A stretch of DNA of 64,000 bases, from the NCBI GenBank assembly GCA_963722385.1, contig CAVRKK010000002.1:128001-192000 (forward strand), in the 5' to 3' direction. Every line of letters starts with the position of its first letter. Position 1 is the first letter of the stretch. Positions 1-64,000 of the stretch are shown piece after piece. Made by a program: the position numbers and the translations under genes. Below the pieces are notes generated by a model. That model was not told where the DNA came from. It saw only the letters and a program-made list of their open reading frames with translations, and did no database searches. Origin of the DNA: an uncultured bacterium. GTDB taxonomy: Bacteria; Babelota; Babeliae; Babelales; Babelaceae.

Positions 1-1201
<1,201 letters not shown>

Positions 1202-1207
1202 AACATT

Positions 1208-2212
1208 ATGTGCGCCCGCGATGCTCTCATTGATAATACCGTAATCGAACAGGTATACGAATTCATTGAGCAGAACGTGCTTATACGCCAGCGTGATACG
1301 CTCGTGATTGGACTATCAGGGGGGCCTGACTCAGTATTTTTACTCCACGCGCTTGTTGCGCTCAGGCCGTCCTACAACCTCACGCTGATCGCTGCGCACC
1401 TTGATCATGGCTGGCGCCCCGAATCGGCCCAAGATGCGCTTTTTTGCAAGGAGCTTGCGGAATCATTGGGCATTACCTACGTTGGCAAGCATGCACAAGC
1501 GTTGGCTTTGCCCCCATGGACGGGTTCTCGTGAAGAACTTGGCCGCACGTTGCGTAGAACTTTCTTAGAAAACGTGGCGCATGAATACTCGGCGCAGGCC
1601 ATTGTGCTCGGCCATCACAAGGACGATCAAATCGAGACATTCTTTGTACGCCTCATGCGCGGAGCGGGACTTGCAGGGCTTTCTGGCATGCGGCCACGAT
1701 CAGGGCTTTATATTCGGCCACTGCTTGGGGTTTTCAAGGAGCAGATTCTCGAGTACTTGCACGAGAAAGGATTTGCGTATCGGCAGGACTACACTAATGA
1801 GAGCCCTTTATACTTGCGCAACCGACTCCGTAACCTGGTGATACCAGAGCTTAAAAAGAGCGATCCACGCTTTGCCAATAACTGTATCAGAAGCATTGGT
1901 CATCTCCAAGAAGCTGCTGACTTTCTTGAGCAGCTAACGGAAACGACATTTGACACGGTGGCCTCCTACCAAGACGATCGCTATGTCATCGATTTAAAGA
2001 GCTTTCGCCTGCTTGATCCCTTTATGCAAAAACAGATACTACTTGCCTGGCTTTGCCGCGAGAAATTACCCTTCACCCCCACGAGCGCATTCTTTGACGA
2101 AGCCCTACGCTTTTTAAATACCCAGCGCGGCGGCTCACATACGCTTCACCCTACCTGGCACCTGATAAAGCAAGGGAATCTGGCATTCGTCCAAAAAATT
2201 GGCGAATTTTAA
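1208..2212 (+). CDS. tilS: tRNA(Ile)-lysidine synthetase
   Basis: SGGPDS PP-loop, HLDHGWR, GHHKDDQIET, RNRLR motifs. Confidence 0.95.
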   Translation: MCARDALIDNTVIEQVYEFIEQNVLIRQRDTLVIGLSGGPDSVFLLHALVALRPSYNLTLIAAHLDHGWRPESAQDALFCKELAESLGITYVGKHAQALALPPWTGSREELGRTLRRTFLENVAHEYSAQAIVLGHHKDDQIETFFVRLMRGAGLAGLSGMRPRSGLYIRPLLGVFKEQILEYLHEKGFAYRQDYTNESPLYLRNRLRNLVIPELKKSDPRFANNCIRSIGHLQEAADFLEQLTETTFDTVASYQDDRYVIDLKSFRLLDPFMQKQILLAWLCREKLPFTPTSAFFDEALRFLNTQRGGSHTLHPTWHLIKQGNLAFVQKIGEF

Positions 2213-3456
2213 ACAAGGTTTAGCTGTCCAGCTGTTCCAAACCGCCTAAGGTAGCTAAGTGCTTGCTGTTCAGCAGCTCCGATTCGCTCGATCGCTCCAC
2301 GCGTTACGGATCCGCTGGTCTTTAATTTTGTCGCAATTTCATTCCTGAAAGCTTCTGCCTGCTTCGGCGTTAGGTAGTCTCTTTCCTCATCGCTCATACC
2401 CGTACCAACCAAGGCAAGCATTTGCTGCAGAGCATATGCCTGAACATCTTCCATAGTTGGATTTTTTTCCATAACAAGGCCGAGCTCACCAAATGCTGCT
2501 GCATAATTAGGCTTCAGGCGGAACCGTTCTACTGCTTTTAATAATGATATCAGCGCACTACGTGCAAGAGCACCGCCACTCCTCAAGGCTTTTTGAATCA
2601 CCTCGATAAATTTATCCAATGCTCCCTGGAGTGATTTACGCTCCTCTTCAGGCAAGGTATCAATTTGTTCCGTGGACAACCGCTGATTCAAAGCGTTAAC
2701 CGTAGTTTCAGTTTTTTGCACCGCATTAGTGTTCGATCCATCGAGGCTTTTTGACGAATCATTAAGCGTAGTTACAACAAACGCAGCAGGGACTGTTTGG
2801 GGTAATTGTTGGGACACCCATTGCACCTGGTCGGTTGTCATTTTCGCTTGCATTTCAGGCGTGAGCAAGAAATTTATTTGGTCATCAGCCAGCTTGTATA
2901 TGACATTTCTATCTAACAATGCATTTAATTGTTCGCTTGACAATTTTCCTATATCTTCTGCCGTTAACGATCTTAGTTCTTTTCTCGACAACTTCTTTAT
3001 TTCCTCGGGAGTCCGTTCGGCAACAGGCACGGTGGTGACCACAGGCTCGTTTGATCCTCCGCCGGTGATGACGGGAACACCGCCCGCGGCTTCTGCCGCG
3101 AATTTCTTCAGATATTCCTTAACTTTATCGGTCAACATAGCATCCTTTTGAGCTTCTGATAAGCCGCTTAGTATACCTGACGTCCACTGCCTCGCTACGT
3201 ATTGAGGATCCTTGTCTGCCAGTGCTGTTATCTCTTCAGGCGTTAAATCACGGAGTGGCTTGAACGCCGGCGGGGTCACGGGTGGAGTACCAGGTACAGA
3301 TATTGGTGGCGTCGGTTGTCCCGTAGGCTCACCTGGCGGCCCTTCGTGTTCCCCAGGTTGTTCTTCGGGTGGACGATACCCCACGTCCATGGCGCTCAGA
3401 AACGAAGCGGTTAAAAGAGCGCTTAATATTACCATTTTTCGATTGTTCAAGCTCAT
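2209..3456 (-). CDS. Hypothetical secreted protein with Pro-rich linker and short L[TS]xE[EQD]I repeats
   Basis: 415-aa ORF, signal-like N-terminus ending LSAMD; repeats LTPEEI, RTPEEI, LTAEDI, LSSEQL, LSTEQI. Confidence 0.7.
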   Translation of the reverse strand: MSLNNRKMVILSALLTASFLSAMDVGYRPPEEQPGEHEGPPGEPTGQPTPPISVPGTPPVTPPAFKPLRDLTPEEITALADKDPQYVARQWTSGILSGLSEAQKDAMLTDKVKEYLKKFAAEAAGGVPVITGGGSNEPVVTTVPVAERTPEEIKKLSRKELRSLTAEDIGKLSSEQLNALLDRNVIYKLADDQINFLLTPEMQAKMTTDQVQWVSQQLPQTVPAAFVVTTLNDSSKSLDGSNTNAVQKTETTVNALNQRLSTEQIDTLPEEERKSLQGALDKFIEVIQKALRSGGALARSALISLLKAVERFRLKPNYAAAFGELGLVMEKNPTMEDVQAYALQQMLALVGTGMSDEERDYLTPKQAEAFRNEIATKLKTSGSVTRGAIERIGAAEQQALSYLRRFGTAGQLNLV

Positions 3457-3638
3457 GACACTTCCTTTTTGAAAATATTTTAATATAGTTTTTTATTTTA
3501 AAATAACAAATTATATTTACCAAAATCAATATTATTATTACATATAGCTTGATATTACAAAAATGGTCTTTGAGCTTTGCAGCGATGAGATCAAAAAAAA
3601 ATGAGCAGAGATTAAGAGCAGAACAAACAAAGACGGCA

Positions 3639-3672
3639 AAAGAGAGGCCGCTTATAACAGCGGCCTCTCTTT
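3639..3672 (-). terminator. Intrinsic terminator hairpin downstream of the 3691-4851 gene
   Basis: aaagagaggccgct ... agcggcctctcttt inverted repeat. Confidence 0.75.
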
Positions 3673-3690
3673 AAATAATCAACGTGCTAA

Positions 3691-4851
3691 TTAGAAACTA
3701 ACTGCAGCCGTCACCCATGCCAAGGCACCTTGGAATGCGTTCGATTTCGCTTCGCGGTGTGTTCTATTGAAATCATAGCCAACACCAACGCCGAGAGTTG
3801 CAGGATTGTCGCAAATAGTCGTGTTGTAAGAAGCAGCCACGTAAGGAGTTGCACCAAACTTAACTGTTTCTGGGGTCTTCAACTGTTCGCTCTTGATGCC
3901 AAACTTGTTGTCTGCATCTGCTGGCACCATAATCTCTGCGGAATTTCCCTCTTTATCTTCACCATGGAAGCCAACTTGCTTGCCAAAAGTGGCGGTAAAG
4001 GCGCTACCAAGCTCAACATTCCATGCATCATAAGCATAGTGCAGGGCTGTCCAGCCGTTAACGGTATGACCAGGGGTAAGTCTAATTTCAGCGCTTCCAG
4101 CTTTTCCGTCCTTTTCATCAGCTTTGCCACTCACGCTAAAGTAGCTGGTTGGGAAAGCATAGTGATACTGAGCATCAAACATCCATGCAAGGTGATGATC
4201 ATCACAAGCATAAACGGTGAAGCCACTATTAATACCACCACCAACACGATAGTGCTTGGTACCGAATTCTGGATTTTCAACAGCTAAGAAAGGTACTTGC
4301 TTAATTTCTGACTTCTTGTCCTTATCTTCCTCAACATGGGAACGTAAATTCCTTTTGGTTGGAAAGCCTGCCATAGCATAGATGCCAACATGGTCATCGC
4401 TATTAAAGAAGAAATCATAACCGGCCTTGACAATTATGTCATCAATGCCAAATTCTGATCTATCTTTTCTCTCTTTGTCGACCAGAGTTGCTTCGTCGCC
4501 ACGGTTTTCTTTTATATAACCAAAGATGGTATTAGCACGAACCCATAGATCGCCAAAGTTAACTTGTCCTTGAAGAAAAGAACCAACGGCATTAACGGAG
4601 CGCTTATCCTTATCTTCAGCGCCTATCGTTTGCCAATGCTTATAAAATGGATTGATGTAGAAATCAACCATTTTGATATCGCATGCTTTAGGATAATAAT
4701 GGTGATAATCACTCAATGCATGTTCAAGAACCAGGTTCCCCGGCTCTAACAGCACATCTTGCTCAGGGGCAAGCGAAATAGTTCCTCCCTGCGGATAAAC
4801 CACGGGGGCGCTTAATAAAAGTATAAGCGCAAGACGAGATAAAAATTTCAT
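3691..4851 (-). CDS. Putative outer-membrane beta-barrel protein
   Basis: Signal peptide, Gly/aromatic-rich alternating strands, C-terminal AWVTAAVSF ending in Phe. Confidence 0.6.
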   Translation of the reverse strand: MKFLSRLALILLLSAPVVYPQGGTISLAPEQDVLLEPGNLVLEHALSDYHHYYPKACDIKMVDFYINPFYKHWQTIGAEDKDKRSVNAVGSFLQGQVNFGDLWVRANTIFGYIKENRGDEATLVDKERKDRSEFGIDDIIVKAGYDFFFNSDDHVGIYAMAGFPTKRNLRSHVEEDKDKKSEIKQVPFLAVENPEFGTKHYRVGGGINSGFTVYACDDHHLAWMFDAQYHYAFPTSYFSVSGKADEKDGKAGSAEIRLTPGHTVNGWTALHYAYDAWNVELGSAFTATFGKQVGFHGEDKEGNSAEIMVPADADNKFGIKSEQLKTPETVKFGATPYVAASYNTTICDNPATLGVGVGYDFNRTHREAKSNAFQGALAWVTAAVSF

Positions 4852-5083
4852 AAAAAAACTCCTTGTGGGTAATTGAGCAGAAAATGTATCTACTTAAATT
4901 TTTTACCACAAAAATGCTGAAAGTAAAGCTATTTTGCACAAAATAGCAATATTCTCTATATTTAAACACTCTTTGTTATTTTTAAGATTTTAATTTATTA
5001 TTTTTATGTATAAGATTGAAAAATCAAAACTATATTAATCTCTGAGGATGATGCTATGCTTAATTTAAAAGATGAGGCGTTCG

Positions 5084-5551
5084 ATGATTGACCGTGATAT
5101 TATGTACATGCGGCAAGCGCTCGCCTTGGCGCAACGTGCTGCCACGGCTGGCGAGGTGCCTATTGGTGCTGTTGTCGTATCCGCGCATGGCGAAATCCTT
5201 GGCGCCGGCTATAACCTGGTCGAGCGCTATCAGTGTCAGCGGCATCACGCAGAAATACGCGCCATTGACAAAGCATGCAAAAAAATAAATAATTGGCGAT
5301 TAATAGGATGTACGCTTTACGTAACACTTGAACCATGCATGATGTGCGTAAGCCTCTGCGCGCTCAGCCGGTGCGAGCGGATCGTATATGGTGCCGATTC
5401 ACCGCTTTTTGGCTATCGTCTTGACAAGGAAGGCGTACTTGCTTTATATACTAAGCAGATCAAAAATATCACTGCCCATGTTTTAGCAGATGAAGCAGCT
5501 GCAATACTAAAAAAATTTTTTTCAGATAAAAGGGAGAGCTGTGATGAATGA
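5084..5551 (+). CDS. tadA: tRNA adenosine(34) deaminase
   Basis: GEVPIGAV, HAE, TLEPCMMC zinc motifs. Confidence 0.9.
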   Translation: MIDRDIMYMRQALALAQRAATAGEVPIGAVVVSAHGEILGAGYNLVERYQCQRHHAEIRAIDKACKKINNWRLIGCTLYVTLEPCMMCVSLCALSRCERIVYGADSPLFGYRLDKEGVLALYTKQIKNITAHVLADEAAAILKKFFSDKRESCDE

Positions 5552-5888
5552 GAGCGCAATAGCAACAATAAAAAAAAAGTTGCTCACTCGCAAAAAAGAG
5601 CTAGAAGGCGAATTGACGCGGCTATCTCGCGAACATATACCGGACAGGCAATCGCCTGACCCCTCAGACCAAGCATCAGCCTCAACCCTTGAGGACCTCA
5701 ATATTTCGTTGCAAAATACTGAGCATGGGGAGTACCGCATGATTATCCGTGCTCTCGAAATGATCGATGAGGGAGTCTATGGTATCTGTAGCGACTGCGG
5801 ACAAGCCATTTCAGAAAAGCGCCTCCAGTTATACCCTAACGTAACACGCTGCCTTGCCTGCCAGGAAGCCGCCGAAGAACGAGGATAG
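5544..5888 (+). CDS. DksA/TraR C4 zinc-finger protein
   Basis: DPSDQA coiled-coil tip; YGICSDC...RL...CLAC. Confidence 0.9.
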   Translation: MNESAIATIKKKLLTRKKELEGELTRLSREHIPDRQSPDPSDQASASTLEDLNISLQNTEHGEYRMIIRALEMIDEGVYGICSDCGQAISEKRLQLYPNVTRCLACQEAAEERG

Positions 5889-5935
5889 TCACTTTGAATA
5901 GGCTGGTAAATATGCTATACTAGATGGCAAGGTCT

Positions 5936-6010
<75 letters not shown>

Positions 6011-6044
6011 GTAGTTGTTTAGTATATTTACAATAAGGTTAGTT

Positions 6045-6488
6045 ATGGAATCAGCAAAGGCTCAAAGCAAGCAAAAAGCCGCTGCAAAGGCTAAAAAAGC
6101 TCCTCTCGCTCATGGCGTAGGCAGGCGTAAATCAGCGGTTGCACGCGTATGGCTGCGTCGTGGAGCAGGCAAGGTGCTTGTTAATGGAAAAGAATATTCT
6201 ACCTATTTTGATACAGATATCATGCGTGCGGCGGTAATAACGCCATTTAACGTAGTACCTAAAGCAGCTACCTATTATGACGCCGACGTTAACGTCCAGG
6301 GTGGTGGGCTCTGCGCCCAGGCCGATGCAGTTAAGCTCGGTTTGTCGCGAGCACTGTTTGCTGCCAATGAAGAACTCAAGCCATTATTGAGACAAAATGG
6401 TCTTTTAACGGTTGATGCGCGCGTAAAAGAACGCAAAAAGTACGGGCGCCGTGCAGCACGCCGCCGCTTCCAATTTGTAAAGCGCTAA
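6045..6488 (+). CDS. rpsI: 30S ribosomal protein S9
   Basis: GVGRRKSAVARV, GGG, ERKKYG, QFVKR C-terminus. Confidence 0.97.
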   Translation: MESAKAQSKQKAAAKAKKAPLAHGVGRRKSAVARVWLRRGAGKVLVNGKEYSTYFDTDIMRAAVITPFNVVPKAATYYDADVNVQGGGLCAQADAVKLGLSRALFAANEELKPLLRQNGLLTVDARVKERKKYGRRAARRRFQFVKR

Positions 6489-6509
6489 TTACTCGCAAGC
6501 CACAGCCCG

Positions 6510-8339
6510 ATGGGTATTGTCGCTTATATTGGCGCTGGTTCAAGCCGATCCCATGTTCTCGAGGGGCTATCGCTCCTTGACCACCGAGGCTATGATGTCG
6601 CGGGCTTTGGTTGTCTCGTTGACCACAACATTGTGACATATAAAGCCGAGGGCGTTGACCGCCTTATTCAACAGCTCGATCAGTTTTCTATTGATGGCTC
6701 TCTGGGCATAGGCCATATGAGGTGGTCGACGCATGGGCTTGCCGCCGACCTTACCAACGCGCACCCCCATAGCGATTGCACACAAAGTATTTCTCTTGCG
6801 CACATCGGTATTATCGAAAATCACTATGATCTGCGTATAATGCTCAAGCAGGCGGGTCATGTCTTTTTGTCGCAGACTGATACTGAAGTTATTGTGCATC
6901 TTTTTGAATCGCTTCTTTTAGCCCATGGCATCGCACGAACCGCACTTACAGAGCTCGTTACTTATTTGGAAGGAGCGTATGCCTGCGCCTTTATCGTGCA
7001 AGGGATGCCCGATACGCTCTTACTTGTGCGCAAGCGTTCGCCGCTCTGTATCGGGCTGGGCGATAACGAAATGTTCATCGCTTCGGATCCGCTCGCATTT
7101 GCAGGCAAGACAAAAAAAGTACTTTTTATGCCTGATGAATGCTTTGCACTCGTTAAGAAAGACGGCATAGAGCTTTATAATTTTGCTAGTCAGCCGGTAC
7201 CCATTGAGACTGAAGAGCACTTTTCTCAAGTTTCTTATGTGGGCAAGAATAACTATGAGCACTTTTTGCTTAAAGAAATTTACGACCAAAAAAAGGTGAT
7301 CTACGATACCGTGAGCTTTGATCGCCAACAAACGATGCGCGTATGGGATCAGATGGGCCTTTCGGGTGAAACCGTAAGCATGCTCAACTCGATCACCTTA
7401 ATAGGTTGCGGGACTTCATGGCATGCGGCCCGGGTTGCGCAATTTTTTTTTGAAGCTATTGCTCACCTACCAACGAAAGCATACTTGGCATCAGAATTTT
7501 GTTACAGGCCCTTATTTTCTCGTGAAAATAGCATCTGCATTGGGATTTCACAATCAGGCCAAACAGCTGATACATTGCAGGCTTTACGGATCGCGCAAGC
7601 AGCAGAAATACCAACGATTGGACTTACCAACGATGCAGCGAGCACAATCGTTCGTGAAGCAACAGGTTTTTTGCTTACTCACGCGAGTCCTGAAATAGCG
7701 GTCGCCTCTACCAAAACATTTACCGCCCAATTAGCAACGCTCTTTTTGCTTGCCCACCATATTGCTCTTGCCAAAGAGCTCATCACAGCCCGCCAGCTTG
7801 AGATAGCCCATGAAGAACTATTAATCGTTGCCGAGGTGCTTGAGAATGCGCTTGAGAACTATAAGCGATCCATAATCGTTGATGCGCCATTTTATGCGAC
7901 TTTCAATCACTTTATCTTTTTAGGCCGCCATATTAGTTACCCGTTTGCGCTTGAGGCAGCCCTTAAGCTCAAAGAAATAGCCTACCTCTTTGTTGACTGC
8001 CCGCCGGCAGGCGAACTTAAGCACGGGCCTTTGGCGCTTGTTGATAATACAACGCCGGTATTTATCTTCTCCTGCCTTGATAGCGCGGTGTACCGCAAGC
8101 TCTTGGCAAATGCTCAAGAGGTTAAAGCACGGCAGGGCCATATTGTTGCTTTTGCCTTTAAAGGACAAGATGAGCTGATCGCTCTTGCTGATAAAGTTTT
8201 TATACTGCCCCCGGTTAATCCCCTCTTAGCGCCTCTTGCCATGGTCGCACTTATGCAATTTTTTATCTATCAGATCGGCCTTTCCCTAGGCCGCCCTATC
8301 GATAAGCCACGCAACTTGACCAAAATGCTCGAAGTTTAA
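6510..8339 (+). CDS. glmS: GlmS-like glutamine:fructose-6-phosphate aminotransferase with degenerate glutaminase domain
   Basis: Full-length 609 aa, Ntn domain + two SIS domains (SQSG.TADT, VASTK, ALKLKE, ELKHGP, PRNLTK); catalytic Cys1 absent. Confidence 0.85.
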   Translation: MGIVAYIGAGSSRSHVLEGLSLLDHRGYDVAGFGCLVDHNIVTYKAEGVDRLIQQLDQFSIDGSLGIGHMRWSTHGLAADLTNAHPHSDCTQSISLAHIGIIENHYDLRIMLKQAGHVFLSQTDTEVIVHLFESLLLAHGIARTALTELVTYLEGAYACAFIVQGMPDTLLLVRKRSPLCIGLGDNEMFIASDPLAFAGKTKKVLFMPDECFALVKKDGIELYNFASQPVPIETEEHFSQVSYVGKNNYEHFLLKEIYDQKKVIYDTVSFDRQQTMRVWDQMGLSGETVSMLNSITLIGCGTSWHAARVAQFFFEAIAHLPTKAYLASEFCYRPLFSRENSICIGISQSGQTADTLQALRIAQAAEIPTIGLTNDAASTIVREATGFLLTHASPEIAVASTKTFTAQLATLFLLAHHIALAKELITARQLEIAHEELLIVAEVLENALENYKRSIIVDAPFYATFNHFIFLGRHISYPFALEAALKLKEIAYLFVDCPPAGELKHGPLALVDNTTPVFIFSCLDSAVYRKLLANAQEVKARQGHIVAFAFKGQDELIALADKVFILPPVNPLLAPLAMVALMQFFIYQIGLSLGRPIDKPRNLTKMLEV

Positions 8340-8543
8340 GCTTCGCAGATCCCGTATGCAAGCCTCATTGCGCAGCTAAGGCGCCACCTTATTTCTAAAC
8401 ATTTTTTGCGAAACCGTGATTTTTATACATTTTTTTCCACATTTAACCTTGAATTTTAAACAAAAAGGCCTCTATTAATGTTTGATTTTTCTGCATAATT
8501 CTTCTATAATAAGCCTGATTTTTATACATGTGCAGGGGACAAC

Positions 8544-9907
8544 ATGAGAAGAATTATCGATTACTTTCTTTTGGAATGGAAAAAACGGAAGATAGGAAAC
8601 CTCTTTTACTCCGTGGGGCGCGTCAGGTAGGCAAGACATATGCAGCGCGAGTCCTCGGAAAAACATTCACTACATTGGTGGAAATTAACCTTGAATCGAA
8701 CGAGGGCGCGCGACAAATTATCGAAAAAGATCTCGATGTTCATAGAATCGTTCTACAACTTTCAGAACTTGTACAGAAAAAAATTGTACCCGGATCAACG
8801 CTCCTTTTTTTTGACGAAATTCAAAGTTGTCCGCAAGCTATTATTGCACTGCGCTACTTTTACGAGCACTTTCCAACCTTGCATATCATAGCTGCTGGGT
8901 CGTTACTCGAGTTTGCTATGGAACAGATTGGTATTCCTGTTGGACGAGTTTCTACACTGTATTTATATCCCGCGTCCTTCCTTGAGTTCCTCATAGCACT
9001 TGGCCATACAAACTGGGCAAGTACCATACTCCAGGCTCCTCCGGGATCATCCCTCAGTAGCCCTCTACATACGGCACTTCTTGATATGGCGGGGAGATAC
9101 TTGGCTATCGGTGGTATGCCTGAAGCTATTAACGAGTGGATTAAAGCGCAGTCATCACGTGATGTTAAAAGAGTTCATGCTGATCTCATTTACACCTACG
9201 AGCAGGACTTTGGCAAATATGCACGGCGCCACCAAATAAGATATTTGCATCTCATTTTTCTCAAAGCAGCTGAACAGCTCTCCCACAAATTTATGTTTTC
9301 GCGCGTTGGCGAATATCAAAAACGGGAACTTGCTCCTGCCTTAGAGTTACTCGAAAAAGCAGGACTTCTCTACAAAGTAATAAGGAGCGCAGGGCAAGGG
9401 ATACCTATCGGCGCTCAAGCTGACCTTAATTTCTTCAAAATTATTTTTTTAGATGTAGGCCTTTGCCAAGCGTTGTTAAAGCTTCCTATTGCACCCTGGT
9501 TTACCAATCCCTTAACCACCATGATCAACAAAGGTCAAATAGTAGAATCCTTCGTTGGCCAAGAATTGCTTGCCTACTCAGACCCGATGCATAAAGAATC
9601 TCTTTTCTATTGGCATAGAGAGCAGCGAGGTAGCAAAACAGAGGTCGATTATCTGATACAGCAAAAGGAACATGTTATTCCCATAGAAGTTAAGGCCGGC
9701 ATAAGCATGAGGAATAAGAGCATGCAGCTCTTTTTAGTATCACATCCATACTCGCCTTATGGGATACGTATTTGGGCCGGGCAAGCAGAACAAGAGGAAA
9801 AAGTATACTCATTCCCTCTTTACGCTATAGCCCATTTACTTATCGATGGCAATAATACTCTCCGAGATGCATTTCGGTTTCTGATAGCCGACCCTGACTC
9901 TGTTTGA
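8544..9907 (+). pseudogene. AAA_14/DUF4143 ATPase, apparent 1-nt deletion in an A-run near 8580
   Basis: RBS + ATG at 8544 gives MRRIIDYFLLEWKK, then a shift to EDRKPLLLRGARQVGKT; FDEIQ, GGMPE, EVD..IPIEVK motifs intact downstream. Confidence 0.75.
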
Positions 9908-10104
9908 GCCACCAATTGATTCTATTACCTAGCCTATCGCTTTTCCAACTAAGACTGTAGACCGAAGCTCATAGCCTGCGGCATTACCTTGCATATATTT
10001 GATGCTTATCACAGTCAGCTATGGCAGAAAGGAGTTAATGCAAAAAGCTCGAGAAAACAGGTGCATACAACGGACAAGCTTTAACGTACCGCTGAGTTCC
10101 TCAT

Positions 10105-10160
10105 GCAAAAAGATGGCCATCTTTTTGCGTTTTTTTGTAAAAACATGACCATCTTTTTAC
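10105..10160. promoter_or_regulatory. Two tandem 24-bp palindromes (operator-like) upstream of ftsB
   Basis: gcaaaaagatggccatctttttgc (10105-10128, perfect) and gtaaaaacatgaccatctttttac (10137-10160). Confidence 0.5.
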
Positions 10161-10227
10161 AAAAAACAACATTAAATTGAAAATATCTTCACGATAATGG
10201 TATCTTTTAGGCCAAAGGAATTATCAA

Positions 10228-10569
10228 ATGGTTACCATAAAAAAACTAATTATGCCCCTGGCCTTATGTGCAGAGATCGGCCTTTTTGCATTTTTTTACT
10301 TTACCAGCCCACTTGGGTTCAAAGCCCTTACATCGCTTAAAAAAGACAATCGAGAATTACAAAATTCGCTCACGCTTATTGAAAGCAATATTGCTCAATT
10401 AAAAAATAAGATAAATGAATGGAAGAAGTACCCTTGGTACACGGAACAGGTAGCACGCCAAGAGCTCCAGATGGCATATCCAGGCGAAGAGATATTTTTG
10501 CTCGAGAGTAACACGCCAGCGCCAGCTACCGGGCCGCTGAGCGACCAAACAGCCCAATCTTCGCCTTAA
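10228..10569 (+). CDS. ftsB: FtsB/DivIC septum formation initiator family protein
   Basis: Single TM helix, G, coiled coil, EQVARQELQMAYPGE motif. Confidence 0.75.
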   Translation: MVTIKKLIMPLALCAEIGLFAFFYFTSPLGFKALTSLKKDNRELQNSLTLIESNIAQLKNKINEWKKYPWYTEQVARQELQMAYPGEEIFLLESNTPAPATGPLSDQTAQSSP

Positions 10570-10891
10570 TTTTTAAATATTCGCCATTATTATTTGGTGG
10601 CTTGAGCGCAGTCTCGGGGGTTACCGGCTTGCCCGGCGGTTTCTCACGCGTATCAGAAAATGCCGTGGAAGAATCTAGAGGTTTTTGTACAAGGGGAACC
10701 TGTTGATAAAATGCGCTCCAGAGCATAAGGCAGGGTAAAAGAAGGGCGCTCTGACAAAAGGGGAATAGTGGCATGATTTGCTCCTGGTCGTTCGTTGATA
10801 TCAAGCATATTTTAGCATACCTGTTTGACATTCTTAGGCAAATTTATTGAGCAGGAAGACTTCCAAGCAAATTATCAAAAAAACCTACCGA

Positions 10892-10982
10892 TAAATCTCT
10901 ACGAAAAAAGCCCCGCTTGAGCCACCTATTGCCGTTGGGGAAGCAAAAATTCGCCTCGCCATCCCAGCTGTAAAGTCAGCTT
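10892..10982 (-). pseudogene. Remnant of the 3' end of a paralog of the 12865-14541 ankyrin gene
   Basis: Diverged direct repeat of 12858-12947; translates QADFTAGMARRIFASPTAIGGSSG versus EADFTARMARRIFAPQTAIGGSSG. Confidence 0.8.
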
Positions 10983-11062
10983 GCCATTAATAGCTATTAT
11001 CAATCCATAAAAGAGCTTGGACTTCTTTGGCTGAACCGCCAATGCGTTCATAGCAAGGAGCC

Positions 11063-11473
11063 CTATATAAATGGATTGATAATCTCTAATGTATTTTCAA
11101 CCATATGCAAATGATGCATATCTTCTGAATAAATAATTGAGCAATTACCTATAAGCGCCGAAGCAAGCATAAGGCAGTCAAAGTAGGAATAACGATATTT
11201 ATCTGCCAGTAAGAGTGCTTTTTGAATAATAGTTTGATCAATGGTCACAACTAAAAATTGCAAAAAAAGTTCGTTAACAACTGCCGAAACTTGTATAGTA
11301 TCCAACATTTTCTTTTTTGTTGTAACGTTAACAAACTCATTGATTGTTTGAGTACTAATGATGATTACTTCGTGCTCATTCAGGATGGTGTTAACAATTT
11401 TTTGCTTTTTGGGCTCATCAACAGAGTAAGCATATATAAGAATGTTGCTATCAATAAAAACCTTATCTGGCAT
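11063..11473 (-). CDS. PIN-domain (VapC-like) toxin
   Basis: VFIDSNILIY, STQTINEF, YSYFDCL, YSEDM motifs. Confidence 0.9.
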   Translation of the reverse strand: MPDKVFIDSNILIYAYSVDEPKKQKIVNTILNEHEVIIISTQTINEFVNVTTKKKMLDTIQVSAVVNELFLQFLVVTIDQTIIQKALLLADKYRYSYFDCLMLASALIGNCSIIYSEDMHHLHMVENTLEIINPFI

Positions 11474-11678
11474 TTGCTTCATCTCTATTAAATTTGAAGC
11501 CCTTTGTTTTGATTTGTGCCGCGGTCAAAGTACGCTTCTTCCGAGACGGTTTTTTTTCGGGAACAAAAGCTTCTTGAAGAATAATAACTCTGAATTGGTC
11601 TTGCAGCTCCCCTTGATATTCTTTAGGGATTTTAATGGTTCCCTTTTCAGCTTTCGCCACAAATTCTATTGCTCGCAT
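11463..11678 (-). CDS. Putative antitoxin cognate to the PIN toxin
   Basis: 71 aa, overlaps the toxin start, G.IKIP..Y N-terminal motif, FKFNRDEANAR tail. Confidence 0.75.
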   Translation of the reverse strand: MRAIEFVAKAEKGTIKIPKEYQGELQDQFRVIILQEAFVPEKKPSRKKRTLTAAQIKTKGFKFNRDEANAR

Positions 11679-11756
11679 TTTCTCTGCTCCTATCTGTCTA
11701 ATTACTTTTTATATTATTAAGTATAACAATAATCTCGCGAGAAAGGTAATAAAAGA

Positions 11757-11948
11757 TTGACACTCCCCCCATGGATAAAATAGTGCCGAAGCACCCAGGG
11801 GACTCTTGCTTCATCGAGTGACCAATGCCATCTCTCCACAAGCATTGTCAGCAATAGCTTGCGCCATAGCTGATGTTAGGACGGACTGTCCGACCGCCCT
11901 GATATTTATTGCCGCATTCAAATCTCTATCCATCACCATGCCACACTC
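11757..11948 (-). mobile_element. tnpB: IS200/IS605 remnant: TnpB C-terminus plus right end
   Basis: Minus strand 11948-11811 reads ECGMVMDRDLNAAINIRAVG...; followed by a GC hairpin and terminal TCAA. Confidence 0.85.
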
Positions 11949-12758
11949 AAACCTTTGTAGGTCAAGTCAAACGTTTCTTTTTCCCTACCCGTAACGTCTT
12001 CTTTGACGGTTGCTTTTAAAAATTCGGTGACACTTTGCTGAATAGGCAACATGCTTGGTACGCGTAAGTGCTGAAATGCTGTATCTTTCTCACTCATGGC
12101 AAGCCATTGCTCAATCTCTTTAATAATTTCGTATAAAAGAACAAAGTCTCCTCGTTGGCCATGATAAAAAACGTAATGGTCTTTCAACGCGAGCTCTTGC
12201 CGTATCAAATTGGGAATTATCCCCAAGTACTGCGCAACGTGTTCAATGCCATATTCTTTTTCAAGCTTTTTTATCAAGCGATCAGCAAGCAGCCTCGTAG
12301 ATGCCATACTTAAATATGCCTGCGTCTGCGTAAGCACCTCACCCGATTTTTGGCTAATAACCGGAAGTCTCAAGCCTAGCTGCTTGACGGGCTTGAGCGA
12401 AACTTCTGAAACGCTCATTGGCTGAAGATTGCCAACCCCGATAGCAAGAGACAATTGGCTCAGCATATCATCAATTTGTTTGCGCAGTGCCGGCTGCAAA
12501 GGAAACCGGTGACCGTATACGTCGTAGAGAATTGATAAGCGCGTATGCAACCGACGTGCTTTCTCAGAAGATTTGGGTTTGAGTCTGACCAAGCACCAAT
12601 TTAGCTTCGTTCATGATTGACTGCAGCTTGCTTTCAAACTCCGCTTGGCTGGTAACCGCTAAATCTTTGCTCGCAATTTCTTCAGCCAGAGGAACATCAC
12701 CCCGCGTCATCCATATTATGGCAAGCATTATAGCAAAGCAAAGATAACGAAAGTTCAT
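11949..12758 (-). pseudogene. Frameshifted, 3'-truncated secreted hypothetical protein
   Basis: Signal-peptide ORF (12758-12564) shifts frame near 12595 into the 12592-11933 ORF (HYVFYHGQ motif), which runs into the TnpB fragment. Confidence 0.6.
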
Positions 12759-12864
12759 AAAGCACCCATAAGTTATGCGGCTTGATGACATTATTCTAAA
12801 ATAGCTTATTTACGATTGTCAATAATCAAATAAATAGCGTACAGTCAATAAAGCTTTTAAATCT

Positions 12865-14541
12865 CTACGGAAGAACTCCGCTTGAGCCCCCAATTGCCGT
12901 TTGAGGAGCAAAAATTCGCCTCGCCATCCTAGCGGTAAAATCAGCTTCTGGCTGTGCCTGGTACATGACCTGCTGCTGCAACTCAACAGGCAAGCTTCTT
13001 AATAGGTTATGATCACTATTTTGTTGGAGCAAGAGTCGCGTATTGCGCCGCAGAATAATATGCTGAAGCAATCTTTTTCTAGCGCGTCCATACCATGTTC
13101 GCAGCTCACGATTAAGGCGCAGATCTCGTAATGCCCTTGTTACATGTAACCCAGCACGGTTAAGATCAAGGCTGAAGTTAAAATATACCCTGTCCTGAAA
13201 AAGAATATAATCGAAAACAGCAGCGTGGCCTCCTATGGTTGCTTCGTATAATGCTTGGTTAAAAGCGGCACATAGGCGGTCATCACTAAGCCAACCTGCG
13301 AGAACACGACGAAGAAGCTTGAGAACAAGCATATGCTCCAATCGTGCAGCACGTACGATTGCCTGATAGAGCGCGTTGCTGCCAAGCTCAGGAGCTAAAA
13401 GCGCCGATGCTAGAATATAATCAACAACATCGACATGCCCCTGGGCAACCGCCCTTAGAAACGCTCGCTCAATTACCCGCCCAAACGCGCTATCGTCGGT
13501 ATCAAGCGCGGGCAATAAAAGCCGAACAAGCTCAAGATTACCAATCCCCGCGGCAGCTATAAACCCATCCTGAATGGCATGTTGGTCGGCAACACGATTT
13601 AAGAGTGCTTCCACAACGGCAATTCGCGCTTGACCACAAGCAAGGCGTAGTGCTTCGCAGAGAAGATCGCATGAACCATCCTGCACCAATTGATCAATCA
13701 GCTCGATTGCCTGCTGATCATCAGCGAGCAGTAAGGCACGCCGCATGGGGTGCGATGCTATAAAAGTGAAGATCTGAGGATAATTATTAAGATCACCCGC
13801 TATCCTGCCACCATTCATAAAGAACCAGAGAATCATGGCCTTTTGTGTGGGGTATGACAGTATGCTAATGGTCGTTAAACACGTGCTCGTGGCTGGTATA
13901 ACGGGATGCGCACCATGCTCTAATAACCAGTTGACAAATTCGCAACCAATAGCTGCGGTATTAATCGGGTCGGTACCAGAAGCATTACGCACCGTTTCTG
14001 CCAAGAGTTCGTAAAGGTGGGGATATGCTCTTTGGAGCAGCGCCTTCCATTGCTGTTGTTCGGCAACAATTTTTTGGTTGAGCTTATAGAAATTAAGCCA
14101 GGTTCGGCCCTCATTATAATCACAGAAAAAAGTCTTGCCATAATCCGCATCAGCAAGCGCTCTGCCAAAAATTGTCTCTCCCGTATCAGACAAACAGTTA
14201 ATATTTGCACCTGATTCTATCATGAACAACAAGGAAGCAAAGTCGCCCCTACCCAAGAACCGAATGACTGCCAATTGAGCCAACGGCAACTTCCCATAAG
14301 TTATATCAAGATGCGCCCCCCTGCTCAATTGATGGCCAACGGCATCAAGATCAGATTGCAGTAATGCATCATGCACTAACCGGTAAAAACGTTTTTTTGC
14401 AAGCCGCTGCCTCTTGCGAGCAGGTGTTTTATTAGGCAAAGAGGTATCATCTGCCTTCCTCTTGTCCTCCATGCCAGACACGCCTGGAGAAAAAATTAAA
14501 AAAAACAGCATGAAGGCAAAAAAGATTTTTCTGTTTTCCAT
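12865..14541 (-). CDS. Secreted ankyrin-repeat protein with NLS-like and C-terminal F-box-like motifs
   Basis: Signal peptide; GANIN, AAGIGNLELVRLLL, AVAQGHVDVVDYIL ankyrin repeats; LLRSLPVELQQQV. Confidence 0.8.
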   Translation of the reverse strand: MENRKIFFAFMLFFLIFSPGVSGMEDKRKADDTSLPNKTPARKRQRLAKKRFYRLVHDALLQSDLDAVGHQLSRGAHLDITYGKLPLAQLAVIRFLGRGDFASLLFMIESGANINCLSDTGETIFGRALADADYGKTFFCDYNEGRTWLNFYKLNQKIVAEQQQWKALLQRAYPHLYELLAETVRNASGTDPINTAAIGCEFVNWLLEHGAHPVIPATSTCLTTISILSYPTQKAMILWFFMNGGRIAGDLNNYPQIFTFIASHPMRRALLLADDQQAIELIDQLVQDGSCDLLCEALRLACGQARIAVVEALLNRVADQHAIQDGFIAAAGIGNLELVRLLLPALDTDDSAFGRVIERAFLRAVAQGHVDVVDYILASALLAPELGSNALYQAIVRAARLEHMLVLKLLRRVLAGWLSDDRLCAAFNQALYEATIGGHAAVFDYILFQDRVYFNFSLDLNRAGLHVTRALRDLRLNRELRTWYGRARKRLLQHIILRRNTRLLLQQNSDHNLLRSLPVELQQQVMYQAQPEADFTARMARRIFAPQTAIGGSSGVLP

Positions 14542-14754
14542 AGCAGCTCAATCTCGCAATTATTAGATTTCGTAATAGAATATCGACTATTTTAGTTTGC
14601 CATATTATTTAAAATAGGCAAATAAATTTCAGATTTTTTAAACTTTTAAATTCTGAAACTGTAATTTTAATAAATTTAAAGAAGGCAGAAGCTGGTCATG
14701 GCCACGTGGCCGATATGTAGTAAGCAAGGTAAATAAATAGAATAGAATAATATC

Positions 14755-15191
14755 CGCCTACGCGGCGAGCGGCTAAGGGACATCCCGCCTCCGCTGATCG
14801 CTTTTTTTACAAAAAGCTGCTGCGGACATAGCGATGCGCTACTACGCATCGCTATGTCCGCAGCAATCCTGATGCAACATGCTTAATGCCTATAAGCTCG
14901 GTGAGTAGTTATCGTAGGCTTTGCGTGCGATAACTTATGCCATTTATCAGGTACGCAGCGCCATGAGCAGATAATGCGCCCTGCTCATCGGATAAGAGGC
15001 GAAGTAATAATGGTTTACTTGGGGGTAGCGAGCGAGGATATTAATTGCCAAAGTCTAATTGAAATCGCTTCAACATAACTTATCATATAAAATAACTAAC
15101 TATTTTTTTGAATAACTTATGAAGGGAATGCGCCTACGCGGCGGCCGCCGCCCTGCCGCTCGACGCGCAGTCGCGCCCGCCGCGTAGGCGC
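14755..15191. repeat. GC-rich palindromic intergenic element
   Basis: cgcctacgcggcg at 14755 and 15131, inverted at 15178-15190; perfect 21-bp stem 14818-14865. Confidence 0.75.
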
Positions 15192-15284
15192 CCGCTATAA
15201 ACTCAGCAACTATTGACGATTGGACCCGGTATCGCTAATCTGGTGCAGTTACCAGCTACAATGCGATGTACTCGAAGAGGAAAT

Positions 15285-15887
15285 ATGTTTACGCTGCCGC
15301 CACTACCTTACCATTTTGATGCCCTTGAGCCGTACATTGATGCATTAACGATGGAAATTCATTATACAAAGCATCATAAAGGATATGTTGACCACCTCAA
15401 TGCTGCGGTGGAAAAACATCCCGAATTATTTAAGCAGACGGTAACTGATTTGGTAAGCCACCTCGATCTCGTTCCTGAAGATATACGGCTAGCGGTACGC
15501 AACCAGGGCGGTGGTCATTTTAATCATACCTTTTTTTGGCCGCTCATGAGTCACCAACCAACCCGCCTCCATGGCGGTCTCGGCAAAGAAATTGACGTAG
15601 CTTTTGGTGGCATTGAGCAATTTAAATTACTTTTTTCAAAAGCAGCCAAAGAGCGCTTTGGCTCTGGTTGGGCGTGGCTCTGCTTAGACAAAGCTGGTAA
15701 GCTTGTTATCTCATCAACGTCAAATCAGGATACGCCCCTGGCAAGTAACTTGAAACCTGTTCTGGGCCTTGATGTATGGGAACACGCATACTATCTTAAG
15801 TACCACAATCGCCGCGTTGATTATATTGATGCTTGGTGGCATGTGGTTAATTGGGAAACCGCTGAGCATAATTTTCAAACGGCGTGA
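15285..15887 (+). CDS. sodA: Superoxide dismutase, Mn-type signature
   Basis: LPPLPY..DALEP, HYTKHH, NQGGGHFNH, NQDTP, DVWEHAYY. Confidence 0.93.
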   Translation: MFTLPPLPYHFDALEPYIDALTMEIHYTKHHKGYVDHLNAAVEKHPELFKQTVTDLVSHLDLVPEDIRLAVRNQGGGHFNHTFFWPLMSHQPTRLHGGLGKEIDVAFGGIEQFKLLFSKAAKERFGSGWAWLCLDKAGKLVISSTSNQDTPLASNLKPVLGLDVWEHAYYLKYHNRRVDYIDAWWHVVNWETAEHNFQTA

Positions 15888-15889
15888 AT

Positions 15890-16390
15890 TTAGGGCATAC
15901 CACTACCGCCAGCTCCCTGGGTGGCTGTTGGACTTAAACCGGCAGCTCCGGTATCTATTGAAGCGCTGGACCATCCTACATTATCAACCGTTGCCGTCGG
16001 CCCTACCAATCCGGATGTTCCCGTGCCTACCCCTACGCCAGGGTTTATGTACTTTTTCCGCCTCGTTATGAAGCGGGTAGGTCTTTGAGGTAGCACCGTT
16101 TCAAACTCTGTTCCTGGTGCTGCTGCTTTTTCGGTCTCAGCTGCTCGTTCAGGCTCATGAGTAAAGCGGGTAATAATGGTTTTAGTTTCTTCTACGGGGG
16201 GACTTGCCTCTGATAGGGACTGCGGTTGAGGCGTTGATTCTGGAAAAACAGCTGACTCGGGTGAGGGCACCGTTACCATCTGTGGCGCTTGGCCACCAGG
16301 ACACATCCAGGCAACCATCTGTCCACAACTATCACGAGTGCTTGTACACACACTCAAAAAGATAACATAAAGAGTAACATACCTATTCAT
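15890..16390 (-). CDS. Hypothetical secreted Pro/Thr-rich protein
   Basis: 166-aa ORF with hydrophobic N-terminus. Confidence 0.6.
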   Translation of the reverse strand: MNRYVTLYVIFLSVCTSTRDSCGQMVAWMCPGGQAPQMVTVPSPESAVFPESTPQPQSLSEASPPVEETKTIITRFTHEPERAAETEKAAAPGTEFETVLPQRPTRFITRRKKYINPGVGVGTGTSGLVGPTATVDNVGWSSASIDTGAAGLSPTATQGAGGSGMP

Positions 16391-16405
16391 ATGGTCTCAC
16401 ACGAG

Positions 16406-16433
16406 TGAGAAAGCGGTCTATTCCGCTTTCTCA
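16406..16433 (-). terminator. Hairpin after the 16445-16744 gene
   Basis: tgagaaagcgg / ccgctttctca 11-bp stem. Confidence 0.5.
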
Positions 16434-16444
16434 TAACTTATTCG

Positions 16445-16744
16445 TTACTTCTTTGGAGCTTCGGCGCCTTCGCCAGATACACAGGTCCATTCCATTTCAG
16501 GCGTCTTATATGCGTGACAATTTTGGAAGCACTTGTCTTCGGTCTTGACGCACGCCTGGCCACCTTCTTCGGCACCAATCCCAGCACCGGTTAATGTACA
16601 TATGGCATCACCTGATTGCATTTTATATACCTGACAAGCATCTTTGCAATTAAGAGCAGTTGGCTTTGAATCATCCCAATCCGCAGGGTGGGCAACAAAG
16701 CAGCTTCCCAACATAAGTGCAAGCGCTAAACGTTGAATAATCAT
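16445..16744 (-). CDS. Small secreted cysteine-rich protein
   Basis: AGGAG RBS; signal peptide; 7 Cys in mature part incl. CKDAC and CFQNC. Confidence 0.75.
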   Translation of the reverse strand: MIIQRLALALMLGSCFVAHPADWDDSKPTALNCKDACQVYKMQSGDAICTLTGAGIGAEEGGQACVKTEDKCFQNCHAYKTPEMEWTCVSGEGAEAPKK

Positions 16745-16837
16745 AGTATCTCCTTATTTTAATAATAATATATCATTATTTAATGTAACAATTTGAATTA
16801 TAAAAAATCAATACTTTTATAACTTGATAAAATAAAA

Positions 16838-17047
16838 TCAGCTATGGCTCCGACCAATCCGCGTGCGCGTGAATTCACCAGGCAAAACGCAATATGGACC
16901 CGCAAGGCCGCCAATAGGTCGACCCAATTCAGCCATGTTTATATTGCATCGTTGCGCACTTACTGCATTGGGCATAACAGGTGCTGGAAGGTAGCAATTC
17001 CACACCATTGAAACAAAAATAATTGCGTAAAAATACCAAAAGCTCAT
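16838..17047 (-). CDS. Small hypothetical secreted protein
   Basis: 69 aa, RBS-like AAGGTGA, hydrophobic N-terminus. Confidence 0.5.
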   Translation of the reverse strand: MSFWYFYAIIFVSMVWNCYLPAPVMPNAVSAQRCNINMAELGRPIGGLAGPYCVLPGEFTRTRIGRSHS

Positions 17048-17114
17048 GGGTCACCTTACTTTTTTAATCATAAGAAAGGGTGCCACCATAGAAATGGTGC
17101 GGCACCCCTCGCTC

Positions 17115-17315
17115 TTAAATTATTTCACCTAAGGCTTCACCGATATCTTCCACAACATTACCGGCGCCCTCAATGACCTCGCCAACCATGCCAGGTTCTT
17201 CGACTAAAACTTCCTCGGAAGGCTCACCATACATGGCGTACCTATCTGCTTTGATATACGATACGCTTGATGCAGATGCCAACAATAATGCCAGCGTTAT
17301 ATACATGCTCTTCAT
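17115..17315 (-). CDS. Small secreted acidic protein
   Basis: AGGGG RBS, signal peptide, acidic mature region, downstream hairpin ~17078-17108. Confidence 0.65.
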   Translation of the reverse strand: MKSMYITLALLLASASSVSYIKADRYAMYGEPSEEVLVEEPGMVGEVIEGAGNVVEDIGEALGEII

Positions 17316-17665
17316 GCGTTTTCCCCTTTTGATTAATAGGATTATACGATTAATTATTCAATTATAAATATCTATAATTATATATATCTAATTGACATAC
17401 AAGAATGCAATAGTTTTATTAAAAAGTCATATCTTGCCAACTTTGGCAGCATTTATAAAATAGATTTTAATGAATAAACTGCTCGTATTTTGCGTAATTG
17501 AGGCTCAGCTTCGGCACAAAAGTATATTGACAGAGCTCTTAGGCAAGAAAATAAATTTGTTGGAAAATTTAAGGGAATTTCCTAATTATAAGGCTTAAAA
17601 ATGATTTTCCGTTGCTTTTCTCTAATGTGTAGACGTGTTATAGTAGGAGCGCGCTTAAGAAAGGG

Positions 17666-18229
17666 TTGATCATGACATGGTGCAACAGATTATTTGCTAT
17701 TTTTTTGTTAAGCCTCTTTTTGCATTCGAGGACAGGGGAACAATCTTATCAAGCTGCCTATCAAGTAATAATCAAGGGCATCAGCGAGCAAGATATAGCA
17801 ACGGTAAAAAGGGCTCTCGAAGAAAATAAAAGCAAACTTAGCAGCAATCAACGAAGAAAAATAGTGGCTTATGTGGAAGAAATAAGCCAAGAGAAAGAAA
17901 ATGAAGCTTGGTTTTCTTTCGAAAGTAAAAAAAGCATATCATCTACTTTGTGCGTGATAGCGGCCATGGTAGCCTTTGGATCACTGAGCCAGCCATCCAT
18001 CGATCTCCTAAGATTAATTTTATTCTACAAACATGTGGCCCCCGCAGAGTGGAGAAACTTTCTTTTAGACCCAACGGTACAAGCACTCATAGTGATCGCT
18101 TTTGTTTCGTTCGGTATAGCCATCATAACTGGATATGACAATATAACAGGCTATTATAGTGAACCATCGCGCTATATTCAAGATCTCGTCGAACAGCATA
18201 TTCCTGGCGAAATTCGATCATTTGGTTAA
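17666..18229 (+). CDS. Hypothetical membrane protein
   Basis: 187 aa, signal-like N-terminus and two hydrophobic segments. Confidence 0.6.
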   Translation: MIMTWCNRLFAIFLLSLFLHSRTGEQSYQAAYQVIIKGISEQDIATVKRALEENKSKLSSNQRRKIVAYVEEISQEKENEAWFSFESKKSISSTLCVIAAMVAFGSLSQPSIDLLRLILFYKHVAPAEWRNFLLDPTVQALIVIAFVSFGIAIITGYDNITGYYSEPSRYIQDLVEQHIPGEIRSFG

Positions 18230-18338
18230 GCTTTTTAGAAATCTCGTGTGGGAAATTTGACGCGTCAAAACTGAAGGGGATAAGAACCTTTGCCTGCGTT
18301 AGGTCGGATAAGAAACTACTTACCCGACCTATGGATGC

Positions 18339-18644
18339 TCACATAGTCACTTTGCGTGCACTGTAGGTGACGCCATTGGTGCCTTCACGCATGGTGGCGC
18401 GCCCTGCATGTGGTTCTTCATTATGATAGTCTGGTTGATCGCGAACTGCCCAGGTTGCCCAACGTTTGTGCCGCCTTGGTATACGGCCTTTTTCGCTACT
18501 TCGTCGGGTTCGCCAGCCATTACGCCTTTTGGTTGTAATAGGCTCTTCCTCATAGCTTTCCGACCCCTTAACGGAGAGACTAGCCATGGTGAGGCCTGCT
18601 AATGCAGCACCTAAAAGAAAACTTCTGCCTAGGTATCTCTTCAT
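18339..18644 (-). CDS. Small secreted basic protein
   Basis: AGGAGG RBS, signal peptide, Arg-rich mature region, downstream hairpin 18300-18331. Confidence 0.7.
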   Translation of the reverse strand: MKRYLGRSFLLGAALAGLTMASLSVKGSESYEEEPITTKRRNGWRTRRSSEKGRIPRRHKRWATWAVRDQPDYHNEEPHAGRATMREGTNGVTYSARKVTM

Positions 18645-18838
18645 ATGGCCTCCTATTTAAATATGCTGACGAATAACAGGGAATTAGCTCGTTAATTTTT
18701 CATCAACCAAGGTTACCGTACCACGGATCACTCTTTATTTGCAACAGTACTACCACGTTGTTCTTGCTAAGATATCTTTATGCAAGAAGCTTGACCCCGA
18801 TGAGTATAAATCCATAAGAAAGTCGTAAAATAGAGAAT

Positions 18839-19345
18839 CTATTTTTTATTGAGTTTAATACGCATTGACGTAAGAGAGGCAAGCTCACTGCTTGAGAATT
18901 TTTGAAGAAAGTTATAGGTGTTGGGTGGAAAAGCCTGAGCGTGCCATGATAACTTATAGCCGATATAGGTGGTAAACGTTGAATTAGTCAAATCTTTGAA
19001 TGCTTGTGCAATAGGTTTATACTTTTCATCTTTTTGAAAAATGTCCGCCATCTTTTGCGCAAATTCTTGCCAGGATATGCTGGTATCATTGGCATCAACA
19101 AACTTTTTAACAAGGCTCAGCGCTTCGTCATCGATGCTCGCCTTTTTTTCAGAAGGTTGTTGCTTTACGGGGACTACAGGGGGTAATGATGATGGCTTGG
19201 GCTCAGGACTGGGTTGTAAAGGCGCTTTTGGCAATAGTTGCGATTGAGCTGCCGGTAGCGACTCTACTTTTTTTGGAGATTCACTCAATAATGGTATATT
19301 CAATAAGAAGGGATAGGTCACTAATAATAATAGTATGTTCTTCAT
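18839..19345 (-). CDS. Secreted hypothetical protein (paralog of 19395-19799)
   Basis: Signal peptide, Pro-rich linker, ISWQEFA..AFK..IG..RIKLN domain. Confidence 0.7.
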   Translation of the reverse strand: MKNILLLLVTYPFLLNIPLLSESPKKVESLPAAQSQLLPKAPLQPSPEPKPSSLPPVVPVKQQPSEKKASIDDEALSLVKKFVDANDTSISWQEFAQKMADIFQKDEKYKPIAQAFKDLTNSTFTTYIGYKLSWHAQAFPPNTYNFLQKFSSSELASLTSMRIKLNKK

Positions 19346-19394
19346 GAACTATCAAACTTAGGGCCAGAACGATAATTCTGGCCCTTGCATTAAC

Positions 19395-19799
19395 TTAAAG
19401 TTCGCTTTTTAATTTTTGACAATTTACTTGGCTATTGAGTTTAATACGCCAGTTAATCATATTTTTGAGCCAGATACGACTGTAAGCGGCAAACTCAGCA
19501 CTCGCTTGTTCAGGAAGGTCGATATTTGCCAGGGCCTCACCTATGTCAGCAGCGCTTGCCATGCCGATCGTTTTCTTAAACGCAGGAGCAAGCTTTCGAA
19601 GATTTTGCTGGCCAGAATTTTCTAATATCGTGGTCACTGCTTCAGCAAAGCATTTCCAGCTGATGTCTTTCTTGTTTTCATTAAGAAGATGCTTAGCGAG
19701 CTTTTTAATTTTCTGTTCAGCAGCCGGAGCTGAATAGATGCAGCCACCCAACAAAAGTGAGCTTGCTATAACTAATGATGTTATGGTTCGTTTCAACAT
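19395..19799 (-). CDS. Secreted hypothetical protein, possible lipoprotein (paralog of 18839-19345)
   Basis: LLLGGC lipobox-like; ISWKCFA..AFK..IG..RIKLN domain. Confidence 0.7.
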   Translation of the reverse strand: MLKRTITSLVIASSLLLGGCIYSAPAAEQKIKKLAKHLLNENKKDISWKCFAEAVTTILENSGQQNLRKLAPAFKKTIGMASAADIGEALANIDLPEQASAEFAAYSRIWLKNMINWRIKLNSQVNCQKLKSEL

Positions 19800-19835
19800 G
19801 ATTGATTCCTTTATTATTGTAAATAAAAGCGTTTA

Positions 19836-19873
19836 CAAAAAAATCAGCCTTAAGCTTAAGGCTGATTTTTTTG
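19836..19873. terminator. Perfect 38-bp palindrome, likely bidirectional terminator
   Basis: caaaaaaatcagccttaag|cttaaggctgatttttttg. Confidence 0.6.
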
Positions 19874-20080
19874 ATCGGGCTCATAGATTGAGCTTGAGAA
19901 GATGCTGTCAAAAACATCGTTATTGTCATGAGTGCTTGTTGTTGTCTCTGGTCGGCATTCAGGTTGCTCAGCAACAGATGACGTGCAGCCTGATGTTATT
20001 TCATTCTCGATTTTTTCTGCTGAATAAGCATTAAGTGCCATCAAGCACATGCCTACAAGCAATTTTGCGTTTGTATTCAT
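19856..20080 (-). CDS. Small secreted hypothetical protein
   Basis: Signal peptide MNTNAKLLVGMCLMALNAYSA. Confidence 0.55.
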   Translation of the reverse strand: MNTNAKLLVGMCLMALNAYSAEKIENEITSGCTSSVAEQPECRPETTTSTHDNNDVFDSIFSSSIYEPDQKNQP

Positions 20081-20274
20081 AATCAAATCCCATATTTCAT
20101 TGGTTATTGCATGTTTACAAAATTAATTCTAGTTAATTTAAAAATATATGTCAAGTCGAATAAGTCTTCTCGAGGGAAAAACAACCCTTATATCGCTCTA
20201 TTTCACAAAAAATCTCTGTTTTGAAGCAATTTTCAAAAAGAACTTAAGTGCAATACATGCACATCGATCTTACG

Positions 20275-21837
20275 CTAATCTAAAAAGTAGATGCGCAGAC
20301 GAAACAGCTTGCGCGTTAGGAGAAGAAGCCCGGCTAAAGCGGCACACAAAGGGCCGACCCATAACCAAAACCCATAGCTGTCGAGAAAAAAATGGGACCA
20401 ACCTGCTGGCAACATTGCGATTGCTCGATAAAGCGCATAATAGGCGCTTAAAAAAAGAGCGCTTCCGAAGAAAAGCTGAAAAATAACGCGTAATAAGAAC
20501 ACGCCAAACGTACGTATATACAAAGAAATGCCATGCCAATAATGGAGCATCCCTAAAAACAAGATTGTCTGGAATGCTCCAGCAAAACTCGTCGCCAGCG
20601 CAATACCAACAGCACCCCAATACCGCATAAAAATAACGTTAAGAACAGTATTACACACCGCCCCGGCGAGCGTTATCACCGTGGGTCCGAGAGAATTGTG
20701 AAGTGCGTAAAAAATGTTTGTCAAAATTTTGTTTAAGGCGAAAAAAAAGAGCCCTGTTGCAAAAGCAATAAATATACGCGATGCCTGCTCAACACTTTCA
20801 AGCGTAAAGGAATTAGACAATAAGAGTGTGTAAAAAATCTTATAGGAAAAAACCATCATCAACAGCATACTAGGCAGCATAACCCATGCTACAAGCTTCG
20901 AGGACTCAAGTAAATAATAGCCTAGCCGCTTGGGAGCGTAGGCGCCGATGTTGGTCATGCGTGAGAGCAATATCGTTGCAAAGCCCGCAACCAAAACGCC
21001 CAAAGGCACCCGCAAAAAAGCAGAGGTGTACGATAGCAAGGCGATAGAGCCGCTCGGTAAATATGACGCTAAAATGCGATCAATCACAAGACTTATTTCC
21101 ATGCTACCAGCGGTGATCAGGCAAGGCAGAAACTTTTTCATCACCAGCCGGAACCAAGCAAACGTGGTACGTGTTGGCCAGGCAAAAGAAAGGCCGGCAT
21201 AACGATAGCCCATAAGGTGGAAAAGAAGTAAGACGAAACCATCAAATACGATAGCATAGGCAAACCAGCTCAAGGATAGCTTGAAGTGAAGGCACATGAG
21301 CAACTGGACGATCCACAAAATATTATTGAGCAAGGGACTATTGGCAGGCACCAGAAAGCGGTGGGCTGCCTGGAGAGCACTCGCAAGAACTGCCGAGCTC
21401 GATATAAAGAGTATAAAAAAGGCCAATATGCGCGCAAGCTGTCCGCCCAACGCCACCTGATCACTCGTAAAGCCCGGTGCACTTAAGCGTATGATACCCG
21501 GTGCACATACACTCATGCCTATACAGAGCACGAGTAAGCAACTCTGCGATACCAGCAATGTCAACGTCACAAGAGCGTTGCCCTCGCCATGCCCTTCTTT
21601 CCGTTCTGCAGCAATCAGCGTCGGCCCAAGGGCCGCACTTAATGCCCCTTCAGCGAATACTTTACGCAACGTATTGGGAATCATAAAGGCCGTGTGAAAC
21701 GCGTCTGCCAGGGCGCCAGCTCCCAAAAAACGGGCTAGGAGCACCTCCCTAAAAAAACCAAAAAAGCGACTAAGCAGCGTCGCTGCCCCCAAGTGGAGCG
21801 TCTTCACGATGATTGATTTTCTGCCAATCATCATCAA
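20275..21837 (-). CDS. murJ: Lipid II flippase MurJ
   Basis: SRFFGFFRE, AF.IPN.LR..FAEGALS, multiple TM helices. Confidence 0.93.
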   Translation of the reverse strand: MMMIGRKSIIVKTLHLGAATLLSRFFGFFREVLLARFLGAGALADAFHTAFMIPNTLRKVFAEGALSAALGPTLIAAERKEGHGEGNALVTLTLLVSQSCLLVLCIGMSVCAPGIIRLSAPGFTSDQVALGGQLARILAFFILFISSSAVLASALQAAHRFLVPANSPLLNNILWIVQLLMCLHFKLSLSWFAYAIVFDGFVLLLFHLMGYRYAGLSFAWPTRTTFAWFRLVMKKFLPCLITAGSMEISLVIDRILASYLPSGSIALLSYTSAFLRVPLGVLVAGFATILLSRMTNIGAYAPKRLGYYLLESSKLVAWVMLPSMLLMMVFSYKIFYTLLLSNSFTLESVEQASRIFIAFATGLFFFALNKILTNIFYALHNSLGPTVITLAGAVCNTVLNVIFMRYWGAVGIALATSFAGAFQTILFLGMLHYWHGISLYIRTFGVFLLRVIFQLFFGSALFLSAYYALYRAIAMLPAGWSHFFLDSYGFWLWVGPLCAALAGLLLLTRKLFRLRIYFLD

Positions 21838-22532
21838 GCCTCAGGGCTCTTGCTGCCTTGTACCACCAAGCGACCATCCTGTAAGGCATATTGTATATCC
21901 ATACGCTCGGCAACACGTGAATCGTGGCAACTAATAATAAGCCCCATGGATAGGCGCTTCTGGTAATCACCTAAGAGGTCCATTATTAAGGATTTATTGA
22001 CGTCATCAAGATGCGCCGTTGGCTCATCTGCCAGAAGAAAATCTGGATCCAAAAAAAGGGCCCTGATGATCGCTACGCGCTGCTGCTCGCCTCCGGATAA
22101 CTGAGCAGGAAACAGTGACGCTTTATGCTCAAGCCCAACTTTCTGCAAAAGATCATTGCCACGCTTTACGCATTCATGAACAAGCTGGCCAGCCCGCAGC
22201 CCCTTGAGCATGACATTCTCGAGCACCGTCAGCTCAGGCACCAGCCATGCCGATTGAAATACCATGCCAATGCGCCGGTGAAAGAAATCGCGATAGCCGC
22301 TTGCGATAACTGATTCAAGAGAGCGGCTATCCAAAAGCACTTGACCACTGCTCGGTTTTTCAAGCCCGCTCATGATAAAAAGCAATGTCGATTTACCAGA
22401 GCCGGAGATCCCCGTTATACCATAAGAAACACCCTGGTGAAATTGTGTCGACAGCCCATTCAGCACAGGGCATGGTTGCCCAGCCTGGTCAAACACCTTG
22501 GTCACGTTACAAAGCGCGAGCGTGCTCATCAT
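21834..22532 (-). CDS. ABC transporter ATP-binding protein (LolD/MacB-like)
   Basis: GISGSGKST, LSGGEQQRVA, LLADEPT, H-loop. Confidence 0.88.
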   Translation of the reverse strand: MMSTLALCNVTKVFDQAGQPCPVLNGLSTQFHQGVSYGITGISGSGKSTLLFIMSGLEKPSSGQVLLDSRSLESVIASGYRDFFHRRIGMVFQSAWLVPELTVLENVMLKGLRAGQLVHECVKRGNDLLQKVGLEHKASLFPAQLSGGEQQRVAIIRALFLDPDFLLADEPTAHLDDVNKSLIMDLLGDYQKRLSMGLIISCHDSRVAERMDIQYALQDGRLVVQGSKSPEA

Positions 22533-23205
22533 GAACCACTCCGCTGGGTTGAGCATACGTTTGAATAAAGTCTTGGACAGCGTTAGCTAACGAGGAAAAA
22601 TAAGCAGGATCATGCTCAAATTCTTGATCAGCGTTTAGCACAAGCACCGGAACATCGCTCAGCTCAGGCAATCCTTGCTTGTGTATTAAAAAGCGCTCAT
22701 GGCACTCATGTAATTGCTCCAGGTAATGAAGCGGAATGCTACCTTCGGCTGCACGGGCGCGTGCGTTAACGCGCTCAAGCGCTTTTTCAGGCGAAACTTG
22801 CAGATAAATAAAGCCCTGAGGGGGACGGCAGGTATGCGCCGTTAAGAACGTAAACCATCGCGTGTACATATCCCACTCAAGGTCTGACATAAATCCTGCC
22901 TGATAGCTATTACGCGCAAAGCAAAGGTGCCCGGAATAAATAGAACGCTCCATGATACGGCTCTGGTCAGTGTTATTTTGCTCACCCATATGCTCCTGGA
23001 CTCGCCAAAGGAGCGTAAATGTTTCCATCGAATAAGCCCACCGATGAGGATCCTGGTAAAAGTTGGCCAGAAGGGACTGCCCCTCTACGTGCTTCTGCCA
23101 TTGATCCAATGGCTCATATCTCACCCGTAACTGCGGCACTCTCTGAGCAATAAGCTTCAAGAGCGTTGATTTGCCAGCCCCAATATTTCCTTCAAGAATG
23201 TACAT
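22507..23205 (-). CDS. Deoxynucleoside kinase
   Basis: EGNIGAGKST, EP...W, ERS, R...R.R..E lid. Confidence 0.9.
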   Translation of the reverse strand: MYILEGNIGAGKSTLLKLIAQRVPQLRVRYEPLDQWQKHVEGQSLLANFYQDPHRWAYSMETFTLLWRVQEHMGEQNNTDQSRIMERSIYSGHLCFARNSYQAGFMSDLEWDMYTRWFTFLTAHTCRPPQGFIYLQVSPEKALERVNARARAAEGSIPLHYLEQLHECHERFLIHKQGLPELSDVPVLVLNADQEFEHDPAYFSSLANAVQDFIQTYAQPSGVVHDEHARAL

Positions 23206-23441
23206 AGCCTAAAACCTCATAGAGCCTACCAAAAACCTCGCCCATAACCTGTCGCGCAAGCTAAAAAGCATCAAGCACAACATCATTATAAGTATACGTC
23301 GTATAGGCCACTTTGTGAATCTATATAGATTTCTATTAATAGAGTATTATTTTTTATTACAAGAACAATTTATTGCAATTTTAGTTTGCAATGTGATAGC
23401 TTTATTTTATTAAATCTTAATCTAAAAAAAAGGAATATGTT

Positions 23442-23891
23442 ATGGCTTTGCTCAGAAAACACATATTTGAGAGCCCTGAGGAACTTTTTGAGGATCTTCA
23501 CCTTGCTGTTTCCTCCCAGGGCGATTTTGCAACCGATATCTATCAGGACAAAAACTCAGTTATCGTAAAAATGCACGCTCCGGGAATCGACAAAGACACT
23601 ATTGATATAACGGTCGACGAAGACCGCTTGACCATCGCGGCTTCACGTGAGACAAAAGAGGAAATGAAAGGCAAAAATTTCTTCAGGCGAGAAATACGGT
23701 ACGGAAGCTTTATGCGCACATTATCGTTGCCTTGCGCTGTTGAAAAAGACCAGGCAGTTGCTGAATATGACGACGGGGTGCTCACCATTACGTTGCCCAA
23801 GAAAAAAAGCGCTGAGCCGAGCAAGATTAAAGTAACCTCGAAAAGCGCATCAACAAACCAAACTACGGTTACACCGCCACGAGGCGCTTGA
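23442..23891 (+). CDS. Hsp20/alpha-crystallin small heat-shock protein
   Basis: PGIDK, REIRYGSFMR, AEYDDGVLTITLPK. Confidence 0.92.
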   Translation: MALLRKHIFESPEELFEDLHLAVSSQGDFATDIYQDKNSVIVKMHAPGIDKDTIDITVDEDRLTIAASRETKEEMKGKNFFRREIRYGSFMRTLSLPCAVEKDQAVAEYDDGVLTITLPKKKSAEPSKIKVTSKSASTNQTTVTPPRGA

Positions 23892-25023
23892 TAGTAGGGT
23901 TTATGCGCGTCAGAATCTCATTGTTAATCATACCTGCCTGTAAGGCAAGCTCGTTAACGGTAATGCCAGGCTGATCTCCCATCAACATAACAGCAGAACC
24001 GCGATGAGCTGATGGGATATCGGTCACATCGGCAGTAATAACGTTCATGCTGACTCGGCCGACCAGGGGAGCATGCTTGCCTTCAATAATCAGCGAGGCT
24101 TTTTGCAAGCTGCGCGGATAGCCATCGGCGTACCCCAGAGGTATGCAGGCGATGCGTGAGGGACGGGTGGTAACGAATGTATGCCCGTAACCGATCGGTG
24201 TCCCTGTAGGCACCTCGCGGACATCAACAATACGTGCTTTCCACGCAAGCACAGGATTTAGTTGGATGCTCGCTCCATGGGCAAGAACGCGTTGTTTTTG
24301 GCGCTCAGATTTCCAGAGGCCGTATACATGAGTGCCAAGTCGGCACAGATCGTACTGGTAAGGACCGCGCCCTGACTCGTTAACCAATGAATGGGGAAAT
24401 GCCGTTAAGACGCCTGATGAAAGAGCATGCGTTAGACCAATTGTTATGCCGCTCTTGCACATTTCGTCAAGCACACTATTAAAAACGTCAAGCTGCTCAC
24501 ACATTAACTCCCGGTCACCACTGCTCGCATCCGAGACGTGAGCGCCAATGCCCACGAGCTCGATAGCAGGATACCGAGACAACATAAGTTGAGCGAAACC
24601 AGCTACCGCGTCCGGTGGTATGCCCCGGCGCGAAAGCCCGATGTCAACCTTAAGGTGAACACGCGCCTTCGATTGCATACTTGCGGCCGCGCTTTGTAAT
24701 TCGCTAAGAATATCCTTATCATCAACCATTATGTCGATTTTTTGCTCAATTGCCTCACGGGATACGCCGTCATTATAGGCCATAACGAGAAGATTCTTCC
24801 TGCAGCCATCGGCCCGCAATGAGAGAGCTTCATCAATGCTGGCGGTGCAGAGCCACGAGACGGCAGGCTCGTTTTCGAGGAGGGAGGCAATGAGTCGCAT
24901 ATCGTGACCATATGCGTTACTTTTGACAACAACGCCAAGCTGTCCTGGGCCTTGGAGATGCTTAAGTTGCTCAATGTTAGCAAGCAGAGCTGATTGACTG
25001 ATTTCTATCCATGTTGGTAACAT
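23869..25023 (-). CDS. alr: Alanine racemase
   Basis: VVKSNAYGH PLP lysine, HLKVD.G..R.G, IGYG, GYADG, GRVSM. Confidence 0.92.
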   Translation of the reverse strand: MLPTWIEISQSALLANIEQLKHLQGPGQLGVVVKSNAYGHDMRLIASLLENEPAVSWLCTASIDEALSLRADGCRKNLLVMAYNDGVSREAIEQKIDIMVDDKDILSELQSAAASMQSKARVHLKVDIGLSRRGIPPDAVAGFAQLMLSRYPAIELVGIGAHVSDASSGDRELMCEQLDVFNSVLDEMCKSGITIGLTHALSSGVLTAFPHSLVNESGRGPYQYDLCRLGTHVYGLWKSERQKQRVLAHGASIQLNPVLAWKARIVDVREVPTGTPIGYGHTFVTTRPSRIACIPLGYADGYPRSLQKASLIIEGKHAPLVGRVSMNVITADVTDIPSAHRGSAVMLMGDQPGITVNELALQAGMINNEILTRINPTIKRLVAV

Positions 25024-25083
25024 ATTTGACGGGGCTAGAAAATGGGTAAGGGATGGTTGTATGCCAACCATCCCCATGATAGC

Positions 25084-25728
25084 TTACTTGAGTGGTAATG
25101 CGCGTTTTGTCTGTCGGGAGCCGAGTTTCAATGTCAGCGTGCCATTTTTGTACTCAGGCTGAGTGGTCGAGATGGCGACGCGATAGGGAAATGACTTCAC
25201 GTAATCATTACGAGCAACGTAGCTTGAGCTGCTGAGAATGGTGCCTTTTTCATCCTTCTTTTCATGGATGATCTTCTTCTCAACTTCAAGTGCCAGCGCT
25301 GTTGGGAATATACGCATCAGAACCTTACTTTCCTGATATGGGAACGTAATATCAGCGTATCCTTCGTCTTCGTCGATTTCGATCTTGATATCCTCTTTTT
25401 TTGCCGTTAGATCTTTAACCTCAAGCACTAAAGATCGGCCATCTTTATTCGGGTTAATGGCGACCTCGGGAATCTTCACCGCCTGATTGTCAAAGACAGG
25501 AAACTCTTCTTTAGCACCAACCATAGGCCTCTCAAAGGCCATATTAAAGCGATGCCACATGTCATCAAATGATTGCGCAATGCTCTTAAAAGCGTTCCTC
25601 CTACAGTGGCCACATCTCACTTCTTCTTTGGCTTTTTGCTCCGCCGCACCAACTGCATTAAAGCCAGCTAATGATGCGAGTGCAAATGGCACCAAAACCA
25701 ATAGGGTTTTCTTCATGAGTTTGTTCAT
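25084..25728 (-). CDS. Signal-peptide protein with divergent alpha-crystallin-like C-terminal domain
   Basis: Signal peptide; KKEDIKIEI and EYKNGTLTLKL resemble Hsp20 strands. Confidence 0.55.
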   Translation of the reverse strand: MNKLMKKTLLVLVPFALASLAGFNAVGAAEQKAKEEVRCGHCRRNAFKSIAQSFDDMWHRFNMAFERPMVGAKEEFPVFDNQAVKIPEVAINPNKDGRSLVLEVKDLTAKKEDIKIEIDEDEGYADITFPYQESKVLMRIFPTALALEVEKKIIHEKKDEKGTILSSSSYVARNDYVKSFPYRVAISTTQPEYKNGTLTLKLGSRQTKRALPLK

Positions 25729-25888
25729 AAGAGAGACTCCTTAGTTATCTCGTTTACTAGAACCAAGTCCTTCTCTAGCTTAAGCAAAATCAGAAATTTT
25801 TCAACCCGGCACGATTGAGTTCTCATATCTTTGCTTAGCTCGTGAGTATCTTTTTTGGTATAATATAAAAAGTTCTTAAAGAGAAAAA

Positions 25889-26183
25889 ATGAGAAATAAA
25901 TATCTTGGACCAAGCTTTGATTCTTTTTTGAAGAAGAAGGCATTTTGGAAGAGGTAACACTCGGTGCCATAAAGAAAGTTATTGCTTGTGCCCTCATTGA
26001 AGCCATGAAAAAAGAAAATATTACAAAAACGGAGCTAGCTAACAAGCTTGGCACCAGCAGAGCTGCGTTACAGCGCCTGCTGGATCCTCTACCTTGCTCA
26101 CTCTGCATAAAGCCGCTCAAATAGCCGGTAAGCAATTGGAAATTACGTTATCTGGGCCAGGCAGTCTTAATAATAAGAGGTAA
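25889..26183 (+). pseudogene. XRE/HTH antitoxin-like regulator pseudogene (two frameshifts)
   Basis: Across frames: MRNKYLGPSFDSF/EEEGILEEVTLGAIKKVI..MKKENITKTELANKLGTSRAALQRLLDP/TLLTLHKAAQIAGKQLEITL. Confidence 0.75.
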
Positions 26184-26243
26184 TTTTCAGAATTTTATAG
26201 GACTGCTAACTATCTCTTAATCACCCTTAATTTGAAATGAAAA

Positions 26244-26974
26244 ATGAATATAAATAAAAATGAGCGAATAATCTTAGCATCTCAATCGAAAATTCGAAAA
26301 CGCGCTCTGGAAATTTTAGGAATATCTTATGAATGCATTCCGGCAAATATTGACGAAAAAGCTATGCGGGATGCAAATCCAATAACGATGGCAATAATGA
26401 TTTCTGAGGCTAAAGCCCATGCAGTTAGCAGCAAAGAAGATGGTATTATTATCGCTTCTGATGCATTTTGGTTTTTGATGAAAAAATTCTCGAAAAACCT
26501 AACTCTTTAGGTGAGGCATATAAAATGCTCAAAGCTCTTTCAGGCAATAAACATACGTTTATCACGGGACTGGCTGTTTACGATTCGCAAACAGGCAAAA
26601 TGCGTTCTAGAGCTTCTACCTGCAACATATATTTTCGATCCCTCTCTGATGATGAGATTAAGGATTATTGTAACCGGTACCCAGTTCTTACATTTGCTGG
26701 TTCACTTGAAATAGATGGGGTCATTAGGTTTTCCGAAAAAATCGAAGGTAATTGTAATTTTGTAACTGCAATGCCTCTGCAGCACTTGGTTCAGTTTTTA
26801 CGAGAAATAGAGCAGGATAGGGAAGAGCGTTTTCACTTGATGTTCTTTAGAGGAAGGTCTTCAAAACAAAGCTTACCTCTCACTAACCGCACTAAAGCAA
26901 GCGACCATAAACATTCAGGCTTAAAATCGTGTGCCAATCTACGATTCGCACACGATTTAACAATTAATCGCTAA
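26244..26974 (+). pseudogene. maf: Maf nucleotide pyrophosphatase, frameshifted at T-run 26466-26469
   Basis: ILASQS..R, SEAKA, IASD in the first ORF; ILEKP, LSGNKH, AGS in the second. Confidence 0.8.
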
Positions 26975-27032
26975 TCAAGCGGCAGCTTCGGCTTCTGGGG
27001 CTCTTTTAAGCGAGAAACTTTTGCAGGTTACC

Positions 27033-27572
27033 TCAGAGCCTCTTTTTTATGTCTTGATAATCTTTATCTACTATTTTTTTGCGGTCTTCAAGAAAATCCA
27101 AGGCGGTCCAGCCTCGGGGGTCTTTCATGGAAGGATCAGCACCGGCATCAAGAAGTAATGCTATCGTGCGCCTATTTAATCGCCAAGCAGCGGCCATAAG
27201 AGGCGTCAATCCATCAGCATCTGCATTCGGGTTAGCACCCGCTTTTAGCAATTTCTCCACGACAACAGGGTGCTTATGCCAGCTAGCAGCAAAGAGCGGC
27301 GTGCCGCCGCTATCATCAGCAAGGTTAACGTTGGCACCCGAATCTATTAAGTATTGGACGAGATGCCAATCACCATTAGACGCCGCAACAATTAATGGCG
27401 TCCAACCAAAAAGGGGGCTTTTCTCATCAACATCGATTACTTTTTTCTCAAACACCTCTTTTGTTAAAGCTAGAGGCATTCCTTCGCGAGGACTAAATTT
27501 GAAATCCCTTGCTTGAGCAAGCTCAGCACCTATCACCATGACAATGCTCAAAATTTTTAACGATTTATACAT
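27033..27572 (-). CDS. Secreted ankyrin-repeat protein
   Basis: Signal peptide; GWTPLIVAA, GGTPLFAA, GLTPLMAAA, GWTALD. Confidence 0.9.
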   Translation of the reverse strand: MYKSLKILSIVMVIGAELAQARDFKFSPREGMPLALTKEVFEKKVIDVDEKSPLFGWTPLIVAASNGDWHLVQYLIDSGANVNLADDSGGTPLFAASWHKHPVVVEKLLKAGANPNADADGLTPLMAAAWRLNRRTIALLLDAGADPSMKDPRGWTALDFLEDRKKIVDKDYQDIKKRL

Positions 27573-27722
27573 TTTATCTCCTTTTTGTTTTATATCGTAT
27601 TAGCATTATAGTCAATTTTTTTCAGGAAAAGCAAGAGTCCAAGGTGATTTCCTTGGTAGATTAAGATCATCAAGAGCGCTTCAAGTCGCGAAATTCTACG
27701 ATGAAAAAACTTACTATTGACT

Positions 27723-27745
27723 ATAGTGACATTTAGTGTCACTAT
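27723..27745. promoter_or_regulatory. Operator-like inverted repeat in the hicAB promoter
   Basis: atagtgaca-N5-tgtcactat directly after TTGACT (27717-27722). Confidence 0.6.
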
Positions 27746-27805
27746 TAAAAAAGATCCTGCTTCATTATCACTCAACGGCAAGAAAGGCGGTAGGAATGGA
27801 GCTAC

Positions 27806-28057
27806 ATGAACAATAAACATAAAAAGACAATTGATGCGATTTTCACGCTTCCTCCTTCTGCTAATATAAAATGGGATGATATTGAATCACTTTTTATACA
27901 TCTTGGCGCCGATGTCATCGAAGCAGCAGGCTCTCGAGTTTGTATCGTGCTAAACGGAAAGCGGTCCGTTTTTCATAGACCTCATCCAAAACGTGAAGCA
28001 GGCAAGGGAATGGTAAAGTCTGTACGCATTTTTTTGAATAATGCAGGAGTAATATAA
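27806..28057 (+). CDS. hicA: HicA family toxin
   Basis: ANIKW.DIESL...LGA...E..GSRV...L....VFHRPHP. Confidence 0.9.
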   Translation: MNNKHKKTIDAIFTLPPSANIKWDDIESLFIHLGADVIEAAGSRVCIVLNGKRSVFHRPHPKREAGKGMVKSVRIFLNNAGVI

Positions 28058-28059
28058 AG

Positions 28060-28371
28060 ATGAAGTATAAAGGATATATAGGCCACGTTACCTATGATGA
28101 CGAGCTCAAAATCTTACACGGAGACGTAATCGGCTTAAAAGACGTGATCACTTTTGAGGGAACGAGTGTTGAAGAAGTAGAAAATGCATTTCGTGATTCC
28201 ATTGACGTGTACTTAGATCTCTGCAAAAAACGGGGCGAAAAACCAGAAAAAACATTTTCAGGAGATTTGCGCGTCAGAATTGCCCCTGACTTACATGCAC
28301 GCCTTACACAAGAAGCTGCGATGAGTGGACTTAGCCTTAATTCGTTCATTGCTGAAAAGTTAAGAAAGTAA
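28060..28371 (+). CDS. hicB: HicB family antitoxin
   Basis: MKYKGY.G...YD, DVITFEG, PEK.FSG...VRI.P.LH RHH tail. Confidence 0.9.
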   Translation: MKYKGYIGHVTYDDELKILHGDVIGLKDVITFEGTSVEEVENAFRDSIDVYLDLCKKRGEKPEKTFSGDLRVRIAPDLHARLTQEAAMSGLSLNSFIAEKLRK

Positions 28372-28421
28372 ATGGCGTACCAGAAGGGGTATCAGCCAAG
28401 AAAATCCGTAAAACGTACCTT

Positions 28422-28454
28422 TATTAAGTATTGGACGAGATACCAATCACCATT
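28422..28454 (-). repeat. 33-bp copy of an internal segment of the 27033-27572 ankyrin gene
   Basis: 32/33 identical to 27345-27377. Confidence 0.75.
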
Positions 28455-28757
28455 GCCTTGTAGTGGTGATATTTAAATCATTCCAGGCGATTATTCGAAT
28501 TCAATATATACGAGCAAGTCGCAGGCCTTCTGGTTCGAGGTTGAACGATGCGAGGGCAGGTCGATAAATTTTTTTTATCGCAAGCCATACATCAATAAAC
28601 GAAGTCTTAGAACGGCTTCTTAAACATTTGAGAAAAAAATCTGCGTTATATTGGCTTTTATCCACAGAGATCTTCTCTCGTAAATTTCGAAGGACATATT
28701 TCGCTTTTGCGAACTACCTAAAAATTTTACAAATATCAATCCGTTAAAAAGTATAGC

Positions 28758-28784
28758 AGCCCCTAGCATTCAGTGCTAGGGGCT
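28758..28784. terminator. Intrinsic terminator hairpin
   Basis: agcccctagca-ttcag-tgctaggggct. Confidence 0.6.
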
Positions 28785-28825
28785 TTATAGCCTCTGATGG
28801 CTTTTTTATAAGCCTCTCTATTGTT

Positions 28826-29215
28826 TTATTTTACAGGTCGAATTTGAGTACCGTCGTAAATTAGATTTTCACATCCTGTTTCTTGTGAAGATTCTACACC
28901 TCTAAGCATATAATAAACTACCTTTGGGCTAGAAATTATGATTTCAGCTTGCTCGTTTATAGCCATTGGGCCTGACAGTGAATTTGTTTGCCCTGGCTCA
29001 ATAAAAAAGCTTCCTGTTAAATGTTCTCCTCCTGCTCTACCTACTTGAATTGAGCCGGCGACTCTTTCGTGAGTATCATTGAGCAATACCACGCAATAAT
29101 TTTTCCATTCATGATGGGGGGCATATTCACCGCCAAATTGATTGAAAAGGGCATTGGTTGATATAAGTAAGCCTGCTAAGACAAAACTTTGTAAAAATGA
29201 ATTATTAAATTTCAT
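28826..29215 (-). CDS. Hypothetical secreted protein
   Basis: AGGAG RBS, signal peptide, 129 aa. Confidence 0.65.
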   Translation of the reverse strand: MKFNNSFLQSFVLAGLLISTNALFNQFGGEYAPHHEWKNYCVVLLNDTHERVAGSIQVGRAGGEHLTGSFFIEPGQTNSLSGPMAINEQAEIIISSPKVVYYMLRGVESSQETGCENLIYDGTQIRPVK

Positions 29216-29396
29216 GGTATACTCCTTTGTATGGTTTAAAAAATATTTAAAAAAAGATTATAAAATACTTATAGCTTATTTTTTCAATAAAAGTCAGCAC
29301 TTTTGATCCCTTGGCCTATGGTGCCAGCGGCAGGTATACTTGCGTAAGCACCATCAAGGCTATTGGAGTAAGTATACCGTACCTGAAGGAAAATTT

Positions 29397-30731
29397 ATGC
29401 GAAGCGCTGTAATCAGTCCCGTCAAGCTCATAATATTCTTGCTCTTAGATTTTAGCACTCTGTATGGCACTTCATCAAGCGTTAAGGCTTTGATAGAAGC
29501 AGTGCGTGAAGGTAATCTAAATAAAATTAAAAAACTTGTTAATAAAAGTAATCGCGTAAATGAAAGAGATGCTACTGGCTATACCCCTTTGGGAGCTGCA
29601 GTTGCCAATGGCGACAATGATATAGTTGCTTACCTTTTAAGTAAAGGAGCATCACCTGATAAAGAGACAGCGGCTTATATCTCACAGCCTGAGGTGCCAG
29701 ATTCCGTTATAATAACATATTCGCTTATTATAGCGGCAAGTACCGCAAATGATAAAGCTGTATCGCTCTTATTATCTTATGATGCTGATCCAAATATCAT
29801 GAGTAAAATGGCGGTAGTTCCTGGTCATGAAAAGACAGGTGGTGTACGCTATACTCCTCTTATGTTTGCGGCTATTCATTGTAAACGCTCTATGGCTCAC
29901 GTACTTATTAAAGCTGGAGCTCGTGTTGATGCTCAGGATTATAAGTGGAGAACTGCCTTGCATTGGGTAGCAGAAAATAACTGCCTTCCCATTGCTCAAG
30001 ATATTCTCAAGAAGGACCCGAGAACCAGTACGGCTGTAAGTTGGTCTATGACACGTAAAAAAGGGAAGATCCCCTATGAAATTGCACAAGAATGGAGCAA
30101 TAAAGAGATGATGATGCTCTTGTATCCTTATTTAAAAGCTAGTCTTTTAGTGCAAGCCGTACAAATAGGTGATCTTGATAAGGTAAGAGCGTTTATCCAA
30201 AAAGGTGGTAATCTCGATTGGGTTGATAGTGATGGTAATACGGCCCTGGGAGCAGCAATTATTGCTGGGCACAATACTATAGTAGCTGAGCTGCTCCAAG
30301 CTGGAGCTTCACCAGATGTGCCAACAGCTATTTCATATGGATCAAGCGATCGACAACCACCGCTTTTTCTCGCAATACAGCATTCTAATGAAGAAGCCCT
30401 AGCATTATTATTAGACTACCATGCAAAGGTAAATATGATACCGCCAACGAGCTCCACCCCATTAGGCGAAGCTGCTGTTTATTGCAAAACAAGTATGGCT
30501 AAAAGACTTCTGGCAGCTGGCGCTAACCCCGCCGAGGGCGATTATTGGCAAACAAATGCATTACATCAAGCAATTGGCCATAACTGCATCGCCGTTGCAT
30601 ACATAATTCTCGATTTTAAAGCTTCTCTCATGTATGTTCGAGACAGTTTCAAGCGAAGACCATTAGATCTCGTGCAGAGCGACGAGATGAAATTATTATT
30701 AGATTCTTATAGAAAACCGCTTGCTCGTTGA
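29397..30731 (+). CDS. Secreted ankyrin-repeat protein with two duplicated ankyrin blocks
   Basis: GYTPLGAAV/GNTALGAAI, GASPD x2, AIHCK/AVYCK, DY.W.TALH x2. Confidence 0.88.
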   Translation: MRSAVISPVKLIIFLLLDFSTLYGTSSSVKALIEAVREGNLNKIKKLVNKSNRVNERDATGYTPLGAAVANGDNDIVAYLLSKGASPDKETAAYISQPEVPDSVIITYSLIIAASTANDKAVSLLLSYDADPNIMSKMAVVPGHEKTGGVRYTPLMFAAIHCKRSMAHVLIKAGARVDAQDYKWRTALHWVAENNCLPIAQDILKKDPRTSTAVSWSMTRKKGKIPYEIAQEWSNKEMMMLLYPYLKASLLVQAVQIGDLDKVRAFIQKGGNLDWVDSDGNTALGAAIIAGHNTIVAELLQAGASPDVPTAISYGSSDRQPPLFLAIQHSNEEALALLLDYHAKVNMIPPTSSTPLGEAAVYCKTSMAKRLLAAGANPAEGDYWQTNALHQAIGHNCIAVAYIILDFKASLMYVRDSFKRRPLDLVQSDEMKLLLDSYRKPLAR

Positions 30732-30750
30732 TAGGCGAGTATAGCCTCGA

Positions 30751-31545
30751 TCATAGAGCGCTATTACTTAGCAGAATACCGATGAGTATTGTCCCTTGGT
30801 TGCTTGCAGAGAAATCTCTTCTGCTATCAACAAAGCGGCTGTCTTCATATGCAAATTTCCTTTTTTCGATTTGCTCATTCGTGAAAGACTTTACAACTCT
30901 AATTCCTGCAAGAGTATCTTCGACTTGTGAATTGATATCTCCAATCCTATCTTTGCTTTTTCTTAAAGCTATGTTCATTCTTTTATTAAAATAAAACGCA
31001 TAAACAATCATGATTGGCAAAAAAAGTATGATGATTAATGTAAGTTTAACATTAATATTTATTAATATAATGAACGCGCCGATAAAATTCAATAATGAAA
31101 TAACAATGTCTTCAGGACCATGGTGATATAATTCGGCAAGCGCCAGCGAATCGTTTGTTAGCCGCGACATTAACTGACCTATTTTCTGTTCATCATAAAA
31201 ATTAAATGATAATTTTTGATAATGATCAAATAACTCACTCCGCATATCTCTTTCCATGAGGGCGCCCATGACATGACCCCGATATGAAACAAACACATTA
31301 CATATTGTATGCACTATAACTAATGCAAACAATATAGCGCTCATTGCATATATTTGATTGAGCGCATCAGGCATATTTCCTGCTAATATATTTTTGGTTA
31401 TGTAGCTTATACATAATGGCAATGCCAATGTGGTTGCCGATAAAATGAATGCACATCCCATATCTGTAAAAAACAACCCTAAATAAGGTTTGTAATAGGA
31501 TGAAAATTTCTTTATTCGATAATATCGAGTAGGATACTTAGTCAT
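30751..31545 (-). pseudogene. Truncated ABC exporter (membrane domain only), AT-rich
   Basis: GH.MGA.ME.DMR..LF.HYQKLSF.FYD, ELYHHGPED, GIRVVKSF; homology ends before the last TM helices and no ATPase domain follows. Confidence 0.8.
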
Positions 31546-32104
31546 TTTTTGAACAATCAATCTATAAGCGTTTAGCAATTTGGAAAAAAATTTATTTTGA
31601 TAAAATTTTAGCCTTACTGATTACAATGTCAAATCGGCTACACCATACTGACTGATCCAATCGCTTCCAGCGGTCGAAGGTTTTTTCACCTATTTCTTTA
31701 ATGATCTGTTGAGCAATTCTTCCCACGACTGAAAGTCATCGGCTTCCTTGCTCCTTTTCTCGTGAATTTAAATCACGATCTGGTAGAAACCCATATACCA
31801 TAAGGGCAAAAAAGAAAGAGGTTATGAAAATTTTTCTCCGGCAGGAGAAATGCTAAAGTGCCTAGCCATGTGCCCCACATGGGTATGGCATTCGTAGGTA
31901 TTGAGCTACAGCAAGATAAAGCACTTAAACAAAAGAACCATTACAATGGGTGCAGGGCCGCTGCCCTGCTGCTCGCCGCATGGGCGCGCCCGCTGCGCAA
32001 GCGTTCCCGTTGTACCTTGGCGAAGTTGCTGCATAAGCACGCTCTTACTTCAGCAAGCAGGTATTGCTTTGTATCCCTTTGGCAAACTTAACTTTTCCCA
32101 ACTA

Positions 32105-34207
32105 TTAAAAGCCCAAATCAGCAAAGAAAGCATCGCTACGAGGCTCACGGCCCAGGAAGTCACGAAGAAGCTGAGCAGGTGGCTTGCTGCCGCCCTTGCT
32201 CAGAATCGTTTCGACATAGCGCTTTCCTACCATTTGATCAAGCAGGCCGTGCGCTTTGATATATTCAAACAAGTCGAGTGCATAGACTTTTGACCAGAGA
32301 TAGCCATAGTACCGGGAGCCGTAGCCTGTCAAATGCCCAAAGGAGCACTCAAAATGGTCTTCAGGCATACGCGCCATATAAGGGCGTATCTTTGCTTGCA
32401 GCTCGCTAATAAGAGCATGCATATCCTCAGAGCTCCTAAATGCCTCAAGCGACGTTTTTGCCAAAACAAGCTGACGCCGCACAAAATCCCCCGAGTCAAA
32501 ATTCTTGAGCTTAACAAGCATATCAATTAAGTCATCAGGTAATGGCTTACCGGTTTTATAATGCTTGCTAATCTGCTTAATCGTATCCTTGTCCCACATC
32601 CACTCCTCAAGCATTTGAGATGGCATCTCAACAAAGTCCCGCTTTACGTTGGTACCAGCAAAACCATTCAAATGGGTGGCACTCAACAAAGCATGAAGCG
32701 CATGCCCAAATTCATGGAAAAAGGTGGTAACGTCGCTATGAAGAAGCAGTGCGGGCCGATCTGCTTGGGGCTTGGGAAAGTTGGCAATCACCAAACTTGC
32801 TCCTGGTGTATGCTTCCCTTTTTCTTCCAAAGATGGTACAAGAGTTATGTGGCAGGCGTGCGTATACTTATCTTTGCGGGGGAACAGGTCAAGAATAAGG
32901 TAACCAAGCAGTGTCCCATCAGCACGACGCGCTTCTATAACGCTCGCGTCGGTATGCCACGGCACGGTCGCTGGTACACGCTTGAGCGAAATACTGAGGA
33001 ATCGCTCATAAATACCAAGCAGTGCCTGAATGGTGTGGTCAACGGGAAAGTACTCGGCAACAATACGATCATCAAAATTAAACTGCTTCTTGCGATAAGT
33101 ATTCTTTATAAATCCCCAGTCCCATGATTTGATATCTCCCTGTGGCGTCAACGATACGCCCGGGGGCAAATGCGCTTTATAGCGCTCAACTTCCTCTTGT
33201 GCTTTGGTACGTGACCTCTGCTCAATGTCCTGTAAAAATGCATCTACCGTTTCGGGGTTTTTGGCCATCTCCTCATCAATGTCGTAGTGAGCATAACTCG
33301 CGTAACCAAGCCTACTCGCCAATGTTTGGCGCAGTGCACGAACTTCGCGAAGCGGGTTTTCATTTATTGGATAAGCACGGCTAACGTACGCTTGCCAAAG
33401 CGCTTTACGCGTGCTTTCAACCACGCAATTTTCCATGACTGCTGAATAGGTCGGATAATCTACACCGAGCTTATAGAGCCCTTCCGGTGTTTGCGCTAAA
33501 CTCTTTATAAAAACAGGGTCAAGACCGGCAAGATCGCTTGCCAAAACGCTCACAAATTTTTGCGTAGCATCCTGGTTAATATTAAGATCAAACACCTGCT
33601 CTAATTCCGCGAGTTGCTTCTTAAGGGTCTTAAGCTCATTCTGCTGTTCATCAGGTAAATCAAGCCCATTGTGCTTATACCCTTTTAAGAGTTCAGTGCA
33701 ATAATAACGGTCTTCCTGAGTCAGCTTGTCGAGTTGGCCAGGCTTTTCAGCATATGCCTTAAGCGCCCGGTAAAGTTCTTTATTTTGCTCAAGAACCTCA
33801 ACAGCAAACTCTTGCAGTTTAATAACATTCGTACGAGAAGCGGCACGGAGCAATTCGTCCGGACTGACATTCATAAGCGCTTGTAGAATTCCTGCCTCGC
33901 GACCAAGCTCGCCGACCGCATTATCATAGGCCTGAAAGGTATTTGCAAATGTCTTCTGGTCATCCGATAAGCTTGTAATCTGGTTCACTATTTCACGGAT
34001 ATTTGCCATGACGGCATGTGATCGCTTATCGATTTCATGGGGGTTAGCAGGAAATAAAAGCATAACGTCTTCGACTTTATTTATCACCGGATGCATAGCG
34101 CGGCGCCCTCCTCTTAACCAGCCTAGACACCATAAAACAAAACAAAGAACGATAGCACAATAAGTTAGCGAGCGCGCCGTTTTTGCGGTCATGGTCCAAG
34201 CCCTCAA
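32105..34207 (-). CDS. M3 family oligopeptidase (thimet oligopeptidase-like) with N-terminal anchor
   Basis: LDLFPR..KY.HA, FFHEFGHALH, DFVEMPSQMLE, FGHL.GY...YYGYLWS; start uncertain. Confidence 0.92.
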   Translation of the reverse strand: MRAWTMTAKTARSLTYCAIVLCFVLWCLGWLRGGRRAMHPVINKVEDVMLLFPANPHEIDKRSHAVMANIREIVNQITSLSDDQKTFANTFQAYDNAVGELGREAGILQALMNVSPDELLRAASRTNVIKLQEFAVEVLEQNKELYRALKAYAEKPGQLDKLTQEDRYYCTELLKGYKHNGLDLPDEQQNELKTLKKQLAELEQVFDLNINQDATQKFVSVLASDLAGLDPVFIKSLAQTPEGLYKLGVDYPTYSAVMENCVVESTRKALWQAYVSRAYPINENPLREVRALRQTLASRLGYASYAHYDIDEEMAKNPETVDAFLQDIEQRSRTKAQEEVERYKAHLPPGVSLTPQGDIKSWDWGFIKNTYRKKQFNFDDRIVAEYFPVDHTIQALLGIYERFLSISLKRVPATVPWHTDASVIEARRADGTLLGYLILDLFPRKDKYTHACHITLVPSLEEKGKHTPGASLVIANFPKPQADRPALLLHSDVTTFFHEFGHALHALLSATHLNGFAGTNVKRDFVEMPSQMLEEWMWDKDTIKQISKHYKTGKPLPDDLIDMLVKLKNFDSGDFVRRQLVLAKTSLEAFRSSEDMHALISELQAKIRPYMARMPEDHFECSFGHLTGYGSRYYGYLWSKVYALDLFEYIKAHGLLDQMVGKRYVETILSKGGSKPPAQLLRDFLGREPRSDAFFADLGF

Positions 34208-34232
34208 TAAAAAATGTTACTGAGCAAGTCTA

Positions 34233-36185
34233 TCAGAGGAGCTTTTTAAGTTCAAACCATTCATCGCGCAACTTAATGGCTGTTTCAAATTGAAAGCTCT
34301 CCGCCGCCTTATCCATTTGTCGCTCAAGCTCGGCAAGGCGATTAAGTAAGTCAGCTTGATCAGCAATCACTTTCTTAGGCCGTCCCTTGCGTGCCGCTTC
34401 CGCGATCGCTTTTTGGAGCGATGAGATGCTCTTGGTCACTTCGCGTTTAACGCCCAATGGCTGGATATCATGCTGCACATTATAAGCTTGCTGGAGGGAC
34501 CGGCGGCGGTCAGTCTCATCAATAGCTTCCTGCATTGAGCCGGTGATCTTGTCGGCATAAAGAACCACTTTAGATTCGGTATTACGCGCAGCACGCCCAA
34601 TAATCTGAATAAGCGACCGCTTATCCCGCAAAAAGCTCTCCACATCTGCGTCCATAATGGCAACAAGCGCTACCTCAGGCAAATCAATGCCCTCTCTCAG
34701 CAAGTTAACCCCCACCAAGCAGTCAAAAACACCAAGGCGTAGCTTATGTAAAAGCTCAGTACGTTCCGGTGTTTTGATATCATGGTGCATATAGCAAACT
34801 TTGATCTGTTGCTCCTGCAGGTACCGGGCAAGCTCTTCGGCAAGCTTTTTGGTTAAGACCATAACTAACGAGCGCGACCCTTTCTCTTTTGTCTCATTTA
34901 TAGATTCGATCAAGTGGGTCATTTGACCTTGGCGCGCATGCACTTCAATGGCTGGATCAACAATGCCTGTTGGTCGGATAATCTGCTCAACAATCGTATC
35001 GCTTTTTTCAAGCTCGTAACGGCTTGGCGTTGCTGATACAAAAATAACATCGTTAAAGTATTGCTCAATTTCACCAAAACGCAATGGCCTGTTATCGCGC
35101 GCTGATGGCAACCTAAAGCCAAAATCGATGAGCGTCTGCTTGCGAGCGGCATCGCCAGCATACATCCCCTTAAGCTGCGGCAACGCAATATGCGATTCGT
35201 CGATCACCACCAAGAAATCATCAAAGAAATCCAGCAAGCAATAAGGTTGCTCTCCTGTTGTGCGCCCGTCAAAGTGGATAGAATAATTTTCAATACCGGG
35301 ACACATGCCCAATTCATAGAGCAATTCGATGTCATGGCGAACGCGTGTTTGAATGCGCTCCTGATAAAGCGGATTGGCAAGCTGCGGCCACCATGTTTCA
35401 AGCTCGGCTTCAATACTATTTATAGCAGTTCGACGAGCATCCGGGGTTATAACAAAGTGGCGCGCCGGAAATACAAGCGCATTGTCCAACTCGGATAAGA
35501 CGGTGTTATCATGCCTGCTTACCCAAACAAGCTTCTCAATCACCGAGCCCGATAGCTCAATGCGCAGCTTCTCTTTTTGGTAAGGGAGGATAACTTCGAT
35601 CGTTGAGCCAAATACCTGAAAGGTCCCGGGTGCTTTTTCAATGTCATTACGAGCATATTGAATCAATATAAGCTGGCGTATAATATCAGCACGGCTCATC
35701 GTGTCGCCCACCTTAATCGAAAGCGCCAAATTGCGATAGTCGACCGGGCTGCCTAATGAATATATACACGATACTGACGCAACCACAATGGTATCTGGCC
35801 TGTTAATAAGGGAAGCCGTCGCTTCGATACGCAAGCGTTCAAGCTCACTATTAATTTTAGTTTCTTTAGCAACGTAAATATCTTGAGCGGGCAAGTATGA
35901 CTCGGGTTGATAATAATCGTAATAGCTAACAAAATAACAAACTTTATTTTCAGGAAAAAAGAGCGAAAATTCCTCGTATAACTGAGCTGCAAGCGTCTTG
36001 TTAGGCGAAAGAACAAGAACGGGTTTCGTCTGTTGCGCTATAACCTGCGCAACGGTGTACGTCTTACCAGACCCCGTCACCCCCAAAAGCGTCGAAATCC
36101 CCGGCCGCGCCGCTAAAAGCTTATCAATTGCTTGGCCCTGGTCGCCAGCAGGAGGAAATGGGGCATGTAGCTTAAAAAGTGCCAT
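34233..36185 (-). CDS. uvrB: Excinuclease ABC subunit B
   Basis: GVTGSGKT, NKTLAAQLY, FVSYYDYYQPE, DESH, GFRLPSA.DNRPL, C-terminal UVR domain. Confidence 0.97.
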   Translation of the reverse strand: MALFKLHAPFPPAGDQGQAIDKLLAARPGISTLLGVTGSGKTYTVAQVIAQQTKPVLVLSPNKTLAAQLYEEFSLFFPENKVCYFVSYYDYYQPESYLPAQDIYVAKETKINSELERLRIEATASLINRPDTIVVASVSCIYSLGSPVDYRNLALSIKVGDTMSRADIIRQLILIQYARNDIEKAPGTFQVFGSTIEVILPYQKEKLRIELSGSVIEKLVWVSRHDNTVLSELDNALVFPARHFVITPDARRTAINSIEAELETWWPQLANPLYQERIQTRVRHDIELLYELGMCPGIENYSIHFDGRTTGEQPYCLLDFFDDFLVVIDESHIALPQLKGMYAGDAARKQTLIDFGFRLPSARDNRPLRFGEIEQYFNDVIFVSATPSRYELEKSDTIVEQIIRPTGIVDPAIEVHARQGQMTHLIESINETKEKGSRSLVMVLTKKLAEELARYLQEQQIKVCYMHHDIKTPERTELLHKLRLGVFDCLVGVNLLREGIDLPEVALVAIMDADVESFLRDKRSLIQIIGRAARNTESKVVLYADKITGSMQEAIDETDRRRSLQQAYNVQHDIQPLGVKREVTKSISSLQKAIAEAARKGRPKKVIADQADLLNRLAELERQMDKAAESFQFETAIKLRDEWFELKKLL

Positions 36186-36369
36186 AATCACCACTCTGTT
36201 TTATTTCAGTTATATTTTTCAGTTATATATTTAGAAAATGTTTAATTTATTATAGCACAAGCAAAAAAATTAGCCACCCAATAAGAACTCCAAGCCGGTG
36301 CGCTTTTTTCGCATAACAACTTTAAGTACATGCTCGCCCGAGTTATTTCTTTGTCTATTTTGCATTTTT

Positions 36370-36405
36370 GTTGGCAAATTTTAAATTTTAGCTATAATAA
36401 GAATA
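36370..36405 (+). promoter_or_regulatory. Sigma70-like promoter, copy 1 of a duplicated element
   Basis: TTGGCA-N16-TATAAT; 34/36 identical to 46411-46446. Confidence 0.7.
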
Positions 36406-36468
36406 GATTTGATTCATCTATGTTATTGGATTTAAAGCTCACCGTTATTAGATAGGGAGATATACCTA

Positions 36469-37959
36469 ATGAGACACCCACGAGGCTTTGCTTTCTTAAG
36501 CTTAGTGCTTAGCTTCTTCTGCGTAGCACTTTCTGCCAATCAAGAATTTATTCGATTTGACGAGCATGGCCACTATGCCGGCCTCTCCGACTACGCTAAA
36601 AATCTTATCGCTCAATCACGAGATACGTTACGACGACGCAAAGAAGTATTCAGCAAAAAATTCAAGCAATTTGATGCTATTTATCATGCAGCCCATGTCA
36701 ATCGCCTCGCCCGCGGAAATATGTTTCTTTTTGGGCCACCGGGCGGTGCAAAATCAGCATTCTCAAGCTGGCTTTTTAGTCATGAGCTTGAGCCTGCCTT
36801 CAAGCTTCAGATGCACCAGATGATGACCGAGCAGGCTTTTGTGGGCGGCCAGAATATGAATAAGGCACGCGAAGGCCTTTTTGAAATCAACACACAGGGA
36901 AGCCTTGTTGATTTTAAGGTTGCCTTAGTTGATGAGCTTGATAAAGGTAATCCAGCAGCTTTGGCTGCGTTATTGAGCTTGCTCAACGAGCGCGAAGTAC
37001 TTATCGGTAATAAGGCCGTCAAGGCAAAGCTTGAGACGCTTCTTTCGACGAGTAATGCCAACCGCTACGAGATTTTTGAGCAATTTGCCGAAAACGGCAT
37101 GCGCTCAACGGCAGCTGCCTTACTAAATAGGTTTACCACCTCGGCCTTTGTTCCTAATTGGCTTGCCAAAGCTGACCAAGCAGCCATCGACCAGGAATAC
37201 CTCGCTTCATTTGATACAGTTTTTAATCGCGCCGATGGCGAAACTACGGTTGCCGATGAAAAGTTAACGCTTGATTGGGAAGCCCTCCGCAAATTAGCAT
37301 ATTACCTTTTGCGTCCTAACGAGGAATTTTTCAGCGTTTCACGCGAGTTTGTCGACGCCCTCCGTGCAAAAACTATCGAGGCAGTCCAGGAGAAGGTCTA
37401 TGAAACCTCAGAAGATACTCTGCCCTACTTCCCGACAGCTGAATTTACCGAGCGCCTCAGGCAACGAATACATGAAATAATCATTATGTCAGTGTTTCTT
37501 GATTTCTTGACCTCGCGCGTTGCTGATGATATCCCAAGCTTGGAAAATGCGCTCAAGCTCCTTCCTCATCACCGCTTTGAAATAAGTCCGCTTTCTCTCT
37601 GGCGAGCGTACTTAAGCATAACAACCGTAACAGCAGGCAAGGTAGCTCTTCGCTACCCTACAAAAGATGCTGCACAAGATCTCTCGATTGATTTTGGCTC
37701 CGTATTCCGCCAAAAATCAGGCGTTACGGCAAAACCTACCTACAAGGCAAAAGATAAGCGAGAAGAGCAAGAAATCATCTACGCCCTCGAGGAACAAGAT
37801 CGATTCAACCGCCTCTTCGTAACAACCATGAATAACCACAAGCAAGTGCTTGAGGATTCCGCCTCTTTTGGGGGCATGTTCTCTTGTCTGCTTGGCGACT
37901 GCGTTATTAACAAAAACTTACAAGATGTAGAACGACTTCTGATGGCGTTTGGCTCATAA
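36469..37959 (+). CDS. RavA/MoxR-type AAA+ ATPase with N-terminal signal-like peptide
   Basis: FLFGPPGGAKS Walker A (RavA-type GPPGxAKS), ALVDELDK Walker B, LLSLLNER, ALLNRF; N-terminus MRHPRGFAFLSLVLSFFCVALSA. Confidence 0.85.
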   Translation: MRHPRGFAFLSLVLSFFCVALSANQEFIRFDEHGHYAGLSDYAKNLIAQSRDTLRRRKEVFSKKFKQFDAIYHAAHVNRLARGNMFLFGPPGGAKSAFSSWLFSHELEPAFKLQMHQMMTEQAFVGGQNMNKAREGLFEINTQGSLVDFKVALVDELDKGNPAALAALLSLLNEREVLIGNKAVKAKLETLLSTSNANRYEIFEQFAENGMRSTAAALLNRFTTSAFVPNWLAKADQAAIDQEYLASFDTVFNRADGETTVADEKLTLDWEALRKLAYYLLRPNEEFFSVSREFVDALRAKTIEAVQEKVYETSEDTLPYFPTAEFTERLRQRIHEIIIMSVFLDFLTSRVADDIPSLENALKLLPHHRFEISPLSLWRAYLSITTVTAGKVALRYPTKDAAQDLSIDFGSVFRQKSGVTAKPTYKAKDKREEQEIIYALEEQDRFNRLFVTTMNNHKQVLEDSASFGGMFSCLLGDCVINKNLQDVERLLMAFGS

Positions 37960-37983
37960 CACGCGCAAAACGTTAAATAAGCA

Positions 37984-38020
37984 AAAACGCCTGCCGTATT
38001 AATTAAGCGGCAGGCGTTTT
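37984..38020 (+). terminator. Intrinsic terminator after the MoxR-type gene
   Basis: aaaacgcctgccg / cggcaggcgtttt. Confidence 0.7.
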
Positions 38021-38150
38021 GTTGCTCCCGAGGCCTCTTCGTTCTTTTGCTGCCCCTTGATTTTGCTTGTCTATTATTAAATTTCAGATATAATAGTTTA
38101 TGTATATTATTTTATTGAGCTCCTTATTGAAGATGTAATGAAAGAGTTCC

Positions 38151-41100
38151 ATGAAACTGATGCCCTTTCTCTTACTCCTTTTCTGCTTTAACTGCCTGGC
38201 ACCCGACATTGCTCCATTACCTGAGCAATGCTCTGATTACCAAAGCTTCGTTGAGCGCTTTAGCGCACTCAGCGCGTATTATGAAAAAGCTTTGGGGGTG
38301 TACAAAAATCCTTTTTTGTTCACCTTTACGACTGAAGAGGCAAACGCCATCTATAATTCTCTCCTTAGGCGCCCTAACGGCTTTTTCTGCGAGGAATCAT
38401 CGCTCTTTGCAATTCAAGAAGAAATCAAAACATCTAAAAATTATCGTATTGCCGACCTGAATAAATTACTTCTTGAAAAAATTATCGAGGATTCGCGGGA
38501 CGTTTTGGCGCGTAACGAAGCTTCTTTGCATGAACGCCAATCTCTTTTGATTGCCGTAAAAACGGCGCTTGAGTACTTAAGCCGATTCTATGAGTGTTAT
38601 GCCGAGCAGGTGTCTGATACGCAACAAAGCAAGAAGCAAGAAAGCGAGCAGGATGAGCCTGACTTCGATGAACCATCAAACGAATATACGCCATACACCA
38701 AAGATCTTTCGAAGCTTGAAAAGAAAAACACCAAGAAAATTGTTGCAGAGGTCCCTTTCAAGACCCCCGTCTTTGGTAACGTTATTTATTCCTTCATCGC
38801 GAGAAATCGCCCCTTGCAAACAAGCGCATTGCTCGATGAGAACATGCTGTTGCCAGCGGCAGTTACTGGTGAATATACCACGATGCTCGTGCGGACGTGT
38901 CCGAGCAAACAGTTTCAACTTTTACTACCTGCAGGATACGTACCGGCTCAAGGACAACTTGACGGCGCTATTATAAAACCTGATGGCAAAGGCTCTTATC
39001 GTGTGCAGCTTGAGCGCGATATTGAGCAATTTACCGTCCCGTTAAAAAAGCGCATAGGCGATTTGTCTGACTTTCAAAAAGAGCTGTATACAAGGCCGGT
39101 TGGCTTTGCTCTTGAGGAGTGGCCCGATGATATTCAGGCTAACATCATCCATAAGTTTAGCCCCGCAGAGCATAGCGCTGCAGAAATTGCCCAGGCAATT
39201 GTTAAGCATTTTGGCGAGCATTATACCTATAGCATGAAAGCGCAGCCTGAAACCGACCCGATCGACGCCCTTAAGGCGCGGTCATTTCAATGTGATATGG
39301 CTGCTTACAGCATGGCAAGCTTGCTGCGCGATGTTTTTGCTATTCCTGCCCGCATCGTGGCTGGCTATAGCGCTCAGAGAAAAACCAATAAAAGCTTACT
39401 CGTTTTGCCGAACACCGGCCATGCTTGGGTTGAAGTGTTTCACGATGGTGAATGGCATACCTATGACCCAACGCCACCAGGCGGCCCCGATGATGCTGAA
39501 GAAACGGAAGCCTCGGATGACAACCAGAGCCGCACCCAAGAGCAAAGCGCGGTACGAGAGTGGCAACCTGCGACAAATATAACTGAGCATACGCAAGATA
39601 ACCAAAAGCCAGATGACCAACCTCAGACAACTGACGACGAATTTATTTTTCCTGAATTGGCTAAAGTGCTTGAAGGGATCGACTTTTCTACCTTCACGGA
39701 CATGAACGTTTTAAGAAAGCATATTTTAAAAACCCTGCTCAGAGAACTCCTCAATCCACTGTTCAATTCAGAAGAAAGCTCCCACAAACTTAACTTATTT
39801 AAAAGCCTTTTAACCAAATTTACGCCAAAAGACGATCTGGTCTTTCAAGCACTATTGCTTCATAAAGAGCCACACGACCGGCTCCTTAATTGGCTTAAAG
39901 ATATCGAGATGAGGCTGTTTGCACGTGATATCAATCTTACCTATCAGGATCTTGCAAGAATTAGCCGTATTTTAAGCACGTATCAAAAAGTAGCTGAGAA
40001 TGACGTGCCCAGCGCTCTTATCGATCAGATTGTTCACAAGCTCCAGATGGCGCTCAGCGAGCTCTTGCCGCTCAAGGATGCCGATGCATGGGCAATGGCT
40101 TTAGCAGAGGACTTTAAGAAACAATCACCTGCCTTGCTCTGGAAAATGTTGCAGCGGGACTACAGCTTGACGGCGGTCGGTCCTAATCCTGAAACGATCG
40201 CCTTTGCGCATGACGTTGAAGATGGTAAGCACAATGACAAGAGGCTTATTAATGAACTTTATGACTATACCAACTTTATTCTTAACGCCGACACGCGCAA
40301 GGGCAGTACAGAAGTAAAAACGTGGCTCCGCGACCAGCGCAAACCTGGGCTTGATGTTTTGCCGCTACAAAGAATCGATGACTGGCGACGCGGCATCTTT
40401 ACCCGCCATGACCTCGACCCGTTTGAGAACATTGCAGGTGGCTATGCGTACTTGCTGGCCAAGCGAAAGAAAGTTACCTTGCCTACCGAAAAAAACAAGC
40501 AAGAGACTGAGCGGATAACGATCGTCGGCTTTGATACATCAGGTAGCATGTCAGGTAATAATGCTGAATTTCAGGCAGGGCTTATTGCTGCTTTTGTTTG
40601 CCGAGCACTCAATGACGTGTCACCTTCAGGTCGCCAGCGCCACCGCGTATTATTGGTACCTTTTGATGATACGGTAAAGTCGCCTATCAAAGTGTCAACC
40701 ACGCAGGACGCGCTGAATCTTATTAGGGACCACCGAGAGCTCTTGGCCAATACGGGAGGAGGCACTGATATCCAAGCGTTCCTCTTGCAGGCCATCAAGC
40801 TGATCGCGGATGCACAGGATCAAAAGAATCCATTTGACATCGCCAATATCATCCTTATGACAGATGGGCAATCGCCGCTCGATTATGAAGAGCTCAAGCG
40901 CGCTCGCCAGTCGATACATCGAAGCACCCCTCTTCAAACTATGTTTATTGCTATAGGCGACACCAATCCCGAGCTTATCAAGTTTGCGACTGAATCGCAA
41001 AAATTAGGGGCACAAGAAGGCTCATACAAAGAATTTTTGGGCCATGAAATTGATACGATTCTTAACCGAACACATAAAGTAGATCGTGGCGCCTATAACG

Positions 41101-41489
41101 ATTACTTTTATAGCTCAAAATCCGCTGAGCAGATCCCTTTTAAAACGCGCGAATATATTCACGGTGCGCATCAAATGGCAAGCACGCTGGCTCTCTACCT
41201 CCAGCAAGAATCAGCTCACGGCACCAACTATCGTGAGTTCATAGAGCCGCTTAAAATACCCCATGCAAAAGAGCTCTATTCAAAAAGAAGCCTAGAGAAC
41301 TGGATCCACGAAGTGCGACAAATGCTCGCCTACCATAAGGGTTTTCACGATGAGCGCATATTGAGCCTTGTTTTGTATAGCTTGATGCAAAACTTTGAAA
41401 AGCTGGCTGGCCTAAAGTTTTCTGACTTAAACCATTACGAAACCGAGCAATTAATACATCTGCTGGAAACTCCACTTGCTGAGGCTTAG
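38151..41489 (+). CDS. Transglutaminase-like (Cys-His-Asp) domain + vWA domain fusion protein with signal-like peptide
   Basis: FQCDMAA, PARIVAGY, GHAWVEV, YDPTP; vWA MIDAS GFDTSGSM, GGGTD, ILMTDG. Confidence 0.85.
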   Translation: MKLMPFLLLLFCFNCLAPDIAPLPEQCSDYQSFVERFSALSAYYEKALGVYKNPFLFTFTTEEANAIYNSLLRRPNGFFCEESSLFAIQEEIKTSKNYRIADLNKLLLEKIIEDSRDVLARNEASLHERQSLLIAVKTALEYLSRFYECYAEQVSDTQQSKKQESEQDEPDFDEPSNEYTPYTKDLSKLEKKNTKKIVAEVPFKTPVFGNVIYSFIARNRPLQTSALLDENMLLPAAVTGEYTTMLVRTCPSKQFQLLLPAGYVPAQGQLDGAIIKPDGKGSYRVQLERDIEQFTVPLKKRIGDLSDFQKELYTRPVGFALEEWPDDIQANIIHKFSPAEHSAAEIAQAIVKHFGEHYTYSMKAQPETDPIDALKARSFQCDMAAYSMASLLRDVFAIPARIVAGYSAQRKTNKSLLVLPNTGHAWVEVFHDGEWHTYDPTPPGGPDDAEETEASDDNQSRTQEQSAVREWQPATNITEHTQDNQKPDDQPQTTDDEFIFPELAKVLEGIDFSTFTDMNVLRKHILKTLLRELLNPLFNSEESSHKLNLFKSLLTKFTPKDDLVFQALLLHKEPHDRLLNWLKDIEMRLFARDINLTYQDLARISRILSTYQKVAENDVPSALIDQIVHKLQMALSELLPLKDADAWAMALAEDFKKQSPALLWKMLQRDYSLTAVGPNPETIAFAHDVEDGKHNDKRLINELYDYTNFILNADTRKGSTEVKTWLRDQRKPGLDVLPLQRIDDWRRGIFTRHDLDPFENIAGGYAYLLAKRKKVTLPTEKNKQETERITIVGFDTSGSMSGNNAEFQAGLIAAFVCRALNDVSPSGRQRHRVLLVPFDDTVKSPIKVSTTQDALNLIRDHRELLANTGGGTDIQAFLLQAIKLIADAQDQKNPFDIANIILMTDGQSPLDYEELKRARQSIHRSTPLQTMFIAIGDTNPELIKFATESQKLGAQEGSYKEFLGHEIDTILNRTHKVDRGAYNDYFYSSKSAEQIPFKTREYIHGAHQMASTLALYLQQESAHGTNYREFIEPLKIPHAKELYSKRSLENWIHEVRQMLAYHKGFHDERILSLVLYSLMQNFEKLAGLKFSDLNHYETEQLIHLLETPLAEA

Positions 41490-41493
41490 TCTC

Positions 41494-43740
41494 ATGAAAG
41501 AAAATAGATTACAGACTTTTTTATGCGTGGGAATCATCGCTTGTTTGGTTGGTATATCGCCCCTTTCTGGTACCGACAATACGCGGCAAGATAATAGGCC
41601 TAGGGCCATGCTCATCGCCTATTTTGATAATCTTATTGCTAAAAATATCATTAATATTGCTGAGCTCAAAAACCTGCATGAGCGTGATCACTTGATTAAT
41701 CCTATAGATGCTGCTCAATCAAGTGCCCATTATGTGCACGCAAAGCAGCTTGACCAGATGCTGAGCCAGGTTAAGAAGCATAAGCAGCTTGATCTAGACA
41801 CCCTTAAAATATGGGTAGTCCAGAAGATTAAAGAACTAGAAAATCAAGCTTCTACACGGGAACACATACATGAAAAAACGACCGCTCTCACGTATCCCTT
41901 AAGTTTTGTTGCACTTCCCGAAGGGACCTATAGAAGCCAACTTGACCAACGTGAATTTATTATTGAGTCTGGTATTGAGATACAAGAAACTCCCGTTACC
42001 CAGTACCAATGGGCAAGCATTATGGGCGATAACCCCGGGCATTTTTCAAGTGGTCTGCAAACACAAGAAATAGTAATCAATGGCAAAAAAACAAAGATGC
42101 AAGCCAACTGGCCGATAGAATCCGTTTCTTATGCTCAGGTGCGAGAATTTATCAATAAGCTTAATGAGCACGATTCAGAATATAGGTACGATCTACCATC
42201 TGTTCAGGAATACGAAGCATTCTTACAAGCAAGCTTGGGCAAAGATTGGCTAAAACAATTACCGCATCTTACTTCTGCGCAAACTACGCATGATGCAAGA
42301 AGTGGCTTTTATGGTGAGCTTAACAAGCAACGTGTCTGGGGAATTATTGGCAACGTTTGGCAATTTACGAGAGATATGGTAATGCTCAACGAAGATACCC
42401 AAGGGTTTCTCGTTTTTGGTGGCTCATACGCTACTAACAGCGCACTTTCTTGTGAGCTGTTAAGGCCGGTACTGAATGGAAAAAATAGTATAGGCAACAT
42501 ACTTGGCTTCAGGCTTGTTCGCTCTAAGAAGTGGGTACCCGAAAAAGAAGCAAAAGTATACGACAACATCGTCTGGGATGAACACGTTATTGAGCAAGAT
42601 CCCCATTGGCATTGGCACCGTAATGGAATATTTGAAGGACCTTTATTCTATGATGACATAATCGAATTCATGCTCAAAAATCGGCAACAATATCCTTTGG
42701 TAACCCGGCGGACCCTTGGGGCTTTAGAACCAGAAAACCATATAAAGCCTAGTCTAACCCGGTTGGTAAATCTTTATGGAATTGGTATACGAGACCTAAC
42801 TCCTCTGAGCTACCTGATTAACCTTGAAGAATTAGTGCTTGGGGAGAATGAGGTATACAATATACGACCTCTTGCTAAACTTGTTCACCTCAAGCTTCTA
42901 GATCTTTCTGAAAATCATATAGAAAATATTGAGCCACTTGCTCATTTAACCAAATTGCTCACCCTTAATCTTGACGACAATAGAATCAAGAATATCGATG
43001 CTCTTAAAGATCTTAGTTCTTTAGAGAACCTAAATCTTGACAATAATAGGATCGACAATATTGAGGCCCTTAAAAATTTAACTCACTTAAAAAGTTTAAC
43101 GCTTAATAAGAATCAGATTAAAAACATTACTCCGCTCCATGACGTTATTCAACTCGAATATTTATCTTTTGCCGATAATCACGTAGCCAATATCGAACCA
43201 CTCAAGGCTTTAACGAATCTCAGAACCCTTTACCTTGCTCGTAATCAAATTCGCGATATTAAGGCACTGGGCAACCTCACGAAACTTAATACACTTTATC
43301 TTAATAGTAACTACCTTCAAAATATTGATATTCTTGAAAAACTAACCAATCTTGAAGGATTGTATCTCCAACATAACGCTTTAACAGAGGTAAAACCGCT
43401 CAAAGGGTTAACAGACCTTTATGAATTATTTCTTGATGACAATGAAATAAAAGATATTGAACCTTTAGCAAATTTGCAGAACCTCGATTCTCTCAGTCTT
43501 TCTCATAATCAGCTTAAGCATGTCACGGGTGTAGATCAAATGACTGATCTCTCAGAGCTCTATCTTGATGGTAATCCTTTAGAAAATCTTACAGGATTTA
43601 ATAATTTAACGAGTGATGCAAGTTTTCAACTCTATCTTGACGAAGAACAAATTGATAAATTTGATGCTCTTGCGTTTTTTAAAAATATTAGCCACGATAT
43701 TAAAGTGATAGGGGTACCTAATGGACCTGAGGACCAATAA
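41494..43740 (+). CDS. Secreted FGE-sulfatase-like + internalin-type LRR protein, paralog 1
   Basis: ETPVTQYQW, PIESVSY, YDLPS..EYE, GNVWQ, FGGSY, GFRLV; about 12 22-aa LRRs. Confidence 0.88.
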   Translation: MKENRLQTFLCVGIIACLVGISPLSGTDNTRQDNRPRAMLIAYFDNLIAKNIINIAELKNLHERDHLINPIDAAQSSAHYVHAKQLDQMLSQVKKHKQLDLDTLKIWVVQKIKELENQASTREHIHEKTTALTYPLSFVALPEGTYRSQLDQREFIIESGIEIQETPVTQYQWASIMGDNPGHFSSGLQTQEIVINGKKTKMQANWPIESVSYAQVREFINKLNEHDSEYRYDLPSVQEYEAFLQASLGKDWLKQLPHLTSAQTTHDARSGFYGELNKQRVWGIIGNVWQFTRDMVMLNEDTQGFLVFGGSYATNSALSCELLRPVLNGKNSIGNILGFRLVRSKKWVPEKEAKVYDNIVWDEHVIEQDPHWHWHRNGIFEGPLFYDDIIEFMLKNRQQYPLVTRRTLGALEPENHIKPSLTRLVNLYGIGIRDLTPLSYLINLEELVLGENEVYNIRPLAKLVHLKLLDLSENHIENIEPLAHLTKLLTLNLDDNRIKNIDALKDLSSLENLNLDNNRIDNIEALKNLTHLKSLTLNKNQIKNITPLHDVIQLEYLSFADNHVANIEPLKALTNLRTLYLARNQIRDIKALGNLTKLNTLYLNSNYLQNIDILEKLTNLEGLYLQHNALTEVKPLKGLTDLYELFLDDNEIKDIEPLANLQNLDSLSLSHNQLKHVTGVDQMTDLSELYLDGNPLENLTGFNNLTSDASFQLYLDEEQIDKFDALAFFKNISHDIKVIGVPNGPEDQ

Positions 43741-45537
43741 AATTTTAGTTTCTATGTCACGCTACCTTGGAAAAGTGCTTTTTATATTCGCTCTTATTTT
43801 CATAAGCTTTAGCGCACGAGCAGAGAGCGTTAATGCAAATAAAGCAACCGATCTTTTAATCGCTTATTTCGATACACTGATTGCTAAAAATATTATGAAT
43901 GCGGACCATCTCAAAAATATTGGTGAGCATCACGACTTAATCAACCCTCTGACTGAAACCGATGCGGCTCAGTCAAGTACTCATCATGTTTACGCTAAAC
44001 AGCTTGACCACATTATTAACCACCTGAAATGCAATGATGTACTTGACCACAAGACATTTAAAGCCTGGGTGGTTTCGAAAATCGAGGAACTCGAAACCCA
44101 CCTATCAACGCGCGAATTAATCCACGAGGAGACTATTAATACCCACTATCCCTTACGCTTTGTTGCTCTTCCTGCAGGCACGTATACCAGCCAACTCGAT
44201 CACAAAGAGTTTATCATAAGCGATGGCATCGAAATTCAAGACAGCCCTGTCACTCAATATCAATGGGCAAGCATTATGGGCAAGAATCATGCCCATTTTT
44301 CTCAGGGCAAAGATTCCTATCAAATAGCACTGAACAGCGAGAGCGTCAAGATACAAGCTGACTACCCCATTGAGTCTGTTTCTTATGCGCAAATACGCGA
44401 ATTTATCAACAAACTCAATGAACAAGACCCTCAATACCTCTATGATTTACTCTCAATTCAGGAATATGAAGCATTCTTACAAGCAAGCTTTGGCAGTGCT
44501 TGGGCTGAATACTTAATCAAAGTCGATAAGAACGAACAGCAACCTCATGCTGTGACCGCGCAATTTTATGAGATGAGTGGCCAACGAGTGCGCGACCTTC
44601 TCGGCAATATCTGGCAATTTACGCAAGACAAAGTACACCTCGGTAACAATATTAATGCATGCGTTGTTTTCGGCTCTTCATACGCGACCAAAAAAGATGC
44701 TTTAGGAACATTGAGAGATATACTGAGGCCGATTATCTATGAAGATAGCATTGGCAAAGACGTTGGATTCAGGCTTATTCGGTATAAAAAAGGTACATCA
44801 CAATGAATAGCAAGAATATATTCAAAAGATGAATTGAACTGGGATAGGCAAGCAGTTGAACAAGATGCAAGTTGGCAGTGGCATCACGACTTCGGCTTCG
44901 CGGGCCTTTGCTTTTACGACGAAGCTTTGCATTTTATGCTGGACAGGAAAAGGTATTATAAACCAGATGTACAACAAACACTCGATTGCTTATATTACAA
45001 GAGTAGACAATTTCGATGCGATAAAACTCATTGCTTCACCGCACTTTCTCTTTACGATAAATACATAACAAACCTCGAGCCACTGGCCTATCTTCAAGAT
45101 CTTTGGTTCCTCGACCTTGAAAGCAATCGTGGCATACGCGATATTCGCCCCTTGAAAAACCTCACGAAGCTTCGCGAACTGTTTCTTGCCTACTCATATG
45201 ATATTGACGACATCAGACCGCTTGCTACTCTTATTAAGCTTGAAAAGCTATCGCTTCAACATAATAAAATAAGCAATATTGAACCGCTTGGTCATTTAAC
45301 AAATCTTAAAGAACTTGATCTTGCTCATAATCAGATCAGCAGTATTGAAAGCCTAGCTTCGCTGAAAGCTTTAAAAATTCTGAAGCTTTCCAGAACCCGC
45401 TCCAAGATATAATGCCCTTAGCCCACCTCACTAATCTTGAAGAGCTCAAGCTTGATCCTGATCAAATAAATCGATTTGACGCCAGATCATTTATCAAAAA
45501 CGTAAACCCTCATATTAAGCTCGTTGAGAGTTGGTGA
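43721..45537 (+). pseudogene. FGE-sulfatase-like + LRR paralog 2, in-frame TGA at 44804-44806 and frameshift near 45387
   Basis: 43721-44806 and 44834-45412 are the same frame; the alternative frame continues QNPLQDIMPLAHLTNLEELKLDPDQINRFDARSFIKNVNP..W* matching paralog C-termini. Confidence 0.85.
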
Positions 45538-45554
45538 TAAGAATTGCCCGAAGC

Positions 45555-46256
45555 TCAAGCTTTTGCCGATGCTAAAAGCTTAATCTCGAGCGTCGTCACT
45601 TTAGGTAGCACCTTGTTCGTCACAGCAATGCCTTTGGAGCCAAATGATGTATCAAAGCTTCCATCAGAATTAAAACGTGCAATAGCAAGAAAATCGTTGC
45701 TAGAACCGGCGATTAAGATTTTGTCATCATGCTGAATAATGACATCATCAGCTAAGCACCACTCATGGTGAGCAGCAAATTTGCCAACCACCATACCGGG
45801 AATTTCGCCATTTTTGAATGATTTATCCGCGGTGCCATCAGCATTATAACGAGCGATTACAAAATAGCGGCTTTTGTAGTTATCGGCTTTTTTAAATGCA
45901 TAACCAACTACAATAATTTTCCCATCTTTTTGCGTAACTTTTTGGCGCACGCGAGGAAGGGTATAACCTGATTCAAAAGCATCAGGCACAACGAAGCCGA
46001 AGTCACTAAATGATCGCGTAATAGGAATAAGGGTATTCCAATGTATAACCGCAAAGGCTTGAGGGCGTGATGTTAAAATTTTCCCATCTTTACCAATTAG
46101 TATTGAACAGGTAAAATTGCTGGTTGCCGAAGCAGAAGCATCTTTCAATGCCAAGCTCGAATCAAGCGCGCTGCCAAAGTTAGAGATAGCAAAATATAAA
46201 AGCACCATTATTAAAGCATAGATGTTAAAATTGTGTTGATCATAATATTGATTCAT
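45555..46256 (-). CDS. Delta-60-type beta-propeller repeat protein, possibly truncated
   Basis: QKDGKIIVVG..FVIARYNADGTADKSF, QHDDKILIAG..IARFNSDGSFDTSFG repeats. Confidence 0.7.
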   Translation of the reverse strand: MNQYYDQHNFNIYALIMVLLYFAISNFGSALDSSLALKDASASATSNFTCSILIGKDGKILTSRPQAFAVIHWNTLIPITRSFSDFGFVVPDAFESGYTLPRVRQKVTQKDGKIIVVGYAFKKADNYKSRYFVIARYNADGTADKSFKNGEIPGMVVGKFAAHHEWCLADDVIIQHDDKILIAGSSNDFLAIARFNSDGSFDTSFGSKGIAVTNKVLPKVTTLEIKLLASAKA

Positions 46257-46410
46257 AATATTCCCTTGCTGGAGTCGACGATGCTAACCAGTTTATACAC
46301 TCAAAGATTTTAATCAACAAGCGGCAAAGGCGTGCCCTGCGACCTCCTCGATCTGAAATTATTCGCTATTTCGAATATTTAATTGCTTTGCCATTATTGC
46401 TTATATTTCC

Positions 46411-46446
46411 GTTGGCAAATTTTCAATTTTTGCTATAATAAGAATA
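46411..46446 (+). promoter_or_regulatory. Sigma70-like promoter, copy 2 of the duplicated element
   Basis: TTGGCA-N16-TATAAT with extended TG; 34/36 identical to 36370-36405. Confidence 0.7.
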
Positions 46447-46535
46447 TATCTTTTACTGTATTAGATTTAAGGCTGGCTCAGCTTAGGAGAGGCCGAGTAC
46501 TGCACCTCGTTTTACCATCCTGATGCAGAGGAGGC

Positions 46536-48503
46536 ATGAGAGATATGCTATCTAGAATCAACGCTTTAAAAGCAATACTTGCGTTATTTATATTGCCAAC
46601 CCTTCTATTAGCACAAGAGCAACCGGACCAAGCTACGAGCCTATTGGTCGCCTATTTCGACAATCTTGTTTCACAAAATATCATCGCCGTAGATCATCTC
46701 AAGCATATCCACGAACATGAAGAATTAACCAACCCCCTCACTGAAGCTGACGCTCTTACCTCAAGCACTCATTACGTTTACTGGAAGCAGCTTGAACAAC
46801 TTATTAACCAGCTCAAGAGCCATCATTGCATTGATAAAAAGAGCATTAAATTATGGGCGGAACACAAAATTGCAGAAGTCGAGAACCAAGCTGCAACCCA
46901 AGAACTGGTACGCGAAAAAACAGCCAATATTTACCAGCCCCTACGCTTTGTTGGCCTTCCTGAAGGCATGTATACGAGCCAGCTTGACCAAGCTGAATTC
47001 GTCATCGAGTCTGGTGTGGAAATACAAGAAACACCTGTCACTCAACACCAATGGGCAACTATTATGAGCGATAACCCCGCGTATTTTTTCTATGGCTTTG
47101 ACTCAGAAGAAATAGAGATCCATGGTAAAAAAATTAAGCTGGTCGCTCATAATCCAGTAGAATCTGTTTCTTATAGTCAAGTACGCCAATTTATCAATAA
47201 GCTTAACGAGCAAGATACTGAGTATACGTATGATTTACCATCGATACAGGAATATGAAGCCTTGCTTCAGATAAGCCTTGGCAACGATTGGCTACATTAC
47301 CTACCAGCATTTACAAGTACGGAGCATACGCAACCGGTAATTGCAAAAGCTTGCGCGCTTGATAACCACCACCGATTAGGAAGTCTTGTTGGCAATGTTT
47401 GGCAATTTACCCGAGATATGGCAAACCTGAGCCATGATACTGAGAGACACCTTGTTTTTGGAGGCTCTTATGCAACGGTACTAGACTCCATAAAAGACAT
47501 AAATAGCTTACTGAGGCCATTATTTTGGAACAGCATAAGCACCGGCGTTGGATTTAGGCTTGCCCGCTATAAAAAGAGCGCGGAGGCAAAAGAAGCAAAA
47601 ACCTACCATGATATCAAATGGGATAAGCAGATTGCTCACCAGGACCCAAGCTGGTATTGGCATACCAACGATATCTTTGAAGGCCCTCTCTGTTATGCTG
47701 AAATGGCATCGTTCATGCTTATTAACAAGCAACATTATCCTGAAGCAACACAACGTACGCTTAATGCTCTCGAGGAAAATGTCGATAATTTTTATAGCGA
47801 AATTCAGGAGCTCCCCGAGATTTTTCTCAGCAAAAAGCAAATAGATGACCTTACGCCCTTGAGAGGGTTGGTTGCTCTTGAAAGACTCTTCCTTGATACC
47901 AACCAAATAAACGATATAAGTGCCCTTAGCAAATTGATTAACCTCAAGGGCCTCGATCTTTCAAGCAATCAAATAGAAAATACCAAGCCGATCGGAAATT
48001 TACCAAGTTTGCAATGGGTCAACCTCGCTCATAATCGTATTCGTCATATTAAAGCCCTTTCTGGGCTGATCAACCTGAAAAAACTCAATCTTTCTCAGAA
48101 TTATATTTCTGATATTAGTTTTCTTGAGAAATTGCCTAATTTGTCACAGCTTTATCTTAATATAAATGCTTTGAAAGATTTGACGCCACTTAAAAATCTA
48201 ACCAACCTAAACGTGCTTTATCTTACTAACAATGATATCGATGATATTAGCCCGCTTAGAAATTTAATTAATCTTAAGGGTCTCGCTCTTTTTGATAATC
48301 AGATTCAGGATATTACTCCTTTAGAAAATATGAAAAATTTGGAGTGGCTTCATTTAAACGGCAATCCCATAGATGATATAGCACCACTTACAGAACTTAC
48401 TAACCTTCGACACATTTATCTTGATAAAAAGCAAATCAAAAAATTTAATGCTCATCATTTTTTTAGAAATATTAACCCAGATATCGACGTGCATGAAGTG
48501 TAG
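46536..48503 (+). CDS. Secreted FGE-sulfatase-like + LRR protein, paralog 3
   Basis: Same architecture and motifs; about 8 LRRs. Confidence 0.88.
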   Translation: MRDMLSRINALKAILALFILPTLLLAQEQPDQATSLLVAYFDNLVSQNIIAVDHLKHIHEHEELTNPLTEADALTSSTHYVYWKQLEQLINQLKSHHCIDKKSIKLWAEHKIAEVENQAATQELVREKTANIYQPLRFVGLPEGMYTSQLDQAEFVIESGVEIQETPVTQHQWATIMSDNPAYFFYGFDSEEIEIHGKKIKLVAHNPVESVSYSQVRQFINKLNEQDTEYTYDLPSIQEYEALLQISLGNDWLHYLPAFTSTEHTQPVIAKACALDNHHRLGSLVGNVWQFTRDMANLSHDTERHLVFGGSYATVLDSIKDINSLLRPLFWNSISTGVGFRLARYKKSAEAKEAKTYHDIKWDKQIAHQDPSWYWHTNDIFEGPLCYAEMASFMLINKQHYPEATQRTLNALEENVDNFYSEIQELPEIFLSKKQIDDLTPLRGLVALERLFLDTNQINDISALSKLINLKGLDLSSNQIENTKPIGNLPSLQWVNLAHNRIRHIKALSGLINLKKLNLSQNYISDISFLEKLPNLSQLYLNINALKDLTPLKNLTNLNVLYLTNNDIDDISPLRNLINLKGLALFDNQIQDITPLENMKNLEWLHLNGNPIDDIAPLTELTNLRHIYLDKKQIKKFNAHHFFRNINPDIDVHEV

Positions 48504-48509
48504 GACGTT

Positions 48510-50756
48510 ATGAATCACCTATCTATTACTGCTAATATCCACCTATTTTTTCACCAGTTTCTAAGAGTAGTGCTCGTTATATTTCTATTTCCGAGCTTTG
48601 CCGTAGGTATACAACGAGAGTCCAATACCACAAACCTCTTGATCGCTTATTTTGATAACCTTGTTTCAAAAAATATCATCGTCGTAGATCATCTCAAGCA
48701 TATCTACGAACATGAAGAATTAGTCAACCCCCTCACGGAAGCTGAGGCTCTTACCTCAAGCACCCATTACGTTTACTGGAAGCAGCTTGAGCAACTGATT
48801 AACCAACTGAAGCGCCATGGCTACCTTGAAAGCAACAGCATTAAAATATGGGCGGAACATAAAATTACGGAGCTCGAAAACCGGGGCTCCCTCAGTGAAC
48901 ATATACATGAAAAGACAGCCAATATTTATTATCCCTTGAGTTTTGCCGCTCTTCCCGAAGGGACCTATAGAAGCCAACTTGATCAAAAAGAATTTGTTAT
49001 TGAACTTGGTGTTGAGATTCAAGAAACGCCGGTGACCCAATATCAATGGGCGAGCGTTATGGGTAACAACCTCGCGCATTTTTCAGATGGGTCGGAATCG
49101 CAAGAAATAGTCATCAAAGGCAATAAAATTAAGATGCGCGCTAACTGGCCAGTGGAATCTATTTCTTATGCTCAGGTGCGCGAATTTATAAATAAGCTTA
49201 ATGAGCATGATGCAGACTATATTTACGATTTACCCTCTCTTCAGGAATATGAAGCATTATTACAAGCAGCCTTGGGTCAAGACTGGCCAAGCCGATTACT
49301 TCAACATACTCCCGCAGAAAATATCCATGACGTAAAATTGGGGCCCTACGGGGAACTTCACCAGCAACGCATTTGGAATATTTTTGGCAACGTTTGGCAA
49401 TTTACCAGAGATAGAGTAATGCTCAATGAAAATACCCAAGGGTTTCTTGTTTTTGGTGGCTCGTATACCACCAAGAGAGATACTGCTTCATTTCATAACG
49501 AATTGATAAGACCGGTCCTGAATGGAGAATATAGCGTAGGTAACACACTGGGATTTAGACTTGTTCGCTACAAAAGGGATACGTCAGAAAAAGAAGCAAA
49601 GGTATATGATGGTATTGTCTGGCACAAACACGCTGATCATCATCAAAACTGGCAATGGCATCGTAATGACGTTTTTGAAGGACCTTTATTTTACAATGAT
49701 ATAATCGAGTTCATACGTGAAAATAGGCAGTATTATTCTGACGCTATTCAGCATACGGTCGATTCTTTATACATTTCTAGCAAACCAAGCTACGTATTTT
49801 TGATATCTCTCCAAAACAAAAAGATACAAAATTTGACGCCTTTAAGTTGTTTTATCAAGCTTAAAGGCCTTGAGCTTGGTCGCAATCAAATACGAGATGT
49901 AAGTCCCCTTAGCACACTCACGAGCCTTAAGGAGCTTAATCTTTCAAATAATGAAATAGAAAATGTTAATCCCATCGGACGTTTATCAAATTTGCAAAAA
50001 CTCTTTCTCAAAGCTAATAAAATTAGAAATATCGGAGCTCTTACGGACCTTAGGCATATTGAGCGCTTGGATCTTACTGACAATGAAATAGAAGATATTC
50101 AAGGCATTGAAAAGTTAACGAATTTACGAGAACTAGTTATTCAGGAGAATAAGCTTAATAACATTGAGCCTTTAAGTAGCTTAATCCATCTTAAATATCT
50201 ATATCTTGATGACAATCAAATTACCACTATTGAACCTCTTGAAAATCTCGCAAGCCTAGAATGGCTTAGCCTTGGGCATAATCCAATTCGCTCTATTAAG
50301 GCGCTTCCATCTTTAAAACTTAGGATGCTCGATCTTCATAATACCTTTCTTAAGGAAATTAATTTTCTTAAAAAATTAACTAATCTTACGAATCTTAACC
50401 TTAATAACAATATGATAGCAGATGTAAAGCCACTCAAAAACCTTACTATGCTTGATAAACCTTCTCTTGGTCGCAACAAAATAAAAGATATTACCCCCCT
50501 TAAAAATTTAACTAATCTTCGGACTCTTTACCTTTCTCATAATCAAATTCGCGATGTTACTGCCTTAGAAAATCTGAAACACCTGGTCGAGCTTTCTTTA
50601 GACGGCAATCCTTTGGAAGATATAACACCACTTAAACAGCTTGCTAATCTTGAAGATATTTATCTTGATAAAGACCAAATCGAAAAATTTAATGCTCATG
50701 AGTTTTTCAAGAATAGCAATCCCGCTCTTGTGGTGCATGAGGTAGAGGAGATATAA
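48510..50756 (+). CDS. Secreted FGE-sulfatase-like + LRR protein, paralog 4
   Basis: Same architecture and motifs; about 12 LRRs. Confidence 0.88.
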   Translation: MNHLSITANIHLFFHQFLRVVLVIFLFPSFAVGIQRESNTTNLLIAYFDNLVSKNIIVVDHLKHIYEHEELVNPLTEAEALTSSTHYVYWKQLEQLINQLKRHGYLESNSIKIWAEHKITELENRGSLSEHIHEKTANIYYPLSFAALPEGTYRSQLDQKEFVIELGVEIQETPVTQYQWASVMGNNLAHFSDGSESQEIVIKGNKIKMRANWPVESISYAQVREFINKLNEHDADYIYDLPSLQEYEALLQAALGQDWPSRLLQHTPAENIHDVKLGPYGELHQQRIWNIFGNVWQFTRDRVMLNENTQGFLVFGGSYTTKRDTASFHNELIRPVLNGEYSVGNTLGFRLVRYKRDTSEKEAKVYDGIVWHKHADHHQNWQWHRNDVFEGPLFYNDIIEFIRENRQYYSDAIQHTVDSLYISSKPSYVFLISLQNKKIQNLTPLSCFIKLKGLELGRNQIRDVSPLSTLTSLKELNLSNNEIENVNPIGRLSNLQKLFLKANKIRNIGALTDLRHIERLDLTDNEIEDIQGIEKLTNLRELVIQENKLNNIEPLSSLIHLKYLYLDDNQITTIEPLENLASLEWLSLGHNPIRSIKALPSLKLRMLDLHNTFLKEINFLKKLTNLTNLNLNNNMIADVKPLKNLTMLDKPSLGRNKIKDITPLKNLTNLRTLYLSHNQIRDVTALENLKHLVELSLDGNPLEDITPLKQLANLEDIYLDKDQIEKFNAHEFFKNSNPALVVHEVEEI

Positions 50757-50760
50757 GCAT

Positions 50761-50952
50761 ATGCTCAATAATTACTTATATTTTTCGATACTTTTTAACT
50801 GGCGCGCTGGCGATAGCAATTTTCCAATCAGCTATACTACAGCTCAAGCAGGCAACACAAGCAGAATATGCAGCAACTGATCTTTTGCTCGCCTATTTAA
50901 CGTAGAGCATCTTAAACGTCTGTATGAGCATGATAAATTAACGAACCCCTAG
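50761..50952 (+). pseudogene. Remnant of a fifth FGE-LRR paralog (N-terminus only)
   Basis: Fragments AATDLLLAY and NVEHLKRLYEHDKLTNP match paralog N-termini (ATDLLIAYF, VDHLKHIYEHEELVNP). Confidence 0.75.
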
Positions 50953-50990
50953 ACAAGTGTAAGCAGTTTGCTCAAAAAATTGTTAGTTAT

Positions 50991-51044
50991 TCGGCTCACA
51001 AAATGATAGAAATTGAGCCGATTAACTGCTATAATCGGCTCACA
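50991..51044. promoter_or_regulatory. Operator-like repeats upstream of the Fic gene
   Basis: tgagccgatta-N7-taatcggctca (51014-51042) overlapping TATAAT; extra tcggctcaca at 50991. Confidence 0.6.
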
Positions 51045-51117
51045 CCTCAACAGAATAGCAAAAATCGTTTAAAAAGCTTTGAGGCATATGTTATATTAAA
51101 AACAAAAATTTGAAATT

Positions 51118-52236
51118 ATGAAGTATATTTGGCAAAATAAACGCTGGCCACATTTCGAATACGATATTACCGGCATACAAGATATACTCTATTGCTATGC
51201 TATTACGACGGGTTCTTTGACAGCTAGTATGAGCCACCTGCCTAATCACTTAAAGATCGATGCAACCATCGATTTACTGGTATCAGAGGCTATGAAAACA
51301 TCAGAGATTGAGGGAGAAAACCTTGACCAAGAAGATGTGCGGTCATCTCTAAGAAACCAGTTAGGCCTTACAAATAATACTCTGCTTATTAAAGATCCCC
51401 GAGCAATAGGCATAGCTCAACTCATGATTGCTGTTAGAAAAAACTATGATCGGTTGCTTACTAAGGAAGAATTATTTTCATGGCACGCTATGGTGCTACC
51501 TAAGCCTTTGAGTGGAGGCATGGAAGTAGGTCATTGGCGGACGGGTAATGATCCCATGCAGATAGTCTCTGGCACTATTGGCCGAGAAACAATTCATTAT
51601 GAAGCTCCTCCAAGTTCAAGGCTTGATAATGAAATGGAACAATTCATCGCTTGGTTTAATGCAACAGACCCACATAAAAGTAACCTAAATATGCCAGGCC
51701 CCGTAAGGGCTGCTATTGCCCACCTTTATTTTGAATGTATACATCCATTTGTCGATGGCAACGGACGGGTAGGCCGAGCTCTTGCAGAAAAAGCTCTATC
51801 CCAAGAGCTACAACGGCCTGTTTTGTTTAGTCTTTCTACCACCATACAGAAATATAAAAAAGAGTATTATCAGCAGCTATCTATTGCCAGCAAAGACGAC
51901 ATGAATATTACTGGGTGGGTCGAGTACTTTGTAAAAACTATTTATTCTGCCCTTCTAGATTCTCAAGAACAGATTGTTATGGTAGTCCAAAAAGCTCAAT
52001 TTTGGAATCACTACGCATCAAAATTAAATGATCGCCAATCAAAAGTAGTAGCTCGAATGTTTAAAGAAGGGACAGCTGGTTTTAAAGGTGGTATAAATGC
52101 CCATAAATACATGGCGATAGCGCACTGTTCGAAAGCTACCGCAACAAGGGATCTTGCTGAATTGGTAGCTTATGGGTGCTTAGAAAGATTACAAAGTGGC
52201 GGTAGAAGCACAAGCTATAAAATTAAGCTCCCGTAA
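51118..52236 (+). CDS. Fic family protein (DUF4172-type N-terminus, C-terminal wHTH)
   Basis: YIWQ...WP.F, TSEIEGE, HPFVDGNGRVGR, SKATATRDL..GGRSTSY. Confidence 0.92.
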   Translation: MKYIWQNKRWPHFEYDITGIQDILYCYAITTGSLTASMSHLPNHLKIDATIDLLVSEAMKTSEIEGENLDQEDVRSSLRNQLGLTNNTLLIKDPRAIGIAQLMIAVRKNYDRLLTKEELFSWHAMVLPKPLSGGMEVGHWRTGNDPMQIVSGTIGRETIHYEAPPSSRLDNEMEQFIAWFNATDPHKSNLNMPGPVRAAIAHLYFECIHPFVDGNGRVGRALAEKALSQELQRPVLFSLSTTIQKYKKEYYQQLSIASKDDMNITGWVEYFVKTIYSALLDSQEQIVMVVQKAQFWNHYASKLNDRQSKVVARMFKEGTAGFKGGINAHKYMAIAHCSKATATRDLAELVAYGCLERLQSGGRSTSYKIKLP

Positions 52237-52259
52237 AAAACAAGAAGCTAGATAATGCA

Positions 52260-52667
52260 TTATCGCAATGATATTCTATATGATGGATCAATTGCTTTAA
52301 GCAACTGTTCAAGCTTATCGAAACCCGGCACATGCTTTCCTTGCTCGTATTGGGCATAATCATTAATTGACTTAGCATTTAGGCGTGTTTGAACATCCTC
52401 TAATTTCATTTTATTTTTTAGTCTTTGCCTTTTAAGAATCAAGCCCATTAACTTTTTGTCGTCATTTGACTCTACAAATACATCTCTTCCTGCTATAGTA
52501 GAATCAATCAAGAATGCTGGGTCATTTACCAGTGCTTCTATAGCATCCTTGACCATTTCAGGGATCTCTTCTTTGCTCTCTGCTTGAACCATGAGATTTA
52601 AAAGAGGAATTTTAGCGAGCCAGAATTGGTCCTTTCTGCTCTTCCATACGTTGCCTGATACTATCAT
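52260..52667 (-). CDS. HicB-like antitoxin with C-terminal XRE HTH
   Basis: WLA.IP.L....QA.SKEE...M.KDAI; LKRQR..SINDYAQYEQGK..P. Confidence 0.7.
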   Translation of the reverse strand: MIVSGNVWKSRKDQFWLAKIPLLNLMVQAESKEEIPEMVKDAIEALVNDPAFLIDSTIAGRDVFVESNDDKKLMGLILKRQRLKNKMKLEDVQTRLNAKSINDYAQYEQGKHVPGFDKLEQLLKAIDPSYRISLR

Positions 52668-52680
52668 TTTTTCCCTTTGT

Positions 52681-52740
52681 TTAGTTTTTCCCAGCCGCCC
52701 TTAATATACTTCGAGCAAGCATCTCGTTTACCTCTCTATG
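52681..52740 (-). pseudogene. C-terminal remnant of a HicA-like toxin
   Basis: Minus strand reads HREVNEMLARSILRAAGKN* immediately upstream of the antitoxin. Confidence 0.65.
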
Positions 52741-52779
52741 CCAAGAAGATCTCTCTTTCGAGTCTACACTGCTTGTTTC

Positions 52780-54165
52780 TTAGGCAGGAACACCACAGAT
52801 TTCAGCGCGAATTGCCTGAATATGTTTAGGAACAAGAATCGTGTACTGTTTTCCTTCTAAATATTCTTGCAACGACTTAGTATAGCAAGAGCACGAGTCC
52901 TCACCCTTCAGAGAAGGCAAGTGAGCAGCACCAGCCATAACAAATATAGTATTATCGGCCGGCAGTTCAGCATCAATTGTCTTAATAACCTCAATCATGT
53001 CATTATTGCGGGTAACAACTAAAAAGGGGAAAACTATTTCAATAAAAAGTTGTTTAATTATTTTACTAATCCCCGTTTTCTCGAAGAAAGCGGTATAATC
53101 CAGCGCTCCAAGAACACCCCCTATTATAAGCAGCGTTTTTGGTGAGAAGAGCAAAGGAAGGACAATACCCGCAGCAATAAGGGCTCCTACACTAGCCCAC
53201 ACGGAGAGGCCGATGTTACCGCTTTCCCACCCATAGATCGATACTTTACTTGGTAATGCCGATGAGCGCTTAACTGCTTTATTAAGAAGCGCCTCGCTAT
53301 CATCGTCAAATAAAAATCCTGTGAGGCCCTGCAAAGTGCCTGCAATCTGTTTAGCTACATCGCGCGGCTCCTTACTATTAAAATCGAGACCCTCTAAAAG
53401 AATAACGTCGCCCGGCTTAGCTAAGCTTTCCATTGCTTTAAAATTGAGCATAATGCATTCTAAATCGTTATGTACTTCGCCAAGAAACACAATTCTCGAT
53501 TTTTCAGGAACCGTTGTGCCTCCTTGTTCAAAATGGAAGGATAATGGTTGTGTTAAGGGATGAAGAAGTTTGCCGCCTTTGCCTTCATTTTCGAGTAGTT
53601 TAATAACGCCAAAAGAGTGTGTTTTAAGAGCATATTCTAGAGGTGATTTATCAAAATCATCCACCACATCGTTATTTTTGTTTGTATGGGAAGCTATGGT
53701 GCCTAGTAAGGCACGGTAATGAGGATACTCTTCTTTAACCGAGTCTCCAAAAGCATAGCTATACAGATAAGGACTTAATCTGTAGATAGCATATATAAGT
53801 GCCCCCAATGCAAATATCTTAGTTTTGATACCAGGCACATTTTTTAAAATCAACGTAATAAAAAAGGGAACGACGCCGAGGGGGAGAAAAATTGTATTAA
53901 GATTAACGTCATATTTGGATTCGGGAAAGGGAACCGACGCTGCTGCATGATGCATAAGGGTCTTGCCCTCGCTGTCCTTCATGGTTGTGAGGGATGGCAT
54001 CTGCTTAAGTATTGTTTGCAGTTTTACCACATCATGGTTATTAATAGCATTACGTGCTTCCTCATACTGCTGATGTTCGTGAACATCGGCTGCTTTGAAC
54101 ACGCTCGTTGTACTCAAAGATGCTATTGCTACCATAAAAGCTGCTCTACAATATGCTTTATTCAT
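52780..54165 (-). CDS. Ankyrin-like repeats + TM segments + TraB/ChaN/EreA-like domain protein
   Basis: GKTLMHHAA, KSPLEYA; VFLGEVH, ILLEG, TRN..M, MAGAAHL. Confidence 0.6.
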   Translation of the reverse strand: MNKAYCRAAFMVAIASLSTTSVFKAADVHEHQQYEEARNAINNHDVVKLQTILKQMPSLTTMKDSEGKTLMHHAAASVPFPESKYDVNLNTIFLPLGVVPFFITLILKNVPGIKTKIFALGALIYAIYRLSPYLYSYAFGDSVKEEYPHYRALLGTIASHTNKNNDVVDDFDKSPLEYALKTHSFGVIKLLENEGKGGKLLHPLTQPLSFHFEQGGTTVPEKSRIVFLGEVHNDLECIMLNFKAMESLAKPGDVILLEGLDFNSKEPRDVAKQIAGTLQGLTGFLFDDDSEALLNKAVKRSSALPSKVSIYGWESGNIGLSVWASVGALIAAGIVLPLLFSPKTLLIIGGVLGALDYTAFFEKTGISKIIKQLFIEIVFPFLVVTRNNDMIEVIKTIDAELPADNTIFVMAGAAHLPSLKGEDSCSCYTKSLQEYLEGKQYTILVPKHIQAIRAEICGVPA

Positions 54166-54368
54166 AAGCGTCTCTTTAGCTAGATAGATTATTCAAAACT
54201 TGACTACACTATTATACTCTTTATTGTAAAAATTGCAATATGTAATAAAATTTCAACATGGACCGTCCTTGGACATTTTTAAGACATGATATCACGGTAG
54301 AAGGCGGCGTGGGCTTAAGCTCATTGGCATGCTATACTAGAAAACAAATCATTTTCTAAGGCATATTC

Positions 54369-57227
54369 ATGCGCCAATTGCTTTTAGCGCTTTTTGTACT
54401 ATCGTTACCCTGTATGCTCAAGCTCTATGGGAGCGTCGACTGCCAGCTTGATCTCCTTGACGATAGGTACCAGGAGGCTTGTGAAGGCTGCGTCCATGAG
54501 CTACCCGATTCATTTGTTGTTGAGCAGGTGCGCTTGATCAATGATATTATGGTCGACAACGAAGAGCTTACCACGCTCATTGGCCTTAAGCAGGGTGCAA
54601 CCTTAAGCCGCCAAGAGCTCGCACGTGGTTTGCAAGCACTCAAACGCAAGCAAAAATTTAAGACAGCACACATTCAGGCGCATCAGGGAACCACTGGCTG
54701 GGTCTTTACCCTTACCTGCACCAGCATCCCCACCATACGCAAGGTCACCTTTACCACTAATGTCAGCTTGCCAGAAAAGTATCGCATGGTGTACGCCGTA
54801 GAATCTGGTGAGCTCTTTGATGAAAATAAACATAAGCAGCTCCTTGAGCAGGTGAAGATGACGCTCTACAAAGATGGCTACTTTGAGCACACACTGACCT
54901 CCCGCCTTACGTATCACCCCAAAACAAAAGAGGTTGACGTTATAATTAACGTGGCTTCCGGAAAGCGCTTCACTATTGACAAGATCAGCGTAGATTGTAC
55001 GCCAGAAACTGCAAGACAAGAACAAGAAGTCACGAGCACGAAAATTTTAGAGCCTGGCCTCAGATACGAATATTTCACCCAAGCGCTTGTTAAAGAGCAG
55101 CTCGCCGTTCTCCACAAGCATTGGCAGAGCGAAGGGTACAGCTCCCTAACCATGAAGCCGTCATTTAAGCTTAATAGAAAAAAGCATACCATTAATATTT
55201 ACCTTTCCTTGACTCTCGCTGAGCATAAGAATTACACATTTTCTGGCAACCAGTTTTTTCAAGCGGCCACGTTACGTGAGGCAGCGGTGCTTTTGGGCCC
55301 ATCAGTTCCTATCTTACCGCCTGCGATCGTTGCAGAAGAAATCATACGCCTTTATCACCAGTCAGGCTTCCTCGATGTTACGGTTACCCCACAAGAACAA
55401 GAAAGCGCTTATAACTTTGCCATCGTTGAAGGACCACGCTGCAAGTTGTTAGCTCTTAAATTCGAAGGCATAACAGCCTGCAGGGACAGCTTTGTCCAGA
55501 CATATTTTGCTCCCGTCATTGATAACGCTTATTATGATGCGCATATACTTCAGGAATGCTGCGACAGCCTTGCCCAATGGTACTTGAGCCATGGGTATTG
55601 GGACTTTGCATTTGCCGATGAGTCGTTTGAGCAGGGAGAAAAGCCAGAAGAAAAAATATTGGTGATACAGGTGCGTGAGGGCGAGCAACGATTTTTGTCG
55701 CGCGTCGACCTTGATAACTTTCCCGAAATTGCGCACGAAGAAATTTTTAAAAAATACCAGAAGCTTGATAAGCCGATTCCTTTCGATATCTATATTATTC
55801 ACGAGCAACAACAATGGCTGACCAAATATCTCCACAAAAAAGGGTATCTCTATAGCACCTTTAAGCCAGACTTTGTGCCTGAAGAAGGCGGCATCATTTT
55901 ACGTTGGAAGCTCGCTGGTTCGCCAGAGCCTGTCCGCTTTGGCAAAACGATTGTTTTAGGGAGCACCTATACCGTTGCCCATGCTCTTTTACGTGAGCTC
56001 GAATATCGCGAAGGGGACGTGTTTAACATCGACCTTGTGCATCGATCCATAAGCCGCCTCAAGTCTCTTGCTCTTTTTGAAAGCGTTTCTCTTCAGCCCG
56101 CCGATCTCTTCAAACCAGAGCCCTACAAAACAATGCTCCTTAAAGCCACCGAAGATGATCCATTTGAAATAAGGACCCGCTTAGGCATAGCATTTATAGG
56201 ACGTAATATAGAATTACGCGGTGGCACCACCTACCGACTCGGTGCATCTTTTTTATGGAAAAGCCCTACCAGACAAGCAGATCTTTTGCGCCTCGATACC
56301 GACGTCATGCGGTATATCCGAACAGCCACGTTGAGCTATCGCTTGCCCTGGCTATGGCAATTTCCCATTAAGACAACGTTTAAAGTCTACACTTCTTTTT
56401 ACGAGCAGCCATTTGTTATCGGCTCGCGCGATATTTTATATAACGCATTGCATTCAGGGTTTTCTGCGCGATTTGAAGGCGACTATCGCTTTTTTGACTG
56501 GGGGCTCAATACAGGCATAGAGTGGATGAAGCTCGAGGGGCTTTCTGAGCGCCTCGCAAAAAAATTGGAATTTGAGCCCGATCTGATCGATCGGTCATTT
56601 CCGTATCTCGTGTGCGAGCCAAGCATCTTTTTTGATTACCTGGACAATAAGCTCCAACCAACGCGGGGAATTTTGACCATGATTTCACTACGCGGGATGT
56701 TTCCATTTACGCTCCGCGATGCTTGGTATATTAAGCTCCTCGCTGAACAATCATGCTTTTTCCCGATCTATAAGCGTGTCGTACTTGGTTTACGTATCCG
56801 CTTCGGGCATATTTTTAACGGACGCTTTGAGCGCATCATGCCTACCGAGCGCTTTTATTTAGGCGGCGCTTATTCATTGCGCGGCTACGAGCCGGATCAT
56901 GCGCCACCACTTAATTTTTACAAAGACTCAGCAGGACAAACTCATTTGGTACCCATCGGTGGCAAGTCCATGCTCAACCTAAATTTTGAAGTCCGCTTTC
57001 CTTTGTACAAAAATATAGGTGGCGTGCTGTTTACCGATATAGGCATCCTTTCAAAGCACGGCATGCCGGATATAGCACGACAAAATCTCCTCGGCTCGTC
57101 TGGATTTGGCCTTCGTTATGATACCTCGGTCGGCTCGCTACGCTTTGATATCGGCTGGAAATGGAAGAAGCGGTTTAAGGATGACCGATCATTTGCTTGG
57201 TTTCTTACCCTGGGACAGGCGTTTTAA
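54369..57227 (+). CDS. Omp85/BamA-family outer-membrane protein with POTRA domains
   Basis: Signal peptide, repeated Y...GY/GF POTRA motifs, RFYLGGAYSLRGY, GFGLRY.T.VG.LRFD, C-terminal GQAF. Confidence 0.9.
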   Translation: MRQLLLALFVLSLPCMLKLYGSVDCQLDLLDDRYQEACEGCVHELPDSFVVEQVRLINDIMVDNEELTTLIGLKQGATLSRQELARGLQALKRKQKFKTAHIQAHQGTTGWVFTLTCTSIPTIRKVTFTTNVSLPEKYRMVYAVESGELFDENKHKQLLEQVKMTLYKDGYFEHTLTSRLTYHPKTKEVDVIINVASGKRFTIDKISVDCTPETARQEQEVTSTKILEPGLRYEYFTQALVKEQLAVLHKHWQSEGYSSLTMKPSFKLNRKKHTINIYLSLTLAEHKNYTFSGNQFFQAATLREAAVLLGPSVPILPPAIVAEEIIRLYHQSGFLDVTVTPQEQESAYNFAIVEGPRCKLLALKFEGITACRDSFVQTYFAPVIDNAYYDAHILQECCDSLAQWYLSHGYWDFAFADESFEQGEKPEEKILVIQVREGEQRFLSRVDLDNFPEIAHEEIFKKYQKLDKPIPFDIYIIHEQQQWLTKYLHKKGYLYSTFKPDFVPEEGGIILRWKLAGSPEPVRFGKTIVLGSTYTVAHALLRELEYREGDVFNIDLVHRSISRLKSLALFESVSLQPADLFKPEPYKTMLLKATEDDPFEIRTRLGIAFIGRNIELRGGTTYRLGASFLWKSPTRQADLLRLDTDVMRYIRTATLSYRLPWLWQFPIKTTFKVYTSFYEQPFVIGSRDILYNALHSGFSARFEGDYRFFDWGLNTGIEWMKLEGLSERLAKKLEFEPDLIDRSFPYLVCEPSIFFDYLDNKLQPTRGILTMISLRGMFPFTLRDAWYIKLLAEQSCFFPIYKRVVLGLRIRFGHIFNGRFERIMPTERFYLGGAYSLRGYEPDHAPPLNFYKDSAGQTHLVPIGGKSMLNLNFEVRFPLYKNIGGVLFTDIGILSKHGMPDIARQNLLGSSGFGLRYDTSVGSLRFDIGWKWKKRFKDDRSFAWFLTLGQAF

Positions 57228-57230
57228 ATA

Positions 57231-58268
57231 TCACAGTTCAAGCGTACGGCCAGCCTGCGCCAGAAACTCGAGGACTTCAGGATCATGCGTAATTTCGCTC
57301 TCTAATGCCGGAAGATGCCGATCAACATAATCAAAGAGCTTTTCAAGTGATTTCTTTGCTTGATTTGCTTTAGTTTTACCAAGGATATACGTAAATATTT
57401 TACGAACAGCACTTCGATTCAATGAGCTTTTCAGGTAAAAGCGCACAAAATAAGCTCGCTGATCATGGGTCAAGTCGGGTATCAATGCTTCGGTACGATC
57501 CGCTACCTTTTGGCCCAAACGCGCTTGAGCCAAACCACCTATACGATTTTGGTCTGCCATTTGTGAAACGCGAGGTTGATTGCTCCTAAAAAAATTTTTT
57601 GAGGATGACCAATCTTCGACTTCTCTTTTTTGAAGATCAAGCTTAAAGAGCATCTGGCCATAGGCTTCCGCTTCTTGACGTGCACCTTCTTCAAATATAT
57701 TACGGGCTTCCCCATGGCCTATCGGCGTAAATCCCTGCTTGAGATGCCATGCACGTCCGATAGCATTTGAAGGCTTAACGCGCGACAGGATAGTTTGCAC
57801 TTGTCCATCTTTAATTAATTCTTGCTTCCATGAATTAAAAAGTTGAACGCCAAGGCCTTTTCGCTGCTCAGAAGCATCAACGCCTATATATGAAAGCTCA
57901 GCATACGTAGGATCTTCATGGATACCTTGCTCTATAAGCAACGTAGAAGCAACGACCGGATGGCTGTGGATCAATATGCCGAGAACCTTGCCTTTATCCG
58001 CCAAAACTTTAATACCAAGACCTTCCGCATCTTGAGGAAGCAGTGAAAAGGGTGTCATATGTAGCAATAACGTCTCAAACGTACCACTGCAAACAGCATC
58101 ATCTTCATCAAATTCACGCCAATGCTGTGTACAAATAGCGTGCGCAGCCTGGTAATCCTTCGCAGGATTATACTTTCTTACTATTATCGCATTTGAAGAT
58201 AAGCAAGAAGCAAGCGCCAGATAATAAAAAGCGGAAAAAACTATATTTCTAACTGTAAGCATTATCAT
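57231..58268 (-). CDS. Secreted GNAT-domain protein with extra C-terminal region
   Basis: Signal peptide; IGVD..EQRKGLG acetyl-CoA motif, N..G..WH.KQGF. Confidence 0.7.
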   Translation of the reverse strand: MIMLTVRNIVFSAFYYLALASCLSSNAIIVRKYNPAKDYQAAHAICTQHWREFDEDDAVCSGTFETLLLHMTPFSLLPQDAEGLGIKVLADKGKVLGILIHSHPVVASTLLIEQGIHEDPTYAELSYIGVDASEQRKGLGVQLFNSWKQELIKDGQVQTILSRVKPSNAIGRAWHLKQGFTPIGHGEARNIFEEGARQEAEAYGQMLFKLDLQKREVEDWSSSKNFFRSNQPRVSQMADQNRIGGLAQARLGQKVADRTEALIPDLTHDQRAYFVRFYLKSSLNRSAVRKIFTYILGKTKANQAKKSLEKLFDYVDRHLPALESEITHDPEVLEFLAQAGRTLEL

Positions 58269-58441
58269 GACCTCTATTTAAAAAAAATTATGTTTCACAA
58301 TATAAACTATCCAAAATTTCGCTATTTTGTCAAGATTATTTCAATTATACGCAATGCCAATCTTAAATTTTACAATTTTTTTGGCATATATATAATTAAT
58401 ATTGATACATTTTTCAGCGCTCGTTATATAAAGTGGCAATT

Positions 58442-59002
58442 ATGAAACGTCTTCTATTAATTCTATCAGCATTCACGATATTTTCATCATCAGTAACCGC
58501 CTTTCACCAAGAGATTACTCTCAGGATAGAATATTTTACCAATTTAGATAATCCTGATAGCACACAATGCTGCCTTCAAGACCTTGCAAAAATCCTTGAC
58601 AAAACGCCTTATGGGCTCGTAGCTGCTCCTAAACTTATTGAAGCAAGCTTTATGCGAGAGCCTGAAAGCATAATTTCGCATCTTGGTTCATTACCATTTT
58701 GGTTTAAACAAAGTATAGGGCAACTTATCGGACTTGATCAGCTCATCCCTTTATTAACTCAACGTATCGCGAGCAATGGTAAAGTTGATTGCTCCGCTAT
58801 ACGTAAGCAACTCCAAGAAACCCGCATAAAAAAGCGCAACGAGCATAACTTAATACTTGCCGCAGGCCGCGTTGCCTGTAAAACAATGGCCATTACGGTA
58901 TTAACGGCTTGTACAACAATCCTAGCAGGCCTATTAACCTATCGCCTTCGGGCTCGTTCAGGTTCAACGGTGAGTATCGGAGCAGCGGCATCAGCAGCAT
59001 GA
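58442..59002 (+). CDS. Hypothetical secreted/membrane protein
   Basis: Signal peptide and C-terminal hydrophobic helix. Confidence 0.6.
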   Translation: MKRLLLILSAFTIFSSSVTAFHQEITLRIEYFTNLDNPDSTQCCLQDLAKILDKTPYGLVAAPKLIEASFMREPESIISHLGSLPFWFKQSIGQLIGLDQLIPLLTQRIASNGKVDCSAIRKQLQETRIKKRNEHNLILAAGRVACKTMAITVLTACTTILAGLLTYRLRARSGSTVSIGAAASAA

Positions 59003-59203
59003 TCGAAAATCAATTTAATTAACATATTTTAAATATTTCAAGACATTACCCAACTTGAGGCCCTTGATCATGGCCGCATATCATTTTTATTAGAATTGGT
59101 GGCTAATACCAAGCTGGCTGCTCATTTTTTTGCTTTATATGAAAAAAACTTTATATTCATAAGTAGAATACTAGTATATGGGTAAAAACACTGGATAAAA
59201 AAA

Positions 59204-59893
59204 ATGAATGAAGAGCGCTATCATGACCACTCGCATAAAAGCCACGAAACTTCCATTTTAAGCGAGATTGGTTGCCACTTGCCGTGGGCGACCTTTTCGA
59301 TAGCTCTTGGATTCGTACTTTTAAGTATCCTGCATTTCATAAGCCTCGGCATCTCGCGATATGGAGCAGCCTCGCAGGGCTATCATATTCTTTTTCACTC
59401 ATTCCATTACCTCCACATAGTCTATGCGGTAGTTGGTACATTTGTGACGTTTTCTCGCTTTTCAAAAGCATTAGCACCCGGCATCATTTTATCTATTATT
59501 TCGCCTTCCTTTTTTTGTACGCTCTCTGATGTCGCCCTTCCAACGCTTGCTGGCAACATTTTGGGAGTTAAAATGGCCATGCATATTTGCTTTATAACAG
59601 AATTACATAATATCCTGCCCCTGCTTATCATGGGGCTTGTCACGGGATTATTTTTGCGATCGCACCATGAGTCATTGCTCAGCTTTTTTTCGCTTGGGTC
59701 CCACTTTGTTCATATACTCATCAGTTCGCTCGCGTCCCTTTTTTACATGGTATCTTATGGCTTTACCAATTGGCATGAGTCAATGGGACTTCTGTTTTTA
59801 TTTTTGGTTATCGCCGTAGTAGTCCCCTGCACCTTATCAGATGTTGTTGTTCCTTGGTATTTTGCTCAAAAGAAGTTTGCCCAAAAGAAATGA
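59204..59893 (+). CDS. His-rich polytopic membrane protein
   Basis: HDHSHKSH N-terminus, FHSFHYLH, CTLSD x2, several TM helices; ATGA overlap with potA. Confidence 0.7.
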   Translation: MNEERYHDHSHKSHETSILSEIGCHLPWATFSIALGFVLLSILHFISLGISRYGAASQGYHILFHSFHYLHIVYAVVGTFVTFSRFSKALAPGIILSIISPSFFCTLSDVALPTLAGNILGVKMAMHICFITELHNILPLLIMGLVTGLFLRSHHESLLSFFSLGSHFVHILISSLASLFYMVSYGFTNWHESMGLLFLFLVIAVVVPCTLSDVVVPWYFAQKKFAQKK

Positions 59894-60981
59894 AAACCAT
59901 AAGCATTAAAAATGTTACTAAAAGTTACCATGGCGAAGTGGTGCTTGATAAACTCAACTTGACGATCCCGCTCGGTAAGTTTTTTGCACTCTTAGGCCCA
60001 AGTGGCTCAGGTAAAACCACCCTCTTGCGCCTCATTGGCGGCTTTGAAAAAGTCGATGCCGGAAAGATCTATCTTGCCGATGAAGACATTACCGATAAGC
60101 CAATCAATAAGCGCCGCGTTAACACAGTTTTTCAGAATTACGCACTTTTCCCTCATATGGATGTGTTTGCCAATGTTGCCTACAGCCAGGTCCTCAAAGG
60201 CTTGCCTCGAGAAGAAATCCAAGAAAAGGTATACAAAACCCTCCGCAGCGTTAATTTACAAAGCCACATGCACAAGTCCATCAATCAGCTTTCAGGAGGA
60301 CAACAGCAGCGCGTAGCACTCGCACGGGCCATTATTAACGAACCAGAAGTACTCCTTCTTGATGAACCCCTGGCAGCGCTTGATGTCAAACTGCGTGAAA
60401 AGCTGTTGATTGAGCTCATTGAGCTCCAATACAAGCTTAAAACAACTTTCATTTATGTAACGCATGACCAATTTGAAGCGCTCACAGTTGCCGACCAATT
60501 GGCGATCATGAACCATGATGGCGAGATTGAGCAGATTGGTACGCCCAAAGAGATTTACGAGTTTCCCGTCAGCTCCTTTGTTGCCAAATTCGTCGGGACA
60601 ACCAATATTATTCAGGGTAAATTGCGCCTCCTCGACCATGAACTCGCCCTTGAAGCAGAAGGCCTTGGCAACTTTAAGGTTGCTGGCGCTCAGCCTAAAG
60701 AGTGGCTCAAAGATGGCGCCACGGTGTATATGAGCATCCGCCCTGAAAAAATTCTCATCAGTAAGCTCCCTAAAGAAGGGTTCTCGAACATGATCCGTGG
60801 CATTGTCGAGTCGATTGTTTATCACGGCCGGTCAACCCAATATAACGTACGTTTAAAAAATGGCAGCCGTCTTCAGGTATTTGAGCAAAATGACGAGCAC
60901 TTTCCCCAGGAAGTAATCGATTATGACAACGAAGTGTACGTATACTGGCAAAAAGAGAATGTAGTACTCCTTCAACGATGA
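59890..60981 (+). CDS. potA: Spermidine/putrescine ABC transporter ATP-binding protein
   Basis: GPSGSGKTT, VNTVFQNYALFPH, LSGGQQQRVALARA, VTHDQ, TOBE domain. Confidence 0.9.
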   Translation: MKTISIKNVTKSYHGEVVLDKLNLTIPLGKFFALLGPSGSGKTTLLRLIGGFEKVDAGKIYLADEDITDKPINKRRVNTVFQNYALFPHMDVFANVAYSQVLKGLPREEIQEKVYKTLRSVNLQSHMHKSINQLSGGQQQRVALARAIINEPEVLLLDEPLAALDVKLREKLLIELIELQYKLKTTFIYVTHDQFEALTVADQLAIMNHDGEIEQIGTPKEIYEFPVSSFVAKFVGTTNIIQGKLRLLDHELALEAEGLGNFKVAGAQPKEWLKDGATVYMSIRPEKILISKLPKEGFSNMIRGIVESIVYHGRSTQYNVRLKNGSRLQVFEQNDEHFPQEVIDYDNEVYVYWQKENVVLLQR

Positions 60982-60987
60982 GATTTT

Positions 60988-61833
60988 ATGCAAAAATTAA
61001 AAAATGCTCTTTTTTCAGCAATGGGCGCTTTTTTTGGCATCCCGGTGGTGCTTTGGCAAATTCTCTTCTTTTTCTTACCCTTAGGTGTCGTGCTGCTTCT
61101 GAGCATCGTCAATTTGCAGCAGGGGTTGAGCTTTGCTTCGTTTCGTACTTTTTTTACCCCCACGTACGCTTATGTCATTGGACGATCACTCGTCCTTGCC
61201 TTTACTAATGCATGTCTATGCTTAGTAATTGGCTATCCGCTCGCTTATTTTTTAGCATTTAAAGCAGGCAGGTTCAAAAACTTCTTGCTCTTTCTTTTTA
61301 TTGTGCCTTTTTGGACCAACTTTCTCCTGCACGTTTATGCCTGGTTTTTTGTGCTCGAGCGAGGTGGGTTTTTAAATACGTTTTTGCGCTACCTCGGCAT
61401 TACAAAGGAGCCTTTACATATACTTAATACGCTCTATGCCGTTTCACTCATGATGGTCTACTATTATTTACCCTTCATGGTATTACCCCTCTATACGTTA
61501 TTAGAAAAGTTTGATTATCGATTTATCGAAGCATCACTCGACTTGGGCGCAAGCTGGAGCCAAACAGTGCGCAAGATTATGATACCCATTACGCTCCCCG
61601 CGATCTTATCCGGATTTTTCTTGGTCTTTGTTCCTTCATTTGCCGAATTTGCTATACCGGAGCTCTTAGGTGGCGATAAAGTAATGTTTGTCGGTTCGGT
61701 CGTCTCACACTATATTTTAGGTGGCACCACCATTTCATATGGCGCTGCCTTTACGGTCTTAAGCTCGGCTGCCCTCATCCTGAGTGCGCTCATACTTTAC
61801 CCCTGCCTTAAAAGGCTGGCCAGAATGCTATAA
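60988..61833 (+). CDS. potB: Polyamine ABC transporter permease
   Basis: YPLAY, VPFWTN, LPFMVLPLY, EAS.DLGA. Confidence 0.88.
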   Translation: MQKLKNALFSAMGAFFGIPVVLWQILFFFLPLGVVLLLSIVNLQQGLSFASFRTFFTPTYAYVIGRSLVLAFTNACLCLVIGYPLAYFLAFKAGRFKNFLLFLFIVPFWTNFLLHVYAWFFVLERGGFLNTFLRYLGITKEPLHILNTLYAVSLMMVYYYLPFMVLPLYTLLEKFDYRFIEASLDLGASWSQTVRKIMIPITLPAILSGFFLVFVPSFAEFAIPELLGGDKVMFVGSVVSHYILGGTTISYGAAFTVLSSAALILSALILYPCLKRLARML

Positions 61834-61851
61834 AATTGAAAGGGAACGCGC

Positions 61852-62655
61852 GTGACGAAAATAATGAGCACCCTGACACGCTATAACCGCCGCTTCTTTT
61901 GGATAGGCTTGATAGCTTGCTTGTACACTTTTTTATATATGCCCATTATTATTTTGGTTGTTTTTTCTTTTAATACCCAAGCATTTCCCGCTCCATGGCA
62001 TGCTTTTACCCTCCATTGGTATAAGGAGCTCTGGTATAACTCTGCCGAGCTCTGGAGCTCACTCTATAACTCTTTGCTTGTTGCCGCGTCAACGACCGTA
62101 TTAAGCCTTGCCATGGCGGTAGCCCTTATTTTTTCGGTCATGCAAAAAGCAAGCATTAAAAAGTTCTCCCAAGTTTTTTATGCCAATCTTATTGTTCCTG
62201 AAATCGTATTGGCTGTTGGCCTCTTGAGCCTCTTTGGCCTCTTTTCAATTTCCTTAGGCAAAATGACCCTGATAGCGGCCCATACCGTTTTGGGGCTAGG
62301 CTACGCGGTGCCGATCTTACAGGTGCGCTATCATGAGCTTGATCCTCGCTTGCTCGAGGCATCGGCTGACCTCGGCGCAACGACCTTCCAGACCCTTCGG
62401 CGCGTCATACTGCCCTTGTTAAGGCCAGCGCTGCTCGCTGCCGGCTTGCTCGTTTTTATTATTTCATTTGATGACTTCGTGCTTTCTTATTTTTGTACGG
62501 GACCATCCTCTCAGACTTTGCCAGTCTATATCCTATCGCTCCTTCGGGGGGGCGTTTCACCCGTTGTAAATGCTTTGTCGACAGGGTTGCTGGTGCTCAG
62601 CAGCTTATTGGTCGTTCTATTTTGCTCGTTAGCGATACGTCTAAAAATATTTTAA
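61852..62655 (+). CDS. potC: Polyamine ABC transporter permease
   Basis: FLYMPI..LVVFSFN, PEIV, EASADLGA, SFDDF, TLP. Confidence 0.88.
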   Translation: MTKIMSTLTRYNRRFFWIGLIACLYTFLYMPIIILVVFSFNTQAFPAPWHAFTLHWYKELWYNSAELWSSLYNSLLVAASTTVLSLAMAVALIFSVMQKASIKKFSQVFYANLIVPEIVLAVGLLSLFGLFSISLGKMTLIAAHTVLGLGYAVPILQVRYHELDPRLLEASADLGATTFQTLRRVILPLLRPALLAAGLLVFIISFDDFVLSYFCTGPSSQTLPVYILSLLRGGVSPVVNALSTGLLVLSSLLVVLFCSLAIRLKIF

Positions 62656-62666
62656 AGGATAGATTG

Positions 62667-64000
<1,334 letters not shown>

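Follow-up and report, generated by a model that had tools for sequence, protein, structure and literature searches.

A candidate exported MoxR-vWA-transglutaminase module with swappable receptors, possibly directed at host or prey

The closest described relatives of the system considered here fall under two themes. The first is that of the ternary conflict systems which, in the sections of Kaur et al. 2020 (PMC7159879) devoted to them, combine a MoxR ATPase with a vWA protein that bears a peptidase (in rare cases transglutaminase-like) at its N-terminus and with a third component that varies, having FGS (FGE/C-lectin) and beta-propeller parts in tandem diversified copies, and are held by multicellular bacteria. 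The second is the MoxR-vWA(DUF58)-YebA/TgpA operon, where MoxR, a vWA substrate binder and a Cys-His-Asp transglutaminase-like domain form a linked trio, and for which Zhang and Aravind 2012, in the relevant part of their paper (PMC3495828), propose a division of labour in which the vWA does the recruiting, MoxR the unwinding and the TGL domain the cleaving. TgpA/YebA itself is a multi-pass membrane protein, and the MoxR of its operon has no signal peptide. RavA-ViaA of E. coli likewise joins a MoxR-class AAA+ ATPase to a vWA partner, but is cytoplasmic and has neither a transglutaminase nor a receptor array. The MoxR (p618) and vWA (p892) pair of the Acidianus two-tailed virus is tied to an extracellular process in the passage of PMC7159879 that deals with it, yet belongs to an archaeal virus and comes with no signal peptides, transglutaminase or receptor paralogs, the likeness being conceptual only. 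Finally, a 2026 preprint (PMC13622651) describes an Esr pathway in Actinomycetales, a single cluster of which encodes a variable exported binder (EsrA) along with MoxR, vWA and the transglutaminase EsrD; it differs in serving monoderm signalling with kinases and FHA proteins, and in drawing its parts from different families.

The locus reported here shares the trio of the second theme and the variable third component of the first, and an exported variant of both describes it better than a system with no relatives would. The initial annotation knew of no described system of this kind and, to this extent, it was right, as our literature searches gave no description of an exported MoxR/TGase-vWA/receptor architecture. 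Signal peptides on all three parts set the locus apart from the ternary systems as presented in the main text of PMC7159879, where neither 'signal peptide' nor 'secreted' occurs, and what characterises its third component is a new N-terminal domain (NTD). Compared with the TgpA operon, the TGase and the vWA are fused in one soluble, apparently exported protein, the ATPase seems to be exported as well, and there is an additional receptor array.

The main genes lie on the plus strand of the window, by which we mean the whole stretch of 64,000 nucleotides analysed. A promoter-like element, P1 (36364-36408; TTGGCA-16 nt-TATAAT at 36371-36398, 11/12 of the consensus), stands 5′ of the gene for a 496-aa MoxR-class AAA+ ATPase (36469-37959), and its duplicate, P3 (46405-46449), with 89% identity over 45 nt and the same 11/12 score, stands upstream of receptor paralog FL3. 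Among the sigma-70-like matches of the region these two score highest, and the duplicated promoter reported earlier is real. A weaker third copy (38060-38104; TTGTCT-16-TATAAT, 10/12, 64% identity to P1) precedes the TGase-vWA gene (38151-41489), which is separated from the ATPase gene by a strong terminator-like hairpin followed by a U-run (37980-38026; −27.9 kcal/mol, z −6.38, with 0/200 shuffles equally stable). Then comes FL1 (41476-43740), whose true start is likely the ATG at 41494, 5 nt past the TGase-vWA stop, followed by FL2 (43721-45543), FL3 (46536-48503, 655 aa) and FL4 (48510-50756, 748 aa), the last starting 6 nt 3′ of the FL3 stop. The genes had been described as co-oriented and tightly spaced, and these main ORFs are indeed co-oriented; a minus-strand gene (45555-46256), however, interrupts the array. 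Its product, a delta-60/DUF5122 repeat protein of 233 aa, has a hydrophobic N-terminus, is not matched by the NTD profile, and probably lies outside the system.

Instead of the four full-length receptor paralogs first counted, only three (FL1, FL3 and FL4) are intact. FL2 is a pseudogene: its match contains one in-frame TGA (44804-44806), a codon with which uvrB and sodA, among other genes of this genome, normally end. There is also a frameshift near 45400, and the C-terminal tail is readable in another frame (45352-45543). The N-terminal remnant of a further paralog (50790-50952, with limits that are approximate) was correctly noted: what is left is a signal-like stretch and the beginning of the NTD, disrupted by stops as well as by a deletion or frameshift. 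With a pseudogene and a remnant among its paralogs, the local copy of the system may be partly decaying.

The ATPase carries Walker A (G89-S96, with the P-loop GPPGGAKS), Walker B (D155/E156), N196 and R221, all invariant across 39 homologs. Its best Pfam match is bpMoxR (PF20030; 1.9e-16, 60.2 bits), with AAA_5 also matching (9.3e-12, 45.6 bits). Calling it 'RavA-type' is justified for the AAA core only, which is all that the RavA equivalog model covers, with a score of 37.6 bits where its cut-off is 681. In the 1112-aa protein, Transglut_core matches residues 339-440 (1.3e-12) and VWA residues 794-949 (3.3e-07), and both sites proposed for it are present: across 25 homologs the triad C381/H424/D439 shows no variation, and the MIDAS (D795/S797/S799/T872/D905) is almost invariant. 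Its structure model (pLDDT 79.8) runs from the signal peptide through a helical domain, a beta-sandwich and the transglutaminase-like core to an acidic disordered linker, a second helical domain, the vWA with its MIDAS and a C-terminal helical domain, with no beta-propeller C-terminal to the vWA.

The beta-sandwich and core of this protein find their best solved structural match in the periplasmic domain of P. aeruginosa TgpA (6g49/6g4h; E 3.6e-09), an enzyme of the producer's own envelope. This favors a reading to which we assign a lesser but real share of probability, namely that the locus encodes an envelope assembly or anchoring machine, in which the TGase fixes NTD-bearing binders covalently to the cell's own surface in a sortase-like manner, the MoxR-vWA pair chaperones this fixation, and the array supplies surface adhesins or sensors rather than a delivered machine. 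The Actinomycetales cluster offers a precedent, since its EsrD transglutaminase retains the surface beta-propeller EsrA, though the passages of PMC13622651 that describe this cluster make no mention of MoxR export. In addition, the receptors have in common one constant NTD that could be an attachment handle, and internalin-like LRRs are typical of surface adhesins. Against this, the NTD has no prominent conserved Gln or Lys, its NP motif alone being nearly invariant, and the ATP supply of an exported ATPase would stay unexplained in genomes with no translocases.

The receptors of the window consist of a signal peptide, the ~115-aa helical NTD, an FGE/C-lectin fold and internalin-like LRRs. In FL1 (structure model pLDDT 86.1) the NTD covers residues about 40-142, the FGE/C-lectin fold 143-352 and, beyond a linker, the LRR 425-720; FL3 and FL4 carry the same parts. 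The LRR region matches InlA/Roco LRRs in structure comparison (E about 1e-24) and superposes on InlA with 35-38% identity, yet the NCBIfam internalin models score far below their cut-offs (e.g., 200.7 vs 1600). By sequence, the FGE domain matches a single PDB entry, TvpA, the variable protein of a DGR (2y3c), and the domain has no Cys pair between its GGS and GFRL motifs, on account of which we take it, from its sequence, to be a binder and not an enzyme. Unlike in a DGR, no reverse transcriptase or template repeat is found near the locus. The NTD has no consistent Pfam match and is absent from that database, but a single profile of it matches proteins ending in FGE, PQQ-like propeller, RCC1 or FGE+LRR; the C-terminal module is thus exchanged whilst the NTD is kept, and it is this new domain, rather than the FGE or LRR module, that is the constant feature of the third component. 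NTD representatives number 575, and of the best 125, 96 carry FGE, eight RCC1 and seven LRR, so that the FGE-LRR receptor put forward at first does occur, but as a minority form. Receptor type follows the tree of the TGase-vWA proteins, a quick tree in which SH-aLRT support is 100% for the LRR clade and likewise for the RCC1 clade.

The same three gene types are found together elsewhere. Our search of public MAGs gave 33 related loci, 31 of which encode a true TGase-vWA relative. In every one of the 24 loci that leave 1.6 kb or more for it, the ATPase gene lies directly upstream of the TGase-vWA gene (21 found by script, and L021, L036 and L038 by reading the maps). An NTD gene is present in 22 of the 26 loci that extend 1.3 kb or more downstream, immediately downstream in 19, and often in tandem (five copies in L016 and five in L029). 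No NTD gene was detected in L009, L030, L037 and L038 in spite of the room; the last three carry other tandem secreted paralogs instead, and L009 has none. The system is nevertheless rare and patchy (3/261 genomes of the window's phylum, 8/401 in a Bdellovibrionota sample).

Such patchiness, together with the tandem paralogs, is also what an immune sensor at the envelope could produce, i.e., a periplasmic counterpart of the ternary systems whose variable binders detect phages, epibionts or predators and trigger proteolysis in response. The grammar of MoxR, peptidase-vWA and variable FGS/beta-propeller component is shared, going by the sections of PMC7159879 on these systems, and bpMoxR is a family built from them. 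We consider this improbable, however, as none of the three parts has a PADLOC match and the holders are themselves predators or parasites, not typical prey. The locus also lacks defining traits of the beta-propeller subsystem, having no propeller after the vWA and an ordinary GPPGGAKS P-loop rather than GxxxTAKS. No DGR is linked to it, the only reverse transcriptase match of the genome being a 141-aa frame on the other contig.

Export was judged by a strict heuristic and inspection of N-termini. Signal-peptide-like N-termini are seen throughout the ATPase, TGase-vWA and FGE-LRR ORFs of the window, that of the ATPase being MRHPRGFAFLSLVLSFFCVALSA, and in nearly all full-length homologs of the three families, which agrees with the signal peptides proposed initially. 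The strict heuristic accepts 38/45 TGase-vWA proteins, 47/60 ATPases and 85/124 NTD proteins (missing seven, 13 and 39, respectively), as opposed to 0/3 of the nearest non-family MoxRs and 1/11 housekeeping proteins of the window; it also accepts 79/175 other ORFs in related loci and is hence not specific in these secretion-rich genomes. The N-termini might alternatively be membrane anchors or mis-called starts, with the ATPase working at the cytoplasmic face. To our knowledge all characterised bacterial MoxR proteins are cytoplasmic, plentiful ATP is known in the cytoplasm only, and the signals were scored heuristically. We nonetheless regard this as very unlikely: most of ~230 homologs in three unrelated families show a K/R-preceded N-terminal stretch and then small-residue sites, the nearest non-family MoxRs have no such stretch and place Walker A at residues 42-48 instead of ~80-145, and the TGase part resembles a periplasmic domain.

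As to where such a machine would act, the initial annotation suggested as a possibility the inside of a eukaryotic host. This is a conjecture, and most family members are in MAGs labelled Bdellovibrionota, whose likely partner would be bacterial prey. The window's genome has tandem TLC translocase genes and two secretin genes, and ankyrin and Fic genes lie near the locus. Strong TLC genes (E < 1e-100) occur in five of the ten other holder genomes and are missing in five, one of which has a weak match only; they occur in 0/14 control genomes and 1/401 of the Bdellovibrionota sample, where none of the eight system-positive genomes is among the TLC holders. Every holder found is either a MAG with the label of the predatory Bdellovibrionota or belongs to a small-genome lineage that has ATP/ADP translocases, which suggests that the machine acts at the surface of or inside another cell, be it prey or a eukaryotic host, or else in a periplasm receiving external ATP.

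In conclusion, co-occurrence and conserved signal peptides allow the exported receptor/MoxR/thiol-enzyme-vWA architecture to stand as a conserved system, and the earlier observation and its interpretation are each upheld in part. The reading that we favor, with moderate confidence, is that of a MoxR-vWA-transglutaminase module in exported form, its receptors swappable and its action directed at host or prey, in which each of the three parts would cross the inner membrane via a Sec-type signal peptide. Receptors would bind targets by their variable C-terminal module, here the FGE/C-lectin fold and internalin-like LRRs, elsewhere FGE alone, a PQQ-like or WD40 propeller, or RCC1, and would dock onto the core by the constant ~115-aa NTD. 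The MIDAS of the TGase-vWA protein could hold a peptide of the receptor or the target, which the Cys-His-Asp centre would then cut or cross-link, and the MoxR ring may use ATP to remodel or release the complex. An exported MoxR-class motor is unexpected, because such motors normally operate where ATP is, in the cytoplasm, and we know of no canonical ATP source in the periplasm or outside cells; in these predatory-labelled and translocase-bearing lineages, that ATP might come from outside the producing cell.

The system is bounded by uvrB (34233-36194, minus strand) and a Fic/DUF4172 gene (51118-52236), and all its ORFs are co-oriented on the plus strand. It starts with the ORF of a MoxR-class ATPase (36469-37959, 496 aa; PF20030 bpMoxR 1.9e-16, AAA_5 9.3e-12) and that of a transglutaminase-like (TGase)-vWA protein (38151-41489, 1112 aa), in which Pfam places Transglut_core at residues 339-440 and VWA at 794-949. 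These are followed by the FGE-LRR receptor paralogs, named FL1 to FL4 in gene order. FL1 (41476-43740), FL3 (46536-48503) and FL4 (48510-50756) are intact and match FGE-sulfatase together with many LRR families, whereas FL2 (43721 to about 45543) is broken both by a TGA in frame (44804-44806) and, near 45400, by a frameshift. Of a fifth copy only a short N-terminal remnant is left (about 50790-50950). Of the four full-length paralogs plus remnant in the initial annotation, three and the remnant stand. Recoding of TGA as an explanation of the split FL2 was rejected, because TGA ends uvrB, sodA, tadA, lolD and potA in this genome. The array is also broken up by a minus-strand delta-60/DUF5122 gene (45555-46256), whose 233-aa product has beta-propeller repeats and a hydrophobic N-terminus and is without the constant N-terminal domain of the receptors (the NTD, or docking domain, docking being a proposal). 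Just 3′ of the array, the DUF4172-Fic protein (plus strand) gives a PADLOC SoFic match (6.8e-44), with NCBIfam SoFic under its cut-off, and the related locus L010 likewise has a Fic gene 5′ of the system. A few kb upstream of the locus are genes for two ankyrin-repeat proteins (27033-27572, minus; 29340-30731, plus), both matching Legionella Ank effector models far under cut-offs.

The segments before the ATPase gene (36364-36408) and before FL3 (46405-46449) are 89% identical, both carry TTGGCA-16-TATAAT, and are the region's two best sigma-70-like sites, which bears out the duplicated promoter claimed earlier; a third, weaker promoter-like copy is found 5′ of the TGase-vWA gene. A strong hairpin with a U-run lies 3′ of the ATPase gene (37980-38026, -27.9 kcal/mol, z -6.4). 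The most likely FL1 start is the ATG at 41494, 5 nt past the TGase-vWA stop, and FL4 starts 6 nt past the FL3 stop. Taken together, the promoter-like sites, the hairpin and the spacing of starts and stops point to three transcription units locally, not to one operon.

The ATPase scores 45.6 bits against AAA_5 (cut-off 22) and 60.2 bits against bpMoxR (cut-off 27). Walker A (G89-S96), Walker B (D155/E156), N196 and R221 are invariant in 39 sequences, and the window's protein has both the sensor-1 and the arginine finger of the MoxR-clade AAA+ core, a clade for which the main text of PMC7159879 also gives a distinctive insert in helix 2 of that core. The earlier label ‘RavA-type’ holds for the AAA core match and no further, as full-length RavA (NCBIfam equivalog NF010054) is matched over residues 80-196 only, at 37.6 bits against a cut-off of 681. 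Searching the ESM Atlas with the ATPase returned generic AAA_5/MoxR clusters only. In one related locus (L030:6620-9662) two tandem ATPase paralogs precede the TGase-vWA gene and seven Pfam-blank tandem secreted paralogs come after it.

As first annotated, the TGase-vWA protein has an intact Cys-His-Asp triad (C381, H424, D439), all three residues being invariant across 25 homologs, and an intact vWA MIDAS (D795, S797, S799, T872 and D905, i.e., the DxSxS motif and the Thr and Asp that follow it), whose residues are conserved in 90% or more of the 25 sequences. Its structural model (pLDDT 79.8, pTM 0.43) runs from an N-terminal helical domain through a beta-sandwich, the TGase core, a disordered acidic linker of ~70 residues, a helical domain and the vWA to a C-terminal helical domain. 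The best solved match of this model is the periplasmic domain of P. aeruginosa TgpA (6g4h, E 3.6e-09; 6g49, E 6.7e-09), the next being generic vWA domains, including BatA-like and NorD entries. The YebA/TgpA operon, just like the present locus, links a Cys-His-Asp transglutaminase-like core to MoxR and vWA; there, however, the TGase is a multi-pass membrane protein and the DUF58/vWA gene is separate, whereas here both are fused in one polypeptide with a single, N-terminal hydrophobic stretch. PMC3495828 proposes that this widespread operon is a membrane-proximal degradation system, in which the vWA recruits, MoxR unwinds and the transglutaminase-like domain cleaves. The main rival to reading our family as an exported variant of such a module would have the transglutaminase serve in envelope anchoring, a role reported for EsrD and EsrA in a 2026 preprint (PMC13622651).

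The family also departs from the beta-propeller subsystem among the MoxR-vWA ternary conflict systems of Kaur et al. 2020, the source of PF20030: in that subsystem the vWA is strictly followed by a ~four-blade propeller and the P-loop is often GxxxTAKS, whereas here residues 961-1103 are helical with no Pfam propeller and the P-loop is GPPGGAKS, invariant in the family. In known MoxR-vWA pairs a peptide is captured on the MIDAS site and remodelled with ATP, according to the main text of PMC7159879, in which the terms ‘signal peptide’ and ‘secreted’ are absent. PADLOC gave no match for any of the three parts, and in a full-text literature search we met no account of an exported MoxR that is partnered by a TGase-vWA protein.

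Among 41 relatives of the window's genome, ATPase orthologs occur only in one genome of the same genus (G001) and one of the same family (G008), each with an adjacent TGase-vWA gene and LRR genes nearby; two further matches are weak (E 1.7e-4 and 9.6e-4). A TGase-vWA profile run against species-representative genomes picked up 33 loci, of which 31 are true relatives, nearly all of them in MAGs whose labels read Bdellovibrionia, Bacteriovoracia, Oligoflexia, ‘Myxococc*’ or unclassified. The ATPase gene is directly upstream of the TGase-vWA gene in 24/24 loci with at least 1.6 kb of room (21 scripted, plus L021, L036 and L038 from maps); the two genes overlap by 70 nt in L021, and in L036 and L038 a short ORF, apparently a split TGase-vWA N-terminus, lies between them. 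The TGase-vWA gene is followed by 1-7 tandem genes whose products, of 400-550 aa, are probably secreted; 22 of the 26 loci with at least 1.3 kb downstream have an NTD gene, which in 19 of them is directly downstream. In the loci without it, L009 has none, while L030, L037 and L038 carry other tandem secreted paralogs, with no Pfam match, a weak propeller and WD40, respectively. The co-occurrence in other genomes on which the initial annotation depended is thus found, and the MoxR-vWA ternary linkage of MoxR, vWA and a variable third gene recurs across the loci.

What varies is the module behind the NTD, which is FGE-sulfatase in 10 loci, PQQ-like/ACSF4 propellers in L012, L026, L031 and L036, RCC1 repeats in L014, L019, L021, L027 and L033, and LRR with an FGE-homologous region in the window, L008, L010 and L024, only the window's copies scoring as Pfam FGE-sulfatase within this LRR type. 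A tree of 23 TGase-vWA proteins groups the LRR-type loci in one clade and those of RCC1 type in a second (100% SH-aLRT for both); this being a quick, midpoint-rooted tree, we claim from it neither a donor nor a direction of transfer. One RCC1-type locus (L014:16057-17946, plus strand) also encodes, after two receptor genes, a 629-aa ABC1 atypical-kinase-like protein with a hydrophobic N-terminus.

In the window, the intact paralogs match FGE-sulfatase (PF03781) at 35-37 bits, the cut-off being 23.3. The FL1 model (pLDDT 86.1, pTM 0.73) consists of a signal helix, a four-helix NTD (41-136), a C-lectin/FGE fold (144-352), a linker and an LRR solenoid (425-720). The solenoid superposes at 35-38% identity (E about 1e-24) on internalin A and on a Roco LRR; the class 1 internalin NCBIfam models reach 200.7 bits at best against a cut-off of 1600, leaving only the LRR fold in common. 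The catalytic cysteine pair of FGE we take to lie near the C-terminus of the fold, and a Cys pair between the GGS and GFRL motifs is absent from all four paralogs. The sole PDB sequence match of the FGE-like domain is TvpA, a non-enzymatic DGR variable protein. By both observations the domain is a binding fold and not an enzyme. DGR diversification itself was rejected for this genome, where the only RVT_1 match is a 141-aa frame on the other contig.

The part common to the receptors is the NTD. Its profile, which was seeded with residues 1-170 of the paralogs in the window and iterated, converged to ~115 residues (FL1 44-152) and finds the domain in 53 proteins of the related loci and the window; among 1.84 billion representative proteins it finds 575 at E <=1e-3 and 456 at 1e-10. 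The domain almost always begins at about residue 30-60 and, among the best 125 of 150 representatives listed, the accompanying module is FGE in 96, RCC1 in 8 and LRR in 7. Only an NP motif is near-invariant, and no Pfam family matches more than 3 of 48 members, all matches being under cut-off. Homology of the NTD to the TGase-vWA protein (hhalign probability 0.1) or the ATPase (3.3) was rejected. By these profile comparisons, the NTD is a new domain family of ~115 aa with no consistent Pfam match. Prediction of a complex between the FL1 NTD (40-142) and TGase-vWA residues 20-445 and 515-960 scored 0.00 and 0.00, and counts neither way for docking.

Within the array, the paralogs are mosaics: the NTDs are most alike in FL3 and FL4 (72%), the FGE domains in FL1 and FL4 (71%), which suggests recombination or gene conversion between copies. 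A sixth, solitary member of the family lies elsewhere in the same genome (G000:C2:719107-720429, i.e., L041:6108-7430, minus strand); it has 440 aa with the docking domain and the FGE fold and no LRR, and adjoins SPFH/NfeD genes and an ankyrin gene. In a receptor of another locus (L013:14963-16399) the docking domain occurs a second time, at the C-terminal end.

The N-termini of 48 TGase-vWA proteins and 64 ATPases, examined by eye, show K/R, a hydrophobic run and small residues in nearly all full-length members, those departing from the pattern being mostly truncated entries. A strict home-made test (an uncharged 11-residue window of mean hydropathy at least 2.0, starting within 40 residues and with K/R before it) flagged 38/45 TGase-vWA proteins, 47/60 ATPases and 85/124 NTD proteins, as well as 0/3 nearest non-family MoxRs, 1/11 window housekeeping proteins and 79/175 other ORFs of the loci, the last of which makes it not specific in these genomes; a looser test flagged even non-family MoxRs. 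In addition, Walker A lies at about residues 65-145 in the family, against 42-48 in the nearest other MoxRs. Sec-type export of the three families is therefore weighed here on the n-/h-/c-region pattern, as judged by eye and by heuristic, which supports it well and does not prove it, and a non-exported system is ranked lower.

Behind the signal, all three component types share in many loci a motif Cys-x-x-L/F-L, often C-[AES]-[ED]-L-L (L012, L016, L029, L030, L037, P0010-P0017, P0067-P0071; window 38151-38240), and NNKCAELLS is identical in one ATPase and one TGase-vWA protein listing the same longest contig. By a loose regular expression, some of whose matches fall in hydrophobic cores, it is counted in 24/48 TGase-vWA proteins, 25/64 ATPases and 32/51 downstream proteins, and in the window the Cys is kept only in the TGase-vWA protein (EQCSDY). 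A role of the motif as a sorting, disulfide or MIDAS-ligand signal is possible.

The TGase-vWA gene is present in 3/261 genomes of the window's phylum (the window's own, G001 and G008), and the ATPase family in 8/401 genomes of a sample from the phylum to which a holder with the label Bdellovibrionaceae belongs, counts that may be low as at most three candidates were scored per genome. The system is thus rare and patchy in both phyla sampled, and transfer between lineages is likely. Sequencing runs with the DNA are soil and peat metagenomes, with no RNA run listed. The window's genome, of 1.6 Mb, has tandem TLC (ATP/ADP) translocases and two secretins, with ankyrin-repeat and Fic proteins near the locus, all of which go with obligate intracellular energy parasites. 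Its TLC-type genes, three to four in tandem, lie at G000:C2:903079-907247.

An exported ATPase would require ATP, and strong TLC matches (E <1e-100) occur in 5/10 other holder genomes (G261, G264, G266, G269 and G270), which take in the RCC1-type clade and the other LRR-type lineage. Among controls, a strong TLC is found in 0/14 well-known genomes and in 1/401 of the Bdellovibrionota sample, none of whose 8 system-positive genomes is among its TLC holders. The enrichment among holders is only a lead, since the five are not independent and were picked via the system itself. The translocase as a general answer to the supply of ATP was rejected, because 5/10 other holders are without a strong TLC, one of them with a weak match only. 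From the lifestyles of the holders we infer that the system is directed at prey or host, and we rank a periplasmic immune sensor lower.

With the same three activities as the YebA/TgpA module, a fused TGase-vWA, probable export of all parts and receptors added, the window family would be an exported variant of the MoxR-vWA-transglutaminase module with exchangeable receptors, whose subunits would share a common docking domain and would have been added to the exported fused TGase-vWA and ATPase. It is possible, if still short of probable, that this is the first Sec-exported AAA+ (MoxR) family, running outside the cytoplasm of its producer on ATP of the host or prey, or, in an energy parasite, on the ATP in transit through the periplasm, and forming with the TGase-vWA protein a programmable protein-cutting or cross-linking complex, in which receptor subunits, all built on one new docking domain, are exchanged to set the targets.

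The usual assumption is that AAA+ motors work at the site of ATP production; the invariant ATPase motifs of this family, together with its conserved, probable export signals, challenge it. The analysis also defines a new ~115-aa domain family, represented by 575 proteins, and gives the little-understood MoxR-vWA-transglutaminase module a link to variable partners. Among its holders, which are predators not yet cultured and energy parasites with small genomes, the receptor array, with one docking domain carrying FGE, propeller, RCC1 or LRR binders, is a candidate system for the recognition of prey or host.
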